A stretch of 64,000 nucleotides of DNA from an uncultured candidatus Porisulfidus sp. Lineage in GTDB: Bacteria; Pseudomonadota; Gammaproteobacteria; Poriferisulfidales; Poriferisulfidaceae. Where the stretch lies: contig OZ220694.1 of the NCBI GenBank assembly GCA_965116525.1, forward strand, positions 952,879-1,016,878. The letters run 5' to 3'. The notes beneath the pieces are model-generated. The model was not told where the DNA came from. It made no database searches and worked only from the letters and a program-made list of their open reading frames with translations. The position numbers and the translations under genes were made by a program. Positions 1 through 64,000 of this stretch are shown in pieces; the stretch's first letter is position 1, and each line of letters opens with the position of its first letter.

Positions 1-1
1 C

Positions 2-661
2 GACGCGCTGGTGACCGGGCCGGTGCAGAAAAGCGCGTTGTTGGCTGCAGGCTTGCCGTTTCGCGGCCATACGGAATATCTGGCCGAGCAGGCACATAGC
101 GAGTCGGTCATGTTGCTGACCGCGGAATCCCTGCGTGTCGCGCTCGCGACCACGCATCTCCCGCTGGCCGAGGTGCCGGAAGCCGTAACCCGGGAACGCC
201 TGGTCGGCATCCTGGACATCCTGATCACCGGATTGCGGTCGCGGTTCGGTCTGGCACAACCAAGGATCCGGGTGCTGGGGCTCAACCCTCATGCCGGTGA
301 AGGCGGCCATTTCGGACATGAGGAACAGGAAGTCATCGTGCCGGCCATCGAGACGCTGCGCCAGCGCGGCCATCAGGTAGAAGGGCCGGTTTCGGCGGAC
401 ACGGCTTTCGTCGACCGTGAAGGAGTCGACGCATTTCTCGCCATGTATCACGACCAGGGTCTCCCGGTTCTGAAGACGCTCGGGTTTGGGCGCGCCGTGA
501 ACGTAACCCTGGGGCTGCCGTACGTTCGCACTTCGGTCGATCATGGCACGGCTCTGGACCTTGCGGGAACAGGCCGATCCGATCCCGGCAGCTTGTTCGA
601 GGCTATCGATTCTGCAGTGCAGCAGGCGCATGCCGCCCGTCATTGGGCGGAAGCAGCATGA
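2..661 (+). CDS. pdxA: 4-hydroxythreonine-4-phosphate dehydrogenase PdxA, C-terminal part (5' end outside window)
   Basis: Translation ...[14 protein letters not shown]...[14 protein letters not shown]...[10 protein letters not shown] is a PdxA hallmark. Reading frame is open to the window edge. Followed by rsmA-apaG-apaH as in E. coli. Confidence 0.85.
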
Positions 662-1056
662 ATTCTGCTCCATTGCCGGCAGAGTTCCTCCGGGCGTGGA
701 ATGAGCGCGAGCCGTTGGCTGCCTTGGCCACGACTGCTCCGAACGACGAACCGAACGTAATCTGGGTGCTTTGCTTGCACCTGACTGACGAGGCTCAACT
801 GTTCGTGGCGGACAACGCCATGAGCAAGACTCGAGCCAATATCGAGGCGGGCAGTCCGGGTTCCCTGGTTTTTTTGGCCCAGCCTCGGCGCGCCTACCAA
901 TTGAAAGGACCGCTGTCCTATCATGCGGACGGACCGGTGTTCGAGGCGATGAAGCATGGCTGGTTGGATGACTCCTACCCTGGGCGTGGCGCGGTTCTGA
1001 TGGAGATCGGGGAAATCTACGCGGGCGCCGACAAGGTCTGGCAGCGCGACGCCTGA
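658..1056 (+). CDS. pyridoxamine 5'-phosphate oxidase-like FMN-binding family protein (putative)
   Basis: ~133-aa protein whose pattern (EPNVIWV..., [21 protein letters not shown]) resembles the PNPOx-like split-barrel. The ATG at 658 overlaps the pdxA stop (ATGA). The ORF-track start at 643 is a TTG. Confidence 0.45.
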
Positions 1057-1059
1057 ACC

Positions 1060-1839
1060 ATGGCCCTGCCGCCGCCGCGAAAACGCCTAGGGCAGCATTT
1101 CCTTTCCGATTCGGCAAAGATCGAGGAGATCGCCGCCGCGATCGGGCCGAGCGACACCTTGGTCGAGATCGGTCCTGGCCGGGGCGCGTTGACGCTCCCG
1201 CTGGCAGGGCAGACACGACACCTCATCGCCGTCGAGAAGGATCCGGTTCTCGCCGAATACCTGGAACGCCAGTTTGCTGGTAATCCGGGAGTTACGATCC
1301 GCTGCGCGGATGCGCTGGACGAGGATCTGTCGGCGTATCCGAAGGGCTTGCGGCTTGCGGGCAACCTGCCGTACAACGTGGCGACTGCACTGTTGCAGCG
1401 TTGGATGGAACTGCGGACACACTTGGCGGATCTGACCGTGATGGTGCAACGCGAAGTCGCACAGCGGCTCGCTGCTCCACCGGGCGATTCTTCGCGCGGG
1501 CAGTTGTCGGTGGCCGTTCAGTTGTTGATGCAAGTCGAACAGTTGCTGGAAGTCGATCCGGAATGCTTCGAGCCGCCCCCCCAGGTTGTCTCCACCGTGG
1601 TGCGGCTTGTACCCAAGGGGTCTCTCCCCATAAGGGAGGAGGAACGGAAGGATTTCATGCGCTTGGTCCGGCAGTCATTCGCATCGCGGCGGAAGACATT
1701 GCGCAACAACCTGCCGGAAATCCCGGATTCGGTGTGGGTGGAGACAGAGATCGATTCCGGGCGAAGAGCCGAGGCGCTATCGGGCGATGAATTCGTGCGA
1801 CTATTCCGGGCGAGCCAAGGGGAAGGCGGTTCCGCCTGA
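1060..1839 (+). CDS. rsmA: 16S rRNA (adenine1518/1519-N6)-dimethyltransferase RsmA/KsgA
   Basis: LGQHFLSD...EIGPGRGALT...GNLPYNV motifs. Canonical position after pdxA. Confidence 0.93.
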   Translation: MALPPPRKRLGQHFLSDSAKIEEIAAAIGPSDTLVEIGPGRGALTLPLAGQTRHLIAVEKDPVLAEYLERQFAGNPGVTIRCADALDEDLSAYPKGLRLAGNLPYNVATALLQRWMELRTHLADLTVMVQREVAQRLAAPPGDSSRGQLSVAVQLLMQVEQLLEVDPECFEPPPQVVSTVVRLVPKGSLPIREEERKDFMRLVRQSFASRRKTLRNNLPEIPDSVWVETEIDSGRRAEALSGDEFVRLFRASQGEGGSA

Positions 1840-1899
1840 CCCATGCCATTCTGGTAACCCGGTATAATTTGCGCCGTCATCCCAGTATTTTTTACCCGC

Positions 1900-2283
1900 A
1901 TGTCTGCCGCACAGGACTACAATGTTGATGTTCAAGTAGAGACCCAGTTTCTACCGGAGCAGTCCGAGCCGGACGACAGCCGTTTCGTTTTCGCCTACAC
2001 CATCACCATCACCAACACGGGAAGCCTGCCGGCGCGTCTGGTCAGCCGGCACTGGATCATTCTCGATGGTGCCGAGAACCGCCAGGAAGTGCACGGCGAG
2101 GGCGTTGTCGGGCAACAGCCGTACCTGGCCCCGGGCGAAACCTTCCGCTATACCTCCGGCACAGTCCTTCAGACCCCGGTGGGTTCCATGCACGGGTCTT
2201 ACCAAATGCTGGGAGACGACGGCACTTGCTTCGACGCCGAAATCCCCGCGTTTACTCTGTCCACCCCCCATTCCCTGCACTGA
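1900..2283 (+). CDS. apaG: ApaG (DUF525) protein
   Basis: 127 aa with the conserved ApaG core (FAYTITITN...HWIILDG...GEGVVGQQP). Sits between rsmA and apaH. Confidence 0.9.
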   Translation: MSAAQDYNVDVQVETQFLPEQSEPDDSRFVFAYTITITNTGSLPARLVSRHWIILDGAENRQEVHGEGVVGQQPYLAPGETFRYTSGTVLQTPVGSMHGSYQMLGDDGTCFDAEIPAFTLSTPHSLH

Positions 2284-2289
2284 ATCAGG

Positions 2290-3126
2290 ATGGCAGTTTT
2301 CGCCGTCGGTGACATCCAGGGGTGTCTGGACGAACTCTGCTCCGTTTTGAAACAGGCGGGTTTTCGCGCCCGCAAGGACACGCTTTGGTGCGTGGGCGAC
2401 CTGGTCAACCGGGGCCCGAAATCCCTGGAGACCCTCCGCTTCATTCGCGACTTGGGATCCCGAGCGGTCTGCGTGCTCGGCAATCATGACATCACCCTGC
2501 TTGCCTTGGCGGCAGGGGTTCCGATTCGTTCCCAACACCAGTTGCACGAAGTCCTGGAGGCCCCGGACCGCGACGAACTGATCGACTGGCTCCGCTCGCG
2601 CCCGCTGATGCATCATGATGCCGAACTCGACTACGCAATGGTGCACGCCGGACTGCTGCCCGAATGGTCTCTGAAGCAAGCTCTGGGGCTTGCTGGAGAG
2701 TTGGAGACGTTTCTCCGCAGCGATGGCTGGGAGAAGAGGATCCACAAACTCTATGGTCCCAAGCCGCAGCGCTGGAAAGAATCGCATACCGGATTCAAGC
2801 GCCTGCGGATCATCACCAATGTCCTGACCCGGCTGCGCTATCTGGACACCGAGGGCCGGATCGATCTGGACTGCAAGCTTTCACCCGTCAAGTGCCCAAG
2901 GGGGGTGACGCCCTGGTTCAGGGCGCCAGCGCGAAAGACACGCAAGACGCGCATCATCTTCGGTCATTGGTCGACGCTGGGGTTCTATTCCGGCAACAAC
3001 GTCTGGGGGATTGATACCGGTTGCGTCTGGGGACGGAAACTGACCGTCCTTCGGCTGGAGCCGAGCGGCCCCGTGCCGACCCAGATCCTGTGTCAGCAGC
3101 GGGCCTTGATCCGAAAAAATTCCTGA
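2290..3126 (+). CDS. apaH: bis(5'-nucleosyl)-tetraphosphatase (symmetrical) ApaH
   Basis: N-terminal MAVFAVGDIQGC...GDLVNRGP...GNHD metallophosphatase motifs. Confidence 0.93.
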   Translation: MAVFAVGDIQGCLDELCSVLKQAGFRARKDTLWCVGDLVNRGPKSLETLRFIRDLGSRAVCVLGNHDITLLALAAGVPIRSQHQLHEVLEAPDRDELIDWLRSRPLMHHDAELDYAMVHAGLLPEWSLKQALGLAGELETFLRSDGWEKRIHKLYGPKPQRWKESHTGFKRLRIITNVLTRLRYLDTEGRIDLDCKLSPVKCPRGVTPWFRAPARKTRKTRIIFGHWSTLGFYSGNNVWGIDTGCVWGRKLTVLRLEPSGPVPTQILCQQRALIRKNS

Positions 3127-3584
3127 TGGCGGAAGGCATAGGCATGCCGTTCATCCGCCGGATGGAGCTGCTCCTGTTGCAGGGTGAAGTCTGACAGGTC
3201 CAGTTCCGGGAGCCGCGCGTCGCCCTCGATATCGGTATCGACCGCAGTCAGGTAAAGCCGGTCGCAGAGCGGTAGGAAGTGGTGGTAGATCTTCACGCCG
3301 CCGACAATCATCACTTCAGGACTTCCGGCACAAAGTTCCAGGGCTGCCTCCGGACTTTTCGCCCACTCGCATTCCCCCTCGACAGGGCGCTTTGAAATCA
3401 CGATGCAACGGCGGCGGGGCAGGCCCTTTGGAAGGGACTCCCAAGTCATGCGGCCCATGATCACGGGTTTGTCGAGCGTGATGCGCCGGAAATTCCTGAG
3501 ATCATCCGGCAAGTGCCAGGGGAGCGAGTTCTCGTGGCCGATCACCCCGTTCCGGGAAATAGCGAGGACAGCCGAAAGAATCAT
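3093..3584 (-). CDS. folA: dihydrofolate reductase
   Basis: [32 protein letters not shown]...VIMGRMTWESLP...IMVIGG is classic DHFR. Confidence 0.93.
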   Translation of the reverse strand: MILSAVLAISRNGVIGHENSLPWHLPDDLRNFRRITLDKPVIMGRMTWESLPKGLPRRRCIVISKRPVEGECEWAKSPEAALELCAGSPEVMIVGGVKIYHHFLPLCDRLYLTAVDTDIEGDARLPELDLSDFTLQQEQLHPADERHAYAFRHQEFFRIKARC

Positions 3585-4378
3585 CAGATGGCCACCGGGG
3601 CGGCAATGTGCGGATGGCTCTGATAGTTCTCAAGTCGGATATCGTCGTGGCTGAACTCGAACAGGTCGCGAACTTCAGGATTCAGATGCAGGCTCGGTAA
3701 GGGGTACGGCGTGCGTTCCAGTTGCGTGCGCGCCTGTTCCAGATGATTTTGGTACAGATGCACGTCGCCAAATGTATGGATGAATTCTCCGGGTTGCAGG
3801 CTGCAGACCTGCGCCACCATCAGGGTCAGAAGCGAATAAGAGGCGATGTTGAATGGCACGCCGAGAAACAGATCCGCGCTGCGTTGGTAGAGCTGGCAGG
3901 AGAGTTTACCCTCCGCCACGTAAAACTGGAAAAGTACATGGCAAGGCGCCAGCGCCATGCGGTCGAGATCGGAAACGTTCCAGGCGCTGACCAAGTGGCG
4001 CCTTGAGTCCGGTTGTGCCTGCAGTTGTTCGATCAGGGTGCTGATCTGATCGTGGTGATCCCCACTTCGTCCCGGCCAGCTACGCCACTGGTGGCCGTAG
4101 ACCGGGCCCAAGTCACCCTGCTCATCGGCCCATTCGTCCCAGATGGTCACTCCGTGCTCCCGCAGGGACTGCACGTGGGTTTCCCCGCGCAGGAACCACA
4201 GCAATTCGTGAACCACAGACTTGATGTGAATTTTCTTGGTGGTGACTAAGGGGAATCCTTTAGCGAGGTCGTAGCGGTTCTGGTAGCCGAATACCGAACG
4301 GGTGCCGACCCCGGTGCGATCGGGCTTGTCGACGCCATGTTCCAGCACGTGTTGCAGCAGGTCGAGGTAGGGCTTCAT
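3584..4378 (-). CDS. thyA: thymidylate synthase ThyA (264 aa)
   Basis: [26 protein letters not shown]...[12 protein letters not shown]...HIAAPVAI. The listed 439-aa ORF is an upstream in-frame extension; the true ATG is at 4378 (complement), overlapping the lgt stop by 4 nt. Confidence 0.93.
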
Positions 4379-5151
4379 GACCGGGCGCTCCGGGCGTACC
4401 AGGCCATAGCCACGCCAGCCAAGGCCAGAGGGATGCAGAGAAGCTGACCCATGGTCAGCCAGCCGAACGCAAGGTAGCCGAGGTGGGCATCTGGCAGGCG
4501 CACGAATTCCACCGCGAAGCGCATAACGGAATAGCCCAGGGCAAACACTGCCGCGACCGCCCCGACAGCCCGGGGCTTCCGGGCGAACCACCAGAGAACC
4601 GCAAACAGGACGATGCCCTCCAGCGCCGCTTCGTACAACTGGCTCGGATGGCGGGGCTCGGGGCCTGCTGCCGGGAAGATCACCCCCCACGGCAGATCGG
4701 TAGGCCGTCCCCAAAGCTCGCCGTTGATGAAGTTTCCGATCCGGCCGAAAAACAGTCCGATTGGCACCATCGGGACGCAGAAATCGACGGTGGCCAGCCA
4801 TCCGACATTCAGTTTTCGTTGCCACAGCCAGATCGCGATCCCCACTCCGATCAGGCCGCCGTGGAAGCTCATCCCGCCTTCCCAGATGCGCAGAATCATC
4901 CAAGGGTCGACGAGCAGATAGTCCGAATGGTAGAACAGGGTGGAACCCAGCCGGCCGCCGATGATGGCGCCGAGGGCTCCGTAGAAAAGCAGGTCGCTTA
5001 CCTGTTCGGGGGTGACCGCCGTATGCACCCGGCGGGCGTGGCGGACGCCAAGCAGCCAGAACCCGGCAAACCCCAGCACGTACATCAGGCCGTACCAGTG
5101 GATATGCACGGGGCCTATCGCAAGGGCGACCGGGTCCCAGTCAAGAAGCAT
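4375..5151 (-). CDS. lgt: prolipoprotein diacylglyceryl transferase
   Basis: 258-aa polytopic membrane protein with [11 protein letters not shown]...GGRLG...[14 protein letters not shown] Lgt signature. Conserved lgt-thyA pair. Confidence 0.92.
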
Positions 5152-5194
5152 GGTGGAAGTTTAACAAAACCCCGCACCGTATAATTTTGGATCT

Positions 5195-7213
5195 ATGCCA
5201 AACCGTCTCGCCGAAGCTTCCAGTCCCTACCTGCGCCAGCATGCGGACAATCCGGTGGACTGGTATCCGTGGGACGAGGAGGCGCTGCGCGAAGCAAACG
5301 AAAGCGGCCGCCCGATCCTGCTGTCAATCGGCTATGCCGCCTGCCACTGGTGCCATGTGATGGCACACGAGTCCTTTGAAGACTCGGCGACTGCAGAGTT
5401 GATGAACCGCCTGTACGTCAACATCAAGGTGGACCGTGAAGAACGTCCGGACCTGGACAAGTTGTACCAAACGGCGCAAATGCTGCTGACCCAGCGCGGC
5501 GGCGGCTGGCCGCTGACCCTGTTCCTCACGCCGGACAAGCGGGTCCCATTTTTCGGCGGCACCTACTTCCCGCCGGAGCCTCGCCACGGGCTGCCGGCGT
5601 TCAGCCAGATACTGGAGCGGGTCGCGGAGTGGTACAGCGAGCATGCTGGAGAACTGGCCCAGCAAAATGAATCGGTATGCGCGGCATTGCGGCAAATCCA
5701 CCAGTCGCCCCAGGCAACCTCTTGGCCGGAAGGACTCGAGGCGGATGTCATCGAGGGTTTGGCGCGATCGTTCGATGCGCAGGACGGAGGATTCGGCGGC
5801 GCCCCGAAATTTGCGCGTCCGACCCAGTTGCAGTGGTTGCAGCAACAGGAAAACCCACAGGCGCAACACATGGCGACGCATACCTTGTCGTGCATGTCCG
5901 AGGGTGGAATCCAGGATCATGTCGGCGGCGGCTTCTACCGGTACTCGGTTGACGCGCACTGGATGATTCCCCACTTCGAGAAGATGCTGTACGACCAGGC
6001 TCTCCTGCTGCCGCTTTACGCGGAGGCCTGGGCGCGCACCGAGTCTTTGCCGTTGCGGATCGCGGCACAGGGCATCGTCTCGTTAGTCACCCGCGAGCTT
6101 CAAGATGAGTCCGGTGGCTTCTACTCCAGCCTGGATGCCGACTCTGAAGGGGAGGAGGGCAAGTTTTACGTGTGGACGCCGGATGAGGTGCAGGCGCTGA
6201 TCCCGGAAGAGCACTATCCGGCATTTGCATCCCGATTCGGGTTGGATCGCCCGGCTAATTTCGAGGGCCTTTGGCACCTGCACGGGTTTCGAACCATGCT
6301 GGAAGCCGCGGCGCACACCAAGCAGCCGATGGAAGAGCTCCAGAGCGTGTTCGACCAGGACCTGCAGCGCCTGTTCGAAGCCCGCTCGGCCCGCATCCGG
6401 CCGGGGCTGGACGACAAGATGCTGACCAGTTGGAACGGCCTGATGATCCGAGGCCTGGTTCTGGCCTCGCGCCTGCTGGACGAGCCGGGCTGGCTCCGCC
6501 ACGCAGAGGCGGCATTCGATTTCGTTCGGGACCGGCTTTGGGATGGCCAGCGACTGCGGGCAAGCTTCAGCCAGGGAACGGCTCACCTGAACGCATATCT
6601 GGACGACTATGCGTTCATGCTGGAGGCGGCGCTTTTGTTGCTTCAGAGCCGCTGGAACAGCGAGGACCTGAAGTTCGCCGAGCAACTGGCCGAAGTAATC
6701 GCCGAACAGTTCGCGGATCCTGAGGGAGGGCTGTTCTTCACGTCGCACGACCATGAGGAACTGCTGGTTCGCCCGCGGCTTCTGGCCGATGATGTCGCAC
6801 CGTCCGGTTGCGCGGTTGCTTGCGAGGGGCTGACCCAGATCGGGCACCTGCTCGCGCGGGGCGATTGGGTGGAATTGGCGGAACGGACTTTGGCAAGCGC
6901 ACAAGGCGCCATCGTGCACGCGCCGCAGGAACACGCCCGGTTCATGGAGGCCCGGCTTGCGGTGGAACAGCCTCCTCCGCAAATTATCCTGCGCGGCAGC
7001 GGGCCGGAATTGGAGCGCTGGCAATCCACGGCGCGACACGGCAGTCTCCGTGCAGACAGCTACGCCATCCCCGAAGAAGCGGAAAATCTCCCGCCGGCAC
7101 TGTCGGACAAGCCGGCACAGGGCGAGGCGGTGGCCTATGTCTGTGTCGGGCCTACTTGCGAAGAGCCGATCCGGTCTTTTGATGTCTTCAGAGAAAGAGT
7201 CCAGGCCCCGTGA
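5195..7213 (+). CDS. thioredoxin-domain protein of the DUF255/YyaL family (N-acylglucosamine-2-epimerase-like C-terminal domain)
   Basis: N-terminal [47 protein letters not shown] is the DUF255 thioredoxin-like motif. 672 aa is typical for the family. Confidence 0.85.
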
Positions 7214-7980
7214 AATTTTTACGCGGGTTGTGGCGGCTTCCGAGGTTGCTGTACCTCATCGGACGGGGGCTTGTAGAGGGAAACTCGAAACATCTCCGCG
7301 CACTTAAATCCACCCCCCCGGATCCTGAGGCACAGGAGAAGAACCGGGAATGGTTCAGGCGCGTATTGGCCTGCCTGAACATCAAGGTAGCCATAACCGG
7401 CGAGCCAGCCGAAGCGCCGTGCCTGGTGGTGTGCAACCACATCTCGTGGCTGGATATTCTGGTGTTGGGCTCGGCCATGCCCGTGGTGTTTCTAAGCAAG
7501 GCGGAAGTCGCCCAGTGGCCGCTGATTTCCCGCTTGGCCCGGGCAGGCGGGACCTTGTTCATCGAGCGGGGAGGCGAGGGAGCAGCACGACGCAGCATCG
7601 AAGGGATCCGTAAAGCGTTCAAGCGGCAGCAAAGCGTTGCGGTTTTTCCTGAGGGAACGACTGGGAAGGGTCACACCGTGCTTCCTTTTCATCCTCGCCT
7701 TTTTGCGGCGGCGATCGAAAGCGAAATGCATGTGCAGCCAGTCGCATTGCTTTATCCGCACCCGGAAGGTGTGCACCCGAAGGTGCCCTACGTGGATCAG
7801 CAAACTTTGGCCGCCAGCATCCTGGAGATCCTCGGGTGCAAGTCGATCCAGGCGGAAGTATTCATCGGCCCGGCAATCGACCCGGGGAACCTAGATCGCC
7901 GTCATCTGGCGGACCGGGCGCGGGAGTTTGTGGTTGGAGTCGTGGAGCAAAATCCCGGAGATTCGGGGCGGGAAGAATAA
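7210..7980 (+). CDS. 1-acyl-sn-glycerol-3-phosphate acyltransferase family protein (PlsC-like)
   Basis: HxxxxD motif (CNHISWLD) and FPEGTT acyltransferase motif. Start overlaps the previous stop (ATGA). Confidence 0.8.
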
Positions 7981-7988
7981 AGAACGAT

Positions 7989-8012
7989 GCCTCATAAATG
8001 CATGAGGACGAT
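7989..8012 (-). terminator. putative intrinsic terminator downstream of rpsT
   Basis: Hairpin CCTCAT-(AAATGC)-ATGAGG, followed on the minus strand by a T-rich tract (TTCTTTATTCTT). Confidence 0.35.
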
Positions 8013-8037
8013 ATTCCGGGAATCTCCCGGCGGAGTT

Positions 8038-8304
8038 TTAGGCGCTGAGGCTTTTGATTCGCGCGTTCAGGCGGCTTTTCTGGCGGGCTGCCTTGTTGCG
8101 GTGGATCAACCCACGGGTCACCGCGCTGTCGATCACGGGAACGGCTTCCCGGTAGGATTGCAGAGCCTGCTCGCGTTCACCCTGTTCAATCAGTTTGACG
8201 ACTTTCTTGACGAAGGTGCGATAACGCGACGCCAAAGCCATGTTGGCTTCATGGTGCGAATCCGCTTGACGGGCGCGCTTGCGGGCTTGAGCTGAATTAG
8301 CCAT
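8038..8304 (-). CDS. rpsT: 30S ribosomal protein S20
   Basis: MANSAQARKRARQADSHHEANMALASRYRTFVKKV...LIHRNKAARQKSRL is unmistakable S20. Confidence 0.95.
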   Translation of the reverse strand: MANSAQARKRARQADSHHEANMALASRYRTFVKKVVKLIEQGEREQALQSYREAVPVIDSAVTRGLIHRNKAARQKSRLNARIKSLSA

Positions 8305-8348
8305 AGGCGGCGCATTATATATGATGCGGCCGAAACACAGTTGCGTTT

Positions 8349-9554
8349 TCAGTCTTGCCGCACGATTTCACCGGGAAAGGGCATTCCCGCGCGCAACCAC
8401 CGTGGCCCGTCCAGACACCCATCTGCTTGATGGATGAAAAACCTTCGCACCGTCCGATAACGGCCAGCCAACTCCAGGGCCAAGTCTCCCGCTTGCCTGA
8501 AACCCTGCCATCCACTGGCAAAGCCCAAGCGAAACCCTTCAAGCAGATACTGTGTTGCCCTGACGGGGCCTTTGCGGCGGCGTTCATACGCGCGCATGGC
8601 GCGCATGCTGAGCGAATGAATGTCGATTTCTTCCTGCAGGACGGCTGCATCCATCAGCCCCAAGTTTTGACCCAGTCCTGCCAGGGGGTGCACCACGTGT
8701 GCCGCATCGCCTGCCAGCACGATGCCGTCCGCGCACCAGTGCGGCGCACAGCCACGGCCTAGAGGAAAAGACTTGCGTGATCCGCAAAGGCGAGTCGCGC
8801 CCAAGCGTCCTCCCGTGGCTTCCGTCAGTGCTTTTTCGAATTCTTCCGGATTCAGGTCCATTAGCGCCTCGGCTTGGGTTGTCGACCAGACCAGCGAATA
8901 ATGCCGATTGAACAATGGCAACAAGGCGACAGGGCCGTCCGCGGTAAATCGCTGCCATGCTGTTTGCTCGCCGGGAAGCTCGGTTTCGATTTCCGCAACA
9001 ATCGCCTGCTCGCGGTACGGCTGGTAATCCCACTCGAGTCCAGCCAGTGACCGGGTCTTTGAATCTACGCCATCCGCCGCCACGACCAGGCGGGCATCTA
9101 ACTGCTTGCCGGATTCCAAGCCCAGAGTGACACCCGACGTGTAAGGCTCTAGCTGGGCGATCGAGTCCGGACAGCGAAGCGTCACGCCGGAATCCTGTAC
9201 AGCCTGATGCAATGCTCGGATCAGCACCGTGTTCTCCACGACATGCCCGAGTTGCGGCTTGTTGATGTCGGACGCCAGAAACTCGATCCCATCATGGTCG
9301 GTTTCCCCCCATGCTTGCATCCGGGTCCAGGGCGCGGCCCGGCTCAGATCCAGGTTCTGCCAGGCTCCGCAGGCCCGGAGAATCGCTTCGGATGCCGGAG
9401 TCAACGCCAGCACCCGTATTTCCGGGTCCGGTCCCGGTTCTTTCGGTGGGAGTTCCTGTTGCTCGATCAGTTCCACCTCGAATCCGGACCGCGCCAGCAG
9501 TGCGGCCGTGGTCAGGCCGATCGCGCCTCCGCCGACAACAACAACATCAGGCAT
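8349..9554 (-). CDS. FAD-dependent UbiH/UbiF/VisC(UbiI)-family ubiquinone biosynthesis hydroxylase
   Basis: MPDVVVVGGGAIGLTTAALLARSGFEV is a Rossmann FAD fold. Has the DG(V/I)xS and GDAAH motifs of the family. Part of the conserved pepP-ubiH-visC block. Confidence 0.85.
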   Translation of the reverse strand: MPDVVVVGGGAIGLTTAALLARSGFEVELIEQQELPPKEPGPDPEIRVLALTPASEAILRACGAWQNLDLSRAAPWTRMQAWGETDHDGIEFLASDINKPQLGHVVENTVLIRALHQAVQDSGVTLRCPDSIAQLEPYTSGVTLGLESGKQLDARLVVAADGVDSKTRSLAGLEWDYQPYREQAIVAEIETELPGEQTAWQRFTADGPVALLPLFNRHYSLVWSTTQAEALMDLNPEEFEKALTEATGGRLGATRLCGSRKSFPLGRGCAPHWCADGIVLAGDAAHVVHPLAGLGQNLGLMDAAVLQEEIDIHSLSMRAMRAYERRRKGPVRATQYLLEGFRLGFASGWQGFRQAGDLALELAGRYRTVRRFFIHQADGCLDGPRWLRAGMPFPGEIVRQD

Positions 9555-10785
9555 GGGCCGATCCTTTTCTTCCAGCCTTCAGGGCCAGGTCGGCCCGCGG
9601 CAAGTCAGCGCCCATTCCAAAACGGACCAATCGGGTCCGACATTTCGGCATGCCCTCCAAGGCGAACAGGCTGGCTGCGCGCAAGCCGCGGATTATGGGG
9701 TTTCGCATCACAAACCCGCGGGCAAGGATATCCGTAAATCCGGCGACCCTCCGTGCATCCGTGTCGCGCACCTGCGCGTACTCTTCCAGCAGTTGCGGGG
9801 CACCCGGGTCGGCTCCCTTCTGCTTGGCATCTCCGAGCACCTGGGCAAGCCATGCAGCATCCCGGACCACCAAGTTGAACCCTTGTGCCGCGACGGGGTG
9901 AAAACCATATGCCGCATCGCCGATCAGGACACAGCGCGTTCCTACCCGCTGTTGAACTCGCCGGAATGCCAAATCGTACAAGTTGCGTGGTCCCGCATTA
10001 ATGACTTGGCCGGCGCGCGATCCCAGCGCCTGTTGCAGTTCCCGGCAAAACTTGGAATCCGGCCAGGTTCGGGCCTCCCGGGCCGTCTTGCGGGACAAAG
10101 CCCACACCAAGGCTCGTCGGCCCGACGGATGCGGCAGCAGCGCCAAAGGCCCGGTGCAGGTGAAGCGCTCATAAGCCCAGCCTTCCGCTGCACGATCCAT
10201 TTCCACTTCAGCCACCACCGCGCTTTGATCGTAATCCACTTCTTCCGCATGCAGCCCCAGCGCGTCGCGCAGGGCCGATCGCGCTCCATCCGCCGCGATC
10301 AACAGGCGACCGCACACGGTTTGCGGTGTGTCGCCCTGCTGGATTTTCAGAGCAATGCCGGCACCCTGAGGTTCTACCTCTTCAACGGATGTCTGCGTCA
10401 TAAACGTGCAATTCGGCAAATCGTCGACCGTCTCACGTAAAATTTTGGCCAAAATTCCTGCAGGCACGACATAACCCAGGGCCGGCAATTGCTCATCTTC
10501 GGCATGCAGGCGGGTCGATCCGAAAGCACCGCGCTGGGAGACATCGATGCGCGTCACCTCCGCGCATTCGGGCCTGAGCGCGTCCCATGCTCCGACCTCA
10601 TCGAGAATGCTCCGGGTGCTTTCGGACAGAGCGAGGCTGCGCGGGTCGGACAGGGCGGAAAGTCCATCGCTGCGCTCCAGTACCATGATTCGCCAGCCGG
10701 AAGATCCCAACAAGACGGCCTGCACCAGTCCGGCCAGACCGCCGCCGGCGATAATCAGATCCTGATTTGTTTCGGCTCTGTTCAC
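9547..10785 (-). CDS. FAD-dependent UbiH/UbiF/VisC-family ubiquinone biosynthesis hydroxylase (second paralog)
   Basis: IIAGGGLAGLVQAVLL...GDAAYGFHPVAAQGFNL. Adjacent to pepP and to the paralog, as for ubiH/visC in E. coli. Which one is ubiH versus ubiI cannot be decided by eye. Confidence 0.85.
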   Translation of the reverse strand: MNRAETNQDLIIAGGGLAGLVQAVLLGSSGWRIMVLERSDGLSALSDPRSLALSESTRSILDEVGAWDALRPECAEVTRIDVSQRGAFGSTRLHAEDEQLPALGYVVPAGILAKILRETVDDLPNCTFMTQTSVEEVEPQGAGIALKIQQGDTPQTVCGRLLIAADGARSALRDALGLHAEEVDYDQSAVVAEVEMDRAAEGWAYERFTCTGPLALLPHPSGRRALVWALSRKTAREARTWPDSKFCRELQQALGSRAGQVINAGPRNLYDLAFRRVQQRVGTRCVLIGDAAYGFHPVAAQGFNLVVRDAAWLAQVLGDAKQKGADPGAPQLLEEYAQVRDTDARRVAGFTDILARGFVMRNPIIRGLRAASLFALEGMPKCRTRLVRFGMGADLPRADLALKAGRKGSAHA

Positions 10786-12094
10786 CGTGTTGCTGCTCCC
10801 ACAAGACGACAGATCTCGTCCGGATCTGCGGGCAGGCCTGCGCTGAGCACATCCGGCCCGTTGCGGGTTACCGCCACGTCGTCCTCGATTCGCACCCCGA
10901 TGCCGCGGAACCGTTTTGGAACGCCTCTTAGGCCCGGCATGAAATAAAGCCCAGGTTCAACCGTGGTCACCATGCCGGGTTCCAGCATCCGCCACTTTCC
11001 ATTGATGCGGTACTCGCCGACATCATGGACATCCATGCCCAGCCAATGGGACGTTCCGTGCATGAAGAAGGGCTTGTAGGCTTCCTCTTTCCACAGGGTC
11101 TGCCATCGCCCTTTCAGAACACCCAGATGCACCAGCCCCCGGGTCAGGACACGGGTTGCTGCCCGGTGCAGGTCATCCCAGGTGTTGCCGGGGGCGCACC
11201 GGCGGATGGCAGCCTGTTGCGCTTCCAGAACCAATTCATAAATCTCCCGTTGCGCGGGCGTGAACTGGCCGCTGACCGGCCAGGTGCGGGTGATGTCGCT
11301 GGCGTAACCGGCGAACATGCCCCCGCTGTCGATCAAGACCAGGTCGCCCTCCTCGGTCCGGCGGGAGTTTTCGGAATAATGGAGAGTGCAGGCGTTGTGG
11401 CCCGAAGCCACGATGCTGGAATAGGCGAAACGCATGTCATGGCGCTGGGTCTCGTACAGCAGTTCGGCTTCCAGTTCATATTCGTAGCGCCCCGGTCTCG
11501 CCGTTGCCATGGCGCGACAGTGGGCGTCGGTCACGATCGCGGAAGCCTTTCGCATCAGCGCGATCTCGCTGCGGCTTTTGAACAGGCGCATCTCGTGCAG
11601 ATCCCGGTCGAGCAGCCGACATTCTTCCGGAGGGTTATGTCCTGCCCGACTGCGGAGACGCAACTGGTCGATCCAACGGGCGACCTGCCCATCAAATTCC
11701 CCGTCCTGCCCCAGCGCATAGCACAGGGTTTGCCGCTCCCGAAGCAAGGTCAGGACCATATCGTCTAGCTTCTCGATGGGGTAGGCGGCATCCGCCCCGT
11801 AGTGCTCGCAGGCGCCTTTCGGGCCCGCGATGGCTCCTTCCCACTGCTCGGACGCCGGGTTGCGCGGCTTGCAGAACATCACAAACTCGCCGTCCGGGTG
11901 TCCCGGGAGCAGCATCGCGACGGACTCCGGTTCGGGGAACCCGGTCAGATAAAGAAAGTCGCTGTCCTGCCGGTACGGCCAGTGGACGTCGCGGCTTTGG
12001 ACGCGGGGCGGGGCCGACGGAATCAAGGCCACCGCATCCGGTCCGATCCGGCGCATGAGCTTCTTGCGCCGCCGTGCGTATTCGGCGTTCGAGA

Positions 12095-12116
<22 letters not shown>
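10782..12116 (-). CDS. pepP: Xaa-Pro aminopeptidase
   Basis: 444 aa with the creatinase/prolidase N-terminal domain and the M24 metal ligands region (HGTSHWLGMDVHDVG...VTVEPGLY). Confidence 0.9.
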
Positions 12117-14292
<2,176 letters not shown>

Positions 14293-14349
14293 GCGGGGTT
14301 GTTCCAGGGATTCCGGTGCCTGAATGCCCCGGAAAACCAAGCCGGGGGG

Positions 14350-14610
14350 TTATCCGGCCGGGTTGATCGACACGTAGGTGCGGCTTTCGCGCCCGCGTGA
14401 ACGAAATTCCACGACTCCGTCTACCTTGGCGAACAGGGTGTGGTCGCGACCGCAGCCGACGAAAGGCCCGGGCCGAATGCGGGTACCGCGCTGACGCACC
14501 AGGATGGTGCCGGCACGGACCTGCTGGCCGCCGTAACGCTTCACGCCAAGCCGCTTGGACTCGGAATCGCGTCCGTTTCTGGAGCTGCCGCCTGATTTTT
14601 TGTGTGCCAT
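14350..14610 (-). CDS. rpmA: 50S ribosomal protein L27
   Basis: [31 protein letters not shown]. Confidence 0.95.
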
Positions 14611-14616
14611 CGTTGC

Positions 14617-14928
14617 CTACACCTGGATGTCTTTGATCTCGAGTTCGGTCCAATTCTGCCGATGCCCGGTACGGGTCATGGAGTTTTTCCGTCGACGGAA
14701 CTTGACTACTTCGATCTTGGGCGCCCGGCCGTGACTGGTCACCTGAGCGGCGACGCGTCCCCCTTCTACATGCGGCGTCCCGATATGGGTCTCTTTCTCA
14801 TCCGCCACCAACAGCACGCGGTCGAATTCGATCTTGTCGCCCGGCTCGTGCGCAAGGCGCTCCACCCGGATGACATCGCCGGGCTGGACGCGGTACTGTT
14901 TACCGCCAGTTTCGATGACTGCGTACAT
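14617..14928 (-). CDS. rplU: 50S ribosomal protein L21
   Basis: MYAVIETGGKQYRVQPGDVIRVERL. Confidence 0.95.
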   Translation of the reverse strand: MYAVIETGGKQYRVQPGDVIRVERLAHEPGDKIEFDRVLLVADEKETHIGTPHVEGGRVAAQVTSHGRAPKIEVVKFRRRKNSMTRTGHRQNWTELEIKDIQV

Positions 14929-15073
14929 GAGGGAAGTTGAACCGTCAGGGGGCGCGTATTCTAGCCAAATCCCGACAGTCTGGCAAACGGCTGGAAGGCG
15001 GCGGAGCCACGCCCAAGTTCAGACTGGCTCCAGAATGCCTGCGTCAATCGGCCTGTGCAAGTAAAATGCTCGG

Positions 15074-15904
15074 ATGCGACTGAACTTCACCAAAATGCAC
15101 AGCCTGGGCAACGACTTCGTCGTGTTTGACGCCTGGGACCGCGAGATTTCGCTGACGACGGCGCAATTGCGCAAAGTCGCGGACCGTCGCGTCGGGGTCG
15201 GGTGCGACCAGGTGTTGTTTCTGGATTCGGATTCTGACCCCGATATCCACTTTTCTTACCGAATCTACAATGCTGACGGCCAGCCGGCGGAGCAGTGCGG
15301 CAACGGCGCGCGTTGCCTGGCCCGCCATGCCGCCGACCGCGGATATGCAGACCCCTCGAACCAGCGGGCCCGTGCACCTTCGGGAGAGGTGACGCTGCAA
15401 CTGCACGACGATGGCTCGGTGAGCGTTGACATGGGCGTTCCGAGGCTGGAACCGGACGAAATTCCCTTTTCGCATCGGGGGCGCCATCCGGCCTACGTTC
15501 TGGAAGTGAGCGGCAAGGAATATTCGATTGGTGCGGTTTCCATGGGCAACCCGCATGCGGTGCTGATCGTCGATGCTATTGCCAGCGCCCCGGTGAACGT
15601 TCTGGGTCCCCGCATCGAGACCCATCCGAAATTCCCCCGGCACGCCAACGTGGGATTCATGGAAATTTCCACGCCGAAGCATATCCGGTTGCGGGTGTGG
15701 GAGCGTGGAGTCGGTGAGACCCCGGGTTGCGGCACCGGAGCCTGCGCGGCCATGGTTGCGGGCAGGCTGGTCGGAGAGCTCCGGGAGGATGTCGTGGTGT
15801 CTCTCCCTGGCGGAGACCTCCATGTGCATTGGGAGGGAGAAGGACAGCCCGTGGTATTGCGGGGCAGTGCGGAGTACGCCTATACTGGCTCCGTGGAGCT
15901 ATGA
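15074..15904 (+). CDS. dapF: diaminopimelate epimerase
   Basis: MRLNFTKMHSLGNDFVVFDA...CGNGARCLARH...GSAEYAYTGSVEL. Both catalytic Cys regions are present. Confidence 0.93.
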   Translation: MRLNFTKMHSLGNDFVVFDAWDREISLTTAQLRKVADRRVGVGCDQVLFLDSDSDPDIHFSYRIYNADGQPAEQCGNGARCLARHAADRGYADPSNQRARAPSGEVTLQLHDDGSVSVDMGVPRLEPDEIPFSHRGRHPAYVLEVSGKEYSIGAVSMGNPHAVLIVDAIASAPVNVLGPRIETHPKFPRHANVGFMEISTPKHIRLRVWERGVGETPGCGTGACAAMVAGRLVGELREDVVVSLPGGDLHVHWEGEGQPVVLRGSAEYAYTGSVEL

Positions 15905-16584
15905 GCCCGAAGTCCAAATCCACGTCACGCGAGCTGTCCGCGGCCCGTGTCCAGGCGTGGCTCGAAAAACACCCCAATTTTCTGGCTTCCAACCCGGAGT
16001 TGCTGGAGCGGATGCAGCTGCCGCAGGATGCGGATGGGACCATCTCGTTTCAGGCGTATCAGGCACGCCGGCTGCGCGAACACAATGCGAAGCTGGAAGC
16101 TCTGTTCCAGATGGCCAACCGCAATCAGGAACTGATTGACCATGCCCTGATCCTTGCGGCGGAGAGCCTGCAAGACCGTCCGAACAGCTTGGGGGCCGCA
16201 ATCCAGGCACAGGAGAGGCGCCTGCTCCGCCATTTCCCGAACGCGGGCTGGGCAATTCGGTTGCGCCCGGAGATTCCGCGCGTTGCCGCCAAGTACAAGG
16301 TTCCTGAACACCCGCCCCTGGTGCGCGCGATCATGACCGTATTCCGAAAAGGGCCGCAGATCCTGGTGGATCGCGAGACCGTCGCGTTGCTGTGGCCGCG
16401 GTCGAAGGCGGATTCGGACACCCTGGTGATCGCGCCCCTGAAACGGCGGCGGCGCTACGGCATACTCTGCCGGGAGTTGCCGCCCGGTATCGATCGCGAA
16501 GGCGACACCACCCTGCTCCTGCACGTGGCCGATCTTACGGCGGCCCTGATCGATCGATTCTGCGAATCTCGGAGTGACCCGTGA
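15901..16584 (+). CDS. DUF484-family protein (YigA-like)
   Basis: 228-aa protein in the conserved dapF-DUF484-xerC arrangement. ATG at 15901 overlaps the dapF stop (ATGA). The ORF-track start at 15727 lies inside dapF. Confidence 0.7.
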   Translation: MSPKSKSTSRELSAARVQAWLEKHPNFLASNPELLERMQLPQDADGTISFQAYQARRLREHNAKLEALFQMANRNQELIDHALILAAESLQDRPNSLGAAIQAQERRLLRHFPNAGWAIRLRPEIPRVAAKYKVPEHPPLVRAIMTVFRKGPQILVDRETVALLWPRSKADSDTLVIAPLKRRRRYGILCRELPPGIDREGDTTLLLHVADLTAALIDRFCESRSDP

Positions 16585-17489
16585 GCGAACCTGCGCAGGG
16601 CACGGAGCTGTGGCTGGAGGAATTCCAGGCCAAATTGCGCTGGGAGCGCAATTACTCGACGCATACCGTCGCAGGCTACGCGAGCGATATCCGACAATTC
16701 GCCCGATGGCTCGATGAACAATCGATCAAGCCGGATCAAGTAAACGAGAGCGAGGTTCAGCGCTACGCCGCGCATCTGTTCCGACAGGGCCGGTCCCCGC
16801 GTTCCATCCAGCGCGTCTTGTCGGCCCTGCGCGGGTTTTACGATCATCTGGTCGCGACTCATCGCCTGGCCGACAACCCGGCGAGCGGGGTTCGCGCCCC
16901 GCGACAGCCTCGGACGCTTCCCAAGGTGCTGGATGTCGATGCGGTGATGCGCCTGCTCGACTCGAGGCCGGATGGTCCGCTGGGATACCGTGACCTGGCA
17001 ATGTTCGAACTCCTGTATTCCAGCGGCATGCGCCTTTCCGAGTTGGTTGGGCTGGACTGCAGCGATTTGGACATGGCGGCGGGAGAGGTCCTGGTTCTTG
17101 GTAAAGGACGGGTGCAACGCAAGCTCCCGGTCGGGCGCATGGCGTTGAAGGCACTGCGCGGCTGGCTTGATGTACGAGCAAAGATGGCGAAGCCCGAGGA
17201 AACCGCACTATTCGTCGGCCAGCGCGGAAAACGCCTGTCTGCCCGCAACGTGCAGTTGCGCCTGCGCCAGTTCGGATGCGCTTCGGGAAGCGACCAGGCG
17301 CTACACCCCCACCTGTTCCGCCATTCCTTCGCCAGCCATCTTCTGGAATCCTCCGGCGACCTGCGCGCCGTGCAGGAACTGCTGGGGCACCGCCGCATCA
17401 GCACCACGCAGATTTACACCCATCTCGACTATCAGCATCTGGCCCAGACCTACGATTCGGCACATCCGCGCGCACGGCGGCGGAACTGA
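16581..17489 (+). CDS. xerC: site-specific tyrosine recombinase XerC
   Basis: Phage-integrase N-terminal SAM-like domain plus C-terminal R...HxxR...Y (LGHRRISTTQIYTHL) catalytic motif. Position after dapF/DUF484. Confidence 0.9.
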   Translation: MSEPAQGTELWLEEFQAKLRWERNYSTHTVAGYASDIRQFARWLDEQSIKPDQVNESEVQRYAAHLFRQGRSPRSIQRVLSALRGFYDHLVATHRLADNPASGVRAPRQPRTLPKVLDVDAVMRLLDSRPDGPLGYRDLAMFELLYSSGMRLSELVGLDCSDLDMAAGEVLVLGKGRVQRKLPVGRMALKALRGWLDVRAKMAKPEETALFVGQRGKRLSARNVQLRLRQFGCASGSDQALHPHLFRHSFASHLLESSGDLRAVQELLGHRRISTTQIYTHLDYQHLAQTYDSAHPRARRRN

Positions 17490-17516
17490 AAAACCGATTT
17501 CTGGCACAATAGGCGG

Positions 17517-17882
17517 ATGGCTGAGAACACCCCCACGGAGCTGCACCTGCACCAGCGCTCCCGAGTCCTGGAGATCGCGTTCGGCGAGGATCGCTTCCAG
17601 TTGAGTTGCGAATACCTGAGGGTTCATTCACCCTCGGCGGAGGTTATGGGCCATGGCCCGGGGCAGGAAACCCTGCAGGTCGGCAAGGAGGATGTTGCCA
17701 TCGACGCCATCGAGCCGGTCGGCAACTATGCGGTGAAGTTGGTATTCAGCGACGGCCATGACACGGGCATCTATTCCTGGGACTACCTGTACGAACTGGG
17801 TCGTGATTTTGAAGCGCGTTGGACGCGCTACCTAGGGCGCCTGAAGGAAGCCGGGATCGAGCGGAAGGTCGTGGAGAACTGA
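17517..17882 (+). CDS. DUF971 family protein
   Basis: 121 aa with motifs (LEIAFGEDRFQLSCEYLRVHSPSAE...YAVKLVFSDGHDTGIYSWDYLYELG) typical of the DUF971/gamma-butyrobetaine-hydroxylase-N-like domain. Confidence 0.7.
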   Translation: MAENTPTELHLHQRSRVLEIAFGEDRFQLSCEYLRVHSPSAEVMGHGPGQETLQVGKEDVAIDAIEPVGNYAVKLVFSDGHDTGIYSWDYLYELGRDFEARWTRYLGRLKEAGIERKVVEN

Positions 17883-17886
17883 GTTC

Positions 17887-18618
17887 ATGGCACGTTTTGG
17901 ATACAAGCAGGTTGAGCCGGACGAGAAAACCCGTCTGGTGAACGAGGTGTTCGAGTCGGTGGCGTTCCGCTACGACATGATGAATGACCTGATGTCGTTT
18001 GGGTTGCATCGCGTGTGGAAGCGGGTGTTCACGCTGCTGGCGCAACTTCGGGAGGGCCAGCGCGTTCTGGATCTCGCCGGCGGGACTGGCGACTTGGCCC
18101 AGTTGGTCCGCTCAAGGGTCGGTCCGGATGGACAGGTGGTTTTGTGCGACATCAGCAACGGCATGCTGATGCAGGGCCGGGATCGCTTGCTGGACGAAGG
18201 CCTGACGGACATTCCAGCCGTACAGGGGGATGCGGCGACCCTCCCGTTTGAGTCGGAGTCGTTTGACCGGGTCCTAGTCGGGTTCGGGTTGCGCAACTTC
18301 ACGGATCCCTCGGCATGCCTGCGCGAGATGCACCGGGTCCTGCGTCCCGGCGGGCTGGCGCTCGTCCTCGAGTTTTCCCAGCCGTCCGCCTGGCTGGAGC
18401 CGCTCTACCATGCATACACGCACCAGGCCGTGCCGAAACTTGGCGAACTCGTGGCCGGGGACCGCGACAGTTATCGTTATCTGGCCGAGTCCATCGCCGT
18501 GCACCCGGATCAGCGGACCCTACGCGAGATGATGCGCGCCGCAGGATTTGCGTCCTGCCAATACTTCAACCTGAGTGCCGGGATCGTGGCGATCCATCGT
18601 GGCACAAGGATTGACTGA
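17887..18618 (+). CDS. ubiE: ubiquinone/menaquinone biosynthesis C-methyltransferase UbiE
   Basis: VNEVFESVAFRYDMMNDLMSFGLHRVWKR...VLDLAGGTGD SAM-binding motif. Closing ...NLSAGIVAIHRG is typical of UbiE. Confidence 0.93.
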   Translation: MARFGYKQVEPDEKTRLVNEVFESVAFRYDMMNDLMSFGLHRVWKRVFTLLAQLREGQRVLDLAGGTGDLAQLVRSRVGPDGQVVLCDISNGMLMQGRDRLLDEGLTDIPAVQGDAATLPFESESFDRVLVGFGLRNFTDPSACLREMHRVLRPGGLALVLEFSQPSAWLEPLYHAYTHQAVPKLGELVAGDRDSYRYLAESIAVHPDQRTLREMMRAAGFASCQYFNLSAGIVAIHRGTRID

Positions 18619-18634
18619 GATAGTGATAGGCTCG

Positions 18635-19396
18635 ATGTTGCGCCAGGCAATTCTGGTGCTGCCGGTTCTTTTGGTGCTCTCGGCCGGCGGCGTTGCGCAT
18701 GCCGGAGAGAAGGGCTCTTCTTTCCATTGGGCGGGAGCCTACGCAGGCTTTTTTGCGGGTTCCGGACGAGTGGACAACCGGCTGATCGATCCTGCCGGCT
18801 TCGCGAACTGGGGCAATCCCGGCTCGGTGACCCGCCATGAGGATGCTGGCTTCGTCGGGGGTCTGCTGATCGGGAAGAAATTCGATCTTGGCAACATGTC
18901 GGTCCGGATCGAACTTGACGGCACCGTTGGGGATTTGGAGTCGGAAACCAATCAACTCGATCCTGTAGGGTTGGACGAGACGGCGGTGGCGGAGTTCCAG
19001 TGGATTACCACGGCCCGCGTCGGAATAGAGAAATCAATCGGTTCTGCGACGGTGTTCGTTACCGGAGGACTGGCGCTGGCCAGGATCGAAAATTCTGTCA
19101 CTGACATTGACTTCGGGGCAGATCGCCCCCCGGCAGTGGACCCGGACGATTCCTTTCGCGACCGGTCTACGGAAACCGGCTGGGTCATCGGGTTTGGCGC
19201 CGAAGTTCCCCTGACTGGTGTTTGGACGGTGCGGTTCGAGGGGCTCCATCTGGATTTTGGTCGGAGCGGTCACCGCGCGAACCATTCCGGAAACAATTCC
19301 TGCGGATCGGACGGCCCTCGGGAGCCCTGCCCGTACCGGGTCGAAAATGAACTTGATGTTTTTCGTCTGGCGATCACCCACCCGCTCGGGGGGTAG
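18635..19396 (+). CDS. outer-membrane beta-barrel protein (OmpA-N/OmpW-like family), with signal peptide
   Basis: Signal peptide MLRQAILVLPVLLVLSAGGVAHA, then alternating amphipathic beta-strand pattern with aromatic girdle residues. No family-specific motif recognised. Confidence 0.5.
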   Translation: MLRQAILVLPVLLVLSAGGVAHAGEKGSSFHWAGAYAGFFAGSGRVDNRLIDPAGFANWGNPGSVTRHEDAGFVGGLLIGKKFDLGNMSVRIELDGTVGDLESETNQLDPVGLDETAVAEFQWITTARVGIEKSIGSATVFVTGGLALARIENSVTDIDFGADRPPAVDPDDSFRDRSTETGWVIGFGAEVPLTGVWTVRFEGLHLDFGRSGHRANHSGNNSCGSDGPREPCPYRVENELDVFRLAITHPLGG

Positions 19397-19463
19397 CGAG
19401 GGTATCCGAATATACTAGTGTTCCGAGCATGCGTGCAAAGTTAAGCACGATTTTTTGGCAATC

Positions 19464-20360
19464 ATGATGCCTGATTCCTACCCTATTATCACGGTGAAGC
19501 CGGAATGGGTTTCGGGGCCCGAGGAAATGGGAAGTAAGACGAAATTCTGGTACAGCAATCTGGAAAGGCAGGAAGCAAATTGGCTTTTCAAATACCCGAA
19601 GCCAGGCACAGGAGAGCATTGGGCGGAGAAAATTTCTGAGCAAGTTGCTCATATCCTCCAGATTACGCACGCAAAGGTCGAACTTGCGGAATTTCAGGAT
19701 GAGCATGGTTCAGTAACGAAATCCTTTACTCGTGGGGAGAAAGACCTATGCCATGGGAATGAAGTATTGAGATGGATTGTTCCTGGCTACGATCCTGAGA
19801 AAAAATTCCATCAGTCGGCGCATACCTTGGAGAATATCTTTCAAGCAATGGAGAGAATTTTTATCTCTACGGAAGCAGCAAGATTTGCAAAAGCACGTAT
19901 TTCGGAATATATCGTGTTAGACGCGTTGGTTGGGAACACAGATCGACACCATGAAAACTGGGGCATTCTGCGCGAGCGAGCGGGCGATGGTTGGAGGGGT
20001 TTTGTGGCACCTTCATTCGACCATGCATCTTCATTAGGCCGGGAGCTTTTGGATGAACGTCGCGATAGGTTTTTGGCAGAGAGACTAGTCGGAGGATATG
20101 TGGAAAAAGGCCATGGCGGGATTTACTGGTCAGAAGACGAGAGGCGTGCTCCTAGCCCTTTGGAGTTGGTGCGTCGTGCGGCTCAACGCCACCCGGAGTT
20201 TTTCCAGGGAGCACTAAAGAAAACACAGAGATTGGATGAAAGTACCATGAAAGATTTGGTGAATCGCGTGCCTGATTCTTGGATGACCCCTTCGGCTCGC
20301 GAATTCGCTATCGAATTGATTCGCTATAATTTTAACCAGATGAGCAATCTCCTTTCATGA
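19464..20360 (+). CDS. HipA-like Ser/Thr kinase, C-terminal kinase-core only (HipT-like)
   Basis: Catalytic-loop motif VGNTDRHHENWG matches HipA_C GNTDDHxKNxS. Putative Gly-rich loop VSGPEEMGSKTKF. ~300 aa, lacking the HipA N-domains. The ORF-track start at 19455 is a TTG; the first ATG is at 19464. Confidence 0.7.
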   Translation: MMPDSYPIITVKPEWVSGPEEMGSKTKFWYSNLERQEANWLFKYPKPGTGEHWAEKISEQVAHILQITHAKVELAEFQDEHGSVTKSFTRGEKDLCHGNEVLRWIVPGYDPEKKFHQSAHTLENIFQAMERIFISTEAARFAKARISEYIVLDALVGNTDRHHENWGILRERAGDGWRGFVAPSFDHASSLGRELLDERRDRFLAERLVGGYVEKGHGGIYWSEDERRAPSPLELVRRAAQRHPEFFQGALKKTQRLDESTMKDLVNRVPDSWMTPSAREFAIELIRYNFNQMSNLLS

Positions 20361-21097
20361 ACACCAAAACCCTATTCCTGGCTTGGCAGGACAAGAACCG
20401 GCGCCAATGGTTTCCGGTTGGCAGGTTGGATGCGGATGTCAGTGCGTCGTTCTACCGGTTCCGCTATGTCGCGGGCGCACAACGGGCGCAAAAGGAAGCG
20501 AAATTTCCACTACTGCTCGAATTTCCGGAAGTACGCGAGGACTACAAGTCTGCGGAGTTGTTCGCACTTTTCAAGAATCGAATTATTGCGTCAGGACGCC
20601 CGGACCGCATGGAGTATCTGCAGAATCTTGACCTCAAGGAGGATGCGAACCCCATCGAAATCCTTTCGGCAAGCGGTGGACGTCGAGCCACAGACTTCTA
20701 CGAAGTCTTTCCAAAGATCGTAAAACAATCTGACGGGAGTTTTACCTGTCGTTTTTTCTTGCATGGCTGGCGACATGTGAGTCCGCATGCCCAAGAGCGG
20801 ATGAGGAGTTTGGAGCCAGATGAAGAATTGTACGTGACGCTAGAGTTAACTAATCCAGCGACAGGCTTGGCGGTTCAGATTCAGACGCAAGACTATGAAA
20901 TGATTGGTTGGGCTCCACGCTATCTTTTAAGCGACTTGGTGGCTGCGATGGCAGATTTCCGAAATTATTCCGCACGAGTTGTTCGTGTGAATCTGCAACC
21001 GGCACCGTCGAGACAACGAGTTTTAGTCGAAATGAGCGGCCGTTGGGTTGATCATGAGCCTATGAGCGGCGAAGATTTTGTTCCGCTTGCTGCATAA
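20357..21097 (+). CDS. HipA-N-terminal-like (HipS-like) domain fused to a C-terminal HIRAN domain
   Basis: The N-terminal half follows the HipA_N 'couple_hipA' pattern (L.L.W...PVGRL.....FYRF.Y...PLLLEFP...ELFALFKNRIIASG, EILSASGGRRATDF). The C-terminal half (LEPDEELYVTLELTNPATGLAVQIQTQDYEMIGWAPRYLLSDLVAAMADFRNYSARVVRVN) matches the HIRAN pattern (L.REP.NP.D..A..V......IGY.PR.LA.....SARVVRV). The start overlaps the kinase stop (ATGA). Confidence 0.5.
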   Translation: MNTKTLFLAWQDKNRRQWFPVGRLDADVSASFYRFRYVAGAQRAQKEAKFPLLLEFPEVREDYKSAELFALFKNRIIASGRPDRMEYLQNLDLKEDANPIEILSASGGRRATDFYEVFPKIVKQSDGSFTCRFFLHGWRHVSPHAQERMRSLEPDEELYVTLELTNPATGLAVQIQTQDYEMIGWAPRYLLSDLVAAMADFRNYSARVVRVNLQPAPSRQRVLVEMSGRWVDHEPMSGEDFVPLAA

Positions 21098-21253
21098 TCA
21101 ACCTAAAGACTTGAAATGTTATTTCGTACATTTCGCACTGAGGTTTTAATCGCTTCACTAATTTTGATAGTGCCATCCTGCACGCTGCCCTTCAGAATAT
21201 TTTGTAATCAGTTTTCGGGCACAGCCTAATTCTGTGCGGCTATCGTTGTCAAC

Positions 21254-23755
21254 ATGAATGACTACTACAAGATACTCCGTGTTTTTATTGCCTCTCCAAG
21301 TGATTTGAAGGAGGAACGAAAGGTAGTTCACGAAGAAATCGAGGAATTTAATCGATCTTGGGCAAGCGAATTCGGATATCGGCTTGAACCAGTTGGGTGG
21401 GAGGAGACCATTTCTGGCTGTGGAAGACCGCAACAACTCATAAACCAAGGCGTGGACCAATGTCATCTTTTCATTGGTATGGTTTGGAGGAGGTGGGGCA
21501 CACCGCCGGACAACGATGGAAACTATTCTTCTGGGTTTGAAGAAGAGTTTGATCGAATGATGAAGCGACGCGAGGAAAACGATCATCTTGAAGTTTCTCT
21601 ATTTCTCAAAAAAATTTCTAGTGAATGCAAGGAAGATCCTGACGAACAACTCAAACGAGTTCTAGAGTTTCGAGAAAAAATGAACGAAGAAAAAAAGATT
21701 CTCTATCAAGAGTTTGAAGAAGCACAAGACATGGCGATATTGGCGCGAGATAAAATCAGAACTTTTGTGAAAAAAGTCAAAGTGGCAGATTCGACTGATT
21801 CCAATCAAGCCAAAGAGAGAAGCCCTGACCTAGAACAACAGAATGAGACAAAGGAAGAACGTGATTCTTCTCTTATGCCTGAAAGCATTATTTTTCTTCG
21901 AGATTTGGTTGAGCGTGTTGGTCAGGAGGGTTCGATGGAAAGCCTTAATGCACCTGACATCGCCCGATTCCGCCTGTTGGCAAATTCGGTTTCAAAACCA
22001 GGCAACCATAAGTTAAGCCTAGGAGTTCACGATGCCAATATTCTTTACTTGCATCATATCAATGGCGGCCTGAAACCCGACAAACGAGAAATTATTTTCT
22101 TAACTAGATTGGGCTTGCATAAGCTTAAGAGCGAGAACGTGCCATTCTGGTGTTGGTATTCTGCAATGTTGGCCTCTGGCCCTGGTGCACTTTTGGCCTC
22201 GTCAATGCATGGTGTCGACGACAATGAGAAGATTGGGGCGATCAGAGTATTAGGCGCATTGGAACTTGATTGGCCAACGAACAAGAACTTGCCCCGGGGA
22301 AAAGTTCTAACTTTCTGGTTTTCTAAAGACTCGTCGGCGAAAGTAAAATCAGCCGCTTTAGGCTACCTTGCAACAATAGGCACGACAGAAGACTACTCTG
22401 TTGCCGAGGAAGAATACGGCAGGGAAGATCACCAGACTTCTCGTAAGGCACTTGAGTGCATGATTGCAATTCTCCTTAGAGCCGGATTAGAAGAAGAAGC
22501 CCAACAATTAGTTCTTGAATCACAATTTGAATCGTTGGACGCAAGCATATTGCAGGCAGTTTTAGAAGGCTTTGATCGCATGAAGCTAGCACTGTTGTTG
22601 ATGGGGGTGGAACACCCTATCTCCCAAGTGAGATTGCATGCATTAAATATTTTGCTTGAACGCAATGAGCTAAGCCAAGATTTAGCAGAACAATTGTGCA
22701 AAGACCGCGAAATTTCAATACGCGACTTGGCAATCAAGGCGCTTTTACAATTAGGTAAACCACTAAGTCAAGAGGAAATTAAGAGAATTTTAACGCCACC
22801 TAAAGCGCGGGTTCAGCGTAGCTTATTTAAAGCATTTGCTCCGGATGTGTCAGATAAACAGGCTGAAATGCTTCTTGCCCGCCATGAATGGGAAAGCTTG
22901 ATGAGGCTTTCTGAATCTGAGCTTACCGCGCAAGTTGAAGATGGCTTAATGTATGAGGAAGTAGCGTATTTTGCACGTGCAGAAAAATATTTTTCTCAGT
23001 ATGCAGGGGAATTGAGACGTGATGTTGATGACTCTTTTGGAGCATATTGGGAAGAGCGGCTTCGACGGACAGAGATTGCTTTTCGTGACCACCCTGCTGA
23101 ACTTGAGGAGATGGTAAAAAAGGACAAGGAGCTAGAAAGCTTTCACCGGAAAGAACTTATAAGACAAGGATTAGATGTCCTATGTAGAGTGGGCGAAAGC
23201 GAGGACCTGCATAGAATTAGGGAACACCTCAATGAAGGTGACCTGGAAGTATCTAGGTTGGATGTGAAGTACCTAGCGAGACATGGCAAATGGAAGGACA
23301 TTCCACTACTGACACAGGCGACTGTTCCATTTGAGGGGATTGCCGAAGGTTTGACCACTTCAATGGCGCGTGAAAAAATTCAGACAGAGATTGCAGAGGC
23401 TGCTCTTAACATGAGTTATGGGCACAATCTATCAAAACTGTTTTCCCTGGATATGCCTGTGGACATCTTAGTGAAAATGATTGATTTGTGCCCCGAATCG
23501 AAATTCTCGGAAATTCCGGATGACGTTCTTCTGAAACTCTTTGATAATGAATTGGCGGACTTTCGCAAGGCCGCGTCCATTAAAGCAGTTCAGACTTTTT
23601 CAAGAGAGCGAATCAAATCAATTCTTCACGCATATGCTACTAGTGACCAGCCCCACTATTACAATGTCATTCACTGGTTGGATGTGGGCGTGTCTATGTC
23701 TCGCAATGAGGCAATGAAGGTGGTGGCTACAGCTTCGGGGGACTTTCCCTCTTAA
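21254..23755 (+). CDS. 833-aa protein: N-terminal DUF4062-like (TIR-like) domain plus long HEAT/ARM-type alpha-helical repeat region
   Basis: The N-terminal segment YKILRVFIASPSDLKEERKVVHEEIEEFN fits the DUF4062 hallmark (FISS..DL.eER). The remaining ~700 aa are Leu/Glu/Lys-rich repeats with HEAT-like units (VRLHALNILLE, IRDLAIKALLQLG). No P-loop or nuclease motif seen. Lowest-GC part of the window. Confidence 0.55.
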   Translation: MNDYYKILRVFIASPSDLKEERKVVHEEIEEFNRSWASEFGYRLEPVGWEETISGCGRPQQLINQGVDQCHLFIGMVWRRWGTPPDNDGNYSSGFEEEFDRMMKRREENDHLEVSLFLKKISSECKEDPDEQLKRVLEFREKMNEEKKILYQEFEEAQDMAILARDKIRTFVKKVKVADSTDSNQAKERSPDLEQQNETKEERDSSLMPESIIFLRDLVERVGQEGSMESLNAPDIARFRLLANSVSKPGNHKLSLGVHDANILYLHHINGGLKPDKREIIFLTRLGLHKLKSENVPFWCWYSAMLASGPGALLASSMHGVDDNEKIGAIRVLGALELDWPTNKNLPRGKVLTFWFSKDSSAKVKSAALGYLATIGTTEDYSVAEEEYGREDHQTSRKALECMIAILLRAGLEEEAQQLVLESQFESLDASILQAVLEGFDRMKLALLLMGVEHPISQVRLHALNILLERNELSQDLAEQLCKDREISIRDLAIKALLQLGKPLSQEEIKRILTPPKARVQRSLFKAFAPDVSDKQAEMLLARHEWESLMRLSESELTAQVEDGLMYEEVAYFARAEKYFSQYAGELRRDVDDSFGAYWEERLRRTEIAFRDHPAELEEMVKKDKELESFHRKELIRQGLDVLCRVGESEDLHRIREHLNEGDLEVSRLDVKYLARHGKWKDIPLLTQATVPFEGIAEGLTTSMAREKIQTEIAEAALNMSYGHNLSKLFSLDMPVDILVKMIDLCPESKFSEIPDDVLLKLFDNELADFRKAASIKAVQTFSRERIKSILHAYATSDQPHYYNVIHWLDVGVSMSRNEAMKVVATASGDFPS

Positions 23756-23870
23756 GAATCCTGTCAGTGACCAAGAGAGCCAGCAAGTTACGAACTGCCA
23801 CATTCCGAAAATCAAGAAGAAACTTGCCATAATAGTATTACTCCGCCAGTGAGAGCATCGCTGGCCCGAT

Positions 23871-23896
23871 GCCTCCTCCGGGAGGCGTTTCTTTTT
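23871..23896 (+). terminator. intrinsic terminator (GCCTCC-TCCG-GGAGGC + TTTCTTTTT) closing the islet
   Basis: Perfect 6-bp GC stem with tetraloop followed by a U-tract. Lies between convergent genes. Confidence 0.7.
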
Positions 23897-23928
23897 AAAA
23901 TTTAAGATTGAGGCCTTTCGGTCAGTGG

Positions 23929-24957
23929 TTACCCGCCGGGCAGGATGATGGCGGGCTTTGACAGTCCACGCTTGGCGCTTCTCTCCGAGGATTCGTCCAC
24001 CGTAACTCCCAGAAAAGTCCCGCCGTTCCGCCGCGTCAGTTCCCGCATCAATCCCGCGAAGCGGCTGGTGGTGTCAGCGTACTTGGGATCGATCTTCTCG
24101 ATCTGCGTCCGGGTAAAGAATCCGACCGCATGAATGCGGACCTGCCGCTTGCCGTCTTGATGGTTGAGGTCGTCCACCGTGTCGATGACCTCTTGGATCG
24201 ATTCGCCGGTGTACTCGTCGCCGAAAATGTACAGGCTAATCTTGTCGGACTTCATGCGAAACCGCTTGATAGCTTCCAATATCCCCTCGACCGGGCTTGA
24301 GTTGCTGTAGGAGTGCCAGGAATCGAAACGCTGCAGGAGGACCTTCCTCCGTGCAGGCGTGTCTGGAATCCAACGTCCCCGGTAGCCGCTGAACATGTAT
24401 GAACCCATGTCGTTCATGACTTGGAGCCCGCGCACTTTCGGGTAGGCATCCAGCAGGGCCACCAGTTGTTGTTTGGCGGCTTCCCAAGCGAACCGCTTCA
24501 TGCTGCCGGACGTATCCACGATGAAAATGATGTATTCGCTGTCGGCCGGGATCCCGCCGATCACGTCGGGCTTGGACGCGGTCAGGTCCAGCCGCCGCAT
24601 TTCTGCGTTGAGGCTTTGCAGCGCGGTTTTCAGGTCTGCCTCGATCAGGGCTTGCGCCTTGGCGCTGGCGTTCGCCTGTTGCGCCTCCTCCACGGCCTTC
24701 CGGTCTTCCTGAAGTTTTTCCTCCTGGGTGCGCACCCGGGCCTGCTCTTTGAGGCGCTCGGAGGCCAGGCCGGCCTGAACCTGCATCACGCGTGCGAGTT
24801 GCTCCTGCAGTGTCTCGATCTGGGCCTGCAGGTCTTCGACCGGTTCGCCCACGGTGTTCTTGGTGATCAGGATCAGCAGCACCATGGCTCCGAACCCACA
24901 GCTGATCACGTCGAGGAACGACAGGTGGTTGTCGGACCGCCGACGGTAGCGCCTCAC
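23929..24957 (-). CDS. ExbD/TolR-like single-pass TM protein with coiled-coil and C-terminal vWA domain (paralog B)
   Basis: N-terminus RRRSDNHLSFLDVISCGFGAMVLLILI mirrors the ExbD/TolR TM helix with the conserved Asp (P[LF]IDV[ML]LVLL). A long Gln/Glu-rich coiled coil follows. The vWA MIDAS motif DTSGS (IIFIVDTSGSMKRF) is present. Confidence 0.7.
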   Translation of the reverse strand: MRRYRRRSDNHLSFLDVISCGFGAMVLLILITKNTVGEPVEDLQAQIETLQEQLARVMQVQAGLASERLKEQARVRTQEEKLQEDRKAVEEAQQANASAKAQALIEADLKTALQSLNAEMRRLDLTASKPDVIGGIPADSEYIIFIVDTSGSMKRFAWEAAKQQLVALLDAYPKVRGLQVMNDMGSYMFSGYRGRWIPDTPARRKVLLQRFDSWHSYSNSSPVEGILEAIKRFRMKSDKISLYIFGDEYTGESIQEVIDTVDDLNHQDGKRQVRIHAVGFFTRTQIEKIDPKYADTTSRFAGLMRELTRRNGGTFLGVTVDESSERSAKRGLSKPAIILPGG

Positions 24958-25997
24958 GGCCAGTCCTCCGCAGGGGCTAGGAACTGCCCGTCGGTTTGCA
25001 TGGCGAACCCCCAGTAGGCACCGGCCGCTGCCGGATCGCCCTCAAGCGGAAGCAAAACGATGTTGAACGGTGGACCCGCGATTCCTTTCGTCGCCGAATG
25101 GAAGAACTCCATGCGCTGGGAGGGGCTGACCCGGTTCTTCTTGAACCAGGATTTCCCTTGTGTTGGCAGGCCGTCCGTAATCAGATAAACCGCATCCGGC
25201 CTGGGCTTCATCCGGGCGACCTTCGCGAGGGTCGTATCCAGACGGGTGCCCCCTGAGGGAACCCAGCCCTGTACCGCCGCGATCACCTCTTCCATCCGCT
25301 TCTCGTCTTTCGCCTGCAGCCATCCGCTTTTCGGCAGCGCCGGCGTCGCCGTGGTACTGAAGCCCCAGACCTGGTATTGCGCCTGCTCCGGCAGGTGCGC
25401 GAGAACCCATTCGAAGATGGAGCGGGCCCAACGCCACTTGTAGCTCTCGATCTGGTACTTGATCGGAAGAAACTTGTTGCGGATGATCGAGGCGATGCGC
25501 TCGTCCTGCATGCTGGCCGAGCGATCCAGCAGGATCAGGATACGGCGTCCCTCGACCCGAAAACCAGCCACGTACTGACGCTGGCCTTCTCCCTCGGTCG
25601 CCCTCAACTGCTTGCTTTTCTTTGCCTCTTGAAGTTTTTGCTTCTGCTTGCGCAACTCCTTTTCCAGCCGAACCGTATCAGACGCTTGCGGTTGGCGGGC
25701 GCGGAGTTCGGCCTGAGTGGTCATGGCGGCCACGCGCTGCTGCGCCAGGCTTTGCAGTTCGCGCCGCAACTGTCTTACCTGACGCTGATGCCCGGCGATC
25801 AGTTCCTCCTGTTCCTGGATGGATTGCTCCAGCAGTTGCAGGTCTCCTTCGCCGCTTTCCGATGCCTGCGCCAGCTCAGTCAGGTTGTGGTCGATGATCA
25901 GGAACAGCAGAACCGCGGCTCCCAACCCGCAAGACATGACATCCAAAAAGGCCAAGCCGAACGGATTCAGGAAACGGTTGCGTCGACGCCTGGACAT
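24954..25997 (-). CDS. ExbD/TolR-like single-pass TM protein with coiled-coil and C-terminal vWA domain (paralog A)
   Basis: N-terminus RRRNRFLNPFGLAFLDVMSCGLGAAVLLFLII with the TM Asp. Coiled coil (QLRRELQSLAQQRV...). vWA MIDAS motif DRSAS (ILILLDRSASMQDE). Same architecture as the downstream gene, indicating tandem duplication. Confidence 0.7.
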   Translation of the reverse strand: MSRRRRNRFLNPFGLAFLDVMSCGLGAAVLLFLIIDHNLTELAQASESGEGDLQLLEQSIQEQEELIAGHQRQVRQLRRELQSLAQQRVAAMTTQAELRARQPQASDTVRLEKELRKQKQKLQEAKKSKQLRATEGEGQRQYVAGFRVEGRRILILLDRSASMQDERIASIIRNKFLPIKYQIESYKWRWARSIFEWVLAHLPEQAQYQVWGFSTTATPALPKSGWLQAKDEKRMEEVIAAVQGWVPSGGTRLDTTLAKVARMKPRPDAVYLITDGLPTQGKSWFKKNRVSPSQRMEFFHSATKGIAGPPFNIVLLPLEGDPAAAGAYWGFAMQTDGQFLAPAEDWP

Positions 25998-26909
25998 TCA
26001 AAAAGAGAGGGCCATGCAGCGGTGGGCCTGTTCGTCTTCCGGAAGCGTGGCAGCCAAGTCGGGGTAAGTTTCGGGCGCAGGATTGCTACAGCAGGGCAGG
26101 CCCAGCCCTTGCTCCGGCAGCGGCAGCGCCTGTGTCAATGGGGGCAGCAGCAAAAGCTCCAGTTCCTCCGTATCGAGAGCGACTTCCGGCCAGCGGGCCT
26201 GGAAGATTCTTTCGTCCAGCGTCACGAGCCGGGAGTCCAGGCGGAGTTGTATCTGTTCGGGCTTCTCGGCAAAGGCCCGGCGCATCTGCCCGAACAACTG
26301 CTCGCGGTTTGCCGCGAGATTACGGTGTATGTCGAAGCGGTGCTGGGTCGCGAATGCCTCCGCGACATTCTCTATCCACTGGACGAAGAGGTGGTAGAAC
26401 CCGAAATCTCCGTATTCCCGGACCGATTCCAGCCGTGCCTGGCCCGGCTGGATGTCAATGGTGCTGATCCAGCTTCGGCTGCGTCCCAATTCTATGATTC
26501 CGTAACGTCCGGGCGAGAGATCCCGGGCTGCCAGCAGCGCGGTCGGGAACACGCCGCGGGGCGTATAGCCCAAGGCTTCCAATACGCCCAGCAGAGATTC
26601 GAGCCGCGGTCGCCCGATTCCTCCACTTACCGAAAGATCGACCGGTCCCCCTCCTTCCGGCAGGAATTCCTGCAGTTGAAAATACGCCAGATCGATGTAT
26701 GACGGGCTTCGGCCTTCTTCCGGCTCTGGAGCTTCGAGATATTCGTTGTTTTCGCTGCCGGTATGTTTCGGTTGCAGCTGTTCGCCGGCTTCTCCTCCGA
26801 ATTGCCAGCCGGCCTTCGCGTCATGGCGGGCGATGCACCACTCGGTCTGCCATTCGGCGCCGTTGGGTTGTGTCAGCGCGTAGCTGTCGATCCTAAGCAG
26901 CTGGGTCAT
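25998..26909 (-). CDS. hypothetical cytoplasmic protein co-operonic with the MotA/ExbB-like gene
   Basis: No TM segments and no recognisable motif. Start chosen at MTQLLRIDSY; the ORF track extends to 26969. Overlaps the stop of the upstream gene. Confidence 0.45.
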   Translation of the reverse strand: MTQLLRIDSYALTQPNGAEWQTEWCIARHDAKAGWQFGGEAGEQLQPKHTGSENNEYLEAPEPEEGRSPSYIDLAYFQLQEFLPEGGGPVDLSVSGGIGRPRLESLLGVLEALGYTPRGVFPTALLAARDLSPGRYGIIELGRSRSWISTIDIQPGQARLESVREYGDFGFYHLFVQWIENVAEAFATQHRFDIHRNLAANREQLFGQMRRAFAEKPEQIQLRLDSRLVTLDERIFQARWPEVALDTEELELLLLPPLTQALPLPEQGLGLPCCSNPAPETYPDLAATLPEDEQAHRCMALSF

Positions 26910-27798
26910 CTGTCCGCGTCCGCTCCCGCAGGTAACGCAGCAAGTGGTGCTGGCAATGTTCCTGGGCATCCAGCACCAGCGACTCTTGGGCTTCCTGGAG
27001 TTTATGCAGCAGCAGCATGATGAACAGGCTGATCAGCAGGGCCACGAAAGTTGAGTTGAACGCCACCCCGAGGCTTTCCGTCACCGGGCCGATGTTGCCG
27101 CGCGTGGCTTCCTCGGCCTGCCCCAGGGCCGCGCCGATTCCGCGCACCGTCCCGATGAATCCGAGCGACGGGATAGCCCAGGTCAGGTAGCGCACCAGCG
27201 ACAGTTCGGTGTCTTGCCGATCCGACTCCATTTCGCAGCTCGCCTTCATGGCCGCGGTGGCATCCGACACGGAATGCGTGGTGAAGAAGCGATCCAGGCA
27301 GGTATCGGCGGCCCGATACAGCACGGTGCTGCCGTAGCCTTGCATTCGCGCGTGCTCGCGGACGTCGGTGAAGCGCGCCCGGTCCTGTGCCTGAGGCAGG
27401 ACCAGGTCGGTTTCCCGGGTTTCCAGAAAGCTTTCCTCGTCATGCCGGCCGCGCAGGCTCAACAGCCTGCGCGCGAAGCGCAGTTTCAGCAGTTTCATCC
27501 ACATGATGGCGAGCGCCCAGAACAGGGCGACAAAGCAGGCTTCCTGCTCGTAGTCCTTGACGATCACGGCAATTCGCGCCCCGAGCGTCGGCGGTGCTAT
27601 TTCGGTCTGCTCCTCGGCGACAGCCTGGCGTTGCAGTTCCTCGTAGGCGACCGGCCGCACCACCAGTTCATAGGCTGCATGCACCACCACGAACGACAAT
27701 GCCAACGCCAGCAATTGCCAGAACACCTCGTGTTCGCGCCAGTTTTCGGCCAGAGTTGTCCACTTAGATGTCACTGGGCATGTCCACGGCTTCGTCAA
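26893..27798 (-). CDS. MotA/TolQ/ExbB-family proton-channel protein
   Basis: C-terminal IPSLGFIGTVRGIGAALGQAEEA....IGPVTESLGVAFNSTFVALLISLFIMLL matches the MotA_ExbB signature (LGLLGTV.G...F.....A........IA.AL..T..G). N-terminal TM helix plus a long cytoplasmic loop. Confidence 0.75.
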   Translation of the reverse strand: MTKPWTCPVTSKWTTLAENWREHEVFWQLLALALSFVVVHAAYELVVRPVAYEELQRQAVAEEQTEIAPPTLGARIAVIVKDYEQEACFVALFWALAIMWMKLLKLRFARRLLSLRGRHDEESFLETRETDLVLPQAQDRARFTDVREHARMQGYGSTVLYRAADTCLDRFFTTHSVSDATAAMKASCEMESDRQDTELSLVRYLTWAIPSLGFIGTVRGIGAALGQAEEATRGNIGPVTESLGVAFNSTFVALLISLFIMLLLHKLQEAQESLVLDAQEHCQHHLLRYLRERTRTDDPAA

Positions 27799-27988
27799 GG
27801 GAGATGGTTTCCTTCGGAGTCAGTTGCTTGAGCGTGATCGACGGGATTTCCTGCTTGAGGTCCTCTTCGGTCAGGATCTCGATAATCTCCCGGTCCTCCT
27901 CATCTTCTCCTGCCTGCGGCGCAGGGGGCTCTTCGGCCCATGCCAAGGCCGTCGCCGCGAAAAGGGGCATTAGCCAGAGCCGCCTCAT
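27764..27988 (-). CDS. small secreted acidic protein (signal peptide)
   Basis: 74 aa, signal peptide MRRLWLMPLFAATALAWA, then a highly acidic sequence. Overlaps both neighbours in the operon. Confidence 0.4.
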   Translation of the reverse strand: MRRLWLMPLFAATALAWAEEPPAPQAGEDEEDREIIEILTEEDLKQEIPSITLKQLTPKETISLDEAVDMPSDI

Positions 27989-29820
27989 GGCGAATCCAGG
28001 TAGTAGGCCAGCCGGAATCCCACATCGTCCTTGGGATCGCGGTCGTAGCGGCGGCTGCTCAGGCTCAACTCCTTGCGCCCGCTGTCGCGCCAGCCGAACC
28101 CCCGGATGACATAGTATCGGCCGCTGGCTTCACCCAGCGGATTGACCCGCTCCGTTTCCGGGCGCGCCGAGATCCGCAGTTTGTCGAGAAACACGTCGTG
28201 CATCCATTCCGCCACGTTGCCCGGCAAATCATACAACCCCCGGGCCGAGGGCGGAAAGCTCCCGACATCGGCACTGACGGCATGCCCGTCGTTGTATCCC
28301 TCCAATACGGGCTGCACGATGTCGGCGGCAGAAGCATCCGCTAGATTGCCGAAGCGATTCGGAGGCGGCATGAAATCTCCCCAGGCGTACCGCTTTTCGG
28401 AGCGGGTCAGCCAGACCCACTCGGCCTCGCTTGGCAGGCGGTACCCAGTCGCGTTCGCGTCGAATCCCTCGATCCGTCCGTCGCGCACCCGGTAGAACGG
28501 CGAGACGCCCGCCTGTTCGCTCATCCAGTTCGCGAAGAGCGCCGCATCCGTCCAGCTGATCCGTACGACCGGTTGGCTTGCTCGACCCAGTCGCTTGCCG
28601 AAAACCTCTCCGGAGTCATGTCCGGCCTGATAGCGTTGGTACAGGGCGTTGGCGACCTCCCTGTCCATGATCGCAAACGGCCGCGTCAGGCGCACCGGGA
28701 TACGGCGACGGGTGGTCGCGATCTCGAACGAACCGCGAGGCTGGAACTCAATGAAGGCCAACCCGAGATCCTGCTCGTGCTTCTGGCGCCGGGATTGTTC
28801 GACTTTCGCCTGTGATTGCAGGACTGCGAAAAGTTGCTTCGGCGCATCGGGGTGCGGCACCACGACATACTTCTCGGATATGTAGCCCGGCGCGGAGACT
28901 TCAATGGTGTGCGCCTGCTGAGACAGCCGCAACTGACGGCGGAGTTCCACTCGCCCGTCAACGCGAACCGTCGCGTTGGCCGGGGTCGGCCACAGTTCAA
29001 GGGTGCCGGTGCGGGGGGCCAAAGTGGCTGTGTGGCTTTGCTGGCCGGATTTCAGCTTCAAGGTTTGACGGTTCGGGGTATGGCCGGGGAGCAGCAGAGC
29101 GACCTCCACCTTGGTGTCCGGCGTCAGCGCGATCTGTTTCGGGGTGTGGCCCCGCCAGGTGCCATCAATCAATATGTCCGCGGCCTCAGGCGTACTGGAA
29201 ATCGTGAGCAAGGCGGGCTTTGCGACTTTCTTGAGTGGGATCTCGATCTCGGTCAGTCGCCCGTATCCTTCAATTTCCACCGTCTGCCGGTGCGTCTCGA
29301 AACCTTCCACGCTGACCCGCACAACATGATCACCCGGAGAGAGGTCTTCCAGTGTTTCGCCGATCCTTCCCGTGTGTTCGCCATCCACCCGGACTTCTCC
29401 TTCGGTTTCGGGTGTCGTAGAGACCCGGAGTCTGCCCGGGAGGGGTTCCAGGGTCACCTGCACGGTGCGGGGTGCGTCCCCGCCCGCCTCGAATTCCACC
29501 TGCCGGGAGCGATAACCCTCTGCCGCCACGCTCGCGGTGTGTCGGCCCCGCCAGAGCAAAGCCTGTCCGCCCACCATCACGTGTGGGCTCTCGACATGTA
29601 CCGCGGCCTCTACAGGGTCGGTCTCGAAGTTGATTAACTGTGCTTGTTCCGTGGCGTACCAGGCGCCGGCCGTCAGTAGCACCAGGAGAAAAACCACCAG
29701 CCCTGCCCCCCGAAAACGTGGCGGCGACGATCGACCCCGGCGTCCCTTCCGCTCGGGAGGTTGGTAGGGACGGGCCTGAACCGGCTCGTGGTCGAGAATC
29801 ACTGGATCGACTCCGTGCAC
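27985..29820 (-). CDS. membrane-anchored protein with tandem PEGA domains and C-terminal formylglycine-generating-enzyme (FGE-sulfatase/SUMF1) family domain
   Basis: N-terminal TM (LVVFLLVLLTAGAWY). Repeated PEGA-like units (VRVDGEHTGRIGE, ILIDGTWRGHTP, VRVDGRVEL). C-terminal RISWTDAALFANWMSEQAG...YRLPSEAEWVW...GNVAEWMHD...GFRLA is the FGE-sulfatase fold signature. Confidence 0.7.
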   Translation of the reverse strand: MHGVDPVILDHEPVQARPYQPPERKGRRGRSSPPRFRGAGLVVFLLVLLTAGAWYATEQAQLINFETDPVEAAVHVESPHVMVGGQALLWRGRHTASVAAEGYRSRQVEFEAGGDAPRTVQVTLEPLPGRLRVSTTPETEGEVRVDGEHTGRIGETLEDLSPGDHVVRVSVEGFETHRQTVEIEGYGRLTEIEIPLKKVAKPALLTISSTPEAADILIDGTWRGHTPKQIALTPDTKVEVALLLPGHTPNRQTLKLKSGQQSHTATLAPRTGTLELWPTPANATVRVDGRVELRRQLRLSQQAHTIEVSAPGYISEKYVVVPHPDAPKQLFAVLQSQAKVEQSRRQKHEQDLGLAFIEFQPRGSFEIATTRRRIPVRLTRPFAIMDREVANALYQRYQAGHDSGEVFGKRLGRASQPVVRISWTDAALFANWMSEQAGVSPFYRVRDGRIEGFDANATGYRLPSEAEWVWLTRSEKRYAWGDFMPPPNRFGNLADASAADIVQPVLEGYNDGHAVSADVGSFPPSARGLYDLPGNVAEWMHDVFLDKLRISARPETERVNPLGEASGRYYVIRGFGWRDSGRKELSLSSRRYDRDPKDDVGFRLAYYLDSP

Positions 29821-30578
29821 CGGATATCAAGAGTGGTGGGCTTGCCGGGGCGCACTTTCAATGTCGCGCGCGCGTCCCGGTATCCGGGCCGGCTGGCGAC
29901 GACGATATAGTCGCCGGGCACCAATTGCATGGTCTGGCGCTCAAGTCGGCCGAGTTTTCCAACCCCATAGATTTCGATGTCGGACTGGTTGTCCGAAGTC
30001 AGGACCAGGGAGACCGGGACCTGCACCAGCTTGAGGGTGGCGACAAGATCTGTGAGAGCCTTGGCAATCTTCCGGTCATTGAGTTTCTTTTCCCGGACGT
30101 AGGCAATCCACTCTTTCGCCCGCGCCCGTATGACCTTGTCGTACAGGCCGTCCGGTAGTTTCAACGCGTCCAGCCGCCGGTGCGCCTCGATGTACAGGGT
30201 GACCTGCTCACGGCCTTGATGTGCCGCCTTCAGGTACGGAGAGATGGCCAGTGCCTTGAGATAGGCAGTGTCCGCCGCCTGCCAATCCTCTCGCTGCTGT
30301 GCTGCGGAGGCCTCGTTCAGCAAAGGCCGGGTCTGCTGGAACTGGAGTTCTGCCCGCGCTTGCTGAAGATAGTCCCGGGCCCGCTGCCCGTCCACTTGCG
30401 CCCACAGTTTCGCCGCCCGCGCCCAGTCCGCATCAAGCGTCGCACGGAGCGCCCGTTCCTGAAGATTCTCGGCTGCGGCGGTTCCTGCGGCCAATCCCAC
30501 CGCCAGCGCCAACACAACCGGGATCAGTTCAGGCCGCCACGTTCCGACAGATAGATTTCGTTCAGGATTTCGTGCCAC
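29799..30578 (-). CDS. periplasmic TPR-like protein with C-terminal PEGA domain
   Basis: Signal/TM LIPVVLALAVGLAAGTAAA. Helical TPR-like repeats (AKLWAQVDGQRARDYLQQA..., YLKALAISPYLKAAHQG). C-terminal DIEIYGVGKLGRLERQTMQLVPGDYIVVASRPGYRDARATLKV is PEGA-like. Confidence 0.55.
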   Translation of the reverse strand: MARNPERNLSVGTWRPELIPVVLALAVGLAAGTAAAENLQERALRATLDADWARAAKLWAQVDGQRARDYLQQARAELQFQQTRPLLNEASAAQQREDWQAADTAYLKALAISPYLKAAHQGREQVTLYIEAHRRLDALKLPDGLYDKVIRARAKEWIAYVREKKLNDRKIAKALTDLVATLKLVQVPVSLVLTSDNQSDIEIYGVGKLGRLERQTMQLVPGDYIVVASRPGYRDARATLKVRPGKPTTLDIRCTESIQ

Positions 30579-31702
30579 TGCTGGTACTGGTCTTCAACCG
30601 AGCCGGTAAGCGTGCGTGTCTGGTTCTCCACCTGTACGACCTGGGGTTCCACTTCAAGGTCGAGGGACTGGCCGAGCTCCTTGAGTGCGGCCTCGTGGAT
30701 TTCTGATGCCTCGTAGTCCTGGTAGGCATCATAGGCGCCGTAGGCTCCAGCTCCGACCAGTACCTGGCCGAGCTGCCGCGCCTCCGGGGTGGAACCGGAA
30801 TCGGCCGCGATGACGACCCCTCCGATGATGGCCAGCGCACTCAAGAGTCCCTGTGCCACGCTGGCCGTAACATTCTCGTCGTGCGCGCGCCGCTCGTAGA
30901 AACTCTGCCGTGCCCAGTCCCGATATGGCGCATCGAGTGCCTCCGCGAAATTCTCCGAGTATTCCTGCAGGGTTTCGATGAACAGGTCATCGCGCTCCTT
31001 GATCTGCAGCACCAACTGGTACAAGGTGTCTTCTTTGGCGGGCAGCGAGACCAGCCGCACGCGGCCATCGTCCACGGTGACATGGCGCTTGAATGCTTGC
31101 GGTGCGAATTCCCTCGCGAACCGCAATTCCGCGACGGCGCGGATTTCCTTCATGGCCGCCACGCCTTTCCGGTCACGTTCGATCAAGAGGTCTTTCGCGA
31201 TCCGGTCGAACAAAGCGTCCATCGGGCGGGCCCTGTCTTCGCCGGCATAATCGGTTTCACTGAATTCATGCTGGTAGACGCGGTCGACCCATTTCGCACC
31301 GGTCGCGTCGTAGGCACGTATTTCAAGTTCCAGTTCGGAACCGTTGGATTCCAGGACCGTGCCTTCGATGCGAAGGTCCGGGACCGCGCGTTCCGGCACC
31401 ACCCACACGTGCCGCCAGCCGCCGCCGCGCAGCATCGCCTGCCGCAACTGCTGGGGGAAATACAGGGTTTCGGCTTTCCGCACCTGGCGGAACACTTCCC
31501 CTTCGGCCACCTGCTCCTCGTCGACTTTCCCCTCGAACTGAACGATGCCGGCATCCAGGTACCACTCTTCCGGCACGGGCTCGCCGGCCGGCTCTTCCGA
31601 GCGGTCGCCGAGCAGGGTGCCATAGCCACCCCCCATCTGGCACCCGCTGGCCAAGGCCAGCAGCAGCGCGAGCAGGGCTATCCGTCTTGCAGGCTCTTGC
31701 AT
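30524..31702 (-). CDS. probable lipoprotein of unknown function
   Basis: Signal peptide with lipobox-like LLALASGC. 392 aa, no recognised domain. Confidence 0.5.
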   Translation of the reverse strand: MQEPARRIALLALLLALASGCQMGGGYGTLLGDRSEEPAGEPVPEEWYLDAGIVQFEGKVDEEQVAEGEVFRQVRKAETLYFPQQLRQAMLRGGGWRHVWVVPERAVPDLRIEGTVLESNGSELELEIRAYDATGAKWVDRVYQHEFSETDYAGEDRARPMDALFDRIAKDLLIERDRKGVAAMKEIRAVAELRFAREFAPQAFKRHVTVDDGRVRLVSLPAKEDTLYQLVLQIKERDDLFIETLQEYSENFAEALDAPYRDWARQSFYERRAHDENVTASVAQGLLSALAIIGGVVIAADSGSTPEARQLGQVLVGAGAYGAYDAYQDYEASEIHEAALKELGQSLDLEVEPQVVQVENQTRTLTGSVEDQYQQWHEILNEIYLSERGGLN

Positions 31703-32517
31703 TTCTCTTCCAGGTGTTTCCGGACTTCAGGGTCTTCTTCCCGCTCCGCCAGTTCGCAGACCTGCCGCGTCACGATGTCGTCGTCCCGGTCATAACCGTG
31801 CGAAGGACGGGTCTTGCCGGTCGGGACATTGCCCGGGACCTGCCCTTCGGCGGTTCCGCCGCGCTTGGCGTCGTCCTCTCCGGCGCCCCCTTCGGCATCG
31901 CCTTCAGTTTCCCACGCCGGCGAGTCTTCATCCGGCATCGATCCGGCGGTTCCGCCCCCGTCGTCCTGTTCCTTGCGGGCCTGGGCACGCGCATCCAGCA
32001 GGATCTGGTCGACACGGTTCAGTATCGCCTCGGCGCGGGCAAGATTTCTCTCTTGTTCTTCCTCCAGACTGCCCTGCCCGGCAAGTTCCGGGTCTCTTTC
32101 GAGTTCATCTTCGAGCCCGAGGTCTTCAGTGCCACCGGCCTCTTCCTGTTTCGCAAGATCCCGATCTTCTCCCTTCTGGCCTGGAAGGCCCAGATCTTCA
32201 GGGGGGCCCTCCTCGGAAGACGGCGTGTCAGAGGCTTGCGTGGACGGGGCATCCCCTCCGGCTTGTTCTGCGGATTCCGGGTCTTGCTCCACGGAATCTT
32301 CAACCGAGGGCATGGTGGCGGAGGAATCTTCCACTTCGGCATCGTCGGTGGATGCCTGCTCCTGCTGGGCCTCATCCGAAATCAGCCGCACGGCGATTTG
32401 CGGCGCGAAATCGGAGCCGATAGAAAAAGGCGATTCTGTCGCGTGGCCAGTGCTGCCAAGCGATACCAGTAGCCCCAGCGAAAGCAGGCGCGCGTACGTC
32501 GACATGGTTTTAGGCAT
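31678..32517 (-). CDS. secreted, extremely acidic low-complexity protein
   Basis: Signal peptide MSTYARLLSLGLLVSLGSTGHA. D/E/G/S-rich compositionally biased sequence. First gene of the minus-strand operon. Confidence 0.45.
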   Translation of the reverse strand: MPKTMSTYARLLSLGLLVSLGSTGHATESPFSIGSDFAPQIAVRLISDEAQQEQASTDDAEVEDSSATMPSVEDSVEQDPESAEQAGGDAPSTQASDTPSSEEGPPEDLGLPGQKGEDRDLAKQEEAGGTEDLGLEDELERDPELAGQGSLEEEQERNLARAEAILNRVDQILLDARAQARKEQDDGGGTAGSMPDEDSPAWETEGDAEGGAGEDDAKRGGTAEGQVPGNVPTGKTRPSHGYDRDDDIVTRQVCELAEREEDPEVRKHLEEKCKSLQDG

Positions 32518-32589
32518 TATAGCGGGAGGGCCTTACATCAATCTATAATTTGAGGAGGAGTCTACCGCTCTGGAAGCGGTCGTCCGCTT

Positions 32590-33150
32590 ATGCTCGTCTC
32601 GCTTTCTGCCCTTATTGACCAAGCCCTGCGCACCGACGCGGAAGCACAGAAGCGCCTTCAGGCGATGGGGCAACGCACGATCCGGCTGGAACTGCTCCCG
32701 TTGCCTGCCATCGGGTTGCGCATAGACGATGGGCGGTTGATCGTAGAGTCTCCGGAAGAACAGGCGGATCTCGCAGTTCGCGGGCATTTGGCAGCCTTTG
32801 TCCGGTATGTGGTCAGTGGCCGGGCCGACGGCATCCGCCTGGAAGGCGAAGGCGAGATTGCGCAGGATTTCCGCGACTTTCTATCTACCCTGGACATCGA
32901 CTGGGAGGAACTGCTGTCCCGCGCCGTCGGCGACGTGCCGGCCCGGCTAATGATGCGGACCGTCGAGGAATGCCGGCAGGTGGCCCGGAATTTCGGCACC
33001 GCGGCCGAGAGCAACACCCGGGACTATCTGCACGAGGAGTCGGGGTTGCTGCCGAACGCTTCCGATCTGGATCGTTTCGTGCGCGAGGTGGACCGACTCC
33101 GTGACGACTTGGAACGGTTTGAGCTGAGGCTCGACCGCATTCGGCCATGA
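32590..33150 (+). CDS. ubiJ: ubiquinone biosynthesis accessory factor UbiJ (SCP2 domain)
   Basis: 186 aa, SCP2-like N-terminus ([37 protein letters not shown]...). Immediately upstream of ubiB, as in ubiE-ubiJ-ubiB. Confidence 0.75.
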
Positions 33151-34691
33151 ACTGGCAAGGGCGCGTTATCGCGCGACCGCTCTATATCCCGTGGGTGCTG
33201 TTGCGCCACGGTCTCGACGAAATCGTCTTGTCCCGGTTCCGGCTGACCCGCGGATTGATGTATTTGCTGCCCTGGCATTGGTTCCGCCGGTTGCGGCGGC
33301 CGAAGGCAGAGCGCATCCGGCGCGCACTGGAGGACTTGGGACCCATTTTCGTCAAATTCGGGCAGATGCTGTCGACTCGGCGCGACCTGTTGCCCACCGA
33401 CCTGGCCGACGAACTGGCCCATCTCCAGGATCGAGTGCCGCCGTTCGATGGCGAGGCGGCCCGAAAGGCTATTGAGCAATCGCTGGGGCGGACGGTTCAG
33501 GAGATGTTCAGCCAGTTCGACACGACACCGCTTGCTTCCGCTTCGGTGGCCCAGGTGCACGCGGCGCGCTTGGGCGATACCGATGTCATCGTCAAGGTGT
33601 TGCGCCCCAGAATCGAAAAGACGATCCGCCGTGACATCCGGCTGCTGTACAGGCTGGCCCGGTTTGCCGAGCGTTGCTGGGCGGGGTCCCGTCGTCTGCA
33701 TCCAGTCGATTTGGTGACCGAATACGAGGGGATCATCTTCGACGAACTGGACTTGACGCGCGAGGCCGCCAACGCGAGCCAACTGCGGCGCAACTTCGAG
33801 CACAGCGAACTGCTGTACGTGCCGGAGGTGTACTGGGATTACACGTCGAGGAACGTCATGACAATGGAACGCGTGTACGGGATTCAGATCTCGGACCGCG
33901 AGGAATTGCTGCGCCACGGGGTTGACCTGAAATGCCTGGCCGAGCGGGGCGTGGAGATCTTCTTCACCCAGGTGTTCAATCACAACTTCTTTCACGCCGA
34001 CATGCATCCCGGGAACATCTTCATTTCCCGGGAAACCCCGGAGTCGCCGAAGTACAGCGCGGTGGATTTCGGCATCATGGGGTCGCTGTCGGCTTTTGAC
34101 CAGCGCTATCTGGCCCTCAACCTTGCAGCCTTCTTCAACCGTGACTACCGGCGGGTGGCGGAACTGCACGTGGAATCCGGTTGGGTTCCATCTGGCACCC
34201 GGGTAGAAGAGTTCGAAGCAGCCATCCGCACCGTATGCGAGCCGATTTTCCAGCGGCCGTTCTCCGAAATCTCGTTTGCCAACCTGTTGTTGCGGCTGTT
34301 TCAGACTGCAAGCCGATTCCAGATGGAAGTGCAGCCGCAATTGATACTACTGCAGAAAACCCTGGTCAACATCGAAGGCGTCGGTCGCGAACTGTATCCG
34401 GATCTCGACCTGTGGACCACCGCCAAACCCTTCATAGACCGCTGGGTGAGCGAGCAGACCGGCCTGCCTGCGCTAATCCGGCTTGCGCGCCACCGCCTGC
34501 CGCAGTTGATCGAAAGTCTTCTCGGAGACTCCGCTGCCGCTCTCCCGCCGGACCCCTCCCCGGCACTTCGCACAGAACTGAAGGCCTCCCGGCGCAAACT
34601 GAAACGCGCCCGTATCGGATTGACGATTGCCATCCTCGTGGCATTCGCGGCGGGGGGCTGGCTGGCGCTGCTTCACTGGGGGGGCGGATGA
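33147..34691 (+). CDS. ubiB: ubiquinone biosynthesis protein kinase-like UbiB
   Basis: [20 protein letters not shown]...[11 protein letters not shown]...DMHPGNIF motifs of the ABC1/UbiB family. C-terminal TM helices. Confidence 0.92.
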
Positions 34692-36877
34692 TCCCGGCGG
34701 ATCCGGTCCTGGATGTCCTGAACGAGGCACAGCGCAACGCAGTCACATCGGACCCGGACCATTGCACGTTAGTGCTGGCGGGCGCCGGTTCCGGCAAGAC
34801 CCGGGTGCTGACTCACCGTTTCGCTTGGCTGGTGAAGACACAGGATATCCAGCCGAAGGAAATCCTGACGGTTACGTTCACGAACAAGGCGGCGGCCGAG
34901 ATGCGGGAGCGCATCGAGCGGTTGCGAGGGCAATCCGCAGGCGGCCTGTGGGTCGGAACCTTTCATGCGCTGGCCCGCCGGATGCTGCTGCGCTTCCACG
35001 AGGAGGCGGGACTGCCGGGGAACTTCCAGATCCTGGATCGCGAGGATCAGAAAACCTTGATCCGCCAGATCCTGCGGGATCTTGACCAGCCCCGCAAGGC
35101 GCGCGATGTCTCCGACGCCATTCGCTGGATCAGCCTGAAAAAAGGGGAAGGCCTGCGCGCCCGTCACATCGAACCTGAAAACCAACGGGAGGAGATCCGC
35201 CTTCAGGTGATGGAGCGGTACGAGAAGCGCTGCGACCAGAGTGGCCTGGTGGATTTTGATGAGTTGTTGCTGCGATGCGTCGAATTGCTGCGCAATCATT
35301 CCGCTGTGCAGCGGCATTACCAGTTGCGGTTCCGCCATCTCCTGGTGGACGAATTCCAGGATGTGGACGATCTGCAGAATGCCTGGCTGAAGTTGTTGGC
35401 GGGTGATGAACGCCCGCTGTTCGTGGTCGGCGATGACGACCAGTCCATCTACGGCTGGCGGGGGGCGCGCCCGAGGCATATCCTTGACTTCCAGAAGAAC
35501 AACCAGAATGTCCAGGTCTGGCCACTGGAGCAGAACTACCGCTCCACCACCCCGGTGCTGGAGGCAGCCAATGCGCTGATCGGAAACAACGACGACCGTT
35601 TGCAGAAGCGGTTGTGGACCGACCGACTCGAAAAGGACCCGATCACAGTGTTCAGCGCGCCAAACGGTAAGGTGGAAGCGACCTGTGTCATTGGAAAGAT
35701 CGAACAGTGGGTGGAGGCGGGAGGGCGTTGGGACGAATGCGCCGTGCTCTACCGCACGAACCGGCAGTCGCAGCCCTTCGAGACGAACCTGAACAACCGT
35801 CAAATCCCCTACCGGGTGTACGGGGGGATCCGATTCTTCGAGCGGCGCGAGGTGAAGGACACCTTGGCGTATCTGCGGCTATGCCTGAATCCGAACGATG
35901 ATGTTGCCTGGCAGCGGGTGTGCAACGTTCCTCCCCGGGGTATCGGCGCGGGGACGATCGAGAGGGTCCGCACTGCTGCTTCTGCGACCGATGGATCATT
36001 GTTTGCAGCGGCGCAGGAGCAGGTCAAGAACCAGTCCACCTCACGTGCGGGCCGCGCACTGGCGGAATTCGAGGAATGCATGGTGGCCTTGCGCGAAGAG
36101 ACCAGGGGGTGCGGTTTGGCTGAGGCTCTCCGACGCATCTTGGACAAGTCTGGATTGCTGGCAATGTACCAGGAGAATGACCGGGAACTGGAGGAGGTGC
36201 GCAGCGAGAACTTGGGGGAGCTGGTGAATTCGGCTGCGGCGTTCGAGGATGTCTGGGAACCTGACGAAGACGATGGTCCCGGCCTGACCGAGGCCTTTCT
36301 TGACAGTACTGCGCTGCAGGCCGGTGAGCGGGGCGAAGGGGCATCCGGGGACGCGGTTCAATTGATGACCCTGCACATGGCCAAGGGTCTGGAGTTTCCC
36401 CTGGTGTTCATCGTCGGGTTGGAAGACGGCGTTCTGCCGATGACGCGGGAGGATTCGCCGCTCGAAGAGGAGCGCCGGCTGTGCTACGTCGGCATGACAC
36501 GCGCCCGGCAGCAACTGGTGCTGACGCATGCCTACGAGCGATTGATCTTCGGGCGGATGTCCTCGGGCCTGATTCCGTCGCGCTTCCTGCATGAGCTGCC
36601 GGACGAATACACCGAGACCGAGGTGCCGGAGGACTTCGTCCCGCCTGCTTCTGCGTTTCTGGCAAGGTACGGGGCTAGGGCTGCCCGTTCGTCCCCTGCG
36701 GCCAACCTGGACGTGCCTAGCCCGGGCACAGCGGTGGCGCACCCGAAATTCGGCCCCGGCATCATCGTAGAATACGAAGGCCGGCCCCCGCATTTGCGGG
36801 TTCAGGTTCGTTTTGATAACAATGACACGGGCATCAAGTGGTTCATGTACGACTACGCGAAACTGGAATGCCAATGA
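34688..36877 (+). CDS. uvrD: UvrD/Rep-family ATP-dependent DNA helicase (729 aa; UvrD-like)
   Basis: [20 protein letters not shown]...[17 protein letters not shown] (motif I), LVDEFQD (motif II) and the remaining SF1 motifs. The true start at 34688 overlaps the ubiB stop (ATGA); the 898-aa track ORF is an upstream extension. Confidence 0.9.
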
Positions 36878-36908
36878 ACTTTGAATTCCACGCTCAAGGA
36901 GAGTTGTA

Positions 36909-37982
36909 ATGAAACGACGCGAATTTCTGGGGGCAGGCGCGGTCGCCGCCACGGCTGGCTTGGGGCTGGCTCGGCAGGCGAGTGCCGACGAGCCTCTGCG
37001 CTGGAAAATGGTGACCACTTGGCCGAAGAACTTTCCCGGGCTTGGCACCGGTGCGGAATTTTTGGCGGAATCGATCGGCGAGATGTCTGGCGGGCGCTTG
37101 CAAGTGCAGGTCTATGGCGCAGGCGAACTGGTGCCGGCGTTCGAAGTGTTCGACGCGGTCAGCCAGGGCGCGGCGCAGATGGGCCATGGCGCGGCCTATT
37201 ACTGGAAAGGCAAGAACCCGGCGTTCCAGTTTTTCTCCACCATGCCGTTCGGCATGACGGCCAACGAGATGAACGGCTGGTTGCTCAAGGGGGGCGGCAT
37301 GGAATTGTGGGAGGAGGCGTATGCTCCGTTTGGTGTCGTCCCGCTAGCTGCGGGGAACACCATGGTTCAGATGGGCGGCTGGTTCAAGCATGAGATTCAC
37401 GGAATCGAGGACCTTCAGGGCCTGCGCATGCGCATTCCAGGGCTGGGCGGTGAGGTATTGCGTCGGGTCGGCGGCACGCCGGTAAGCCTCAGTGGAAAGG
37501 AATTACTGGTATCGCTGCAGACCGGGGCGATCGACGCAACAGAATGGGTCGGTCCGTGGAACGATCTGGCGTTCGGCTTGCACCGCGCGGCGAAGTACTA
37601 CTACTATCCCGGTTGGCACGAACCCGGAACCACGCTGGAGTGCTTGGTTCACCGCCCGGCGTTCGAGGCATTGCCGGAGGATCTCCAGGCTATTGTGCGA
37701 AATGCCGCCCGGGCCACCAACGAAGACATGATGGCCGACTACACTGCACACAACAACGATGCGCTGAAAGTACTGGTCGAAAAATACGAAGTGGAGCTTC
37801 GGCAGTTCCCTTCGGAAGTATTAAGTGCGTTGCGGGAACATGCCGAGGCAGTGATCGCGGAAGTGGCCGAAACCGACGCTTTTGCCCAACGGGTTTACGA
37901 CAGTTACCAGGCGTTCTATGCACGAGTGCGGGACTGGACGGCCATCTCCGAGCAAGCGTATCTGGACACGCGAGTGGTGTAG
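36909..37982 (+). CDS. TRAP transporter substrate-binding protein (DctP family), Tat/Sec signal
   Basis: MKRREFLGAGAVAATAGLGLA signal. DctP-type fold features. TRAP permease genes nearby. Confidence 0.8.
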   Translation: MKRREFLGAGAVAATAGLGLARQASADEPLRWKMVTTWPKNFPGLGTGAEFLAESIGEMSGGRLQVQVYGAGELVPAFEVFDAVSQGAAQMGHGAAYYWKGKNPAFQFFSTMPFGMTANEMNGWLLKGGGMELWEEAYAPFGVVPLAAGNTMVQMGGWFKHEIHGIEDLQGLRMRIPGLGGEVLRRVGGTPVSLSGKELLVSLQTGAIDATEWVGPWNDLAFGLHRAAKYYYYPGWHEPGTTLECLVHRPAFEALPEDLQAIVRNAARATNEDMMADYTAHNNDALKVLVEKYEVELRQFPSEVLSALREHAEAVIAEVAETDAFAQRVYDSYQAFYARVRDWTAISEQAYLDTRVV

Positions 37983-38008
37983 AATACGGGGCCGACCAGG
38001 GCCCCTGA

Positions 38009-38596
38009 TTGGAATCCGGCATGAACCAATTTCTCGCGAATCCGACTTTCCCGATTCTCGCTCTCTACTATGTAGCGTGCCTGCTCAATTTCGCAGCTGC
38101 GCTGTGGATGGCCATTTCCATGGTGCGCATGCGCGGGACCGACCTCTGGATCTTCCGCCTGGCAATCACGTTCATCGGATTCGGATATGCAATCGTCGCC
38201 GTTTCGATGTTCAAAAACCCTGAATACGCGCCTCAGGCCAGCAACCTGATCTGGTGGTGGGTGATCGCGGCTTACGGCCTGCTGGTACTGCTGCAACCCA
38301 CCGGGATGATTTCCGGGACTCTCATCCGGATTGGAACCTATATCGCGGCGGCTCTGGCCGTTTGGGGCACCTCCATCGTCTTCGCCGAACAGGATGCGTT
38401 CGATGAACTCGCCACCTACTATGGCTTCTTTGGCGCCAATCTGGGTGCTGCGACCTGGATGATCATCAGCACGATGCTTAGCGAGGACATGATGCGGCAG
38501 AAACGCATCATCATCTTGGGCGTCGGCGTGATTTATGCCGCGCTGGCAGTTACCGGCCTGCAGACCATGCAGATGGTTCAGATTTCGCCGTACTAA
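38009..38596 (+). CDS. hypothetical 6-TM membrane protein
   Basis: Six predicted hydrophobic helices, no conserved motif recognised. Located inside the TRAP locus. Confidence 0.45.
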   Translation: MESGMNQFLANPTFPILALYYVACLLNFAAALWMAISMVRMRGTDLWIFRLAITFIGFGYAIVAVSMFKNPEYAPQASNLIWWWVIAAYGLLVLLQPTGMISGTLIRIGTYIAAALAVWGTSIVFAEQDAFDELATYYGFFGANLGAATWMIISTMLSEDMMRQKRIIILGVGVIYAALAVTGLQTMQMVQISPY

Positions 38597-38611
38597 TTTA
38601 GAAAGCTTCTC

Positions 38612-39985
38612 TCAATAGCCGAATATCGCCTGTGGCAACCAGGTGGCCAGTTCTGGCCACAGGGCGAGAATGGCCAGCATCAGCACTTGCAAGGCGATGA
38701 ACGGCGCCACCCCGCGGTAGATTTGCGCTGTGGCTACGGTGTCGGGGGCGACGCCGCGTAAATAAAACAAGGCAAAACCGAACGGCGGGGTCAGGAACGA
38801 GGTCTGCAAGTTGATCGCAATCATCACGCCGAGCCAGATCGGATCCAGCCCCATCATCAAGAGCACGGGTCCGACCAGAGGCACCACCACGTAAGTAATC
38901 TCTATAAAGTCCAGCACGAAGCCAAGCAGGAACATCAGCACCATAACCGCCACCACGGCCCCGATCACGCCGCCGGGCAAATTTGCCAGCCACTCGTGAA
39001 CCAGGTTGTCGCCGCCGAGGCCGCGGAACACCAGCGAGAAGATGGAAGCCCCGATCAGCACTAAAAACACCATGCTGGAGACGCGCGCAGTGTCGTGCGT
39101 GACAGCGCGCAACATGTCCAGAGTCACAGGCCCTTCGCGGCGCGCAAGCAGGAGGCTGCCGACCGCGCCCAGCGAGGCCGCTTCCGTCGGCGTGGCGAAT
39201 CCACCCAGGATGGCCCCGAGCACCGTGACGATCAAGGTGAGCGGGGCCACCAGCGCGCCCAGTACCTCTCGCGTCGAAAGTTCGGGCACTTCGGAGTCCG
39301 GTGGCTTCGAAGGCAGGCGTTCAGGATTGCGCCAGGCAGTGAACAACAGGTAGGTCACGTACAGTCCCACCAGCATCAGCCCGGGGAGAATGGATCCGGC
39401 AAACAAATCCGCGACCGAAACGGTCTGCGGAGAAAAAATGCCCATTTCCAACTGGGCTTTCTGGAATGCGGAGGACATAACGTCGCCCAGCAGTACCAGG
39501 ACGATCGAGGGCGGAATGATTTGCCCGAGAGTGCCGGATGCGCAAATGGCGCCGCAGGCGACCGGCGGGTCGTAGCCACGCTGCAGCATGCTGGGCAGGG
39601 CCAGCAGACCCAGCGTTACCACGGTTGCGCCGACGATGCCGGTACTTGCCGCCAGCAGGACGCCGACCACCATGACCGAAATGCCGAGCCCGCCGGGCAA
39701 GGCTCCGCACAAGCGGCTCATCGCGTCCAGAAGGTCTTCGGCGACCTTCGAGCGCTGCAAGGTCACACCCATAAAAATGAACAGGGGGGCGGCGATGAGT
39801 ATGTCGTTGCTCATGATGCCGAACACTCTGGATGGCAGCGTCAGCAGCAGGGCCGGATCAAAGACCCCCGATGCCGTGGCTACCGCCGCGACCAGCAGAG
39901 AGACTCCGGCCAGCGTGAATGCGACCGGATAGCCGGCAATCAACGCCAGCACGACCAGCCCGAACAGCGCCAGCGCCCAGCTCAT
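38612..39985 (-). CDS. dctM: TRAP transporter large permease subunit
   Basis: 457-aa polytopic protein with typical DctM motifs (GIMSNDILIAAPLFIFMG, PPSIVLVLLG). Overlaps the dctQ stop. Confidence 0.88.
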   Translation of the reverse strand: MSWALALFGLVVLALIAGYPVAFTLAGVSLLVAAVATASGVFDPALLLTLPSRVFGIMSNDILIAAPLFIFMGVTLQRSKVAEDLLDAMSRLCGALPGGLGISVMVVGVLLAASTGIVGATVVTLGLLALPSMLQRGYDPPVACGAICASGTLGQIIPPSIVLVLLGDVMSSAFQKAQLEMGIFSPQTVSVADLFAGSILPGLMLVGLYVTYLLFTAWRNPERLPSKPPDSEVPELSTREVLGALVAPLTLIVTVLGAILGGFATPTEAASLGAVGSLLLARREGPVTLDMLRAVTHDTARVSSMVFLVLIGASIFSLVFRGLGGDNLVHEWLANLPGGVIGAVVAVMVLMFLLGFVLDFIEITYVVVPLVGPVLLMMGLDPIWLGVMIAINLQTSFLTPPFGFALFYLRGVAPDTVATAQIYRGVAPFIALQVLMLAILALWPELATWLPQAIFGY

Positions 39986-40497
39986 TCCCGAGACCTCGAC
40001 AATTGTCCGGCACGCCGGAGGATGTCCGCAAGTCCCTGCAGGATCAGTAGTCCCGATGCGACTGGAATGATGGTCTTCAGCAGATACAGGAACGGCAATC
40101 CATCTGTCTCGCGCGACGCCTCGCGCAACAACCAGGCTCTTTCCGCGTAGTCGTACGATAGCCAGAACAGCAGGCCTGCGGTCGGTAGCAACAGGAACAC
40201 CGAGCCGAGCAGGTCGACCCAGGCCTGGGCGCGCGGCTTCAGGGAACGGTACAGCACATCCATGCGCACATGCCCGTCAAGACGCAGGGTCCAGGCTGCG
40301 GCCAGCATGAACACGGTGGCATGCAGATACGTGATGATTTCCTGCAGGTAGATCCGCCCGAACCCGAACCCGTAGCGCAAGACCACCACGGTGGCGGTCA
40401 GGAGCACCATGGCCAGTGTCAGCCAGGCCACGGCTCTCCCCACGTAAGCGCATAGTGCGCTCAGCGCCCGGTCAATGGCAGCAAGAAAATCGGACAT
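39982..40497 (-). CDS. dctQ: TRAP transporter small permease subunit
   Basis: 171 aa, 4 TM, directly upstream of and overlapping dctM. Confidence 0.8.
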   Translation of the reverse strand: MSDFLAAIDRALSALCAYVGRAVAWLTLAMVLLTATVVVLRYGFGFGRIYLQEIITYLHATVFMLAAAWTLRLDGHVRMDVLYRSLKPRAQAWVDLLGSVFLLLPTAGLLFWLSYDYAERAWLLREASRETDGLPFLYLLKTIIPVASGLLILQGLADILRRAGQLSRSRE

Positions 40498-40617
40498 GGG
40501 GGTGTTCGGAAGCGGAAACTTTATCGTACAGCATCAGCACGGAGAGATAAGTTTTGCGGAGGCAAAAGGCACCTTGCCCTGGAATGCTTGGCCGGCTCGG
40601 CGTCGAAGCCGAATTGT

Positions 40618-41034
40618 TCAATCCGTCGCCCTGCTTCCTTCCTCCCGGCGCGCCTGCGCGCAGATGCGATCCATGTCCGCATCCGAGAAGCCGAAGTGGT
40701 GTCCGATCTCGTGTAGCAGTATCTCGCGGACGATGTCTCCCAGGTCGCCGCCCTCCTCTTTCCAGTATTCCAGTATCGGGCGCCGGTACAGGTAGACGTG
40801 ATCCAAGTCTTGCGGCAAGTCGTCCACCGATTTCTGATCCAGGCTGACGCCGTGGTAGAGCCCGAGCAAGTCGAACGGGCTATCCAGCGCCATCTCGCGG
40901 CATGTCTCCTCGTCGGGGAAGTCGTGCACGTGAATAGCGACGGCAGTGGCATGGCGCGCCAGTTCGCGCGGAATTTCCGCAAACGCCTGATCGGCCAGCA
41001 CCTCGATGTCATGCAGGGAGGGAAAGGAGGGCAT
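40618..41034 (-). CDS. zincin-like metallopeptidase-domain protein (HExxH)
   Basis: 138 aa with HEIGHHFG zinc-binding motif, of the small 'Zn-dependent protease' type. Confidence 0.65.
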   Translation of the reverse strand: MPSFPSLHDIEVLADQAFAEIPRELARHATAVAIHVHDFPDEETCREMALDSPFDLLGLYHGVSLDQKSVDDLPQDLDHVYLYRRPILEYWKEEGGDLGDIVREILLHEIGHHFGFSDADMDRICAQARREEGSRATD

Positions 41035-41116
41035 AGGCGCGTGCCGGGGAAAGCAGGGAATTTTCTTGTGCGCGGAGAGTCATTTATATAATACCGTTCC
41101 ATCCGAATTCTTTGAT

Positions 41117-43834
41117 ATGGCTGATCCTAAAACGCGGCCCAACCTGTTGCTGGTCGACGGTTCCGCCTACCTGCATCGTTCCTACCACGTACACACCAGT
41201 CTGACGGATCACAAAGGGCGCCCGACCGGTGCCATTTTCGGTGTGATCAACACCCTGCAAAAACAATTGCGTTTGACCTCCCCGGACTACGTGGCAATAG
41301 TCATGGATGCTCCCGGGAAAAACTTCCGCCACGACCTGTATCCGGAATACAAGGCGAACCGCAAGCCGATGGAAGAGGACCTCAGGTCGCAGATCGAACC
41401 CTTGCACCAGATCCTCGAGGCGCAGGGCTTGCCGTTGCTGATCGTGCCGGATGTCGAGGCCGACGACGTCATCGGCACGTTGGCCCATCAGGGGGAGGCC
41501 GACGGCATGGACGTGATCGTCTTGTCCGGCGACAAAGACATGGCGCAACTGGTCACCGACCACGTGACTTTGCTGGACATCGACCGTCCTCCCATGAATG
41601 CCGCACGGGTGATGGAGAAATTCGAGGTACGCCCGGACCAGTTTATTGACTTTCTGACTTTGGCCGGGGATGCGGTGGACAATATCCCGGGTGTGCCGAA
41701 GGTCGGGTACAAAACCGCCGCAAAGTGGCTGCGTCAGTATGATTCACTCGCGAATCTTGTCGAGAATGTCGACGAGATCAAAGGCAAAGCAGGTGAGAAT
41801 TTACGCGACAGCCTGGATCGGCTCCCGCTATATCGGGAATTGGTCACCATCCGGCTCGACGTCGAACTAGACCGGACTCTGCGCGATCTGGTGCGCGGCC
41901 CCCAGGACCGCTCTCGTCTTGAGGCACTGTACGAAGAATACGCACTTCGCTCTTTCCTGCGCGAGTTGCGGACATCCAACGAAGTCGATACCGACAATCC
42001 GGGTCTGCTGTCGCGGGGAAATGGGAAGAAAAACTATGCCACAGTGCTGGACTTGGAAGAACTGGACCAGTGGCTGGCACGTGCGCGCAAGGCTGGAACT
42101 TTTGCAGTGGATACCGAGACCACCGGCCTGGATCCCAACCATGCCGGGCTGGTCGGGGTTTCTCTTGCGACGGCACCGGGCGAGGCGGCGTACATCCCGG
42201 TCGGCCATGTTGCTCCCGATTCCCCGCCGCAGCTTGCCTGGGAACAGGTGCGGCAACGATTGCAGCCCCTGCTAACCGATCCCAAGCTGATCAAGGTCGG
42301 CCACAATCTTCAATACGATCTGACGATCCTGCGCCGCCACGGCATTGAGATCAGCAGCCCGTTTCACGACAGCATGCTGGAGTCGTATGTCCACCATTCA
42401 ACGGCCAGCCGGCACAATCTGGATGATCTGTCCCGGGTGTATCTGGGCGAGGAGACCATCCGCTATAAGGAGGTTGCGGGGATAGGCAAGAAGCAGGTCA
42501 GTTTCGATATGGTGCCGATTGGCCTGGCCAGCCCCTATGCTGCCGAAGATGCGGACATGACCCTGCGCCTGCATTGTCACCTATGGCCCAAGCTGCAAGA
42601 GATCCCGACTCTTCAGAAGATCTACGGGGAGATGGAAATGCCGTTGTCGGAAGTGTTGGCCGACATGGAACGGACTGGCGTGGCGATCAATGCCGCGGCC
42701 TTGCAGGAGCAGTCAGAGGAACTGCGGGAGGAACTCGAGGCGATCAAGAAGGACATCGCCCAGGAGTGTGGGCAAGAACTCAACCTGAACTCTGTTCCCG
42801 ACTTGCAACGGGTGCTGTTTGAGGAACGCGGGCTGAAGCCGTTGCGCAAGACCCCCAAGGGTGCCCCCTCCACAGCCGAGGATGTCTTGGAAACACTGGC
42901 CGAGCAGGATGTCCTGCCGCGCATGATCCTGAACTATCGGCAATCCACTAAGTTACTGTCTACCTACGTCGGTAAGCTGCCGGAGATGATCAATCCCGAG
43001 ACCGGCCGCCTGCACGCCTCGTTCCATCAGGCGGTCACGGCCACGGGGCGGCTGTCCTCGTCCAACCCCAACCTGCAGAATATCCCGATTCGAACCGAAC
43101 AGGGTCGGCGCGTCCGTCAAGCGTTCGTGGCCCGCCCGGGGGATGTTCTGATCGCGGCCGACTATTCGCAGATCGAACTTCGAATCATGGCGCATATTTC
43201 GAGAGACCCGACGCTGTGCCGGGCTTTCGAGGAAGGGGGAGACGTGCACCGGGCCACCGCCGCGGAAGTCTTTGGCATCACACCCGGCGAGGTGACGGAG
43301 GATCAGCGACGCACCGCAAAGGCCATCAATTTCGGCCTGATGTACGGCATGAGCGGGTTTGGTCTCGCACGGCAGTTGCGGATCGCAAGGGACAAGGCGG
43401 AAACCTACGTGACGACCTATTTCGACCGCTATCCGGAAGTCCTCGGTTACATGGAGCAGATGCGCGAACAGGCCCGCAAACGTGGTTTTGTGGAGACTGT
43501 ATTCGGCAGGCGGCTATATATCGACGGGATTGATTCGAAGAATTACAACCAACGCCAGTACGCGGAGCGCACCGCGATCAACGCGCCCATGCAGGGTACG
43601 GCGGCTGATATCATCAAACTCGCCATGATCGATGTCCACCGCTGGTTGAAGGAGAGGCATCCGGATTGCTTCCTCATCATGCAGGTGCACGACGAATTGG
43701 TGCTGGAGGTGCCGCGAGAGAAGGTCGAGGAGATTACCGAGGGCGTCCGGGAACGCATGATAGGGGTGGCTGGTCTAGATGTGCCGATGATGGTGGATGC
43801 CCGCCACGGCGACAACTGGGAGCAGGCGCACTGA
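41117..43834 (+). CDS. polA: DNA polymerase I
   Basis: 5'-3' exonuclease N-terminus (LLLVDGSAYLHRSYH), 3'-5' exo (FAVDTETTGLD), and polymerase motifs (RRTAKAINFGLMYG, VHDELVLEV). The true ATG is at 41117; the track ORF starts earlier. Confidence 0.95.
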   Translation: MADPKTRPNLLLVDGSAYLHRSYHVHTSLTDHKGRPTGAIFGVINTLQKQLRLTSPDYVAIVMDAPGKNFRHDLYPEYKANRKPMEEDLRSQIEPLHQILEAQGLPLLIVPDVEADDVIGTLAHQGEADGMDVIVLSGDKDMAQLVTDHVTLLDIDRPPMNAARVMEKFEVRPDQFIDFLTLAGDAVDNIPGVPKVGYKTAAKWLRQYDSLANLVENVDEIKGKAGENLRDSLDRLPLYRELVTIRLDVELDRTLRDLVRGPQDRSRLEALYEEYALRSFLRELRTSNEVDTDNPGLLSRGNGKKNYATVLDLEELDQWLARARKAGTFAVDTETTGLDPNHAGLVGVSLATAPGEAAYIPVGHVAPDSPPQLAWEQVRQRLQPLLTDPKLIKVGHNLQYDLTILRRHGIEISSPFHDSMLESYVHHSTASRHNLDDLSRVYLGEETIRYKEVAGIGKKQVSFDMVPIGLASPYAAEDADMTLRLHCHLWPKLQEIPTLQKIYGEMEMPLSEVLADMERTGVAINAAALQEQSEELREELEAIKKDIAQECGQELNLNSVPDLQRVLFEERGLKPLRKTPKGAPSTAEDVLETLAEQDVLPRMILNYRQSTKLLSTYVGKLPEMINPETGRLHASFHQAVTATGRLSSSNPNLQNIPIRTEQGRRVRQAFVARPGDVLIAADYSQIELRIMAHISRDPTLCRAFEEGGDVHRATAAEVFGITPGEVTEDQRRTAKAINFGLMYGMSGFGLARQLRIARDKAETYVTTYFDRYPEVLGYMEQMREQARKRGFVETVFGRRLYIDGIDSKNYNQRQYAERTAINAPMQGTAADIIKLAMIDVHRWLKERHPDCFLIMQVHDELVLEVPREKVEEITEGVRERMIGVAGLDVPMMVDARHGDNWEQAH

Positions 43835-43924
43835 GCGTTGTGGCGGGAATAAGCGGAGTTGAGGCTAGGATTCCGCAAAAGACGAGAGTGACATTTGGCC
43901 TAAAGACGGCTATGCGGTACACTA

Positions 43925-44106
43925 CGAATCAAGGGGGAACTTTTCTAGCCTCTGGGGGGTCTCAACGGTTATCACCGTATCCGGAATCCCCTGTCGGGTA
44001 CGGTTCGGCTCCGGCACAACGCCCTCTGTTTGCGCCGGAGCCACCTTCCCGGATTAAATCAGACTGGTACCGGGCGGAAATTGTTTCCGCCTTATTTTTA
44101 TTTTCT
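43925..44106 (+). ncRNA. candidate small RNA downstream of polA (position equivalent to spf/Spot 42 in enterics), ending in an intrinsic terminator
   Basis: A 270-nt non-coding gap after polA contains a possible promoter (TTTGGC-N18-TACACT) and an internal 9-bp stem (GGCTCCGGC...GCCGGAGCC). It ends in a strong terminator (GGCGGAAA-TTG-TTTCCGCC + TTATTTTTATTTT, 44073-44106). No sequence similarity to E. coli Spot 42 was recognised. Confidence 0.3.
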
Positions 44107-44128
44107 CAAGAGTGACTGAGCCAGGGGC

Positions 44129-44764
44129 TCAGGGTTTTTCGCGAATCAGAAAATCTGCGATATCCAGAATCATCTGGTAACTGTTCGCGTGCTTGGTGGT
44201 GATCCGATAACGCCCGTCGACCACCAGGGCTGGCACGCCGTCGATGCCGTAGGCTTCAGGCAATTCGCGGGCTTCTTCCAGGCGGTCGGTGACAGCCTGT
44301 GAGCGAAATACTTCCGCGAAAGCTGCTGGATCAATGTCGAAAGGTTCCAGCATGCGTCCGATGCCTTCGCCGGTCTTGAGCGGGCGATCCTGCTCGTGCA
44401 CGAGATAGAAAACAACGGGATGCAGATCCAATCGGCCCATCGACTCTAGCGCGTAGTACACTCGGGCTCCCACTGCCCATCGTGCGCTGAACACGGTCGG
44501 CAGCAGCCGTAGCTGTACGGTGTCGGTGCGTTCCTCAAGCCACTGTTTGAGCAGCGGCTCCATTCTGTGGCAATGCGGGCAGCCGTACCAGAAAAACTCG
44601 AGCAGTTCAGTCTTCCCTTCCGGCGCTTGGGCGGGCGGAACATTTTCCAGCACGGTGTAGTGCTGGTCTTCCAGGTATTGGGGAGTTGCGGAGTCGTCCG
44701 CGGAGACGGTTATCGCCAGCAGTCCCGCCAGACCGAACGCAGCGAACCGCAAAGGAACCATCAA
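44129..44764 (-). CDS. dsbA: thiol:disulfide interchange protein DsbA
   Basis: Signal peptide plus CPHC active site (FFWYGCPHCHRMEP) in a thioredoxin fold. Confidence 0.88.
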   Translation of the reverse strand: MMVPLRFAAFGLAGLLAITVSADDSATPQYLEDQHYTVLENVPPAQAPEGKTELLEFFWYGCPHCHRMEPLLKQWLEERTDTVQLRLLPTVFSARWAVGARVYYALESMGRLDLHPVVFYLVHEQDRPLKTGEGIGRMLEPFDIDPAAFAEVFRSQAVTDRLEEARELPEAYGIDGVPALVVDGRYRITTKHANSYQMILDIADFLIREKP

Positions 44765-45390
44765 TACAGGCCGGAAATGTAATGTGCGACGGCTTCGATT
44801 TCCTCATCGGTCATCTTGGCCGCGACCTCATTCATCATGGGGTTCTGCCGGGTATGGATCTTGTGTGCCTCGAAACCTTCGCGGAAGGATTTAAGCTGCA
44901 AGATGACATACGTGGCGTGCTGGCCAGCCAGTCGCGGGAATTGGGCGGGTTCGTTGCCGGCGCCGCCAGGACCGTGGCAGGCAATGCAGGAGGGGATGCC
45001 GCGCTCAAGGATACCGCCGCGATAGATCAACTCACCCAGATCCAAGGTTTTCTGATCGGCTTGGGCAACGCCGATTTTGGAGGTCTGTGCCGCGTAATAG
45101 GCGGACACGTCCAGGATATCCTGCTCGGATAAGGTCGTGGCCTGTGGGGACATCAAGACATTTTCACGCTCGCCGGACTGGAACCGCTTCAACTGGGTCA
45201 CCATATAGGAGGCTCCCTGCCCTGCTAGGCTGGGCCATTCCGGGTTGATGCTATTCCCGTCGATGCCGTGGCAGGCCGCGCAGACTGCCGCACGCGCCTG
45301 GCCTGCGGCCGGGTCGCCTTCGGCGAAGGCCGGAGATGTCAGAAAAACGATGCCGGGCGCAAGTGCTGCCCAGATCCAGTGCCGAGTCAT
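44761..45390 (-). CDS. dihaem cytochrome c4
   Basis: Signal peptide and two CxxCH haem-binding motifs (CAACHG, CIACHG) ~100 aa apart. Confidence 0.85.
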   Translation of the reverse strand: MTRHWIWAALAPGIVFLTSPAFAEGDPAAGQARAAVCAACHGIDGNSINPEWPSLAGQGASYMVTQLKRFQSGERENVLMSPQATTLSEQDILDVSAYYAAQTSKIGVAQADQKTLDLGELIYRGGILERGIPSCIACHGPGGAGNEPAQFPRLAGQHATYVILQLKSFREGFEAHKIHTRQNPMMNEVAAKMTDEEIEAVAHYISGLY

Positions 45391-45565
45391 TGAGTATGCG
45401 GGAAAGGTATTCCGTACAGGCGCGCCATTGTATCAAACTGCCTTGCGAATCGTGCGGCGGATTGGAAATATGGAGCCGAGGCAGCGGGTGCAATGGAGAA
45501 TGATAAAGACTCTTGCCCGAAGACGCCGCTAGAATGAGGTTTCGTTTTCGAGCACAAGACTCTGG

Positions 45566-46129
45566 ATGAGCATCGACAAAGGCACGCGGGCACGGGCCTT
45601 GAACCAGCGGCCTTGCATGGTTTGGCTGACAGGCTTGCCGAGTGCAGGCAAGTCGACGATCGCGGATCTGCTGGAACAGAGGCTTGGAGCCTTGGGTCGA
45701 CACACGTACCTTCTGGATGGAGACAATATCCGCCTCGGGTTGAGTCGGGATCTTGCCTTTACGCGCCCGGACCGGGTGGAGAATGTTCGCCGGATTTCCG
45801 AGGTCGCCAAGTTGATGGTGGATGCCGGCCTGATCGCCATCGTTGCCGTCATTTCCCCGTTCCGCTCGGAGCGCGCAAGAGCCCGGGCTCTGATGGAGGA
45901 TGGAGAGTTTGTCGAAGTTTTTGTCGATGCGCCGATTGAAGTCTGTGAGGCGCGCGATGTAAAAGGTCTTTACGCGAAGGCCCGCAGGGGCGATATCCCT
46001 GATTTCACAGGCATCGACTCACCCTACGAGCCCCCGGAGAATCCGGAATTGCGCATTAATACGGTAGAGTTGTCGCCCGACGAAGCGGTGGACGAGATTC
46101 TGCAATTCCTCCAGGAACGGGAGCGGTGA
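45566..46129 (+). CDS. cysC: adenylyl-sulfate kinase
   Basis: VWLTGLPSAGKSTIA P-loop and LDGDNIRLGL...FISPF motifs of APS kinase. Confidence 0.9.
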   Translation: MSIDKGTRARALNQRPCMVWLTGLPSAGKSTIADLLEQRLGALGRHTYLLDGDNIRLGLSRDLAFTRPDRVENVRRISEVAKLMVDAGLIAIVAVISPFRSERARARALMEDGEFVEVFVDAPIEVCEARDVKGLYAKARRGDIPDFTGIDSPYEPPENPELRINTVELSPDEAVDEILQFLQERER

Positions 46130-46746
46130 AAGAACAACAACAGGATTTGCGCCAGGCCGTCTATCTCTCTGGACATCCGCGGGTGGAAAGCTGCCCGCCG
46201 GATCAGGGAGTGGAAGTCGCCTTCGCCGGGCGCTCCAATGTCGGCAAGTCAAGCCTGATCAACGCCCTGTGCGAGCGACGCTCGCTGGCGCGTACCAGTG
46301 CAGCTCCGGGCCGGACCCGCCTACTCCACTTTTTCGCCGTGGACGATGTACGTCGCCTGGTGGATCTGCCGGGCTATGGCTTCGCGCGGGCCTCCAAAGC
46401 CGAACGCGCAAGCTGGCAGCGCATGGTGGAGGGATATCTCCGGAACCGTAACAGCCTCGTTCGTTTGATGTTGCTCATGGATGTCCGCCATCCGCTGCGC
46501 GACAGCGACGGGCAGTTGCTGGAGTGGTGTAGCGCCGTGGATTTGCCGGTGCATGTCTTGTTGAACAAGGCGGACAAATTGTCGCGCTCCAAGGCGCAAC
46601 GCACTCTGACTGATTTGCAGAAGGCGCTTCAGGACGGGAATGACACGCCGATCAGTCTGGTGTCGGCGCGAACCGGCCTTGGACTGGAAGCAGTCCGCGA
46701 AACTTTGCGCGCGTACTTGAACGAGGATGAGATGCCGGCCGTGTAA
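46126..46746 (+). CDS. engB: ribosome-biogenesis GTP-binding protein YihA/EngB
   Basis: VAFAGRSNVGKSSLINAL G1 motif, DLPGYGFA G3, LNKADK G4. Confidence 0.9.
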   Translation: MKEQQQDLRQAVYLSGHPRVESCPPDQGVEVAFAGRSNVGKSSLINALCERRSLARTSAAPGRTRLLHFFAVDDVRRLVDLPGYGFARASKAERASWQRMVEGYLRNRNSLVRLMLLMDVRHPLRDSDGQLLEWCSAVDLPVHVLLNKADKLSRSKAQRTLTDLQKALQDGNDTPISLVSARTGLGLEAVRETLRAYLNEDEMPAV

Positions 46747-46761
46747 AGGCCGAGTACCCCG

Positions 46762-48210
46762 TCAGTGCCGGTGTGCCGATGGGATCGTGGCTTCGGCTGT
46801 ACCGGATTCCCGCAGGTTCATGCCGAGCCCGCTTCCGGCCAGATAGACCAGGAAGCCGACAGCAAACCCGAGGAGCCCTTTGTAGTGAAGGGCCAGGCCC
46901 GGGACCATATGCCAGAGCAGGACGCAAACCACGCCCGCAACCAGCATGGCGATGGCCAGCGATTGGCTGGGACGTCCGCCGAGTGCATATACTGCGATTA
47001 ACGGGCCGAATGCTGCCCCCATCATGGACCAGGCGAGGATAACCAGCGTAAAGACGCTTTGATCCCCGGTCAGCGCGATTGCCAGCGCCACCAAGGTCAT
47101 CAGGAGTGTGCCGCCCTTGACGATGAACAGGGGTAAGCGGTCTTCCGGGGCGAAATCGTCGGTGAGGTTTGCCGCGCAACTCAGGATCAGGGAGTCCGCC
47201 GTAGAGAGGGTGGCGGCAAACATTCCCGCGATGACGACCCCCACCAGGATCCCCGGCAGCAAGTCAAGCGCCACCGTCGGCAACGCCAGTTCGGCGTCGA
47301 ATACAGTTTCGGGGGGTAACAGGACCCGGGTCAGCAAGCCGATGGAACTAGCCAACAGCCCGAACAAAAGGCTCCAGGTGTAGTAATAGAGACGAGCCTG
47401 GTTGGTATTCTCCGGGCGGTCGAGCGTCATGAAGCGCACCATGATATGGGGTTGCCCGACGACGCAGAATCCCCCGACGATCCAGCCCAAGCCGAAGAGC
47501 AATGGCCCCATTGCGCCGAACCCGAGATCTGGAGGAATCAGGTCCAGGTGCGTGGGCGAAACCGCATCCAACGCTGCCCAGGCGGCAGGAATGCCTCCAA
47601 GAGAGTCGAGCGCCACCACCAACAGGACGAACATGGCAATCAGCATCACGATGGACTGCAAGGCATCCGTCCAGATGGAAGCGCGGATTCCTCCGGCCCA
47701 GCAGTAACTCGCGACAATGCTCGCGCCGAGCAGAGCGCCGACGAATTCTTCCCAGCCGAACAGGACATGCAGCGCCTTGCTGCCTGCCACGAGCTGTGCC
47801 GCCGCGTATGTGGACAGGAAAATCAGAGAAACGAATCCGGCCAGATGACGATATATCCGGAAGTCGGTGCCATTCCAGTGGCTCAGGATGCCGGCGTAGG
47901 TTTCGGCATGTCCCATAGCTGTCACGGTGCGCAATCGGCGGTGGATAAAGGATGAGGCAATGAAGTCGCCGAGAAGCATTCCGAGCCCCAACCAGATGGA
48001 AGGCAGGCCGACCAGATAGGCGAAGCCGATCAGCCCCGTGAACATGTAGCCGCTGTTGCTGGTCGCGCCGGCCGAAAGTCCTGCAAGCCAAGGCGGTGTT
48101 TCCTGGCTGGCAAGTAAATAGTCACGGTGGCTGTGGCGGGAATGCAGGTGCGCGAACAGCCCGATGCCTAGAAACAGGGCCATGAAGAAGATGAAGGAAG
48201 CGACGATCAT
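46762..48210 (-). CDS. sodium:solute symporter family (SSF) transporter
   Basis: 482 aa, ~13 TM, SSF-type N-terminal motifs (YLLASQETPPWLAGLSAGATSNSGYMFTGLIG). Confidence 0.8.
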   Translation of the reverse strand: MIVASFIFFMALFLGIGLFAHLHSRHSHRDYLLASQETPPWLAGLSAGATSNSGYMFTGLIGFAYLVGLPSIWLGLGMLLGDFIASSFIHRRLRTVTAMGHAETYAGILSHWNGTDFRIYRHLAGFVSLIFLSTYAAAQLVAGSKALHVLFGWEEFVGALLGASIVASYCWAGGIRASIWTDALQSIVMLIAMFVLLVVALDSLGGIPAAWAALDAVSPTHLDLIPPDLGFGAMGPLLFGLGWIVGGFCVVGQPHIMVRFMTLDRPENTNQARLYYYTWSLLFGLLASSIGLLTRVLLPPETVFDAELALPTVALDLLPGILVGVVIAGMFAATLSTADSLILSCAANLTDDFAPEDRLPLFIVKGGTLLMTLVALAIALTGDQSVFTLVILAWSMMGAAFGPLIAVYALGGRPSQSLAIAMLVAGVVCVLLWHMVPGLALHYKGLLGFAVGFLVYLAGSGLGMNLRESGTAEATIPSAHRH

Positions 48211-48265
48211 GGAAGAAGTGACACATCCCGCAACCTGGCGGGAGTATCAGAATGCCAGTAGCATT

Positions 48266-48937
48266 CTACATATTGCTAGATTTTTGGAGCAACCAGCCCA
48301 TCACCACGGTGGCTACGACAGCTCCAATCAACTGCATGAGAATGAACAGTGGTGCGTCCTCGGGTCGTATGCCGGAAAACGTGTCGGTGAAAGAGCGGGC
48401 GATCGTCACGGCCGGGTTCGCAAATGAGGTCGACGAAGTGAACCAGTAGCCGGCTGAGATGAACAATCCGACTGCGTATGGCACTGCGGCCGCGCAGTAG
48501 CGCAAGCATCCGAGTATGGTGGCCAAAAGGCCGAAGGTCGCCATGAATTCGCCGACCCAGACGCCGATGCCCGTGCGCGCATTGAGCGACGCCGTGAACG
48601 CCGGCTCACCGAACATGACGTGCGCGAGCCAGACTCCACACAACCCTCCGGCAATCTGCACGGATACGTAAGCGAAAGACGCACTCGGGGTGATTTCCCG
48701 GCGGATCAGGAACCCAAGAGTGACCGCGGGATTGAAATGGCCTCCCGAGACCGGGCCGTAAATCAGAATCAGCACGGCGAGGATGGCGCCAGTCGCAAGC
48801 GTGTTGCCGAGAAGCGCGATGGCGTCGTTGCCACCGGCCAAGGCCTCGCCCATGATGCCGGATCCGACCACGGTGGACAGCAAGAAAAGTGTGCCGAGAA
48901 ATTCAGCGGTCAGGCGCCGAGGGAGAGTCGCTTGCAT
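48266..48937 (-). CDS. aqpZ: aquaporin (MIP family, AqpZ-like)
   Basis: AEFLGTLFLL...SGGHFNPAVT (first NPA), second NPA region and the 6-TM layout. Start chosen at MQATLPRR; the ORF track extends 13 codons further. Confidence 0.85.
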   Translation of the reverse strand: MQATLPRRLTAEFLGTLFLLSTVVGSGIMGEALAGGNDAIALLGNTLATGAILAVLILIYGPVSGGHFNPAVTLGFLIRREITPSASFAYVSVQIAGGLCGVWLAHVMFGEPAFTASLNARTGIGVWVGEFMATFGLLATILGCLRYCAAAVPYAVGLFISAGYWFTSSTSFANPAVTIARSFTDTFSGIRPEDAPLFILMQLIGAVVATVVMGWLLQKSSNM

Positions 48938-49027
48938 GATAAGGAGTTCGTTCGACCGCAACCGCGGCAGCAACATTCTAGTTTGCGGACTGGCTGTTAC
49001 TGGTTTATGACAGGAGCGGAGTGCCTA

Positions 49028-50362
49028 TCACTTCCCGATGCAGAACCGGCCGAAGATTTCCCCGAGGAGGTCGTCGGCGGTGAATTCTCCGGTCAGCGCC
49101 CCTAGGGCTTCCTGGGCAAGCCGAAGTTCCTCCGCGATCAATTCTCCGCCTTGGGCTTGGGTCGCACGCTTCAACGCCTCGCCGGTTTCGATCAGGGCGT
49201 CGATCTGCCGCTGGTGCGCCATGAATTCATCTTCTTCCAGTGCGCTTTCGAGTTCCAGCAGTCGGATGATTTGCTCCTTGAGTGCTTCGACTCCGTGACC
49301 GAGCTTCGCCGACAAGTGAATGGCGTCTTCGGGTCCGGATGCCGGGACGCCGTCGGCTAGCAGGTCGCACTTGTTGGCCAGCACCAAGGCCGGACACTCC
49401 GGCAGGCGATTTTTGATTTCCTCGTCCGCTTCGCTCCAGCCGGCATGCGCATCGAACACCTGCAGGATCAAATCGGCTTCTTCGGCGGCACGCCAACTGC
49501 GCCGGATGCCCTCGACCTCCGCCTCGGCTTCCGCCGGGCGGATGCCGGCCGTGTCGGCCAGAATCAGCGGAATGCCGTCGATCTGAAACGATGCGGTCAA
49601 TACGTCTCGGGTGGTGCCCGGCTGCGCGGTTACGATCGCCGTGTCAGCTCCCGTGAAGTGATTAAGCAGGCTGGACTTGCCCACATTGGGCGGGCCGAGC
49701 AGCGCCAGGCGGATACCCACGCCCACGGTTCTTCCCTGCCGAGCCCGGCGGATCAATTCCTCCACCTGCCCCGCAAGTCCCGATAACCGGCTTCCGAAAT
49801 CAGATTCCGCCAGCCAGTCCACATCTTCATCCGGGAAATCCAAGGCTCCTTCAATATAGACCCTGATATCGACTATTTCCTGCAAGATAGATGATATTTC
49901 GCGTGAAATGTCGCCTTTTAGTACCCTGGCAGCGCATCGGGCCGCCCGTCCCGTGGTGGCCGCGATCAGGTCGGCGACCGCTTGGGCCTGGGCCAAGTCC
50001 ATTTTGTCGGCCTCGAATGCCCGGCGGCTGAATTCTCCGGGTTCGGCCGGGCGAGCACCGAGCGAGCGCAACCGGAAAAGCAGGGCCTCGATCACCGCAG
50101 GTGCGCCGTGGCAGGAAATCTCCAGTACATCTTCGCCGGTGGCCGAGGCGGGAGCGGGATAGAACGTCAGCACGCCCTGGTCCAGCGTACGGCCTTCGGC
50201 ATCGTGCAGGGTCCGGAGGCAGGCGGTGCGGGACGGGAGGAGTGCCTCGCCGCTGAGTCGGCGGGCCAGATCTGGAACCCGGGGACCGCTCGCGCGTATG
50301 AGGGCGAGTGCGCCGCGCCCGGGCGGGGTAGACAAAGCGACGATCGTGTCGCCGGAATTCAT
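49028..50362 (-). CDS. mnmE: tRNA modification GTPase MnmE
   Basis: IVALSTPPGRGALALIR..., G-domain (GPPNVGKSSLLN), C-terminal CIGK. Confidence 0.93.
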   Translation of the reverse strand: MNSGDTIVALSTPPGRGALALIRASGPRVPDLARRLSGEALLPSRTACLRTLHDAEGRTLDQGVLTFYPAPASATGEDVLEISCHGAPAVIEALLFRLRSLGARPAEPGEFSRRAFEADKMDLAQAQAVADLIAATTGRAARCAARVLKGDISREISSILQEIVDIRVYIEGALDFPDEDVDWLAESDFGSRLSGLAGQVEELIRRARQGRTVGVGIRLALLGPPNVGKSSLLNHFTGADTAIVTAQPGTTRDVLTASFQIDGIPLILADTAGIRPAEAEAEVEGIRRSWRAAEEADLILQVFDAHAGWSEADEEIKNRLPECPALVLANKCDLLADGVPASGPEDAIHLSAKLGHGVEALKEQIIRLLELESALEEDEFMAHQRQIDALIETGEALKRATQAQGGELIAEELRLAQEALGALTGEFTADDLLGEIFGRFCIGK

Positions 50363-50375
50363 GCCGGTGGCGGCA

Positions 50376-52070
50376 CTACGCGTCCATGCGCCGGATGATG
50401 AACCATTGCTGAGCGATCGAGAGCAGGTTGTTGACCAGCCAGTACAGGACCAGTCCGGCCGGGAAGAACAGGAAGAATACCGTGAACACGATGGGCAGCG
50501 CCATCATCAGCTTGGCCTGGAACGGGTCCGGCGGAGTCGGATTGAGCTTGGTCTGCACGACCATGCTGGCGCCCATGAGCAGCGGGAGGACATAGTACGG
50601 ATCGCGTACCGACAGGTCGAGGATCCAGGCCACGAACGGCGCCTGCCGCAGTTCTACGCTCTCCAGGAGCACCCAGTACAAGGCGATGAAGACCGGCACC
50701 TGAACAAGGATCGGCCAGCAGCCGCCCAGGGGGTTGACCTTTTCCTCCCGGTACATCTTCATCATTGCCTCGTTCATCTTCACCCGGTCGCTGCCGTAAC
50801 GCTCACGCAACTGCTGTACCCGCGGTGCGAACTTGCGCATCTTCGCCATCGATCGATAACTGGTTTCGGATAGCTTGTAGAACACGAGTTTGATCAGGAC
50901 CGTCAGGAGCACGATCGACCAACCCCAGTTTCCGGTCAGCCAATAGATGTTATCCAGAACCCAGAACAAAGGTTTCGACAGGATCGTCAGGATGCCGTAG
51001 TCCACGGTCAATTCCAGCCCGTCGGCGATCTTCTCCAGTTTGTTCTGATCTTTCGGCCCGACGTAAAGTTGCGAGGCGAACTGTGCGCTTGCTCCGGGGG
51101 CAACGCGCTGGGCGGGCGAGTGCATGCCGATGATGTACTCCGGATAGCGCCCCCCGCGCACGACCCGGGTGTAGTAGCGCTCGACATCCCCTCGCTGGGG
51201 CACCCAGGCCGACACGAAATAGTGCTGCAGCATGGCCACCCAACCGTCCGTCAGGTTCTCGCTGAACGGTTCTTCGTCCATGTCTTCGAACGACAGCTTG
51301 TGATAGGTCTCGGAGTCGTGATAGGCCGCCCCGATGAAAGAGATCGCCTCCGTGTTGCCGAACAGGAGTGAGGTCCGGTCAGGGGCACGGCCGGCGCTGC
51401 GGCGCAACTGACGGTACTGCCGCCCGACCCATTCTTCCGCCCCTTGGTTGCGTACTTCGTGCGTGACGTCGACCAGATAACGGCCGGGCGTGAAACGGAA
51501 ATGCTTGAGAACTTGGATGCCATCCGGCCCGTCCCAGCGCAAGGTCACGGTTTTGGGCTCGGTCGATTCGGAAAAATCGTACTGCGACCGTCCGGCCTGG
51601 TAGGGGGCGTGATGGCTGGGTGCCCGATGACTGAGATCCAGCCCGCCGCTCGTGTCGTGCGTCAGTCCGCTCTGCACCACGTATTTCTCGTTCGAGATAT
51701 ACAGGAGCCGCGTGGGAACGTCCGGGGTATCCAGGGAGACCGGGTAACGGGGGAGGTCTGCCTGCACCACGTTCCCGCCGACGGTGTCGATCTGAAAGTC
51801 CAGCACGTCCGTGCGTACCCGAATCCAGTTGCTGCGTTCGGGCAATGTTTCGTCCGGTAGATCGGTCGCAGCAGATTCGGCGGAACGGGCCTCGGGCATA
51901 TCTTCCGCCCGCGGCGCCGGCGTGTCCGACATTTCGCCCGCCGGGGCCGACGATCGTTCCAGGGTTTGCTCCGACACAGAGGGCGGCGCCTTCTCCAGCT
52001 CCCAGGTCTGCCAGACCAGGAACAGCATGATGGCTAGGGCGCCATACAGGAACAGTCGAGAATCACCCAT
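50376..52070 (-). CDS. yidC: membrane protein insertase YidC
   Basis: 564 aa. N-terminal TM, large periplasmic domain, C-terminal 5-TM core with conserved YidC motifs ([14 protein letters not shown]...[19 protein letters not shown]). Confidence 0.93.
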
Positions 52071-52311
52071 GGGTGTGCCTCCGTTCGGGCACCGGGTCCG
52101 GTCCGCCTGGATGCCAGGGGTGGCAGCGCATCACGCGTCTCGCCGCGAGCATGCTGCCGCGCCAGGTTCCATGCTCGCGCAAGGCATCAATGGCGTACTG
52201 CGAACAAGTCGGCGTGAATCGGCAGTGCTGCCCGAGAAACGGGCTGAGAAGATATTGGTAGGCGCGGAGCAGGCCGATCAGGAGGAGGTTCATGGCGCGA
52301 TCTTGCCCCAA
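52063..52311 (-). CDS. yidD: membrane protein insertion efficiency factor YidD
   Basis: [28 protein letters not shown] is the YidD signature. The real start is probably the internal Met (MNLLLIG). Confidence 0.85.
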
Positions 52312-52673
52312 AGGTCGACAAGTTCAAGGCGGACCGCCCGCCGGTCGAGCGGAGGACGGACGCCGCGGCGGCAACTCACGATCAGGTCCATGCCGGACAG
52401 GGGATGAAGGCGAAAGTGTTCCCGGACCAGGCGCTTGAACGTGTTGCGCGCCGCGCTGCGGCGCAATGCGCGCTTCGAGACGGCGAGGCCCAGGCGTGCC
52501 ACCGACTGTTCGTTCGGCGCCCACACGCATGCCACGATGCGGCCGCGTGCGCGCTTTGCCTTCCGATGCCGGTAGACATTCTGAAACTGGTGTGAATGAG
52601 CCAGCCTGCGGCTGCGCGGGAAAGTGAATCGCCCGGGGGCTTCTTCCGGCTCAGGGGATGAGTCGCGCACGAC
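52290..52673 (-). CDS. rnpA: RNase P protein component RnpA (start codon uncertain)
   Basis: [20 protein letters not shown]...[31 protein letters not shown] matches RnpA. No ATG lies downstream of the rpmH stop, so a GTG start overlapping the last rpmH codons is assumed. Confidence 0.75.
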
Positions 52674-52785
52674 CGCGGCGGCGCCGGGCATTAAGAATGG
52701 CGCGCCCGGCACGAGTCCGCATGCGTGCACGGAATCCGTGCGTCCGATTGCGGCGCAGATTGTTGGGCTGAAAAGTTCGTTTCAT
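52651..52785 (-). CDS. rpmH: 50S ribosomal protein L34 (44 aa; not in ORF track)
   Basis: Reverse-complement translation gives [44 protein letters not shown], the universally conserved L34 sequence. Confidence 0.9.
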
Positions 52786-53097
52786 GGTCGGAACAGAAAC
52801 CGGGTGCGCATCATAAGAGAACTGCCGCCAATGTCAAATGCCGCCCAACTTTCGGTAGCCCCGAAGTGTGGAATCCGGTGAAGAAAATGTTGCCGAGGGC
52901 AATGTTTAAGCGGTTGCCGTGCCATGGATTTTCGGGAGGTTTAAGAAAGCCATCGCCGGTGTGGCGAGAATAAAAATCTTCTCTCTAAAGGGGTATTTGG
53001 GGATATTGATAACTGGTACAATGGGGGTAGGTCGATTGTCGCTTAGGCAAGAATGCTCGACCGGCGATCGGCCGGTAATTTTGACAGGAGGTATACC

Positions 53098-53619
53098 ATG
53101 TCAAGTCTCGTAGCATTATCTGTAAGTATTGGTGTTTTAGGCGGTGTCGCAACGGCACTGAGTTTAGGCCCGTTATCAGGAATCGTCTACATTTGGGTAG
53201 CTTTCATTGCCTGGGCCTGTTACTTCGCAATCGGGGGAGACCAAAAGGCGTTGCAAAACACAATTGTTTGCGGCATTCTCGGTGCAGTGATCGCTTGGGT
53301 GGCGCTGCTCGTTATTCTGACGATCCCACTGGGCGAAGCGCTTACCGTGCCAATCTGGGCGGGAGTCGTGGTGGCCGTAAGTGTTTTAGTCATGTGCCTG
53401 TTGGCTCACGTCGAATACTTTTCCTCGATCCCGGCAAGCGTTCTGGGCTATGCAAGTGTAGCTGGCTATGCGTTGCAGACCGAGGGCGCGTTCTCCATGG
53501 AAGCGCTGGGTTCTGCTGGAACTTCAAATGCATTGATTGTCGTCGCGATTTCTATAGTCGTTGGCGCGGTCTTTGGCATGATTTCCGGCAAAGTCGGCGG
53601 AATGCTTTCATCGGAGTAA
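53098..53619 (+). CDS. hypothetical polytopic membrane protein
   Basis: ~173 aa, 5-6 hydrophobic helices. Start placed at MSSLVALSV. Followed by an intrinsic terminator. Confidence 0.5.
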   Translation: MSSLVALSVSIGVLGGVATALSLGPLSGIVYIWVAFIAWACYFAIGGDQKALQNTIVCGILGAVIAWVALLVILTIPLGEALTVPIWAGVVVAVSVLVMCLLAHVEYFSSIPASVLGYASVAGYALQTEGAFSMEALGSAGTSNALIVVAISIVVGAVFGMISGKVGGMLSSE

Positions 53620-53651
53620 TATAGACAAACTATAAAACTTAGCCTCACTAA

Positions 53652-53680
53652 ACGCCCAGCTCCGGCTGGGCGTTTTCTTG
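53652..53680 (+). terminator. intrinsic terminator (ACGCCCAGC-TCCG-GCTGGGCGT + TTTCTTG)
   Basis: 9-bp GC-rich stem with tetraloop followed by a U-rich tract, 33 nt after the membrane-protein stop. Confidence 0.7.
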
Positions 53681-53762
53681 CCTTCACGCTGGGGTAGGAA
53701 TACCGGGGAAAGCCTGCAACCTATTGAAAAACTAGTTTTTTATTGGAATTTCCTGTCTTCGG

Positions 53763-54467
53763 TCAATATTTCAGCCAACCGTCCAAGATGGAGAACAGAG
53801 CCTGCCGCGCTGGCATGGCACACTCCACAGTGCGTGCCCTGATTTCTGCGGCATCTTGAACGAACTTCTCGGGAACCAGTTCATCCTTGAAGTGCTCGGT
53901 CATCACGCCTACTTCTTCTTCTCCCATCTCCAAGTGGAACTGAAGTCCCAGCACTCTTCCTTCATACAGAAATCCCTGGTTGGCGCAGGCCTCACTTCCC
54001 GCGATGCGCATCGCACCCGGAGGTGTCGCGAACGTGTCGCCATGCCAGTGCAAGACATCCATCTGACGGTTCAGGCCCTGCCCTAGTTGGGTGTCCAGGA
54101 ATGCGTCCTCCAAGAGGATCGGAAACCAGCCGATTTCCGTGCATGGATTCTTCCGGACTTCCGCTCCCAAAGCTTTGGCGATCATCTGGGCACCGAGACA
54201 GATGCCGAGGACATGCTTTCCTTGATCGACCGCTTCTCGGATGAAGCGTAACTCGTGATCAAGCCAGGGGTGCTGACCTCCGTCGCACACGCCCATCGGT
54301 CCTCCCATTGCCACCAGTACGTCGTAATCGTCATGGGAAATAGACAAGGGTTGCTTTTGGTACTGCCTATGCCGGATCAGTTGGCCGCCGAGATCCCGAA
54401 TATACGCAGAAATCGTACCAACCCCCTCTTGCGGCACATGTTCGATGGAAAAAAAGCGGAAAGTCAT
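53763..54467 (-). CDS. class I glutamine amidotransferase-like protein
   Basis: Nucleophile elbow GICLGAQ with downstream His/Glu region. GMP-synthase-type GATase1 fold, 234 aa. Confidence 0.75.
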   Translation of the reverse strand: MTFRFFSIEHVPQEGVGTISAYIRDLGGQLIRHRQYQKQPLSISHDDYDVLVAMGGPMGVCDGGQHPWLDHELRFIREAVDQGKHVLGICLGAQMIAKALGAEVRKNPCTEIGWFPILLEDAFLDTQLGQGLNRQMDVLHWHGDTFATPPGAMRIAGSEACANQGFLYEGRVLGLQFHLEMGEEEVGVMTEHFKDELVPEKFVQDAAEIRARTVECAMPARQALFSILDGWLKY

Positions 54468-54955
54468 GAGTTGGGTGGGCCAATTGCGGAATTTTCGGTT
54501 TCGGATTGCTGTTGCTGCCAGTATTTAAACACTATCGGGGGAATTCCAAGCGATTCCGCGTCTTCGGCAGTCATGGTCTGCAGGCGTTGTAGGGTGCCAG
54601 CGACAAAGCCCCCGCGGGCTGGAGCCGGCAAAAGGGTCCGGATGCGTTCCGTGAGAAGGAGGGATAATGTCTGCCCGCATGCGGCATCGCGAATTGCTTC
54701 GCGCAGCAGGGCCTGCTGCAGCGCATCGAGCGTCTCGTCCTCGACTCTCGGGTCCACCTCCTGCGGGGTTGCGATCCGGTATCGCCTTCCTTTATTGGTG
54801 CCGGTGACTTCGACCTGCCCTTCATCGCACAATGCGAGCAACCAGCGGCGTAAGGTCCGGTCATTAACCTGGAATCCCTCACGAAGTTCGGATATCAGAG
54901 CAGGATGTTCTAATTTTCTTAGATAAGATAGCAATTTACGGTGCTCAAGCCGCAT
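54464..54955 (-). CDS. winged-helix DNA-binding protein (putative transcriptional regulator)
   Basis: N-terminal LLSYLRKLEHPALISELREGFQVNDRTLRRWLLALCDEGQVEV...RYRI is wHTH-like. Co-directional with and 131 nt downstream of fic. Overlaps the GATase start. Confidence 0.5.
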   Translation of the reverse strand: MRLEHRKLLSYLRKLEHPALISELREGFQVNDRTLRRWLLALCDEGQVEVTGTNKGRRYRIATPQEVDPRVEDETLDALQQALLREAIRDAACGQTLSLLLTERIRTLLPAPARGGFVAGTLQRLQTMTAEDAESLGIPPIVFKYWQQQQSETENSAIGPPNS

Positions 54956-54962
54956 ATGTATT

Positions 54963-55014
54963 GTCCGATATATGTCCGATAATAGGATAATTATAAACTA
55001 TATTATATCGGACA
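54963..55014. promoter_or_regulatory. operator-like repeats upstream of the wHTH gene: TGTCCGATA x2 direct (11-bp phasing) plus a perfect inverted copy TATCGGACA
   Basis: ATGTCCGATA...TATCGGACAT are exact reverse complements separated by 24 bp of AT-rich DNA. Lies in the 131-nt gap between the fic stop and the wHTH start. Confidence 0.5.
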
Positions 55015-55086
55015 TTTCTTTAAGATAATTTTGGGTTGCTTGAGATTCCCGTAAATGCTAGGGACGCAAAAATTTTCCGCGCGATT

Positions 55087-56436
55087 TCAGCTCGATAAAT
55101 CGCTGATTTTTTTGCTCAGGTTTTCAGCCGGAAAAAAAACTGTCGCTCTGCCTCTCCGGTTCCCCTGAACAAGTAGTTCGCGCCCTTCTAAATCAAGTAG
55201 ATCTGCCCGCGCTGTCGCGTAAGCGACCCCATGGCTTGTTTGATGGGACCTAAAGGTATAGCCATCACTATTCCCTCGAATCGCATGGCTGAGTAGCGCT
55301 AACTGCCTATGGTTGAATTGCCTGACACCTTTTAGTCGTTGCTCCAGGTCTTTCGCCTGTTCAATTTTTTTGTTCAGATATTGCTCTAAATCGGCAATAG
55401 ATGAAATGATGACCTTTAATTGATGCGCAATAAAGTATGTTAAATCGTTCTCATCGGTTTCCGAATATAAATAAGCGTAAGCATACCGTGCAGGAGCCTT
55501 CTTTATATTCCTTGATATAGAGATACATTCGAACAGCCAATAATTCTGCTTGAGCATCGACCAGTAGAACAATGCGCGCGCCAACCTTCCATTTCCGTCT
55601 TCGAACGGATGATCGAAACCGATCCAAAAATGCAAAAGAATAGATTTGATAATGGGATGAATGAAAGTTGGGGCCGTGTGTTCGTCGTTTGCGAATTCAC
55701 ATAACTCCTTGATCCGGCCGGGGAGTTGATCTGCAGGCGGAGGGGTGTGCAATTTTCTGTTTCTGGCATCAAATACCCCCACCCTTACATCATCACTCGT
55801 TTGCAGCTTTCCTGCCGCCTCAGCATCTTCCAGTGTTTGGTCGGTGACAATCCTGTGCAAGTCTAAGATAAGTTCGGGAGTCAGTTTTTCGCTCTTTATC
55901 TCCCTGACAACATTCATGGCCGCATAATTGTTAAGGATCATTCGCTCATGCTGGTTTTTGGGCCTGCGTCCGGATCTCAGCATATTTGACGCAATCTTTC
56001 GGGACGTCGACGCGCCTTCTAGTTGGCTTGATGTGATTGCTTCCTCGATAAGAGAGCTGACAATATAGCGATTCCTTGTCTCTGGATTTGTAACTTGCTC
56101 CGATATGGCAACCTGGCCTGTGGCTTTACTGTCAATTTCGTGCAGCATCTCTAGTACTGTATCGGGCATGCAAAAACTAAAGTGCGTCCCCCTCGCGTCT
56201 TTTAGGGGAATTCTCTTTCTCAATTGAGCACGTGCCATTTTTATTCCCAACCACCAAAGATCGTGGTTGAGGCCTTCAGGAGGTTTTCTATATTTCAATT
56301 CGGCCCAGTGTAAGTATTTTCCTTTGATTGTGGGCAGGGTTGTGACGTCAGGCTGTAAAAACAGCTGGCTCAAATCCTTAGGATCAGCTCTCCCTACGAT
56401 GTCTGATATTGAGGGGGCGTTTTGCGGCCTTCTCAT
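55087..56436 (-). CDS. Fic/DOC family protein (putative AMPylase), intermediate GC
   Basis: Canonical Fic motif HPFEDGNGRLARAL. N-terminal helical extension and C-terminal wHTH-like tail. GC lower than flanking genes. Confidence 0.85.
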   Translation of the reverse strand: MRRPQNAPSISDIVGRADPKDLSQLFLQPDVTTLPTIKGKYLHWAELKYRKPPEGLNHDLWWLGIKMARAQLRKRIPLKDARGTHFSFCMPDTVLEMLHEIDSKATGQVAISEQVTNPETRNRYIVSSLIEEAITSSQLEGASTSRKIASNMLRSGRRPKNQHERMILNNYAAMNVVREIKSEKLTPELILDLHRIVTDQTLEDAEAAGKLQTSDDVRVGVFDARNRKLHTPPPADQLPGRIKELCEFANDEHTAPTFIHPIIKSILLHFWIGFDHPFEDGNGRLARALFYWSMLKQNYWLFECISISRNIKKAPARYAYAYLYSETDENDLTYFIAHQLKVIISSIADLEQYLNKKIEQAKDLEQRLKGVRQFNHRQLALLSHAIRGNSDGYTFRSHQTSHGVAYATARADLLDLEGRELLVQGNRRGRATVFFPAENLSKKISDLSS

Positions 56437-56476
56437 GGCATCTCCGCAACTTTTTCTGGCGACTCAATCATAGCAT

Positions 56477-56573
56477 AACTATCAATATTTCTTCAATTGA
56501 TAGTTATTGACACTTAACTATCAGTTACTATCAGAAATCGGAAAATTGATAGTCATTGATACTTATCTATCAG
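56477..56573. repeat. array of seven 9-bp TTGATAGTN / NACTATCAG-type motifs (alternating orientations) in the fic-mnmG intergenic region
   Basis: AACTATCAA (56477), TTGATAGTT (56497), AACTATCAG (56516), TACTATCAG (56527), TTGATAGTC (56546), TTGATACTT (56556), ATCTATCAG (56565). These form at least two palindromic TTGATAG-N10/14-CTATCA units. Confidence 0.7.
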
Positions 56574-56683
56574 TTTTTCTCGGCAATACTGGGTAATTCA
56601 AGCAAATTCTCTAGTTGGTTTCCTATAGCAAACTAAAATCGGTACCGTTTCCCTTTGGGATTAGCAGTATATTAAGCGGCGCA

Positions 56684-58516
56684 ATGACGGGCGTAATTCG
56701 TACTTGGGATGTTCTGGTCATCGGCGGCGGCCACGCCGGCGTGGAGGCGGCGCTTTCGGCCGCGCGCACCGGCGCACACACCCTGCTCCTGACCCACCGT
56801 TTCGTTGCGATCGGCCAGATGAGTTGTAATCCGGCGATTGGCGGTATCGGCAAAAGCCATCTAGTGCGTGAAATCGATGCACTCGGTGGGGTCATGGCGC
56901 AGGCTGCGGACCGTGCCGGGATCCATGTCCGAGTGCTGAACAGAAGAAAGGGACCGGCGGTGCATGCTACCCGTGCCCAGACCGATCGCAAGCTCTATCG
57001 CGAAGCCATCCAGAATTCCGTCACCGAGGCCCGAAACCTGGAGGTCCAGTCCGTTGCCGTCGGCGACTTGATCGTGCAGGACGGCAAGGTGCGCGGCATT
57101 CTCACCGAGGAAGGGGACCGCATCGAAGCGCCTGCGGTTGTATTGGCCACCGGCACATTTCTGGACGGCGCCATTCACATCGGGGCGGAACAGACTCAAG
57201 GCGGTCGAGCGGGAGACCCCCCGTCCCTGCTCCTTGCGCATCGGTTGCGTGAACTGCTGCCGGATGTCGGGCGCCTCAAGACCGGAACCCCTCCCCGCCT
57301 GGATGGGCGGAGCATCGACTGGTCGAAGACCTCCGTCCAGCCTGGAGAGATGCCGCCGCCGCCGCTGTCCCGGCTCAGTCCGCCAGACGTGCATCCGCGG
57401 CAGGTGAATTGCCACCTGACGCGTACGACGGAGGCCACTCACGATTTGATTCGCGCGCATTTGCACCAGTCGCCGATGCACACCGGGGCCATCGACAGTC
57501 GCGGGCCGCGTTATTGCCCTTCGGTCGAAGACAAAGTGGTCCGTTTCGCCGAACGCCCGTCGCATCAGGTGTTCATCGAACCTGAAGGACTGGACACCCA
57601 CGTGATCTATCCCAACGGAATTTCCACCAGCCTGCCGGCTGAGGTGCAGGAACAGTTTGTCCGGACTATTCCAGGTTTTGAGGAAGCACAGTTGACGCGC
57701 TACGGCTACGCCATCGAATATGACTTCTTCGATCCGCGGCAATTGCGCCCGACACTGCAATGCAAGGCTTTGCCTGGCTTGTATTTGGCCGGACAGATCA
57801 ATGGCACGACCGGTTACGAGGAGGCAGCCGCGCAAGGGCTGCTCGCAGGTTACAACGCAGCGGCTCAAAGCCAAGACCGAGAAGCCTGGTGGCCGCGCCG
57901 CGATCAAGCCTATATCGGCGTTCTGGTCGACGACCTGGTCACCCGGGGCGTGGATGAACCCTACCGCATGTTCACCAGTCGCGCCGAATACCGGCTGACC
58001 TTGCGGGAAGACAACGCCGACTTGCGTTTGACCGAAGCCGGGCGTGAACTGGGCTTGGTCTGTGACGCACGTTGGGAACTCTTTTGCGAACGACGCGACG
58101 CGTTGGAGCAGGAACTGGAACGACTGCACACCACCCGGCTGGGCGAGGACAGTCTGGCCGATATTCTGCGCCGCCCTGAAACAGATTACGCGAAGGCCGT
58201 CTCGATGTCTCCGGCGTACGAACCGGCCAGCCTCGATATTGGCCGTCAGGCGGAAATCGAACTTCGCTACGAAGGCTACATCCGCCGCCATAAGCACGAA
58301 ATCGAACGTCTGAAACAAGACGAAACCCGCCGCTTGCCGGAGGGAATCAACTACCGGTCGATCACCGCCCTGTCTCATGAAGCACGAGAAAAACTGAGCC
58401 ATTGTCGGCCTGCAACACTGGGGCAGGCCGCCCGCATTCCCGGAGTGACGCCTGCCGCCGTCGCGATCCTGAAGGTTCATTTGAAGGCTGACGGCATCCG
58501 GCAACAGGGCGTCTGA
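56684..58516 (+). CDS. mnmG: tRNA uridine 5-carboxymethylaminomethyl modification enzyme MnmG (GidA)
   Basis: [31 protein letters not shown]...[29 protein letters not shown]-binding N-terminus. The true ATG is at 56684. Confidence 0.95.
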
Positions 58517-58517
58517 C

Positions 58518-59267
58518 ATGAGGGGAGGCCGGGCTCTTCCCTTCCACGCCCGGGAATCCCGTCCCCCGGCGCGCCGTCCCCGCAGAACTTCCGCCGCGCC
58601 CGGCCTGCCGGTGGAAAGCGTACTGGAGCGCCAGCTGAAAACGGGGCTTCGGGAGATTCCCGAGCTGGACATTTCTTCTGCCCAGATCCAGGCCTTGCTG
58701 GCCTACTGTGGACTTGTTGCGCAGTGGAACCAGGCCTACAATCTGGTGGGCCCCCGAACCCTGCCGGAAATCGTGCCGCGGCATATCCTGGATTCTCTCT
58801 CACTGTCGAGCTTTCTTCCGTCCGGGGCGCGCCGGATCCTGGATCTCGGTACCGGTGCCGGGTTGCCGGGCCTGCCGCTGGCCGTGGTTCACCCGGACCG
58901 CCGATTCACGTTGCTTGACCGCAACCGCAAGAAGACTCGCTTTGTCCGGCAAGCGAAAATGGAACTGAACCTATCCAATATCGAAGTGGTCACGGACGAA
59001 GCGAAACACTACCAGGGCGATCCGTTCGAATGCATCATGGCCCGAGCCGTGAGTTCGCTGGCGGAACTTGTCCGATCCAGCGCGCATCTGGTTGCCGCGG
59101 GAGGAATTTATTTGCTGCCGAAAGGTTCGGAGATCGAGCAGGAATTGCGCGAACTTCCGCGTGGGTGGGATGTTGAGGTCCGGAGCCTGGAAAGGCCGGC
59201 CAACCGTTCGCCGGTCCACACGGTAGTAGTGCTTCGTGCCCCTGACGCGGATATGGGAATCCCATGA
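58518..59267 (+). CDS. rsmG: 16S rRNA (guanine527-N7)-methyltransferase RsmG (GidB); start may be further downstream
   Basis: LLAYCGLVAQWNQAYNLV...ILDLGTGAGLPGLPLAVVHPDRRFTLLDRNRKKTRFV. The listed N-terminal ~40 aa are Arg/Pro-rich and probably not translated. Confidence 0.88.
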   Translation: MRGGRALPFHARESRPPARRPRRTSAAPGLPVESVLERQLKTGLREIPELDISSAQIQALLAYCGLVAQWNQAYNLVGPRTLPEIVPRHILDSLSLSSFLPSGARRILDLGTGAGLPGLPLAVVHPDRRFTLLDRNRKKTRFVRQAKMELNLSNIEVVTDEAKHYQGDPFECIMARAVSSLAELVRSSAHLVAAGGIYLLPKGSEIEQELRELPRGWDVEVRSLERPANRSPVHTVVVLRAPDADMGIP

Positions 59268-60043
59268 CCCAGGTATTCGCTGTCTGCAACCAGAAAGGCG
59301 GGGTCGGAAAAACCACGACTGCTATCAATCTGGCCGCCTCGCTGACCGCCGCCGGAAAGAAAGTTTTGTTGGCCGACGTGGATCCGCAGGGCAATGCCAC
59401 GACCGGTTGCGGCCTGAACAAGAATGATTTGGCGCAAAGTTGCACGGATGTGCTGCTGGGCGGCACGCCCGTCTCCGAGGTGCGTGTGCCTGCCCCCGAT
59501 AGTGGATTTGACGTGTTGCCGGCAGACCCCGAACTGACCGAAGCCGAAGTGCGCCTCGTCATGGAAGACAATCGTGAATACCGATTGAGGGAGGCGTTGG
59601 CGGGCAGCACGGATGATTACATCCTCATCGACTGTCCCCCGTCGCTCAACATCCTCACGATCAATGCGTTGGTGGCCGCCGACCGGGTAATCGTGCCGAC
59701 GCAGTGCGAGTTCTACGCACTGGAAGGATTGAGTGCCCTGCTTGACACTCTTGCCCGGATTTCCCAGCAGGCCAATCGAAAACTTGCCATTGCGGGAATC
59801 CTGCGTACCATGTACGACTCGCGCAACAAACTATCGCACGAAGTTTCTGAGGCGCTTTTGGAGCATTTTGGCGAACAGGTCTATCGCACCATGATCCCGC
59901 GCAACGTCACGCTAGCAGAAGCACCCAGCCACGGTCGCCCGGTCTCGTCCTACGACCCATCAAGCCGGGGGGCTGTCGCGTACCTGATGCTGGCGGGCGA
60001 AATCCTGCGTCGCGAGAGTTCCGAACTTGGTGCTGCCACATGA
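59264..60043 (+). CDS. parA: chromosome partitioning ATPase ParA/Soj
   Basis: VFAVCNQKGGVGKTTTAINLAASL deviant Walker A. Confidence 0.93.
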   Translation: MTQVFAVCNQKGGVGKTTTAINLAASLTAAGKKVLLADVDPQGNATTGCGLNKNDLAQSCTDVLLGGTPVSEVRVPAPDSGFDVLPADPELTEAEVRLVMEDNREYRLREALAGSTDDYILIDCPPSLNILTINALVAADRVIVPTQCEFYALEGLSALLDTLARISQQANRKLAIAGILRTMYDSRNKLSHEVSEALLEHFGEQVYRTMIPRNVTLAEAPSHGRPVSSYDPSSRGAVAYLMLAGEILRRESSELGAAT

Positions 60044-60891
60044 GCCCCACCCAAAAACGCCGGCTGGGTGCCGGAGTCGACGCCCTTTTGAGCGCCCGGC
60101 CCAAGCCGGTTGCCGAGTCCGACGATTCCGGACTTCAGGATATTCCGCTGGATAAATTGCGCCCGAGCCCGTATCAACCGCGAACTCAGTTTGACGATCA
60201 GGCGATCGAAACCCTGGCCGCCTCGTTGAAGGAGCAGGGTGCGATCCAGCCGATTCTGGTGCGTCAGGCCGGGGGGCAGTACGAATTGGTCGCGGGGGAA
60301 CGGCGAGTACGCGCCGCCCGCGCCGCCGGTCTCGAATCCCTGCCTGCGATTGTCCGCGACTTGTCCGATGATGAAGCTGCGACGGTGACCCTGATCGAGA
60401 ACATCCAGCGGGAAGACCTCAACCCCATCGACGAGGCCCAGGCATTGCGCGGGTTGGCCGATCGCCTGAACCAGACTCATGAGCAGGTCGCTGAACGGGT
60501 CGGTCGGGCGCGTGCCACCGTCACCAATCTGATTCGTTTGTTGGAACTTTGTCCGGAAGTTCAGCAATTGGTCCGAGACGGCAAGATCAGTATGGGGCAC
60601 GCCCGGGTTTTAGTGCCCTTGCCGGCCAACCGCCAAAAGAAACTGGCGCAAGCCATTCTGGATGAAGATCTGTCGGTGCGGGAAACGGAGCGCCGGACGA
60701 AAAAAACCAAGCCTTCCAGTCCTCCGGACCCGGACCCGGACCTGACGCGCCTGCAGCAGCGGCTGTCCGATCATCTGGGCTGTCCGGTTAGCCTTCGCTC
60801 TGGTAGAAAGGGAGGGAGCCTCGTGCTGCATTACAGCAGCGAAGACTCTTTACAAGGCTTGTTGGAACGGCTCGGCTACTCGGAAGACTGA
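60040..60891 (+). CDS. parB: chromosome partitioning protein ParB/Spo0J
   Basis: ParB box (LVAGERRVRAA), HTH, C-terminal dimerisation region. Confidence 0.92.
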   Translation: MSPTQKRRLGAGVDALLSARPKPVAESDDSGLQDIPLDKLRPSPYQPRTQFDDQAIETLAASLKEQGAIQPILVRQAGGQYELVAGERRVRAARAAGLESLPAIVRDLSDDEAATVTLIENIQREDLNPIDEAQALRGLADRLNQTHEQVAERVGRARATVTNLIRLLELCPEVQQLVRDGKISMGHARVLVPLPANRQKKLAQAILDEDLSVRETERRTKKTKPSSPPDPDPDLTRLQQRLSDHLGCPVSLRSGRKGGSLVLHYSSEDSLQGLLERLGYSED

Positions 60892-61829
60892 GCGTCGCAA
60901 GAATCCAGGGTGCCGGCCAGTTCTGCGACCGAATCGAGGTCGTGGCGGAGCAGGTAGTCGCGGATGCCCTGGTTGATTGCGCGACACGCCAACGGGTCGT
61001 GGAACAGCCCGGTGCCAACCCCCACCGCGGAAGCACCCGCGATCAGAAACTCCAGCGCATCCGTCGCCGAAACCACCCCGCCCTGGCCAATGATCGGGGT
61101 GCCATGTGCAGCGGTTTCTTGGTAGACCTCATGGACTTTCAGCAGGGCAATGGGCTTAATGGCGGGGCCGGACAGGCCGCCCTGTTTTGCGCCTAGTACC
61201 GCGGAGCGGGATTCGGCATCGATGGCCATGCCGGAGACCGTATTGATTACTGCAAACGCATCGGCACCTGCTTCCAGACAGGCGCGTGCGTTGGCTCGGA
61301 TGTCGGTCTGGTTGGGTGACATCTTGATGATGAGCGGCTTGGACGTGACTTTTCGGCAGGCGGAGACCACAGCCGCCGACATTTTTGGATCGTTGCCGAA
61401 CTCCATTCCGCCCGCTTTGACGTTGGGACAGGAAATATTGACTTCGACGCCGTCAATCGGCGAATCGTCGAAGCGGCGTGTCACCTCGGTGTATTCCTCG
61501 ACGGTTGCCCCGGACACATTGGCGAAGAAGCGGGTGGCGGAAAAGTCCAGGCTTGGCAGTACATCGCGGATGACCGCGTCCACTCCAGGGTTTTGCAGGC
61601 CGATTGAATTCAACAGGCCGTCCGGAGTCTCGGCCAGACGGTGCGGCGGGTTGCCGAGGCGGGGTTCGAGGGTGGTTCCCTTGAGGCAGATTGCTCCCAC
61701 CTCGTCGTGAGAGAACCCATCGACTCGGGTGTATTCGTCTCCGAAACCGACGCAACCCGAAAGCAGAACCAGCGGGGTTTGCAGGGACAGGCCGCAAAAA
61801 TCGATCGAGAGAGAGTTTGTCTCAGGCAT
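60876..61829 (-). CDS. dihydroorotate dehydrogenase-like (class 1 PyrD-family TIM-barrel flavoprotein)
   Basis: LQTPLVLLSGCVGFG...NISCPNVKAGG...GGLSGPAIKPIAL...IIGQGGVVSATDALEFLIAGASAV are class-1 DHOD motifs. Convergent with parB, overlapping it by 16 nt. Confidence 0.75.
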   Translation of the reverse strand: MPETNSLSIDFCGLSLQTPLVLLSGCVGFGDEYTRVDGFSHDEVGAICLKGTTLEPRLGNPPHRLAETPDGLLNSIGLQNPGVDAVIRDVLPSLDFSATRFFANVSGATVEEYTEVTRRFDDSPIDGVEVNISCPNVKAGGMEFGNDPKMSAAVVSACRKVTSKPLIIKMSPNQTDIRANARACLEAGADAFAVINTVSGMAIDAESRSAVLGAKQGGLSGPAIKPIALLKVHEVYQETAAHGTPIIGQGGVVSATDALEFLIAGASAVGVGTGLFHDPLACRAINQGIRDYLLRHDLDSVAELAGTLDSCDAQSSE

Positions 61830-62814
61830 GCAGTGCCTCGGACGTCGATGGACGCGTCAACAATGCTTCGACTGCCTGGATCGGGCGGATAGTCCCGGTC
61901 AGCACTTGTTGCACTTGCTGGCAGATGGGCAGTTCCAGCCCATGGTTCTGGCTTAGACGGGACAATGCAAGCGCGGTATGACGTCCTTCGGTGACCTGTC
62001 CGATCGCAGTGCTGGCCTGCTCGGCGGATTGGCCTTCGCCGAGCAGTTGCCCTAGGCGGAAATTGCGCGAATGGGCGCTGGAACAGGTCAGCACGATATC
62101 TCCTAAACCGGACAAGCCGAACAGGGTTGCCGGGTTTGCTCCCAGCGCTTTCCCCAGCCTCATCAGTTCATTGACGCCGCGCGTGATCAATGCGGCGCGG
62201 GCACTGTCGCCGAGCCGAAGCCCATGCGCAATGCCGACGGCGATTGCCAGAACGTTTTTCACCGCGCCGCCGAGTTGAACGCCAACCGGATCAGTTCCCA
62301 CGTAGATGCGAAATGCTTCATGATGAAACACCGTTGCCGCCGCTTCGGCGACCCCGGTGTCATCCGCTGCCACCACCACGGCCGCAGGTAAGCCCTCTGC
62401 AAGGTCGTCTGCGAAAGAGGGTCCGGAAAGAACGGCACGTTGTACGCTCCGACCCAGAACATCGTCCAGAATTTCACCGGGCAGACGGCCGTTGTCCGGA
62501 TCCATTCCCTTGCACGTCCAGATCAATCCGGAGTGGGGTGTCGCTTTCAGTAGCGCAGCGACTTCACCCATCGCTGCGACTGGCACGGCCATGACCACCC
62601 AGTCGCAACCGTCAACACAGGCCTGGATGTCCTCCGTAATCTGGATCGAATCCGGAATGTCGAAACCCGGCAAGCCGGGATCGTTTCGGCGGGAGCGCGC
62701 CAGCGTCTGGCATCGGTCCGGGTTACGGCCCCACCAGCGCACCGTATGCGCCCGAGACACATGAAGGGCAAGCGCCGTGCCCCATGCGCCCTGTCCCAAA
62801 ATCGAAATTTTCAT
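61822..62814 (-). CDS. gpsA: NAD(P)H-dependent glycerol-3-phosphate dehydrogenase
   Basis: MKISILGQGAWGTALAL Rossmann motif. Conserved secB-gpsA pair. Confidence 0.92.
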   Translation of the reverse strand: MKISILGQGAWGTALALHVSRAHTVRWWGRNPDRCQTLARSRRNDPGLPGFDIPDSIQITEDIQACVDGCDWVVMAVPVAAMGEVAALLKATPHSGLIWTCKGMDPDNGRLPGEILDDVLGRSVQRAVLSGPSFADDLAEGLPAAVVVAADDTGVAEAAATVFHHEAFRIYVGTDPVGVQLGGAVKNVLAIAVGIAHGLRLGDSARAALITRGVNELMRLGKALGANPATLFGLSGLGDIVLTCSSAHSRNFRLGQLLGEGQSAEQASTAIGQVTEGRHTALALSRLSQNHGLELPICQQVQQVLTGTIRPIQAVEALLTRPSTSEALHA

Positions 62815-62824
62815 ACCGTGGGCG

Positions 62825-63349
62825 TCAGTGGCGAACCACCTTATCTTGTATGTTTTCCCACTGTTGTTTTTCGCGCTGTTCGCTCCGGTACAGAGCTCCG
62901 AAACTTATGGGCACGAGCTGCAAACCCTGGAAGCCCGCTTGGCTTGCCAGTTGCGCGACGGTCGAACTGATATACGGGTAAAGCATGTCCAGGCACCGCG
63001 TCATCAACAATTCGTGGCTCTTCTCTTCGGATAGGCCTTGGATAAGAAATATGCCGGTATAGCAGACCTCGCAGCTGAACACCTCCGCTTCGTCCTCCAG
63101 TCGGGTGACGCTGACGGTCAGCGAGACCGAATGACGGTCATTTTCCAGCGAGACTGTTTCGTTACTGATCCGGGCCTTGGTTTCGAACTGCCCTTCGGCA
63201 GGGCTGTCCGGTTCCCGTTCCGTCTTGAAGTCCGCACGACGCAGAGAGATATGCTCGATCGCGAAAGTCGTATTCCCGCTGTGTTCGACAAACTGCATGC
63301 GACGCCTAACCGTGCTTTTGGCGGAAGGGTCTGCGGGTTTTTTAGTCAC
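62825..63349 (-). CDS. secB: protein-export chaperone SecB
   Basis: MQFVEHSGNTTFAIEHISLRR...C-terminal acidic tail. Position between grxC and gpsA. May start at the internal Met (residue 18). Confidence 0.85.
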   Translation of the reverse strand: MTKKPADPSAKSTVRRRMQFVEHSGNTTFAIEHISLRRADFKTEREPDSPAEGQFETKARISNETVSLENDRHSVSLTVSVTRLEDEAEVFSCEVCYTGIFLIQGLSEEKSHELLMTRCLDMLYPYISSTVAQLASQAGFQGLQLVPISFGALYRSEQREKQQWENIQDKVVRH

Positions 63350-63618
63350 AGGGGCTCTCCCGCCAGCAGGGGGTCCAGTTTGCCCTCCAGATTGAGTGCG
63401 GACATGTCATCGAAGCCGCCAACATGGTAGCCCCCGATGAAGATTTGCGGCACCGACCTGCGCCCACCACTCCGCTCCAGCATGGTCGTGAGATCCTCGG
63501 GGCTCCGATCCACGCGGATTTCCTGATAGGACACCCCCTTGCGTTCCAGCAACATTTTGGCGCGATCGCAGTACGGGCAGGCGGCGCCGGTGTAGACCAC
63601 CACGTCGGGCGTGTTCAT
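63346..63618 (-). CDS. grxC: glutaredoxin 3
   Basis: MNTPDVVVYTGAACPYCDRAKMLLERKGVSYQEIRV...VPQIFIGGYHVGGFDD. CPYC active site. The true start at 63618 is internal to the track ORF. Confidence 0.92.
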   Translation of the reverse strand: MNTPDVVVYTGAACPYCDRAKMLLERKGVSYQEIRVDRSPEDLTTMLERSGGRRSVPQIFIGGYHVGGFDDMSALNLEGKLDPLLAGEPL

Positions 63619-63998
63619 TGGTTGGCTTCCAGGGGCATTCCGGCTTCCTGCCAGGCGCTGATCCCGCCTTTGAGGTTGTAGACAGGGGCCATCCCCTCGC
63701 GCGCCAGGATCCGGCAGGCACGGTGCGCCTGAACGCCGGTCCGGCAATAGGTGATCACCGGTCCCTTCTCTCCCTGCAACTCTCCCAAGCGATTAGGCAA
63801 TTCGCTGAGCGCAATCCGCCGGGCACTCGGAATCATGCCCTCCTGCACTTCCTTATCCTCCCGCACGTCCAGCACCCAGGCCGCTTCCCGGTTCATCAAC
63901 TGCACCGCCTGTGCGGCCGAGACTTCCTTGTATTGACGTGTCAATCGGCGCACTTCGGTGAACAGGATCATGGCCACCAGTGCCGATACCGCCCCCAT
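63615..63998 (-). CDS. rhodanese-domain protein (YibN-like)
   Basis: N-terminal TM, then a rhodanese fold with active-site Cys (ITYCRTGVQAH). Upstream of grxC, as for E. coli yibN. Confidence 0.8.
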   Translation of the reverse strand: MGAVSALVAMILFTEVRRLTRQYKEVSAAQAVQLMNREAAWVLDVREDKEVQEGMIPSARRIALSELPNRLGELQGEKGPVITYCRTGVQAHRACRILAREGMAPVYNLKGGISAWQEAGMPLEANQ

Positions 63999-64000
63999 CA

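Follow-up and report, generated by a model that had tools for sequence, protein, structure and literature searches.

A low-GC chromosomal cargo site pairs a hipIN-like kinase module with a probably independent DUF4062-HEAT gene in an uncultured gammaproteobacterial lineage

The low-GC islet at positions 19397-23928 of the window, the 64,000-nucleotide stretch of DNA analysed here, most probably holds two independent conflict modules, a reading to which we give a probability of about 75%. One is the pair hipI-hipN and the other is a stand-alone gene encoding a DUF4062-HEAT protein (gene 3). We regard the two as adjacent because a slot downstream of hipN accepts cargo, and not because either needs the other.

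The islet is a small chromosomal cargo site of foreign composition. Its GC content is 0.462, against 0.608 in the remainder of the window (standard deviation 0.039 across 500-nt windows outside the islet), and 41 of 41 500-nt windows inside it fall between 0.41 and 0.52. Its three co-directional plus-strand ORFs have GC/GC3 values of 0.48/0.48 (hipI), 0.51/0.53 (hipN) and 0.44/0.42 (gene 3), compared with 0.60-0.63/0.67-0.79 in the flanking genes. The islet sits between an OMP beta-barrel gene on its upstream side and, on its downstream side, a vWA/vWA/MotA_ExbB operon that runs convergently. Both the GC drop across three co-directional genes and these flanks had been described in a first-pass annotation of the same DNA and are confirmed here, as is its view that the islet, foreign in composition, carries cargo for conflict or defence and not for metabolism. 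PADLOC returned no credible defence matches on the flanking OMP, vWA, MotA and PEGA genes, and NCBIfam returned no family matches for any of the three islet proteins.

The strong terminator noted earlier is present on the plus strand at 23868-23899, as a stem-loop (23868-23889) and T-run separating the islet from the convergent vWA operon, but its sequence is the same in the relatives L006, L005 and L001 whether gene 3 is present or absent. Its retention in relatives without gene 3 assigns it to the core of the site and not to the islet. The absence of tRNAs and direct repeats, also noted earlier, holds as well, with no tRNA within the window and only short chance matches in the search for flanking direct repeats or att sites. 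One tyrosine recombinase gene lies 2 kb upstream (16581-17489), namely the core xerC that forms a cluster with dapF and DUF484 (dapF-DUF484-xerC) and has 98% identity in relatives and host-level GC. As this core gene is the sole nearby recombinase, integrase-mediated insertion was rejected. At the other end, the hipI leader (19397-19454, plus strand) contains a -10-like TATACT (19411-19416) and an inverted repeat, CGTGC-N8-GCACG (19432-19449), and is a putative promoter or operator. The window, L006, L005 and L001 all have the leader block TCCGAATATACTAG...GTGC..AAGCACG, in place of which L172 and L173 have another -10-like block. A promoter and terminator scan gave counts that did not exceed those in shuffled sequence, and conclusions on promoters were therefore withheld.

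The first gene, hipI (19455-20360, plus strand), encodes a putative toxin, a short Ser/Thr kinase of the HipA family. The ORF runs to 301 aa from a TTG, and the true start is likely the ATG at 19467 used in relatives, which gives 297 aa. HipI consists of the core kinase only, without the N-subdomain 1 of HipA, and matches both Pfam HipA_C (52.6 bits, gathering cut-off 30.5, E 6.3e-14) and PADLOC PDC-M03A (PDLC04345; E 7.5e-84, with residues 9-297 aligned to positions 2-299 of the 302-position profile). A profile built from 25 homologues matches the HipA-like kinase CtkA (3akj; E 1.6e-11), to which HipI is closer by sequence than to HipT or HipA (E 0.26-0.84). Invariant in the 25 homologues are G26, K28 and K30 of the Gly-rich loop, K46, D163-R164-H165 and N168 of the catalytic loop, and the metal-binding D189-H190; the catalytic loop and the FDH motif align to CtkA 3akj. 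The gene is under purifying selection, with a dN/dS of 0.16-0.19.

The second gene, hipN (20357-21097, plus strand, 246 aa), overlaps hipI by 4 nt. Its N-terminal half (20357-20734, aa 1-126) is HipS-like and is the predicted kinase-neutralizing part, and its C-terminal half (20735-21097, aa 127-246) is a HIRAN domain (25.5 bits, cut-off 24.7) that is predicted to bind DNA ends or single-stranded DNA and could act in DNA sensing or, in place of HipB, in autoregulation of the operon. In fold, HipN corresponds to HipS and HIRAN together, and its match to PADLOC PDC-M03B is full-length (E 2.1e-78). Profile searches thus bear out the initial domain assignments, with HipA_C, HIRAN, DUF4062 and HEAT_2 all above their Pfam gathering scores. 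The accompanying suggestion of a novel, unnamed system is not supported, since genes 1 and 2 match PDC-M03A and PDC-M03B over their full length and gene 3 is a separately mobile gene with a DUF4062 domain, a family recognised in 2026 as TIR-like NADases that act in defence.

The sequence of the pair fits hipIN, a toxin-antitoxin type that Gerdes, Baerentsen and Brodersen defined by bioinformatics in 2021 as a short HipI kinase with HipN, a HipS-like domain fused to HIRAN (PMC8262856), and equally the PADLOC candidate PDC-M03. The likeness extends to the bicistronic arrangement of a short core HipA-family kinase followed by a HipS-like-HIRAN gene; there is no difference in architecture, and the window copy is set apart by its chromosomal location, at one site across an uncultured gammaproteobacterial lineage, and by its swapped HIRAN half. 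HipBST of E. coli O127, by contrast, is tricistronic, with the HTH protein HipB and separate HipS and HipT, whereas the islet has no HTH gene; relative to both HipBST and Legionella HipS/HipT, HipS is here fused to HIRAN and the kinase gene comes first. HipAD/DS-6 likewise combines a HipA-family kinase with a non-HipB partner, but that partner carries DUF3037 and DUF1829 in place of HipS-HIRAN. The literature searched yielded no experiments on any hipIN or PDC-M03 member.

The pairing is near-obligate: of 80 metagenome loci collected by searching outward from HipN, 67 have hipI immediately before hipN, and most of the others are too short to judge. About nine metagenome loci have hipN without a recognizable upstream kinase. 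In L174 and L175, hipI is precisely missing and hipN is kept at the same site. Such orphan hipN genes after loss of hipI are consistent with, although not proof of, a toxin-antitoxin relationship. Compared with L006, the HIRAN half of the window copy has a dS of 1.28 against 0.10 and is a different allele from that of the closest relative, exchanged by recombination. A dN/dS of 0.13 and the saturated dS of 1.28 led us to reject in-situ positive selection on HIRAN and to favour an exchange of alleles instead.

Characterised Hip kinases target aminoacyl-tRNA synthetases. By analogy with HipBST and HipA, we infer a toxic kinase that is neutralized by HipN: the latter supplies in trans, fused to HIRAN, the HipS-like domain that HipA has at its own N-terminus, and this domain would keep the HipI kinase inactive. 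Once restraint is lost, HipI would phosphorylate an essential translation factor, and the ensuing growth arrest would abort infection or stabilize the element. The trigger that we prefer is engagement by HIRAN of free 3' DNA ends or single-stranded DNA arising from phage replication or DNA damage; turnover of HipN may serve instead. The target and the anti-phage effect are, like the toxicity, drawn from analogy.

A defensive role for hipIN must be weighed against the possibility, which we hold to be real if rather unlikely, that the pair acts selfishly, as a toxin-antitoxin module of the addiction or persistence type without anti-phage function, kept by post-segregational killing or by drift. 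Its layout is a classic toxin-antitoxin one, orphan antitoxins occur, the 2021 description treats hipIN as a toxin-antitoxin module (PMC8262856), and it has been resident at a single chromosomal site in lineages that share 77-96% core identity. Its associations elsewhere argue against a purely selfish existence. The 145 PADLOC candidates are embedded in RM, BREX and DISARM loci, and PDC-M03 was chosen because its members sit inside such loci; type I RM genes adjoin some hipN; and in 14-kb Vibrio Vinavirales prophage-like elements a HipA_C gene and a HIRAN gene, again overlapping by 4 nt, adjoin the integrase. In the viral contigs searched, hipN was not found. The replacement of the HIRAN allele also speaks for more than addiction, as does the different HipA-family pair HipAD/DS-6 (DefensePredictor), whose validated anti-phage protection needs the catalytic residue of the kinase (PMC13092281). 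The selfish and the defensive accounts of hipIN are mutually compatible.

Gene 3 (21254-23755, plus strand, 833 aa) is preceded by a leader at 21098-21253 that travels with it as part of the same cassette (84-91% nucleotide identity to L001 in bins spanning 21037-21336). At its N-terminus (21254-21808, plus strand, aa 1-185) the protein has a DUF4062 domain (41.1 bits, Pfam cut-off 24.7), which matches TIR in fold and is a predicted NADase effector, and next to it a long stalk helix. The C-terminal region is an all-alpha HEAT-like solenoid and a predicted sensor or auxiliary region (21878-23737, plus strand, aa 209-828; HEAT_2 28.4 bits, cut-off 27.7, E 2.1e-6): the AF2 model is all-helical over 209-828, and Foldseek matches it best to the PP2A A-subunit and karyopherins. 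PADLOC PDC-S60, a 906-position profile, is matched by residues 6-181 only, on profile positions 3-176, and not over its full length. The HEAT region is colinear in 739 family representatives (50% clustering, E<=1e-30), nearly all of 800-835 aa, and the layout is constant across hundreds of lineages. PLSDB contains only one full-length plasmid copy, at 27% identity, and five viral contigs contain gene 3 relatives at 23-29% identity.

Two preprints of 2026 demonstrated that DUF4062 proteins are single-gene abortive-infection systems in which a TIR-like NADase is joined to a variable auxiliary domain (Swarozyc, bioRxiv 10.64898/2026.05.01.722283; Evangelion, bioRxiv 10.64898/2026.06.25.731849). 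Gene 3 resembles Swarozyc KpSwz as a single, horizontally spread gene whose product starts with a TIR-like DUF4062 domain, keeps the catalytic Glu region conserved, continues into a long helix and ends in an auxiliary region, but the auxiliary region of KpSwz is a small HTH/winged-helix that binds phage portal, whereas that of gene 3 is a HEAT solenoid of ~620 residues. With Evangelion (Eva01-04) it shares a one-gene DUF4062 core with a diversified auxiliary region and the N-terminal aromatic residue F11, and differs in having E97-E98-F99 where Evangelion has an E-Y pair, and in being chromosomal and 833 aa long where Eva01 is short and plasmid-borne. The Eva01 lineage also has a Q/W/E motif and is enriched on plasmids. 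Truncation of Eva01 at L177 already abolishes defence (bioRxiv 10.64898/2026.06.25.731849). DUF4062 with a HEAT-type sensor region is an architecture outside the set tested in the 2026 studies.

We predict, by comparison with these relatives, that the gene 3 lineage is an NADase. By analogy with Swarozyc and Evangelion, the solenoid may recognise a phage component, and recognition would rearrange or oligomerise the TIR-like heads, leading to NAD+ hydrolysis and abortion of the infection. That gene 3 does not deplete NAD+, and that its TIR-/NDT-like domain instead produces a signalling nucleotide, cleaves nucleosides by hydrolysis or serves purely as a scaffold, with the solenoid as an adaptor, seems improbable: the catalytic-Glu region is invariant across the gene 3 family, both bacterial DUF4062 lineages tested, KpSwz and Eva01, deplete NAD+ (bioRxiv 10.64898/2026.05.01.722283; 10.64898/2026.06.25.731849), and a signal would have no partner gene to receive it, with no neighbour family shared by more than 4 of 82 gene 3 loci.

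The first-pass annotation had further taken the three genes for a single module, and it is the comparison of loci that separates them. Neither hipI nor hipN was found within 8 kb of gene 3 homologues in any of 80 genome loci (0/80), and no gene 3 homologue was found at 80 hipN metagenome loci (0/80), 31 of which include 2.6 kb or more of sequence downstream. Gene 3 homologues occur singly, flanked by housekeeping genes (polA, aconitase and leuS, for example). Several relatives with the same flanks have hipIN, or hipN alone, at the site and lack gene 3: in L006, L172 and L173 hipI-hipN directly separates the OMP gene from the vWA operon, and in L005 the slot downstream of hipN holds a Gp49-type gene, with that genome's own gene 3 homologue 640 kb away.

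The site also has a mosaic history. Every relative examined, down to ~77% core nucleotide identity, has hipIN at the site, or hipN alone in L174 and L175. Against L001, nucleotide identity is 90-97% in gene 3, 49-72% in hipIN and 81-85% in the core, and falls to 53-63% in the HIRAN bins 20737-21036. In a more distant relative, gene 3 is 91% identical although identity in hipIN reaches only ~60%, from which we conclude that gene 3 moved as its own cassette. Identity of this cassette to L001 is 84-97% per 150-nt bin from the hipN 3' end to just before the shared terminator, a pattern that fits transfer by homologous recombination at a hotspot. The description of an inserted islet consequently suits gene 3, which alone looks recently acquired, and not hipIN, which looks like an old resident; hipIN has long been in place, and the site downstream of it is a hotspot for cargo.

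These observations make it very unlikely that all three genes form one operon-transcribed system in which HipI and the HIRAN sensor of HipN regulate, or are backed by, the DUF4062-HEAT NADase, even though the genes are co-directional, read-through from hipIN into gene 3 is possible because the scan found no terminator-like site in the 156-nt gap between hipN and gene 3, and the order hipI-hipN-gene 3 recurs in a second lineage, that of L001 and L002, at a hipIN identity of just ~60%. For the same reasons, the missing terminator and the arrangement in two lineages (window and L001), co-transcription or functional synergy may hold locally, but a layered or coupled system of co-transcribed genes in this lineage, in which for example HIRAN senses phage DNA ends, HipI is released and phosphorylation by HipI, or loss of HipN, also licenses the NADase, is very improbable. 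If true, it would place the sensing of DNA ends, a protein kinase and an effector of TIR-like type in a single pathway.

The main value of the analysis is one of correction, as a supposed three-gene system becomes two catalogued module types that share a cargo slot. The slot presents natural variants of hipIN at one orthologous site, namely intact, with the HIRAN half swapped, with the kinase deleted and hipN kept, and with differing downstream cargo, and these could guide work on HIRAN sensing and on HipN as an antitoxin. Furthermore, the locus points to a large DUF4062 TIR-like family with a HEAT solenoid as its predicted sensor.

The low-GC islet at 19397-23928 carries conflict cargo, but the first-pass annotation's picture of a novel, unnamed, single defence unit does not stand. 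GC content dips sharply to 0.462, against 0.608 in the remaining window, and every 500-nt window inside the islet lies at 0.41-0.52 (s.d. 0.039 for those outside). Three co-directional ORFs fill the islet: hipI, encoding a short HipA-family kinase (19455-20360, + strand; relatives use the ATG at 19467 as start); hipN, encoding HipS-like and HIRAN domains (20357-21097, +), which overlaps hipI by 4 nt; and gene 3, encoding an 833-aa DUF4062-HEAT protein (21254-23755, +). Their GC3 is 0.42-0.53, versus 0.67-0.79 for flanking genes. The GC drop, domains and flanks were correctly described at first pass: Pfam HipA_C, HIRAN, DUF4062 and HEAT_2 score above gathering thresholds, and the HipA-N-like domain of HipN, sub-threshold by sequence, is confirmed by its fold. 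Likewise, no tRNA genes were found in the window and no flanking repeats around the islet, and the only nearby recombinase, a tyrosine recombinase 2 kb upstream considered as an islet integrase, proved to be core xerC, part of a dapF-DUF484-xerC cluster.

The islet is bounded downstream by a convergent operon (23929-29820, − strand; vWA, vWA, an unknown gene, MotA/ExbB and a PEGA-FGE-sulfatase protein), which belongs to the core in all relatives and gave no match in PADLOC. Immediately upstream of the islet, the OMP beta-barrel gene (18575-19396, +) is hypervariable and has a slightly lowered GC content of 0.60. It shares 68-73% amino-acid identity with relatives whose flanking core genes match at 95-98%, and in relative L005 an HTH gene on the opposite strand takes its place. 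This gene may be a hotspot of phage-receptor or surface-antigen variation adjoining a defence slot.

By their profile matches, hipI and hipN belong to a known, named kind, although the first-pass annotation recognised no named system. HipI and HipN match the PADLOC-DB profiles PDC-M03A (E 7.5e-84) and PDC-M03B (E 2.1e-78) end to end; the 145 PADLOC candidate defence systems were selected for having members that lie within RM, BREX or DISARM loci, and this gene organisation was named hipIN in 2021 (PMC8262856). In a profile built from 25 homologues of the kinase, the Gly-rich loop (G26, K28, K30), K46, the catalytic loop (D163-R-H..N168) and D189-H190 are invariant, and the profile aligns to CtkA, a HipA-like kinase (E 1.6e-11). 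Our literature search found no experimental work on the hipIN/PDC-M03 family; kinase-dependent defence has been validated in HipAD/DS-6, a different HipA-family pair (PMC13092281).

The strongest evidence against a single three-gene system comes from relatives sharing the whole dapF-xerC-ubiE-OMP...vWA-MotA neighbourhood. In three of them (L006, L172 and L173), OMP-hipI-hipN is followed directly by the vWA operon. In L005 the position downstream of hipN holds three small genes instead of gene 3 (8734-9761, − strand), one of the Gp49 family (Pfam E 5e-7), a HigB/RelE-like toxin family, so that this may be different toxin-antitoxin-type cargo; the gene-3 homologue of L005 is located 640 kb from there, next to PIN, IS21 and AbiEii genes. 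Among these relatives, only L001 and L002 share the order hipI-hipN-gene 3. Conservation of the three-gene neighbourhood also fails more widely: none of 80 genome loci with gene-3 homologues has hipI or hipN nearby (flanks up to 8 kb), and none of 80 metagenome hipN loci has gene 3, while the kinase lies directly upstream of hipN in 67 of the latter. Gene-3 homologues have no neighbour family recurring in more than four loci, and in cultured isolates they stand alone between housekeeping genes or within integrative elements. The three genes are thus not one system.

Nucleotide identity in 150-nt bins reveals a mosaic history. Against L006, core identity is 95-98%; hipI and the HipS-like half of hipN match at 96-98%, the OMP gene at 73-81% and the HIRAN half at 72-77%, and gene 3 is absent. 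Against L001, core identity is 81-85% and hipIN 49-72%, whereas gene 3 and its leader reach 90-97% (leader bin 84%, one interior bin 81%), indicating horizontal exchange of gene 3 as a cassette whose left edge lies at the conserved final codons of hipN and whose right edge is at about 23826-23840, just before a shared terminator. All segments are under purifying selection (dN/dS 0.07-0.24). Local positive selection on the HIRAN half was rejected, since its dS against L006 of 1.28, versus 0.10 elsewhere in the module, indicates allele replacement instead. The breakpoint, at about 20735, falls at the HipS/HIRAN boundary; the window's HIRAN allele differs from that of its closest relative, and another is common to L005 and L006.

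All relatives examined, down to about 77% core nucleotide identity, carry hipIN, or hipN alone, at this site. The GC content of hipIN remains at 0.46-0.51 (window 19455-21097; L005, L006, L172, L173 and L174) in hosts at 0.61-0.66. The module has been at this site since before that divergence, its composition undrifted towards that of its hosts. L174 and L175 retain hipN at the orthologous site but lack precisely the kinase, with 36 nt from OMP stop to hipN start in L174, a TARA metagenome relative (4965-5001). This pattern is expected were the kinase the toxin. Orphan hipN genes also occur elsewhere (L094, L120, L121, L123, L140, L155, L156 and L160), and several unrelated ones adjoin type I RM hsdR/hsdS-like genes. 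Furthermore, hipIN-type modules travel on mobile elements: a pair of HipA_C and HIRAN genes likewise overlapping by 4 nt (PQ189286.1, 3018-4732) adjoins an integrase in 14-kb Vibrio cyclitrophicus prophage-like elements classed as Vinavirales (Tectiliviricetes), its genes corresponding to PHROGs 8728 and 8026.

Gene 3 is also of a known kind, separate from hipIN. Its N-terminus is DUF4062, shown by two 2026 preprints to be a TIR-like NADase domain acting in single-gene abortive-infection defences with a variable auxiliary region (bioRxiv 10.64898/2026.05.01.722283; 10.64898/2026.06.25.731849). Swarozyc has a catalytic E97 and is activated by phage portal (the former), and Evangelion has F11 and an E-Y catalytic region (the latter); F11 and the motif S93-G-F-x-E97-E98-F are invariant in 32 gene-3 homologues. 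The AF2 model comprises five beta-alpha units and a long helix, a disordered linker, and an all-alpha solenoid (residues 209-828), unlike the small winged-helix auxiliary module of the Swarozyc protein KpSwz. PADLOC PDC-S60 is covered over its first 176 profile positions only. The DUF4062-HEAT architecture is fixed and common, with 739 family representatives (E<=1e-30) in many phyla, almost all colinear and 800-835 aa. The 833-aa start is backed by homologues; the public gene call (P0002, 732 aa) starts at residue 102, omitting most of DUF4062 (21254-21556), and its precomputed Pfam list holds HEAT_2 only.

The host looks like a deep-branching uncultured gammaproteobacterium. The window carries dapF-DUF484-xerC, ubiE, ubiB, polA, yidC and mnmG, and its MnmG has only Gammaproteobacteria among its closest named relatives, at no more than 61-63% identity; the 'Candidatus Poribacteria' title carried by the MAG contig of L001 thus probably arose as an artefact of binning or labelling. 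Immediately upstream of mnmG lies a second low-GC stretch (0.41-0.49; about 54600-56500) coding for a Fic/DOC-family protein of 449 aa (55087-56436, − strand; Pfam E 2.1e-16), and Fic proteins, too, are candidates for defence or toxin roles.

[quoted passage not shown] The input domain is probably HIRAN, through binding of ssDNA or 3' DNA ends, and a sensor role fits its allele turnover; because no HipB is present, it is possibly a DNA-binding autoregulator of the operon. In gene 3, the solenoid would recognise a phage component and activate the predicted TIR-like NADase. The islet is conflict cargo, neither novel nor one unit, and its follow-up value is modest.

Follow-up and report, generated by a model that had tools for sequence, protein, structure and literature searches.

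The two overlapping genes at positions 19464 to 21097 of the window (the whole stretch of DNA analysed, 64,000 nt) represent, judged by their sequence, an intact hipIN module, listed by PADLOC as candidate PDC-M03. The unusual architecture described in the initial annotation is real, it is however not new. The annotation was not aware of a described HipBST or HipBA variant pairing a kinase regulator with a DNA-end sensor, but the combination of a kinase with a HipS-HIRAN protein, the reversed gene order, the missing HipB and the hypothesis of a DNA-end sensor were all published in 2021 (PMC8262856). With the pair already published and present in a defence-system database, its discovery value is small. 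What is new comes from the related loci, in which we noticed a marked asymmetry between the decay of the kinase and that of HipN, as well as purifying selection on hipN genes that have no kinase. The features of the locus are as follows:

19397..19463, plus strand: spacer upstream of hipI, 67-70 nt, with a hairpin at 19432-19449 and a T-run some 15 nt upstream of the start codon
19464..20360, plus strand: hipI, putative toxin, a short HipA-superfamily Ser/Thr core kinase of 298 or 297 aa, depending on whether translation begins at the ATG at 19464 or at 19467
19521..19550, plus strand: Gly-rich loop region EEMGSKTKFW, residues 19-28 (297-aa numbering), assigned from the motif position and outside the hhalign coverage
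19581..19598, plus strand: WLFKYP motif with the predicted ATP-binding lysine K42, which is invariant; hhalign pairs the motif with HILKPP of HipA
19932..19964, plus strand: catalytic loop GNTDRHHENWG, residues 156-166, with the catalytic Asp D159 and with N164
20007..20033, plus strand: Mg-binding motif APSFDHASS, residues 181-189, with D185
20357..20360, plus strand: ATGA overlap of hipI stop and hipN start (4 nt, read in the sequence as ...tcATGAac...), translational coupling
20357..20743, plus strand: N-terminal HipS-like domain of hipN, residues 1-129, putative kinase-neutralising module
20744..21097, plus strand: C-terminal HIRAN domain of hipN, residues 130-246 (stop codon included in the coordinates), putative module for binding or sensing DNA ends
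21254-23755, downstream of hipN: DUF4062-HEAT gene, candidate defence gene

The longest open reading frame of the kinase gene extends from 19455 to 20360 on the plus strand (301 aa, TTG start). Since homologues align from residue 5 of this frame, we take the ATG at 19464 or 19467 to be the real start. HipI lacks the N-subdomain 1 of HipA: its Pfam match is HipA_C alone (6.3e-14), and the hhalign alignment with HipA (E 1.4e-5) begins at about HipA residue 181. The PADLOC profile PDC-M03A is matched with an E-value of 7.5e-84 over HipI residues 9-297 and profile positions 2-299 of 302. According to Foldseek, the fold predicted by AF2 (pLDDT 85) spans the core kinase of HipT and HipA, with hits to CtkA (3e-12, TM 0.72-0.80), L. 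pneumophila HipT (2.7e-8), HipA (3e-8) and E. coli HipT (8e-7). The HipA catalytic-loop motif GNTDRHHENWG that had been pointed out in the approximately 300 aa long first gene is indeed present, and the whole motif is invariant in two sets of homologues (n = 25 and n = 50), including R160, H161, E163, N164, W165 and D159, the catalytic Asp whose presence was to be checked. The motif aligns with AGTDAHAKNYS of HipA (hhalign) and GNFDRHNGNWG of CtkA. Likewise, P182, S183, D185, H186 and A187 of the Mg-binding motif are invariant across homologues, and APSFDHASS aligns with APLYDLGSA of HipA (hhalign) and APIFDCGS of CtkA. In the Gly-rich loop region the homologue alignment shows E19, M21, G22, K24 and K26 to be invariant, while residue 23 is S, T or G; S23 of HipI is a possible autophosphorylation site. 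Invariant ATP-binding Lys, catalytic-loop and Mg-binding motifs that align with HipA and CtkA, together with the matching fold, argue for a kinase-competent protein.

The partner gene hipN (20357..21097, plus strand) encodes 246 aa, and its translation contains the peptides LEPDEELYVTLELTNP, IGWAPRYLLSDLVAAM and SARVVRVN. It matches PDC-M03B with an E-value of 2.1e-78 over profile positions 1-242 of 245. Structure prediction gave a confident model of two domains, one with a HipS-like and one with a HIRAN fold. The proposed HIRAN-like C-terminus is thus confirmed both by the predicted fold and by profile search, which returned HIRAN entries alone and no HipS match; a search of the PDB with the HipN sequence gave no match. 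The suggested resemblance of the N-terminal ~130 aa to HipS holds in the predicted structure, on which the assignment as HipS-like is based, but is weak in sequence comparison with HipS/HipA_N (Couple_hipA 0.14, hhalign probability 5%). Those HIRAN domains that have been characterised recognise 3’ ends or ssDNA irrespective of sequence (PMC8262856). By HMM alignment rather than superposition, R139, N166 and P167 of HipN are the equivalents of R71 and N91-P92 of HLTF, whereas Asp94 of HLTF, which contacts the 3’-OH within the NPxD motif, is replaced by Thr169. This position is occupied by Thr in 109 of 121 close homologues, whereas among 68 diverse members of the family 40 have Asp. Because of the Thr at this site, DNA 3’-end binding may be altered in the subclade, which comprises mostly uncultured, apparently sponge-associated bacteria.

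In the definition of Gerdes, Baerentsen & Brodersen (mBio 2021, PMC8262856), hipIN consists of a HipI kinase, from a family with a length range of 279-321 aa, followed by HipN with a HipS-like part and a HIRAN domain. [quoted passage not shown] We identify the pair as the known hipIN/PDC-M03 because the adjacent genes match PDC-M03A and PDC-M03B over their full length and the architecture equals the published definition. The HipN family comprises 2671 clusters at 90% identity. Many phyla contain relatives with 62-71% identity, a distribution that points to horizontal transfer. In the literature searched, no experimental study of any hipIN or PDC-M03 member was found.

The order of kinase before N-domain, the reverse of that in HipS-HipT, and the translational coupling by ATGA had both been noted before and can be read directly in the locus. 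Kinase followed by partner was found in 41 of the 78 loci from genomes and 49 of the 56 from metagenomes whose flanking sequence was sufficient, and this recurrence shows that the pairing is not due to chance. The same 4-nt overlap is present in 32 of 41 genome and 27 of 49 metagenome loci with both genes intact. In agreement with the initial annotation no HTH HipB-like gene precedes hipI: an outer-membrane beta-barrel gene (Pfam OMP_b-brl) ends at 19396, and the spacer of 67-70 nt is too short to accommodate a HipB gene. We found no HipB/HTH ORF and no operator-like repeats in this spacer, just the terminator-like hairpin and the T-run, and no sigma-70 promoter upstream of hipI.

On the 3’ side of hipN a gap of 156 nt is followed by the unrelated DUF4062-HEAT gene (833 aa). 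This gene was considered as a third component and rejected, as it is absent from all 160 related loci and from the syntenic locus of a close strain (L081, about 95.7% nucleotide identity in housekeeping genes), where the region corresponding to 21099-23825 of the window is missing; it is a separate strain-specific insertion. L081 carries hipI and hipN at the same site, where they are the only genes inside the conserved flanks, with HipI 96% identical at the protein level. Within hipN, the HipS half shows 97% nucleotide identity to L081 and the HIRAN half 73%, with 34 synonymous and 35 non-synonymous codons changed in HIRAN. We rejected diversifying selection on HIRAN, because synonymous changes are equally raised and HIRAN is family-wide no more variable than the HipS half (mean pairwise identity 0.707 and 0.692, respectively). 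The sequence comparison identifies the divergence from L081 as a recombination mosaic and not as a general arms-race signal; recombination between closely related strains is able to swap the HIRAN half. Both genes are situated in a tract of low G+C content (0.50-0.53 compared to about 0.62), around which no convincing flanking direct repeats were found. The low-GC tract, the strain-specific candidate defence neighbour and the wide spread over phyla make up a context of the kind associated with defence.

Loci anchored on an intact kinase contain an intact HipN immediately downstream in 49 of 50 cases, and the single exception retains the HipS-like part alone. Among 77 loci anchored on an intact HipN, scored at the locus, 41 have an intact kinase, 24 carry kinase remnants, mostly C-terminal stubs adjoining hipN, and 12 have none. 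The difference between 49/50 and 41/77 (Fisher p = 4.9e-9) is based on two locus samples drawn from different collections. An intact kinase is almost never found without HipN, while HipN is often found without a kinase, and this decay asymmetry is what a toxin-antitoxin relationship would predict. The hipN genes without an intact kinase are under purifying selection, with a median dN/dS of 0.159 compared to 0.174 for paired hipN, pairwise values that partly include the history before kinase loss. In L039 and L050 (dS 0.148, dN/dS 0.17) the same kinase remnant is common to both loci, so pairs of this type diverged after the kinase was lost. Purifying selection on kinase-less hipN therefore indicates some function that is independent of a kinase in cis. 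As to an alternative effector for these genes, the upstream neighbours are heterogeneous (NYN, ThsB-TIR, DUF7002, cupin, enolase-like and helicase-like) with no consistent partner; this candidate was rejected and the genes were treated as orphans.

The reading we favour, with moderate confidence, is that hipIN is a two-gene toxin-antitoxin-like pair, probably acting in abortive-infection defence, in which the kinase is held by HipN and HIRAN serves as the sensor. The toxicity of HipI and its target, the neutralising action of the HipS-like domain, the binding of DNA and the trigger are all inferred in this model, as follows. By analogy to HipA and HipT, free HipI would arrest growth by phosphorylating an essential translation factor, for instance an aminoacyl-tRNA synthetase. 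Through the ATGA overlap HipN would be made in step with HipI, and its HipS-like domain would dock at the position of HipA N-subdomain 1 and suppress kinase activity in the way HipS does with HipT, which is neutralised by Trp65 inserted beside the Gly-rich loop (PMC10627512). HIRAN would take the place of the absent HipB as the nucleic-acid-binding part and would most likely sense free DNA 3’ ends or ssDNA arising from phage replication or DNA damage, upon which the kinase would be released or activated. Several points count against this model: because HipL fuses kinase, HipS-like part and HIRAN in one chain, the HipS-like domain cannot be a simple constitutive inhibitor; the N-domain resembles HipS and HipA_N only weakly in sequence; the 3’-OH contact is Thr in this subclade; and kinase-less hipN is under purifying selection.

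Purifying selection after kinase decay, the Thr in place of the 3’-OH-binding Asp and the exchange of HIRAN together give some credit to a different, on balance rather unlikely reading, in which HipN is a free-standing sensor or immunity protein that neutralises incoming HipI of mobile elements, or binds a nucleic-acid ligand other than a DNA 3’-OH, and the kinase is a replaceable effector. We consider it unlikely that the pair is a split, DNA-targeted kinase with HipN as obligatory subunit, where the HipS-like domain would complete the kinase and HIRAN would recruit the holoenzyme to DNA ends to phosphorylate DNA-bound host or phage proteins. The equivalent N-subdomain does belong to the active enzyme in HipA, on which the HipS-HipT dimer superposes (PMC10627512), HipL is a natural fusion of the three modules (PMC8262856), and the translational coupling of hipI and hipN is tight and 1:1. 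Such an arrangement however predicts that harmless lone kinases should sometimes occur, whereas intact kinases keep an intact HipN with the one exception described and it is HipN that often stands without a kinase; moreover, free-standing HipS is an antitoxin by experiment (PMC10627512).

Slightly more doubtful still is a role of HIRAN as autoregulator, substituting for HipB in repressing the promoter of the pair and making the latter an ordinary toxin-antitoxin system for addiction or persistence, without DNA-end sensing. The absent HipB/HTH gene would fit, type II antitoxins usually have a DNA-binding domain, and HipB in HipBST is a transcriptional regulator only (PMC10627512); but the lack of sequence specificity of characterised HIRAN domains, the spacer without operator-like repeats and the retention of HIRAN in the single-chain HipL family (PMC8262856) argue against it. 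That HipN has a main function of its own, in DNA-end protection or repair or in trans-immunity to HipI of mobile elements, with the kinase as an often-lost accessory, appears improbable to us. It would account for the fact that no intact kinase accompanies 36 of the 77 intact hipN genes and for the equal purifying selection on them, also after kinase loss as in L039/L050, but retention of an antitoxin after toxin loss (anti-addiction) is also expected under the toxin-antitoxin model, pre-loss history partly enters the dN/dS values, kinase loss was scored at the locus, and the window itself carries an intact, coupled pair. A relic that is decaying or inactive and has no current function, as degraded kinases in about half of the related loci might suggest, is very improbable given two full-length ORFs with every invariant family residue examined intact and the preservation of both genes in L081.

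The comparative results provide concrete hypotheses on hipIN, namely that kinases almost never occur without HipN, that HipN often has no intact kinase beside it but is still under purifying selection, and that the residue at the predicted 3’-end contact is Thr in this subclade, as opposed to Asp in most of the family.

Among known systems CapK-CapS (EMBO J 2026, PMC13373217) offers a functional analogy only, in that ssDNA directly activates a bacterial kinase tied to immune pathways; the anti-sigma-factor-type kinase and the STAS protein have folds unrelated to those of hipIN, and the system is a transcriptional regulator, not a toxin. HipAD/DS-6 (DefensePredictor, Science 2026, PMC13092281), an experimentally validated anti-phage system requiring kinase activity, resembles hipIN in pairing a HipA-family kinase with a partner other than HipB, but this partner is DUF3037 plus DUF1829 instead of HipS-like plus HIRAN and the kinase is of another subfamily. 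The closest solved structure to HipI is CtkA of Helicobacter pylori (JHP0940; PDB 3AKJ/3AKK/3AKL; profile E 3.5e-10, Foldseek 3e-12), to which HipI is closer than to HipT by sequence and structure, although CtkA has been described as secreted and proinflammatory. In HipBA of E. coli K-12, N-subdomain 1 is part of the HipA chain (~440 aa), whose antitoxin is the HTH protein HipB encoded upstream, whereas HipI has 297 aa, the counterpart of N-subdomain 1 is the product of a separate gene and HipB is missing. HipBST (E. coli O127, L. pneumophila; PDB 7AB3, 7VKB, 8EZR) shares the split into core kinase and N-subdomain-1-like antitoxin with matching folds, but is tricistronic (hipB-hipS-hipT), with an HTH HipB and a HipS of one domain preceding the kinase, while here the kinase comes first, no HipB/HTH gene is present and HIRAN is added to the HipS-like protein. 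HipL (PMC8262856) contains the same three modules in one monocistronic polypeptide, in contrast to the two overlapping ORFs found here with the stop codon inside ATGA. With hipIN/PDC-M03 (PMC8262856) the architecture is the same in every tested respect and structurally nothing is different; the present copy, whose HipI was assigned by profile and architecture, belongs to the subclade with Thr at the equivalent of HLTF Asp94.

The hipIN pair, comprising the HipA-superfamily core kinase gene hipI and its partner gene hipN, is arranged as follows (window coordinates):

ending at 19396: outer-membrane beta-barrel (OMP) gene upstream of hipI, Pfam OMP_b-brl
67-70 nt between the OMP gene and hipI: spacer containing only a hairpin and T-run (19432-19449)
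19455..20360, plus strand: hipI ORF, 301 aa as listed from a TTG
20357..21097, plus strand: hipN ORF, 246 aa, with its start within ...tcATGAac...
21254-23755, plus strand: gene 3, 833 aa, N-terminal DUF4062 (2.1e-10) and HEAT repeats

As the homologue alignment begins at listed residue 5 and direct reading of the sequence places ATG codons at 19464 and 19467, the hipI product comprises 298 or 297 aa, which bears out the start at 19464 and the length of about 300 aa proposed in the initial annotation. The hipN ATG and the hipI TGA share 4 nt, confirming the ATGA coupling noted before, and the same 4-nt overlap is present in 32 of 41 genome and 27 of 49 metagenome intact pairs. All peptides cited for hipN were recovered in its translation, and the kinase-first order of two plus-strand ORFs without HipB was likewise found as described, with no HTH or HipB-like ORF around the pair or in the spacer. 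The hairpin (CGTGC-8 nt-GCACG) is terminator-like and lies with its T-run about 15 nt 5' of the hipI start codon. A search of this spacer for a sigma-70-like promoter gave none; hipIN may be transcribed by read-through out of the OMP gene, or a leader element may be involved. The pair sits in a tract of low GC content (0.50-0.53 vs about 0.62), and a 156-nt gap separates the pair from gene 3.

The translated hipI ORF contains LVGNTDRHHENWGIL and matches Pfam HipA_C (6.3e-14). Its AF2 model, built from 50 homologues (pLDDT 85), has as best Foldseek match H. pylori CtkA (3e-12, TM 0.72-0.80), followed by L. pneumophila HipT, Shewanella and E. coli HipA, and E. coli HipT; CtkA is also the closest solved sequence to the HipI family profile (3.5e-10). 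Profile-profile comparison of the HipI family with the HipA sequences from Table S1 of a 2021 paper (PMC8262856) gave an E of 1.4e-5 and paired WLFKYP with HILKPP, GNTDRHHENWG with AGTDAHAKNYS and APSFDHASS with APLYDLGSA. The aligned HipI motif residues showed no variation in 25 locus-derived and 50 database homologues. From the HipA_C match, the fold matches, the HipA alignment and the invariant motifs it follows that HipI is devoid of the HipA N-subdomain 1 and, judged by its sequence, looks catalytically competent, in agreement with the earlier assignment as a HipA-like kinase, whose catalytic-loop Asp lies in the invariant GNTDRHHENWG. Being nearer to HipI than HipA and HipT are, by both sequence profile and fold, CtkA ("cell-translocating kinase") suggests itself as a neighbor of HipI-type short kinases.

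For HipN, Pfam HIRAN was matched barely over the cut-off at residues 129-223 (1.2e-5), while Couple_hipA, the HipA N-terminal domain, remained below threshold (0.14), so that of the two predicted domains only HIRAN was recovered by profile search. Among 68 diverse family members HIRAN matched 47 and Couple_hipA 9. The AF2 model built on the alignment of these 68 members is very confident (pLDDT 96, pTM 0.92), and together with the profile matches this prediction supports the initial reading of HipN as a HipS-like domain joined to a HIRAN domain.

The HipN family comprises 2671 clusters at 90% identity and 1259 representatives at 50% identity (E <= 1e-3), nearly all of about 245-260 aa and with two domains. 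In the 80 closest genomic loci HipN is 62-71% identical to that of the window, and these loci stem from MAGs of at least ten phyla, including Latescibacterota, Binatia, Acidobacteriota, Nitrospirales, Dehalococcoidia, Longimicrobiales, Spirochaetia, and Alpha- and Gammaproteobacteria. Several names indicate marine sponge symbionts (Palauibacter irciniicola, Entotheonella, RHO/COS bins). Such identity across many phyla points to horizontal transfer and suggests that HipN has spread widely within one habitat.

A closer view is provided by the syntenic locus of a close relative (L081), in which dapF, xerC and ubiE are about 95.7% identical in nucleotide sequence to the window. There, too, the pair is placed between the OMP gene and a VWA operon (hipI 96%, hipN 85% aa identity), whereas window positions 21099-23825 (2.7 kb, including gene 3) are missing. 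None of the 160 hipIN-related loci has gene 3 either, and it was therefore ruled out as part of the system; hipIN is a two-gene system and gene 3 an independent insertion. With an N-terminus matching PADLOC candidate PDC-S60 (8e-27) and the lowest GC content of the window (0.43-0.47), gene 3 is probably a strain-specific defence-type gene parked beside hipIN. Within hipN a mosaic boundary was noted: the HIRAN half (window 20748-21097, L081 9282-9631) is about 73% identical in nucleotide sequence, with 34 synonymous and 35 non-synonymous codon differences, compared to 95-98% for hipI and the HipS-like half (9 and 2). This looks like exchange of the HIRAN module by recombination between strains; family-wide, HIRAN variability does not exceed that of the HipS half. 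A second divergent tract (18648-19547, about 73-80%, flanks about 96%) takes in the OMP gene and the spacer and runs about 80 nt into hipI. Between the two strains the OMP proteins share only 73% identity, and this gene beside the defence pair may code for a phage receptor or some other surface protein that varies. A second low-GC island (about 53000-57000, GC 0.45-0.55) holds a Fic-domain gene (55087-56436, minus strand, 449 aa, PADLOC SoFic model 9.4e-39), a DUF1097 protein, a class-I glutamine amidotransferase-like protein and a 163-aa ORF.

To compare the decay of both genes, we anchored on one gene and scored the partner as intact or not, in both directions. In 77 genome loci with intact hipN and room upstream, the kinase was intact in 41, reduced to remnants in 24 and absent in 12; most remnants are C-terminal stubs that adjoin hipN and are broken off at many different points. 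Conversely, 50 metagenome loci carry an intact kinase with enough sequence after it, and hipN was intact in 49 of them, the lone exception retaining the HipS-like part only, as in hipJS (49/50 vs 41/77, Fisher p = 4.9e-9, the two samples being different collections, metagenomes and genomes). Kinases retained without HipN are thus very rare, whereas HipN frequently outlasts the kinase, the pattern expected of a HipI toxin and a HipN antitoxin; the HipS-only case is consistent with the HipS-like domain as the neutralising part. The 36 of 77 intact hipN genes without an intact kinase (~47%; e.g. L021, L039, L050, L017, L020, L053, L062, L064) are not decaying but persist under purifying selection: median pairwise dN/dS is 0.159 among orphans and 0.174 among paired genes, and L039 and L050, which share one kinase stub, give 0.17 at a dS of 0.148. 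HipN is hence of some selective use even where no kinase accompanies it in cis. Conflict-type genes (NYN-domain, ThsB-like TIR and DUF7002 proteins) lie directly 5' of some kinase-less hipN genes (L034 5373-5999, L056 5365-5982, L013 5296-5967); one NYN-domain gene ends 1 nt before its hipN, and the NYN-like ORF of L065 (5103-5792, minus strand), assigned from N-terminal sequence alone, is on the opposite strand. These neighbors are too heterogeneous for us to speak of effector swapping.

The reading we consider best supported, with somewhat better than even confidence, starts from the observed folds, motifs, coupling and decay asymmetry; the further steps we infer. ATGA coupling would ensure joint production of HipI and HipN, and the HipS-like domain, at the position of N-subdomain 1, would block the kinase, much as HipS blocks HipT via Trp65 inserted beside the Gly-rich loop (PMC10627512). 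HIRAN would stand in for HipB as nucleic-acid recogniser, and HipI would be released or switched on by a DNA-end signal. Its substrate would be an essential factor, to judge from the family an aminoacyl-tRNA synthetase, whose phosphorylation would arrest growth of the infected cell. HipL, which carries all three modules in one chain, speaks against the model in its simple form, as the HipS-like domain cannot then act as a constitutive inhibitor; a split DNA-targeted kinase with HipN as activating subunit is an unlikely alternative, though the leading one. Also against it stands Thr169 of HipN (20861-20863; alignments A1 and hn.aln), which aligns with Asp94 of HLTF (3'-OH contact, NPxD) and is Thr in 109 of 121 close homologues, the aligned residue being Asp in 40 of 68 diverse family members; ligand specificity may be altered in this Thr-type subclade. 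That HIRAN is an autoregulator binding the promoter we regard as slightly less probable still. The conservation of kinase-less hipN genes is a third point against the simple model, and a primary function of HipN of its own is given about a one-in-ten standing by us. An inactive relic is highly improbable.

Contrary to the initial annotation, which had the architecture right, the arrangement is not new. It was defined as hipIN by Gerdes, Baerentsen and Brodersen in 2021 (mBio, PMC8262856), with 14 modules in a tree of 1,239 kinases, alongside the relatives hipJS (HipS only) and the fused HipL, and with the proposal that recognition of phage DNA ends by HIRAN switches the kinase on, leading to abortive infection. 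PADLOC-DB models PDC-M03A and PDC-M03B match HipI and HipN end to end (7.5e-84 and 2.1e-78), and a 2025 NAR paper, citing both sources, noted a HipA/HIRAN pair beside diDNase genes. Our literature search turned up no experiments on either hipIN or PDC-M03; the interest left lies in the HIRAN sensor idea, the decay asymmetry and the orphan HipN. Another HipA-family pair, HipAD/DS-6, is a validated kinase-dependent phage defence (PMC13092281). Neither HipBA nor HipL, in which kinase, HipS-like and HIRAN parts form one chain (PMC8262856), fits the window pair. At one locus (L131, 1312-1623) the partner encoded after an intact kinase matches HipN residues 4-105 alone, being HipS-like and without HIRAN, which resembles the hipJS organisation. 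Like HipBST, the window pair consists of a core kinase and a separately encoded, predicted antitoxin of HipS type, yet it falls outside that group, since HipB is absent, the kinase gene comes first instead of last and an extra domain is attached to the HipS-like one. Every defining feature of hipIN/PDC-M03 that was tested was found in the pair, and we are nearly certain that it belongs to this family.

Follow-up and report, generated by a model that had tools for sequence, protein, structure and literature searches.

The DUF4062-HEAT gene and its low-GC island

The 64,000-nt stretch of DNA analysed here (the window) contains a complete gene for an 833-aa protein, termed the DUF4062-HEAT protein after its N-terminal domain and C-terminal repeats. 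The gene lies in a low-GC island flanked by genes for an OMP and a VWA protein. The island also holds PDC-M03A/B, a HipA-like/HIRAN gene pair; both genes matched PDC-M03, a PADLOC candidate system of two genes, over their full length (E = 7e-84 and 2e-78). The features of the island and of the gene are as follows.

19400..23930, no strand assigned: low-GC island, GC 0.36-0.55 against about 0.62, holding PDC-M03A/B and the DUF4062-HEAT gene (200-nt composition profile)
21113..21134, no strand assigned: inverted repeat GAAATGT-N8-ACATTTC in the 156-nt gap upstream of the DUF4062-HEAT gene
21254..23755, + strand: gene for the 833-aa DUF4062-HEAT protein, ATG start, complete including the stop codon (ORF list and translation)
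21254..21721, + strand: TIR-like (DUF4062) alpha/beta domain, aa 1-156, five beta-alpha units
21284..21286, + strand: codon of F11, an invariant aromatic residue equivalent to Eva01 F11 (hhalign and HMMER)
21530..21550, + strand: predicted active-site motif S93-G-F-E-E-E98-F99 (alignments to the family and Eva01), with the codon of the predicted catalytic Glu, E98, at 21545-21547
21722..21808, + strand: long stalk helix after the TIR-like domain, aa 157-185 (AlphaFold2 helix 157-185/188, pLDDT >90 over most of it)
21809..21877, + strand: acidic low-complexity disordered linker, aa 186-208 (pLDDT <50)
21878..23734, + strand: HEAT/ARM-like alpha-solenoid, aa 209-827, about 38 helices in the AlphaFold2 model, putative trigger sensor
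22322..22813, + strand: HEAT (alphaRep/PBS-type) repeats of ~31 residues visible in the sequence, aa about 357-520 (profile and Pfam)
23657..23683, + strand: motif Y-Y-N-V-I-H-W-L-D, aa 802-810, the best-conserved C-terminal stretch
23868..23899, + strand: terminator-like hairpin, 113 nt past the stop codon, with 9 base pairs, of which 5 are G-C, and a T-tract behind it (consensus scan)

The GC content of the DUF4062-HEAT gene was 0.443, the lowest among the genes measured, followed by the Fic gene at 0.463; the window background is about 0.62. The gene had been named as the most AT-rich one in an earlier reading made from the sequence alone (the original prediction), and the measurement bears this out. 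Flanking direct repeats, a tRNA and an integrase were all not found at the island boundaries. The identical island arrangement was present in contig L084 of a Ca. Poribacteria MAG.

The original prediction had also pointed to the 156-nt gap upstream of the gene and to the 7-bp inverted repeat within it. Both are present, but the repeat was judged not to be functional: a perfect 7-bp inverted repeat arose in 11% of shuffled versions of the gap, the left arm reads GAAACAT without a compensating change in a 91%-identical orthologue, the repeat is not kept in L084 or L085, and it has no T-tract. It was therefore rejected as an operator or a terminator. A consensus scan found no sigma-70 promoter within the gap. 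As the total of terminator-like sites in the region was not above shuffle expectation, the hairpin at 23868..23899 is to be judged by its position and stem quality only.

Domain organization

Pfam DUF4062 (PF13271) matched aa 9-100 with E = 2.1e-10 (41.1 bits against a cut-off of 24.7), and the match recurred with the isolated N-terminus as the query. In the AlphaFold2 model of the 833-aa protein (mean pLDDT 78), an alpha/beta domain (aa 6-154) is followed by the helix of aa 157-185, disorder at about aa 181-206 and an all-alpha solenoid (aa 209-827). The five beta strands of the N-domain (bA 6-13, bB 42-48, bC 72-77, bD 113-119, bE 151-154) are predicted to form a flavodoxin-like parallel sheet, and its closest structural neighbours were TIR domains. 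The solenoid matched PP2A-A, karyopherin-beta and SF3B1 in Foldseek (E down to 3e-5), Pfam HEAT_2 matched aa 452-524 (28.4 bits against a cut-off of 27.7), and the C-terminal family profile matched alphaRep proteins in the PDB at E = 5.4e-14. HEAT_2, alphaRep and the PP2A-A and karyopherin-beta matches together place the region among HEAT-repeat proteins. A hidden C-terminal enzyme domain was considered and rejected, as Pfam, NCBIfam, PDB profile and fold searches yielded only HEAT, alphaRep and karyopherin-type matches.

Walker A and Walker B motifs were absent from the protein, which also had no NTPase match in Pfam. Having no NACHT, NB-ARC or AAA P-loop core, the protein would be classified outside the STAND and NLR-like NTPases. 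These results agree with the original prediction, in which the N-terminus was taken as a DUF4062 domain resembling TIR and nucleoside deoxyribosyltransferase folds, the rest as a sensor-type array of HEAT/ARM-like repeats, and the NACHT/AAA core as absent.

Predicted active site

The original prediction had described the protein as having no enzymatic domain, and proposed looking for a catalytic Glu in the TIR-like fold. The former is at odds with a recent report that DUF4062 itself is an NADase, in which an E97A substitution in KpSwz abolished both NADase activity and defence (10.64898/2026.05.01.722283). The position of the catalytic Glu is conserved as E98. The catalytic Glu of DUF4062 NADases is E97 in KpSwz, E87 in Eva01 and E1008 in TEP1. 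In Eva01, F11A and E87A each abolish defence (10.64898/2026.06.25.731849).

In the HMMER alignment against Eva01, E98 and F99 correspond to E87 and Y88, and the Pfam profile anchors concur; in the hhalign alignment the register is off by two, so that E87 lies opposite the variable E96, not E98. F11 pairs with Eva01 F11 in both alignments. S93, G94, F95, E97 and E98, and likewise F11, were invariant in family alignments of 59, 33 and 63 sequences, whose members are at 25-50% identity. The position of the catalytic Glu thus appears to be kept as E98 and that of the N-terminal aromatic residue as F11, with the two-residue difference in the hhalign register noted above. Of the four human DUF4062 proteins, three (NWD1, NWD2 and NPHP3) were inactive as NADases in vitro (Osinski et al., 10.64898/2026.05.01.722283), so a DUF4062 domain alone does not guarantee activity.

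Distribution and conservation of the family

Clustering of the DUF4062-HEAT family at 50% identity gave at least 362 clusters from many phyla, including Pseudomonadota, Chlorobiota, Verrucomicrobiota, Acidobacteriota, Planctomycetota, Nitrospirota and Poribacteria-like sponge symbionts. A family-specific search pattern, the C-terminal motif of aa 802-810, gave 132 matches in 185,579 species genomes (about 0.07%), yet these were spread over many phyla and included one archaeal MAG. Full-length homologues were about 800-835 aa. Among the full-length matches within the top 150 representatives the architecture was fixed, and neither a solenoid without the effector nor one with a swapped effector was found in these 150, which rank above about 700 weaker matches; the two short family matches examined were fragments at contig edges. 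Some family copies were disrupted by IS elements, and one adjoined a phage terminase gene, which was read as prophage carriage. The distribution of the family is patchy and horizontally moved, and its members are sparse accessory proteins, not the ubiquitous core proteins that would speak against the original prediction.

Mean pairwise identity was 48% in the N-domain, 28% in the solenoid and 13% in the linker; the solenoid diverges faster than the N-terminal domain. Several solenoid residues were nevertheless near-invariant across phyla (H259, N262, E279, W299, W301, D651, R656, D682, Y803, W808 and D810), and Y803, W808 and D810 were at least 97% conserved among 63 diverse members. A sensor shaped purely by an arms race would not usually keep such residues, which may point to a ligand that is itself conserved or to a surface for docking within the protein. 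The dN/dS ratio against the orthologue was 0.19 for the whole gene and 0.5 for the stalk and linker, indicating purifying selection on the gene. Accessory-gene behaviour is indicated by the rarity over many phyla, the low-GC island, the IS-disrupted copies, the terminase neighbour, the toxin-antitoxin and Abi neighbours described below, and the dN/dS of 0.19.

Gene neighbourhood

All-against-all clustering of flanking ORFs revealed no conserved partner gene; the commonest neighbour family occurred in 7 of 83 loci, and the recurrent clusters were generic SDR, LysR and histidine-kinase families and integrases. By its neighbourhoods the gene stands alone, as a DUF4062 core with an auxiliary C-terminal region and without an obligatory partner. 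Loci L001 and L002 held AbiE, HigBA, PIN and SLFN genes. The majority of neighbours across the family were housekeeping genes, and defence content was low, without a clear gradient between near and far ORFs (140 each); PADLOC gave only a few matches in either set, counted per family, not per protein.

Comparison with known systems

The closest described relatives in design are two single-gene defence systems. Swarozyc KpSwz likewise has an N-terminal DUF4062 domain of five beta-alpha units with a catalytic Glu, a helical stalk and a C-terminal auxiliary region (AUX), which is needed for defence; its distribution is also patchy and horizontally transferred (Osinski et al. 2026, 10.64898/2026.05.01.722283). 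The AUX of KpSwz is a small HTH/winged-helix domain that binds the phage portal, whereas a ~620-aa HEAT-like solenoid that shows no detectable kinship with it occupies this place in the DUF4062-HEAT protein, a comparison made by description only; no Swarozyc-type HTH/winged-helix AUX is present. Evangelion Eva01 (pMW2 WP_000072390; Ibarra-Chavez et al. 2026, 10.64898/2026.06.25.731849) shares the single-gene plan of a DUF4062 core with a diversified AUX, F11 and the S-x-x-E-x-E-[Y/F] motif, but differs in its size (324 aa), its short AUX, its location on a staphylococcal plasmid and its escaper mutations in phage recombination proteins. Similarity to Eva01 was remote (22% identity, hhalign probability 38%, E = 3e-4), and the DUF4062-HEAT protein is of a different lineage.

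The N-terminal module was also recognized by a PADLOC model. Residues 6-181 (TIR-like domain and stalk) matched positions 3-176 of the PDC-S60 profile (PDLC05050) at E = 8e-27, while the remaining ~730 of its 906 positions had no match, suggesting the same effector module on a different C-terminal region. No publication on PDC-S60 was found in a literature search.

In functional logic the protein resembles DSR2, in which an NADase at the N-terminus and a HEAT-repeat sensor at the C-terminus are joined in one large polypeptide, and NAD+ depletion is activated once the sensor has captured a structural protein of the phage, the tail tube (PMC11850899, PMC11263360). The effector of DSR2 is SIR2, not TIR-like, and the DUF4062-HEAT protein had no SIR2 match in Pfam; DSR2 chains were absent among the profile and fold matches of the solenoid. 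The resemblance is one of analogy, not of family membership. SARM1, an ARM-SAM-TIR NADase, differs in being eukaryotic, in its reversed domain order, in oligomerising as an octamer through SAM and in carrying a canonical TIR rather than a DUF4062 domain. In TEP1, NWD1/2 and the bacterial TEP1-like proteins (DUF4062-NACHT-WD40 STAND proteins) a DUF4062 head likewise lies N-terminal to a repeat-type sensor, but these have a NACHT NTPase oligomerisation core that the DUF4062-HEAT protein lacks; TEP1 was compared by description only.

Proposed function and alternatives

Taken with these comparisons, the domain content and predicted fold, the conserved catalytic positions, the fixed architecture, the lack of a partner gene, the patchy and mobile distribution and the purifying selection suggest that the DUF4062-HEAT protein, a member of the DUF4062 superfamily, acts on its own against phages by abortive infection, as the product of a single gene of the Swarozyc/Evangelion kind, and would deplete NAD+ under the control of a solenoid sensor; we put the probability of this reading at roughly 0.6. 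By analogy with the characterized systems, the N-terminal TIR-like domain would be the effector and act as an NADase, and the helix of aa 157-185 would be a stalk that pairs protomers and keeps the TIR-like heads autoinhibited, a role modelled on the KpSwz stalk. The solenoid of roughly 620 aa, held on a flexible linker, would be the sensor and bind a trigger of phage origin, most probably one of the abundant structural or replication proteins. Binding of the trigger would rearrange or cluster the heads and switch on the NADase, and the resulting depletion of NAD+ would stop phage propagation in an abortive outcome.

An unlikely but still sizeable alternative is that the protein serves defence while its TIR-like head performs a chemistry other than plain NAD+ depletion, either producing a nucleotide signal, such as a cADPR isomer or a His-ADPR-type product, or cleaving NADP, nucleotides or nucleic-acid bases in the manner of NDT/MilB-type N-glycosidases. 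A signal would call for a reader, but no signal-reading partner effector is conserved beside the gene, and no enzymatic domain is present in the C-terminus; moreover, the assayed DUF4062 enzymes KpSwz and TEP1 yielded only ADPR(P) and nicotinamide.

A more speculative and rather improbable extension concerns the near-invariant solenoid residues. H259, N262, E279, W299 and W301, together with Y803, W808 and D810, may form a pocket for a conserved ligand, which would make the solenoid a new sensor type in a major uncatalogued branch of TIR-like NADases. The ligand could be a universal phage structural fold, or a small molecule or metabolite serving as a cue in the way that the ARM domain of SARM1 senses NMN/NAD+. 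It would then not be a lineage-specific phage protein, and the trigger logic would be unlike that of Swarozyc (portal) and Evangelion (recombination proteins).

The same residues suggest a conserved partner and so also fit a protein with no role in immunity, either a catalytically silent DUF4062 scaffold, as NWD1, NWD2 and NPHP3 seemed to be in vitro, or a HEAT protein that serves as a regulator or adaptor in some accessory function of the cell. The mostly housekeeping neighbours across the family are in keeping with this, and enrichment of defence genes could not be demonstrated. We nonetheless consider it quite improbable, since the active-site residues are invariant despite very wide divergence, the family occurs with extreme patchiness over many phyla, some homologues lie among AbiE, HigBA, PIN and SLFN genes, and GC is atypical, with IS-disrupted copies and prophage carriage in the family.

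Finally, the original prediction had linked the gene to the neighbouring HipA-like pair, and the three genes, which share one strand and one sharply bounded low-GC island, retain this arrangement at the orthologous Ca. Poribacteria locus and have no clear terminator between HIRAN and the DUF4062-HEAT gene, might form a system in which the HipA-like kinase and HIRAN control the NADase in response to damaged DNA or phage DNA. This is very improbable and was rejected, because none of 83 other loci of the family had a HipA or HIRAN homologue within 10 kb, the pair alone makes up the candidate system PDC-M03, and GC differs (0.48 and 0.51 for the pair against 0.44). The sole shared arrangement is that of a close relative whose flanking genes are identical, and is explained by common descent rather than by the genes having come together independently.

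Implications

DUF4062-based defence was first described in 2026, and the DUF4062-HEAT protein is a putative large variant of that type. If the abortive-infection reading is true, the family would be a large group of NAD+-depleting immune proteins not recognized as such in the current defence catalogues, PADLOC matching the N-terminal module only. Its combination of a DUF4062 NADase with a HEAT solenoid would repeat the design of DSR2 with another enzyme, and more loosely that of SARM1, adding a case of convergent immunity built from a solenoid sensor and an NADase. Because Pseudomonas, Shewanella, Marinobacter and Microbulbifer, which can be cultivated, have orthologues (among them those of Pseudomonas kielensis, Shewanella mangrovi and Microbulbifer rhizosphaerae), the family would offer a tractable system for finding the target of the solenoid. 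On a point of annotation, the public gene call for this genome begins at M102 of the protein, so that the predicted catalytic domain is missing from the annotated product.

Domain architecture and relation to DUF4062 defence proteins

The ORF at 21254-23755 (+) encodes an 833-aa protein. Its aa 9-100 match Pfam DUF4062 above the 24.7-bit threshold (41.1 bits, E = 2.1e-10), and HEAT_2 was matched marginally at aa 452-524. AlphaFold2 models were built for the full length (59-sequence alignment input, mean pLDDT 78) and, separately, for the N-terminus (pTM 0.74). They show a beta-alpha domain of five units (aa 6-154), in which the low-confidence loop 49-59 is the counterpart of the BB loop, followed by a long helix (aa 157-185), a disordered acidic linker (aa ~186-208) and an all-alpha, HEAT-like solenoid of ~38 helices (aa 209-827). 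Neither an NTPase domain in Pfam nor a Walker A or Walker B motif was found. The original prediction of a DUF4062 N-terminus on helical repeats without an NTPase core was therefore largely right, save on the enzyme, an upstream inverted repeat and a HipA-like pair. The solenoid generated only generic matches (PP2A-A, karyopherin-beta, SF3B1) in the fold search, and the C-terminal family profile matched alphaRep/HEAT repeat proteins alone in PDB (E = 5.4e-14, aa ~357-520); neither search revealed an enzymatic domain hidden in the solenoid. The PADLOC model PDC-S60 matched solely the N-module, aa 6-181.

The function of the DUF4062 domain was settled by two preprints of 2026. It acts as a TIR-like NADase whose products are ADP-ribose and nicotinamide, and the Swarozyc protein KpSwz is a single-gene defence acting by abortive infection. 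This defence depends on the catalytic residue E97 and on a C-terminal auxiliary region (AUX), an HTH/winged-helix domain binding to the phage portal; in dimers joined by a stalk, the TIR-like heads are kept autoinhibited (Osinski et al., 10.64898/2026.05.01.722283). According to the same work, roughly half of the true domain escapes the Pfam model, in keeping with the extent of aa 6-154 modelled here. Evangelion proteins combine a DUF4062 core with a diversified AUX region; defence by Eva01 was lost by F11A, E87A or AUX truncation, and NAD+ dropped upon infection (Ibarra-Chavez et al., 10.64898/2026.06.25.731849). By analogy, the DUF4062 head would itself be the enzyme, contrary to the earlier view that the protein has no enzymatic domain. 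The texts of both preprints do not mention a HEAT-type AUX. With this work the DUF4062-HEAT architecture is no longer a mystery: the protein represents a large, distinct and uncharacterised lineage, with a HEAT-solenoid AUX, of a known kind. A HEAT sensor on an NADase, as proposed here, has its closest functional precedent in DSR2, in which the HEAT repeats bind the tail-tube protein of the phage (PMC11850899, PMC11263360); the searches detected no homology between the two proteins.

Putative catalytic residue and mechanism

The Eva01 sequence, taken from pMW2, was aligned with the target protein. F11 of Eva01 corresponds to F11, and HMMER paired S93-x-x-E96-x-E98-F99 with S82-x-x-E85-x-E87-Y88 of Eva01. 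Pfam profile coordinates gave the same register, placing E98 against E87, whereas the hhalign register was two residues off and put E87 on E96. Since the family alignments show no variation at E97 and E98 but do at E96, E98 is the strongest candidate catalytic residue; the suggested check for a catalytic Glu thus gave a conserved residue, with one of three registers dissenting. That the TIR/NDT-like head performs an alternative chemistry is unlikely.

We consider a stand-alone NAD+-depleting abortive-infection protein the most probable reading (about 0.6). The TIR-like head would be the effector, the 157-185 helix a stalk pairing protomers, and the HEAT solenoid the sensor; trigger binding by the solenoid would rearrange the heads to form an active assembly. 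The analysis establishes the fold, the conserved motif, the architecture, the solitary status of the gene and its accessory behaviour; the NADase chemistry, the oligomerisation, the sensing by the solenoid and the abortive outcome are inferred.

Distribution and selection of the family

The family is discrete, ~800-835 aa and end-to-end alignable. A word search yielded > 400 clusters at 90% identity, and an exhaustive solenoid-only search 857 clusters at 50% identity (E <= 1e-3), 362 of them at E <= 1e-30. The solenoid started at residue ~205-240 in every full-length match among the top 150, indicating a fixed architecture; two short matches that were checked were contig-edge fragments. Pattern scanning, with each of 185,579 species represented by one genome, gave 132 relatives, in Alpha-, Beta- and Gammaproteobacteria, Desulfobacterota, Chlorobiota, Verrucomicrobiota, Acidobacteriota, Planctomycetota, Nitrospirota and, among archaea, one Nanoarchaeota MAG; the family is thus sparse yet phylogenetically scattered. 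IS transposases interrupt two copies, suggesting that some hosts can dispense with the gene or bear a cost from carrying it. IMG/VR viral contigs carry five copies, and a terminase gene 2.4 kb from one of these indicates that some are carried by (pro)phages.

L071 10001-13546, family copy interrupted by a Mutator-family transposase
L066 292-3948, family copy interrupted by a DDE_Tnp_1 transposase
L087 7989-10448, family member on a 43-kb IMG/VR viral contig
L087 12840-14585, terminase large-subunit gene (phrog_9, E = 7e-153)

Mean pairwise identity among 63 diverse members was 48% in the TIR-like domain, 28% in the solenoid and 13% in the linker. Against the orthologue from a Ca. Poribacteria MAG, dN/dS was 0.19 overall (TIR-like domain 0.14, solenoid 0.19, stalk and linker 0.5), and the gene is under purifying selection. 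A non-immune scaffold is improbable for a gene of this accessory behaviour. A simple arms-race sensor does not account for the near-invariant solenoid residues (H259, N262, E279, W299, W301, D651, R656, D682, Y803, W808, D810), which are the most intriguing loose end.

Genomic context

The gene has the lowest GC content of those measured (44.3%; window average ~62%), as originally noted, and lies in a sharp-edged, 4.5-kb low-GC island (~19400-23930) bordered by an outer-membrane beta-barrel gene on one side and a VWA gene on the other, in which no tRNA, flanking repeat or integrase was found.

19455-20360 (+), HipA_C-like kinase, 301 aa (PDC-M03A, full length, E = 7e-84, PADLOC)
20357-21097 (+), HIRAN protein, 246 aa (PDC-M03B, full length, E = 2e-78, PADLOC)
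23868-23899, good hairpin with T-tract, likely the terminator of the target gene

The kinase and HIRAN ORFs overlap by 4 nt. HIRAN domains bind DNA ends or damage. The arrangement of this pair with the target gene is shared only by the Poribacteria locus, where identical flanking genes (UbiE, OMP) point to common descent; no HipA or HIRAN homologue lay within 10 kb at any of 83 other family loci, so that the suggested co-occurrence check came out negative and a three-gene system is very improbable. The pair is a separate system, the PADLOC candidate PDC-M03, for which no functional literature was found and which may merit its own study. The family has no conserved neighbour, the commonest (a generic family, variable in position and orientation) occurring in 7 of the 83 loci. 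AbiE, HigBA, PIN, SLFN/AlbA and IS21 genes surround some homologues; the other sampled neighbourhoods consist mostly of housekeeping genes, and PADLOC-positive genes are few at close range as well as farther away. On one metagenomic contig a member is followed immediately by a NUDIX hydrolase gene (L092 2229-2621), a single case absent from the 83 genome loci; NUDIX enzymes are able to process ADP-ribose.

The 156-nt gap upstream of the gene does contain the reported inverted repeat (GAAATGT-N8-ACATTTC, 21113-21134). We rejected it as noise, since such a repeat occurs in 11% of shuffled versions of the gap and its left arm carries two uncompensated changes in the 91%-identical orthologous locus. 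In the Poribacteria contig (L084 ~3033-3046), a 7-nt tandem duplication, CATTTCG CATTTCG, falls exactly at the right arm (window 21128-21134) and looks like local slippage rather than a conserved element. A 142-aa antisense ORF overlapping the gene start (21158-21586, -) is probably spurious.

The public gene call P0002 (732 aa, 100% identical to the window) begins at internal Met102 and so omits the entire DUF4062 catalytic region (aa 1-101, window 21254-21556). Its precomputed Pfam list holds HEAT_2 only, and the start error would conceal the gene from domain-based defence searches.

A second low-GC patch (53000-57000, GC 0.45-0.55), which also contains an unassigned 163-aa ORF, may be another horizontally acquired island.

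53053-53619 (+), DUF1097 protein
53763-54467 (-), class-I glutamine amidotransferase
55087-56436 (-), Fic/DOC-family protein, 449 aa, GC 0.463

Follow-up and report, generated by a model that had tools for sequence, protein, structure and literature searches.

What kind of machine is encoded by a compact set of nine genes in an uncultured Candidatus Porisulfidus sp., and whether it corresponds to any known envelope system, is the question raised by this locus. The window that we analysed, a stretch of 64,000 nucleotides, carries nine ORFs on its minus strand from position 32517 down to 23929 (g1 to g9, in that order). Their junctions abut or overlap by 4-55 nt, in agreement with the original prediction of a nine-gene operon with overlapping stops and starts, and the same nine genes were found by an independent gene caller in the near-identical strain L002. 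The dN/dS values range from 0.06 to 0.32 across the nine genes; by this measure, all of them are under purifying selection.

The order g1-g2-g3-g4-g5-g6-g7-g8-g9 is kept in 82 retrieved loci, down to 35-40% identity, from several gammaproteobacterial lineages, among them Ca. Porisulfidus, Pseudohongiella, Halieaceae, Microbulbifer, Cellvibrionaceae, Kineobactrum, Maricurvus and Lysobacterales, an arrangement that, judged from the sequences compared, is far beyond chance. A search with g8 among 1.84 billion representatives returned 203 clusters at E<=1e-30. In free-living relatives, the gene cluster additionally includes, in co-linear order, genes for a BepA-like M48 protease, two extra lipoproteins and a further protein with TPR repeats, and it is solely in the first gene of these gene clusters that a weak TonB_C-like domain was seen (18 bits vs a cutoff of 27.1). 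A profile search of the window detected none of these extra neighbour genes. The host of the operon is from a lineage of sponge-associated symbionts whose chromosome measures ~1.6 Mb.

The protein of 293-301 aa encoded by g6 (26893..27798) had been predicted to be a MotA/ExbB-family channel, and the results bear this out. It matches Pfam MotA_ExbB (PF01618) with 46.6 bits against a cutoff of 22.9 (3.5e-12), and its best NCBIfam match is TolQ (7e-5). T217 and T250 of g6 align with T145 and T178 of TolQ (8odt), that is, both pore threonines are kept, and these two residues and P210 are invariant in 79/79 homologues. Three hydrophobic segments are evident from hydropathy (aa 25-50, 88-106 and 245-263), the alignment with TolQ points to a fourth, pore-lining TM segment at about aa 205-225, and the cytoplasmic domain (aa ~107-200) is conserved. 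Domain profile searches found no tolR/exbD/motB-like gene in the cluster.

As read from their sequences, g8 (24954..25997, 347 aa) and g9 (23929..24957, 342 aa) take the place of ExbD/TolR/MotB, always as a heterologous pair, and the usual periplasmic domain is swapped in both for a predicted helical stalk of ~100 residues and an integrin-like, MIDAS-bearing vWA head. In g8, a basic N-terminus is followed by a TM helix with D19, a helical stalk of ~105 aa and a vWA head with the MIDAS residues D158-S160-S162, T251 and D275, which passes the Pfam cutoff of 27 for both VWA_3 (31.4 bits) and VWA_2 (27.2 bits); its PDB profile matches are to coiled coils and ATP synthase b only. In g9, the TM helix carries D16 and leads through a helical stalk to a vWA head that has diverged (D148-S150-S152, S220/S221 and D247); the protein is clearly a paralogue of g8, given the DxSxS motif and the BLASTP match between the two (3e-10 over aa 2-154). 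The second trans-pore vWA gene comes after the first in 78 loci. The pore-helix Asp is invariant in 78/78 homologues of g8 and likewise of g9, the DxSxS motif is present in 78/78 and 77/78 homologues, respectively, and the conserved residues of g9 are kept in 76-78 of 78. The positive-inside charge places the stalks and heads in the periplasm. The two proteins had been described as ExbD/TolR-like stators bearing vWA domains; the Asp helices quoted for them (LAFLDVMSCG and LSFLDVISCG) and the MIDAS residues were indeed found, but all vWA Pfam matches of g9 are below cutoff and the N-termini of g8 and g9 gave no match to Pfam ExbD even at E<=10. Therefore, it is the motif and the genomic context that support the label 'ExbD/TolR-like'.

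The bitopic inner-membrane protein encoded by g4 (27985..29820, 611 aa; found in 74 loci) consists of a cytoplasmic tail of ~37 aa, a TM segment (aa 38-56), four beta-sandwich modules of ~70 aa and a C-terminal domain of the FGE-sulfatase fold. Of the architecture proposed earlier, three PEGA repeats plus FGE, the FGE-sulfatase part held (Pfam, 104.6 bits, 8.7e-30). PEGA is matched with 74.1 bits (8.2e-21), but in the per-module scan only two repeats pass (aa 126-200 and 198-272), and the two flanking modules fail Pfam PEGA. The analogy with GldK that had also been drawn is strengthened: among solved structures in the PDB, the FGE-like domain has PorK, a component of the T9SS ring, as its best relative (6e-14), and g4 (RGFGWRDSGRKELS) resembles PorK (RGGSWKDVARFIRS) in lacking the catalytic Cys pair; judged from these residues and matches, the domain is PorK/GldK-like and non-catalytic.

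The lipoprotein and the acidic secreted proteins that had been foreseen were recovered as well. The lipoprotein is g2 (30524..31702, 392 aa; lipobox LASG-C21). Its N-terminal alpha/beta domain is of the PelC/CsgG/TolB-N/flagellar basal-body-ring type, with fold matches to PelC, CsgG, TolB-N and one of the flagellar basal-body proteins in the LPHT-ring structure. It is followed by a long hairpin of helices that has a hydrophobic, Gly-rich tip (aa 281-331), and by a small domain at the C-terminus. This fold recurs in several ring-forming outer-membrane lipoproteins. For the secreted periplasmic protein g3 (29799..30578) the start is uncertain (213 aa by the gene caller vs a 259-aa ORF); it has a helical N-terminal half and a PEGA-like beta-sandwich at the C-terminus, and is a short form of a TPR+PEGA-like family of ~500-520 aa, found in 66 loci (median ORF segment, 519.5 aa). 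The name 'TPR-PEGA protein' given to it thus suits the family better than the window copy, in which PEGA (17.3 bits) and CarboxypepD_reg (22.4 bits) are both below cutoff and TPR has no Pfam match, whereas TPR_2 passes with 37.4 bits in the full-length homologue L079:3794-5299.

Of the two acidic proteins, g1 (31678..32517, 279 aa) is of low complexity, with 25% D+E, a signal-like N-terminal segment and a conserved C-terminal module, DDD[IV]V.RQ...DPE.R. It is matched by the HMM of a positional family from distant loci (E 6.7e-7; family in 56 loci), and its dN/dS is 0.22-0.32. The other, g5 (27764..27988, 74 aa; dN/dS 0.10-0.15), also has a signal-like N-terminus, and its C-terminus is a near-invariant motif, F-x-P-[ST]-E-x-I-S-E-D-x-x-V-x-F-P-x-D-I-COOH, which in the window protein reads ...KETISLDEAVDMPSDI. 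In 63/74 loci, the MotA-like gene is immediately preceded by a small ORF whose product starts with a signal-like segment, and the strict motif is present in 63/79 loci with g6, while an end of the type P.D[ILV] occurs in only 77 of 16,358 ORF segments.

These proteins could be taken for parts of a dedicated secretion or export apparatus of T9SS or Pel/curli type, in which a g2 outer-membrane ring, driven by the motor, would let out a protein or polymer, with g1 and g5 as substrates or pilots. The PorK-like match of g4 speaks for it, as do the fold that g2 has in common with PelC and CsgG, formers of outer-membrane export rings, the frequent presence in exopolysaccharide exporters of TPR proteins such as g3 and U_TPR, and the signal peptides and disordered acidic regions of g1 and g5. 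We nevertheless consider it rather unlikely. The 82 clusters hold no beta-barrel translocon, glycosyltransferase, polymerase or ATPase, PorL/M/N homologues were not detected by domain profile searches, and g4, which scores 65.6 bits against the GldK model (cutoff 350), is membrane-anchored and no lipoprotein. The conservation of the g5 motif, moreover, is like that of a binding handle and unlike that of cargo.

The ninth gene, g7 (25998..26909, alternative start 26969), was the one left undescribed when the other genes were listed. It encodes a cytoplasmic protein of 303 aa with the actin/Hsp70 (ASKHA) fold, without signal peptide or TM segment. It is shortened at the C-terminus relative to its ~440-aa family, and the canonical nucleotide-binding loops are not conserved. 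Myxococcus gliding reportedly employs a TolQR-like motor, MreB and the vWA adhesin CglB, and an actin-fold protein and vWA domains are likewise encoded here beside a motor. Surface motility or adhesion of the Agl-Glt type, with the TolQ-like motor running on a g7 track and passing force to a vWA adhesin, is nonetheless very unlikely, since tethering to the inner membrane keeps the vWA domains from reaching the cell surface, dynamic g7 filaments are improbable because nucleotide-binding motifs are lacking, Glt-like outer-membrane barrels were not found in the clusters, and the operon is kept in a symbiont lineage.

It is still less probable that the products form a vWA/TPR envelope complex like that of Bat, with the MotA-like protein as a mere membrane anchor and no proton-driven work. 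BatA-E operons encode membrane-anchored vWA and TPR proteins, which those described here resemble, but the MoxR ATPase and DUF58 genes are absent from the cluster by profile searches, and the proton-relay residues, the Asp of both helices and both pore Thr, are invariant over the 78-79 homologues examined. Scarcely credible is anti-phage defence of the Zorya kind by a MotAB-like sensor of envelope perturbation: Zorya likewise has a 5:2 MotAB-like motor as its core, and in the window the operon adjoins a low-GC island with the PADLOC candidate systems PDC-M03 and PDC-S60, but that island is missing from strain L002, PADLOC gave no significant match for the nine proteins (ZorA, E 0.032, 11 bits), effectors such as a nuclease or helicase are lacking, 2.9 million viral contigs yielded zero relatives, and co-linear order and content across several gammaproteobacterial lineages are atypical for defence systems.

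With moderate confidence, we propose that the operon encodes an envelope-spanning machine built round a MotA/TolQ-type proton channel of the 5:2 class. The invariance of the g8/g9 Asp and of both g6 pore Thr over 78-79 homologues argues for a working channel. Five g6 subunits would surround one g8/g9 heterodimer, which proton flow at the Asp/Thr site would rotate or pull. The ~15-nm stalk would lift both vWA heads to about the height of the PorK-like domain of g4, perched on about four Ig-like modules. There, the metal sites of the heads may grip an acidic ligand, the best candidates being the invariant Glu/Asp of the g5 C-terminal peptide, or g1, and inner-membrane energy would thereby be coupled to a scaffold of g4, g3 and the g2 ring in the periplasm and outer membrane. 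Docked on the conserved cytoplasmic domain of g6, g7 may serve as scaffold or regulator, probably without ATPase activity. The most likely output, and this is a guess, is force-dependent maintenance of the outer membrane or envelope, or assembly of an outer-membrane complex, which would fit the BepA-like protease and extra lipoproteins of the free-living relatives, as well as the fact that so small a symbiont chromosome has kept the operon.

The gene set had been put forward as an unrecognised one. This does not hold for its core, which has already been described computationally ('Origin and Evolution of Bacterial Periplasmic Force Transducers', Mol Biol Evol, June 2025, PMC12204202, section 8, Fig. 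4c,d). That study, with Idiomarina loihiensis as the seed, predicts TPH-vWA / TolQ-like motors in Proteobacteria: tolQ-like genes tightly linked to heterologous vWA pairs whose proteins carry a TolR/ExbD-like trans-pore helix with a conserved Asp, without tolR/exbD, with a 5:2 AlphaFold 3 model of the architecture and with no function given. All these core features, compared as described there, are found in the operon, and we assign the operon to this predicted class of proton-driven envelope motors. The study is silent on the accessory genes, that is, on PEGA, sulfatase/FGE, the actin-fold gene, the lipoprotein and the small motif-bearing protein ('sulfatase' and 'PEGA' have zero occurrences). 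New here are the actin/Hsp70 fold of g7, the PelC/CsgG/TolB-N fold of g2, the C-terminal motif of g5, the conserved order in 82 loci and the genes that free-living relatives add to it.

The operon fits no experimentally characterised system, and the earlier view that it is not Zorya, Bat, Ton or Tol stands. PilM/GspL/FtsA-type actin-fold scaffolds of envelope machines count among the closest known systems. Bat shares the membrane-anchored vWA and TPR proteins but has no MotA-like channel, and its vWA anchors differ from those of the operon, which bear the Asp pore helix. With ZorAB the operon would share a MotAB-like 5:2 core (inferred for the operon), an unusual extension and a non-flagellar purpose; the extension of Zorya is the cytoplasmic ZorA tail, accompanied by ZorC/D/E effectors, whereas that of the operon is periplasmic. 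TolQR-TolA-Pal and ExbBD-TonB have the same channel family, Thr ring and Asp helix motif, [FL][IL]DV[ML], and send inner-membrane energy toward the outer membrane, as proposed here; in the operon, however, the ExbD/TolR periplasmic domain is lacking, TolA/TonB, TolB and Pal are absent from the window, g6 seems to be 4-TM like MotA rather than 3-TM, and the inner dimer itself would transmit force. T9SS was rejected as an identity for the operon, in which no PorN, SprA or other T9SS gene was found and g4 is far under the GldK cutoff. Its GldLM (PorLM) motor with PorK/GldK-PorN is similar in combining a 5:2 proton motor (5:2 being inferred for the operon), a periplasm-crossing inner dimer and a Cys-less FGE-fold protein. 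The operon differs in that its motor is of the MotA/TolQ family and not GldL, its inner dimer is a helical stalk with a vWA head and not GldM, g4 has an inner-membrane anchor with PEGA spacers and is not an outer-membrane lipoprotein, and its hosts are Gammaproteobacteria.

The nine genes, designated g1 to g9 in operon order, are consecutive ORFs on the minus strand running from 32517 to 23929, and their junctions abut or overlap by 4-55 nt. The same nine genes were called by the gene caller in L002, the near-identical deposited genome (GCA_001752985.1), and the nine-gene operon of the original prediction was confirmed with minor corrections. The dN/dS values against three Ca. Porisulfidus-type relatives ranged from 0.06 to 0.32 for all nine genes; therefore, we consider them to be real, functional genes. 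When 23500-33000 was scanned for promoters and terminators, the site counts were not above those of shuffled sequence. Between g9 and the convergent gene for an 833-aa protein there is a GC-rich hairpin (23868-23889, 9 pairs) followed by a T-run, which is the sole terminator-like site near the 3' end of the operon in a scan that as a whole stood at the shuffled background.

Immediately 3' of the operon lies a low-GC island (19455-23755, plus strand; GC 0.46 vs 0.61), which harbours the PADLOC candidate defence genes PDC-M03A (HipA_C kinase, E 7.5e-84) and PDC-M03B (HIRAN, E 2.1e-78) and encodes a PDC-S60-like DUF4062+HEAT protein (833 aa, E 8e-27 in PADLOC). At this position the near-identical L002 has a NYN-domain gene alone, which makes the site an insertion hotspot that varies between strains. 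On one side of the operon, the island and an OMP gene lies ubiE (17887-18618), and on the other lie ubiJ-like SCP2 and ubiB (32590-34691); in this lineage, the usual ubiE-ubiJ-ubiB arrangement is therefore interrupted by an insertion of about 14 kb.

Motors of the 5:2 MotA/ExbB type drive flagella, TonB-dependent uptake, Tol-Pal, T9SS/gliding and Zorya defence. The product of g6 (26893-27798, minus strand; about 300 aa) is MotA-like and matched PF01618 (MotA_ExbB) in Pfam with 46.6 bits against a cutoff of 22.9 (E 3.5e-12). In an alignment to E. coli TolQ over the last two TM helices, T217 and T250 of g6 correspond to T145 and T178, respectively; these residues, together with T148/T181 of ExbB, we take to be the pore-lining Thr of the family, with a Pro preceding the first. 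The original prediction depended on conserved channel residues in the MotA-like protein, and T217, T250 and P210 were found to be invariant in 79/79 homologues. The hydropathy profile has three hydrophobic segments, the pore helix around T217 being the fourth, and this profile and the charge distribution suggest a MotA-like four-TM topology with a cytoplasmic domain of about 95 residues. Natural g6-g7 fusions, searched for as contact evidence, were not found.

The last two genes, g8 (24954-25997, minus strand; vWA protein A, 347 aa) and g9 (23929-24957, minus strand; vWA protein B, 342 aa), encode paralogues, which BLASTP aligned at 3e-10 within the first ~155 residues, each consisting of a basic N-terminus, one TM helix, a variable helix-forming stretch of about 100-105 residues and a vWA domain. 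The TM helix bears the motif FLDV[MI]SCG, in which D19 of g8 and D16 of g9 are invariant in 78/78, and the helix motif [FL][IL]DV[ML] matches the one in ExbD and TolR. Both proteins share with ExbD and TolR a single N-in TM helix with the Asp that is essential in this family. However, Pfam ExbD (PF02472) matched neither the full-length proteins nor their N-terminal 51-52 aa at E<=10, and in place of the ExbD-type periplasmic domain they have a coiled coil and a vWA domain at the C-terminal end. Their earlier description as ExbD/TolR-like stators holds for the Asp helix and the genomic context, not for the Pfam profile. The only PDB profile matches of the 100-105-residue stretch were coiled coils and ATP synthase subunit b, and with the g7 and g8 profiles as queries, the PDB sequences yielded nothing beyond noise or coiled coils. 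The positive-inside rule predicts a periplasmic location for the stalks and heads. As for the heads, VWA_3 and VWA_2 scored just above the Pfam cutoff in g8, and in g9 all vWA matches were under it. The conserved MIDAS residues are D158/S160/S162, T251 (72/78) and D275 in g8, and D148/S150/S152 and D247 in g9, where S220/S221 stand in the place expected for the Thr. As far as the sequences tell, both heads keep the residues of the DxSxS...T...D metal site.

A class of trans-pore-helix vWA (TPH-vWA) motor partners has been described computationally; its members bear the conserved Asp on a trans-pore helix, are found "predominantly in heterologous pairs" and were modelled by AF3 inside the pentamer beside the Thr ring (PMC12204202, section 8 and Fig. 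4c,d). The 5:2 arrangement of a pentamer around a dimer is a published AF3 model for the class (PMC12204202). In the operon studied here, a tolQ-like gene stands adjacent, the Asp trans-pore helix and C-terminal vWA occur together in heterologous pairs, and no tolR, exbD or motB gene was found in the window cluster or in any related locus; two vWA copies are present in 78/82 loci. Judged from its predicted proteins, the operon agrees in every architectural feature with the TPH-vWA class, for which the paper used an Idiomarina loihiensis seed, and is a putative member of it. PMC12204202 makes no mention of a PEGA/FGE protein, an actin-fold protein, a lipoprotein or a small motif protein, and no paper on the accessory set (MotA/ExbB with PEGA, FGE-sulfatase, vWA or actin-like) was found in the searchable literature. 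The gene set had been regarded as unrecognised; this no longer applies to the core, which is already defined computationally, but it does to the accessory set. What is new, as far as the searchable literature shows, is the complete accessory set and its conservation, the link to PorK, the partner with an actin fold and the peptide motif of g5.

The protein encoded by g4 (27985-29820, minus strand; 611 aa) has a single N-terminal TM helix as its anchor and no lipobox. It had been described as PEGA x3 plus an FGE domain, and Pfam indeed gave matches to FGE-sulfatase (E 8.7e-30) and PEGA (E 8.2e-21), but just two of its four ~70-aa modules pass as PEGA. The best solved relative of the C-terminal domain is PorK, the T9SS ring lipoprotein (9myj/9mzu, ~6e-14), marginally ahead of true FGEs (~6e-13). 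At the catalytic Cys pair segment, RGGS.xC....C.RYR, g4 reads RGFGWRDSGRKELSLSSRRY and is Cys-less; the equivalent segments of g4 (RGFGWRDSGRKELS) and PorK (RGGSWKDVARFIRS) both lack the catalytic cysteines, and the g4 family conserves R573, G574, W577 and R590 and no Cys. Whether catalytic Cys residues are retained had been raised as a check; there are none, as in PorK, and an active formylglycine-generating enzyme was rejected because the Cys pair is missing.

The remaining accessory proteins are predicted to lie on both sides of the inner membrane: g7 in the cytoplasm, g4 anchored in the inner membrane and periplasmic, g3, g5 and g1 periplasmic, and g2 lipid-anchored. The secreted protein g3 (29799-30578, minus strand; 259 aa) had been named a TPR-PEGA protein; its PEGA match in the window was below the Pfam cutoff. 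The product of g2 (30524-31702, minus strand; 392 aa) carries a lipobox (LASG-C, within LALASG-C21) whose Cys is kept in at least 90% of homologues, and is a predicted bacterial lipoprotein. The secreted g1 protein (31678-32517, minus strand; 279 aa, 25% Asp+Glu) is one of a positional family whose members all keep a C-terminal module of about 45 aa, DDDvVARQlREAAm.E.DPeLRekLWdEYRkYk. Members of this family are acidic and of low complexity, very variable in length and sequence, and have a lipobox in some cases and a plain signal peptide in others.

A small ORF with a signal-like N-terminus is found directly upstream of the MotA-like gene in 63/74 loci. In the window it is g5 (27764-27988, minus strand; 74 aa, secreted, 24% Asp+Glu). 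Its C-terminus reads F-x-P-[ST]-E-x-I-S-E-D-x-x-V-x-F-P-x-D-I, in which E(-15), S(-12), D(-10), P(-4), D(-2) and I(-1) are invariant or nearly so (63-64/64). The ending P.D[ILV] occurs in just 77 of the 16,358 ORF segments of the loci, with the full motif in 64 of these 77, and the g5 end in the window, …KETISLDEAVDMPSDI, keeps every invariant position. The g7 protein (25998-26909, minus strand; 303 aa) has neither TM helix nor signal peptide and shows the two RNase-H-like lobes of the actin/Hsp70/sugar-kinase (ASKHA) superfamily fold. Its phosphate-1 (DxG) and phosphate-2 (DxGGGT) loops are not conserved, the consensus being VLELND.. and HLDLQLHQ with the glycines absent. A PilM-like role of g7 in binding N-terminal tails was set aside, the tails of g4, g8 and g9 not being conserved.

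In a conservation scan using one genome per GTDB species, at least 558 stretches encoding relatives were confirmed, and the number of clusters among 1.84 billion representative proteins was 203 at a threshold of E<=1e-30, rising to 489 at E<=1e-10; most of the 150 best matches listed were about 330-370 aa in length. The gene-neighbourhood check that had been proposed was borne out: the order g1-g2-g3-g4-(g5)-g6-g7-g8-g9 is kept in the 82 fetched loci, with g6 present in 79, g7 in 81, g4 in 74, g3 in 66 and g2 in 60, and where a component was absent the contig was usually truncated. Of the genomes among the matches listed, the nearest are 'Candidatus Porisulfidus' MAGs from sponges, whose chromosomes measure about 1.6 Mb. 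In free-living relatives, e.g. Maricurvus nonylphenolicus, Microbulbifer sediminum, Kineobactrum sediminis and Pseudohongiella, the co-linear cluster is longer, and cultured marine gammaproteobacteria carry a version of about 13 genes, compared with 9 genes in the symbiont chromosome. The locus L079 (also L025, L062 and L065) has an extra first gene encoding TPR repeats with a weak TonB_C-like end (3-1268; 18 bits vs 27.1) and, after g9 (12082-15060), genes for a pair of family-less lipoproteins of ~215-230 aa and for a BepA-like M48 protease; all four are absent from the 64-kb window. Furthermore, three window proteins are shorter than the family norm: g3 (259 vs ~520 aa), g4 (611 vs ~700 aa) and g7 (303 vs ~446 aa), the last spanning HMM positions 1-309 of 451. 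Since the extra genes are absent and these three are shortened, the symbiont carries a minimal version, and since the shortened genes are still under purifying selection, this is a naturally minimised form of the proposed machine.

The architecture on which the following interpretation is built is supported at the level of sequence. We propose a 5:2 complex in which five g6 subunits would surround a g8/g9 heterodimer and proton flow would make this dimer rotate or retract. The helical stalk of about 100 residues could span about 15 nm, similar to the reach of the four Ig-like modules in g4, which would bring the PorK-like domain level with the vWA heads. A carboxylate ligand may be held by the MIDAS sites, the most obvious candidate being the acidic, conserved C-terminal end of g5; force would then be passed on to a scaffold built of g4, g3 and a putative g2 ring, and g7 may bind the conserved cytoplasmic domain of g6. 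We consider this motor-plus-scaffold explanation somewhat the better bet, and hold any specific output process with much less confidence.

We favour outer-membrane/envelope maintenance or the assembly of an outer-membrane complex as the output, because the reduced genome retains the cluster and because the BepA-like protease and lipoproteins are co-linear with it in free-living relatives. The main rival is a dedicated export function. A bolder version of the motor-plus-scaffold explanation, which we think improbable though worth stating, is a proton-driven "catch-and-pull" device, a new functional class of 5:2 motor whose rotating or retracting axle is tipped by two integrin-like MIDAS heads. 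The heads would bind and release the invariant acidic peptide at the C-terminus of g5, a small secreted protein dedicated to this purpose, and possibly also g1, and work against the outer-membrane ring lipoprotein g2 and the PorK-like scaffold g4, with the nucleotide-free actin-fold g7 as a cytoplasmic platform. If true, this component set would be without counterpart in Ton, Tol, Mot, Gld, Agl or Zorya, and would serve an envelope task general enough to outlast symbiont genome reduction. Anti-phage defence was rejected: PADLOC gave nothing significant on all nine proteins, and viral contigs scanned with the vWA alignment contained no relatives.

Each newly understood 5:2 partner set reveals a different route for sending inner-membrane energy outward, and the TPH-vWA class swaps the usual inner-dimer domain for predicted metal-dependent adhesion heads. 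The present analysis supplies a complete inventory of the parts, including minimal and long versions, a PorK-like link to T9SS, an actin-fold partner and the g5 peptide motif, the last being a sharply defined candidate ligand; with this inventory, the AlphaFold-based suggestion becomes experimentally tractable.

The view that the operon is not Ton, Tol, Zorya or Bat agrees with our results, as the defining domains or genes of each are absent. The ExbD domain and TonB/TolA/TolB/Pal of the Ton and Tol systems are absent from the locus, and the MoxR AAA+ and DUF58 genes of Bat are absent from the window operon and the 82 related loci. For Zorya, PADLOC gave a non-significant ZorA match (E 0.032, 11 bits) and nothing else, the ZorC/D/E effectors being absent. 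As to T9SS, the cluster has no GldL/M/N and no PorL/M/N-like match, and g4 scored 65.6 bits against the NCBIfam GldK cutoff of 350. With Tol and Ton the proposed machine would share the sending of force toward the outer membrane; by analogy, it would work most like GldLM-PorKN, in that an elongated inner dimer would extend to a scaffold of the PorK type.
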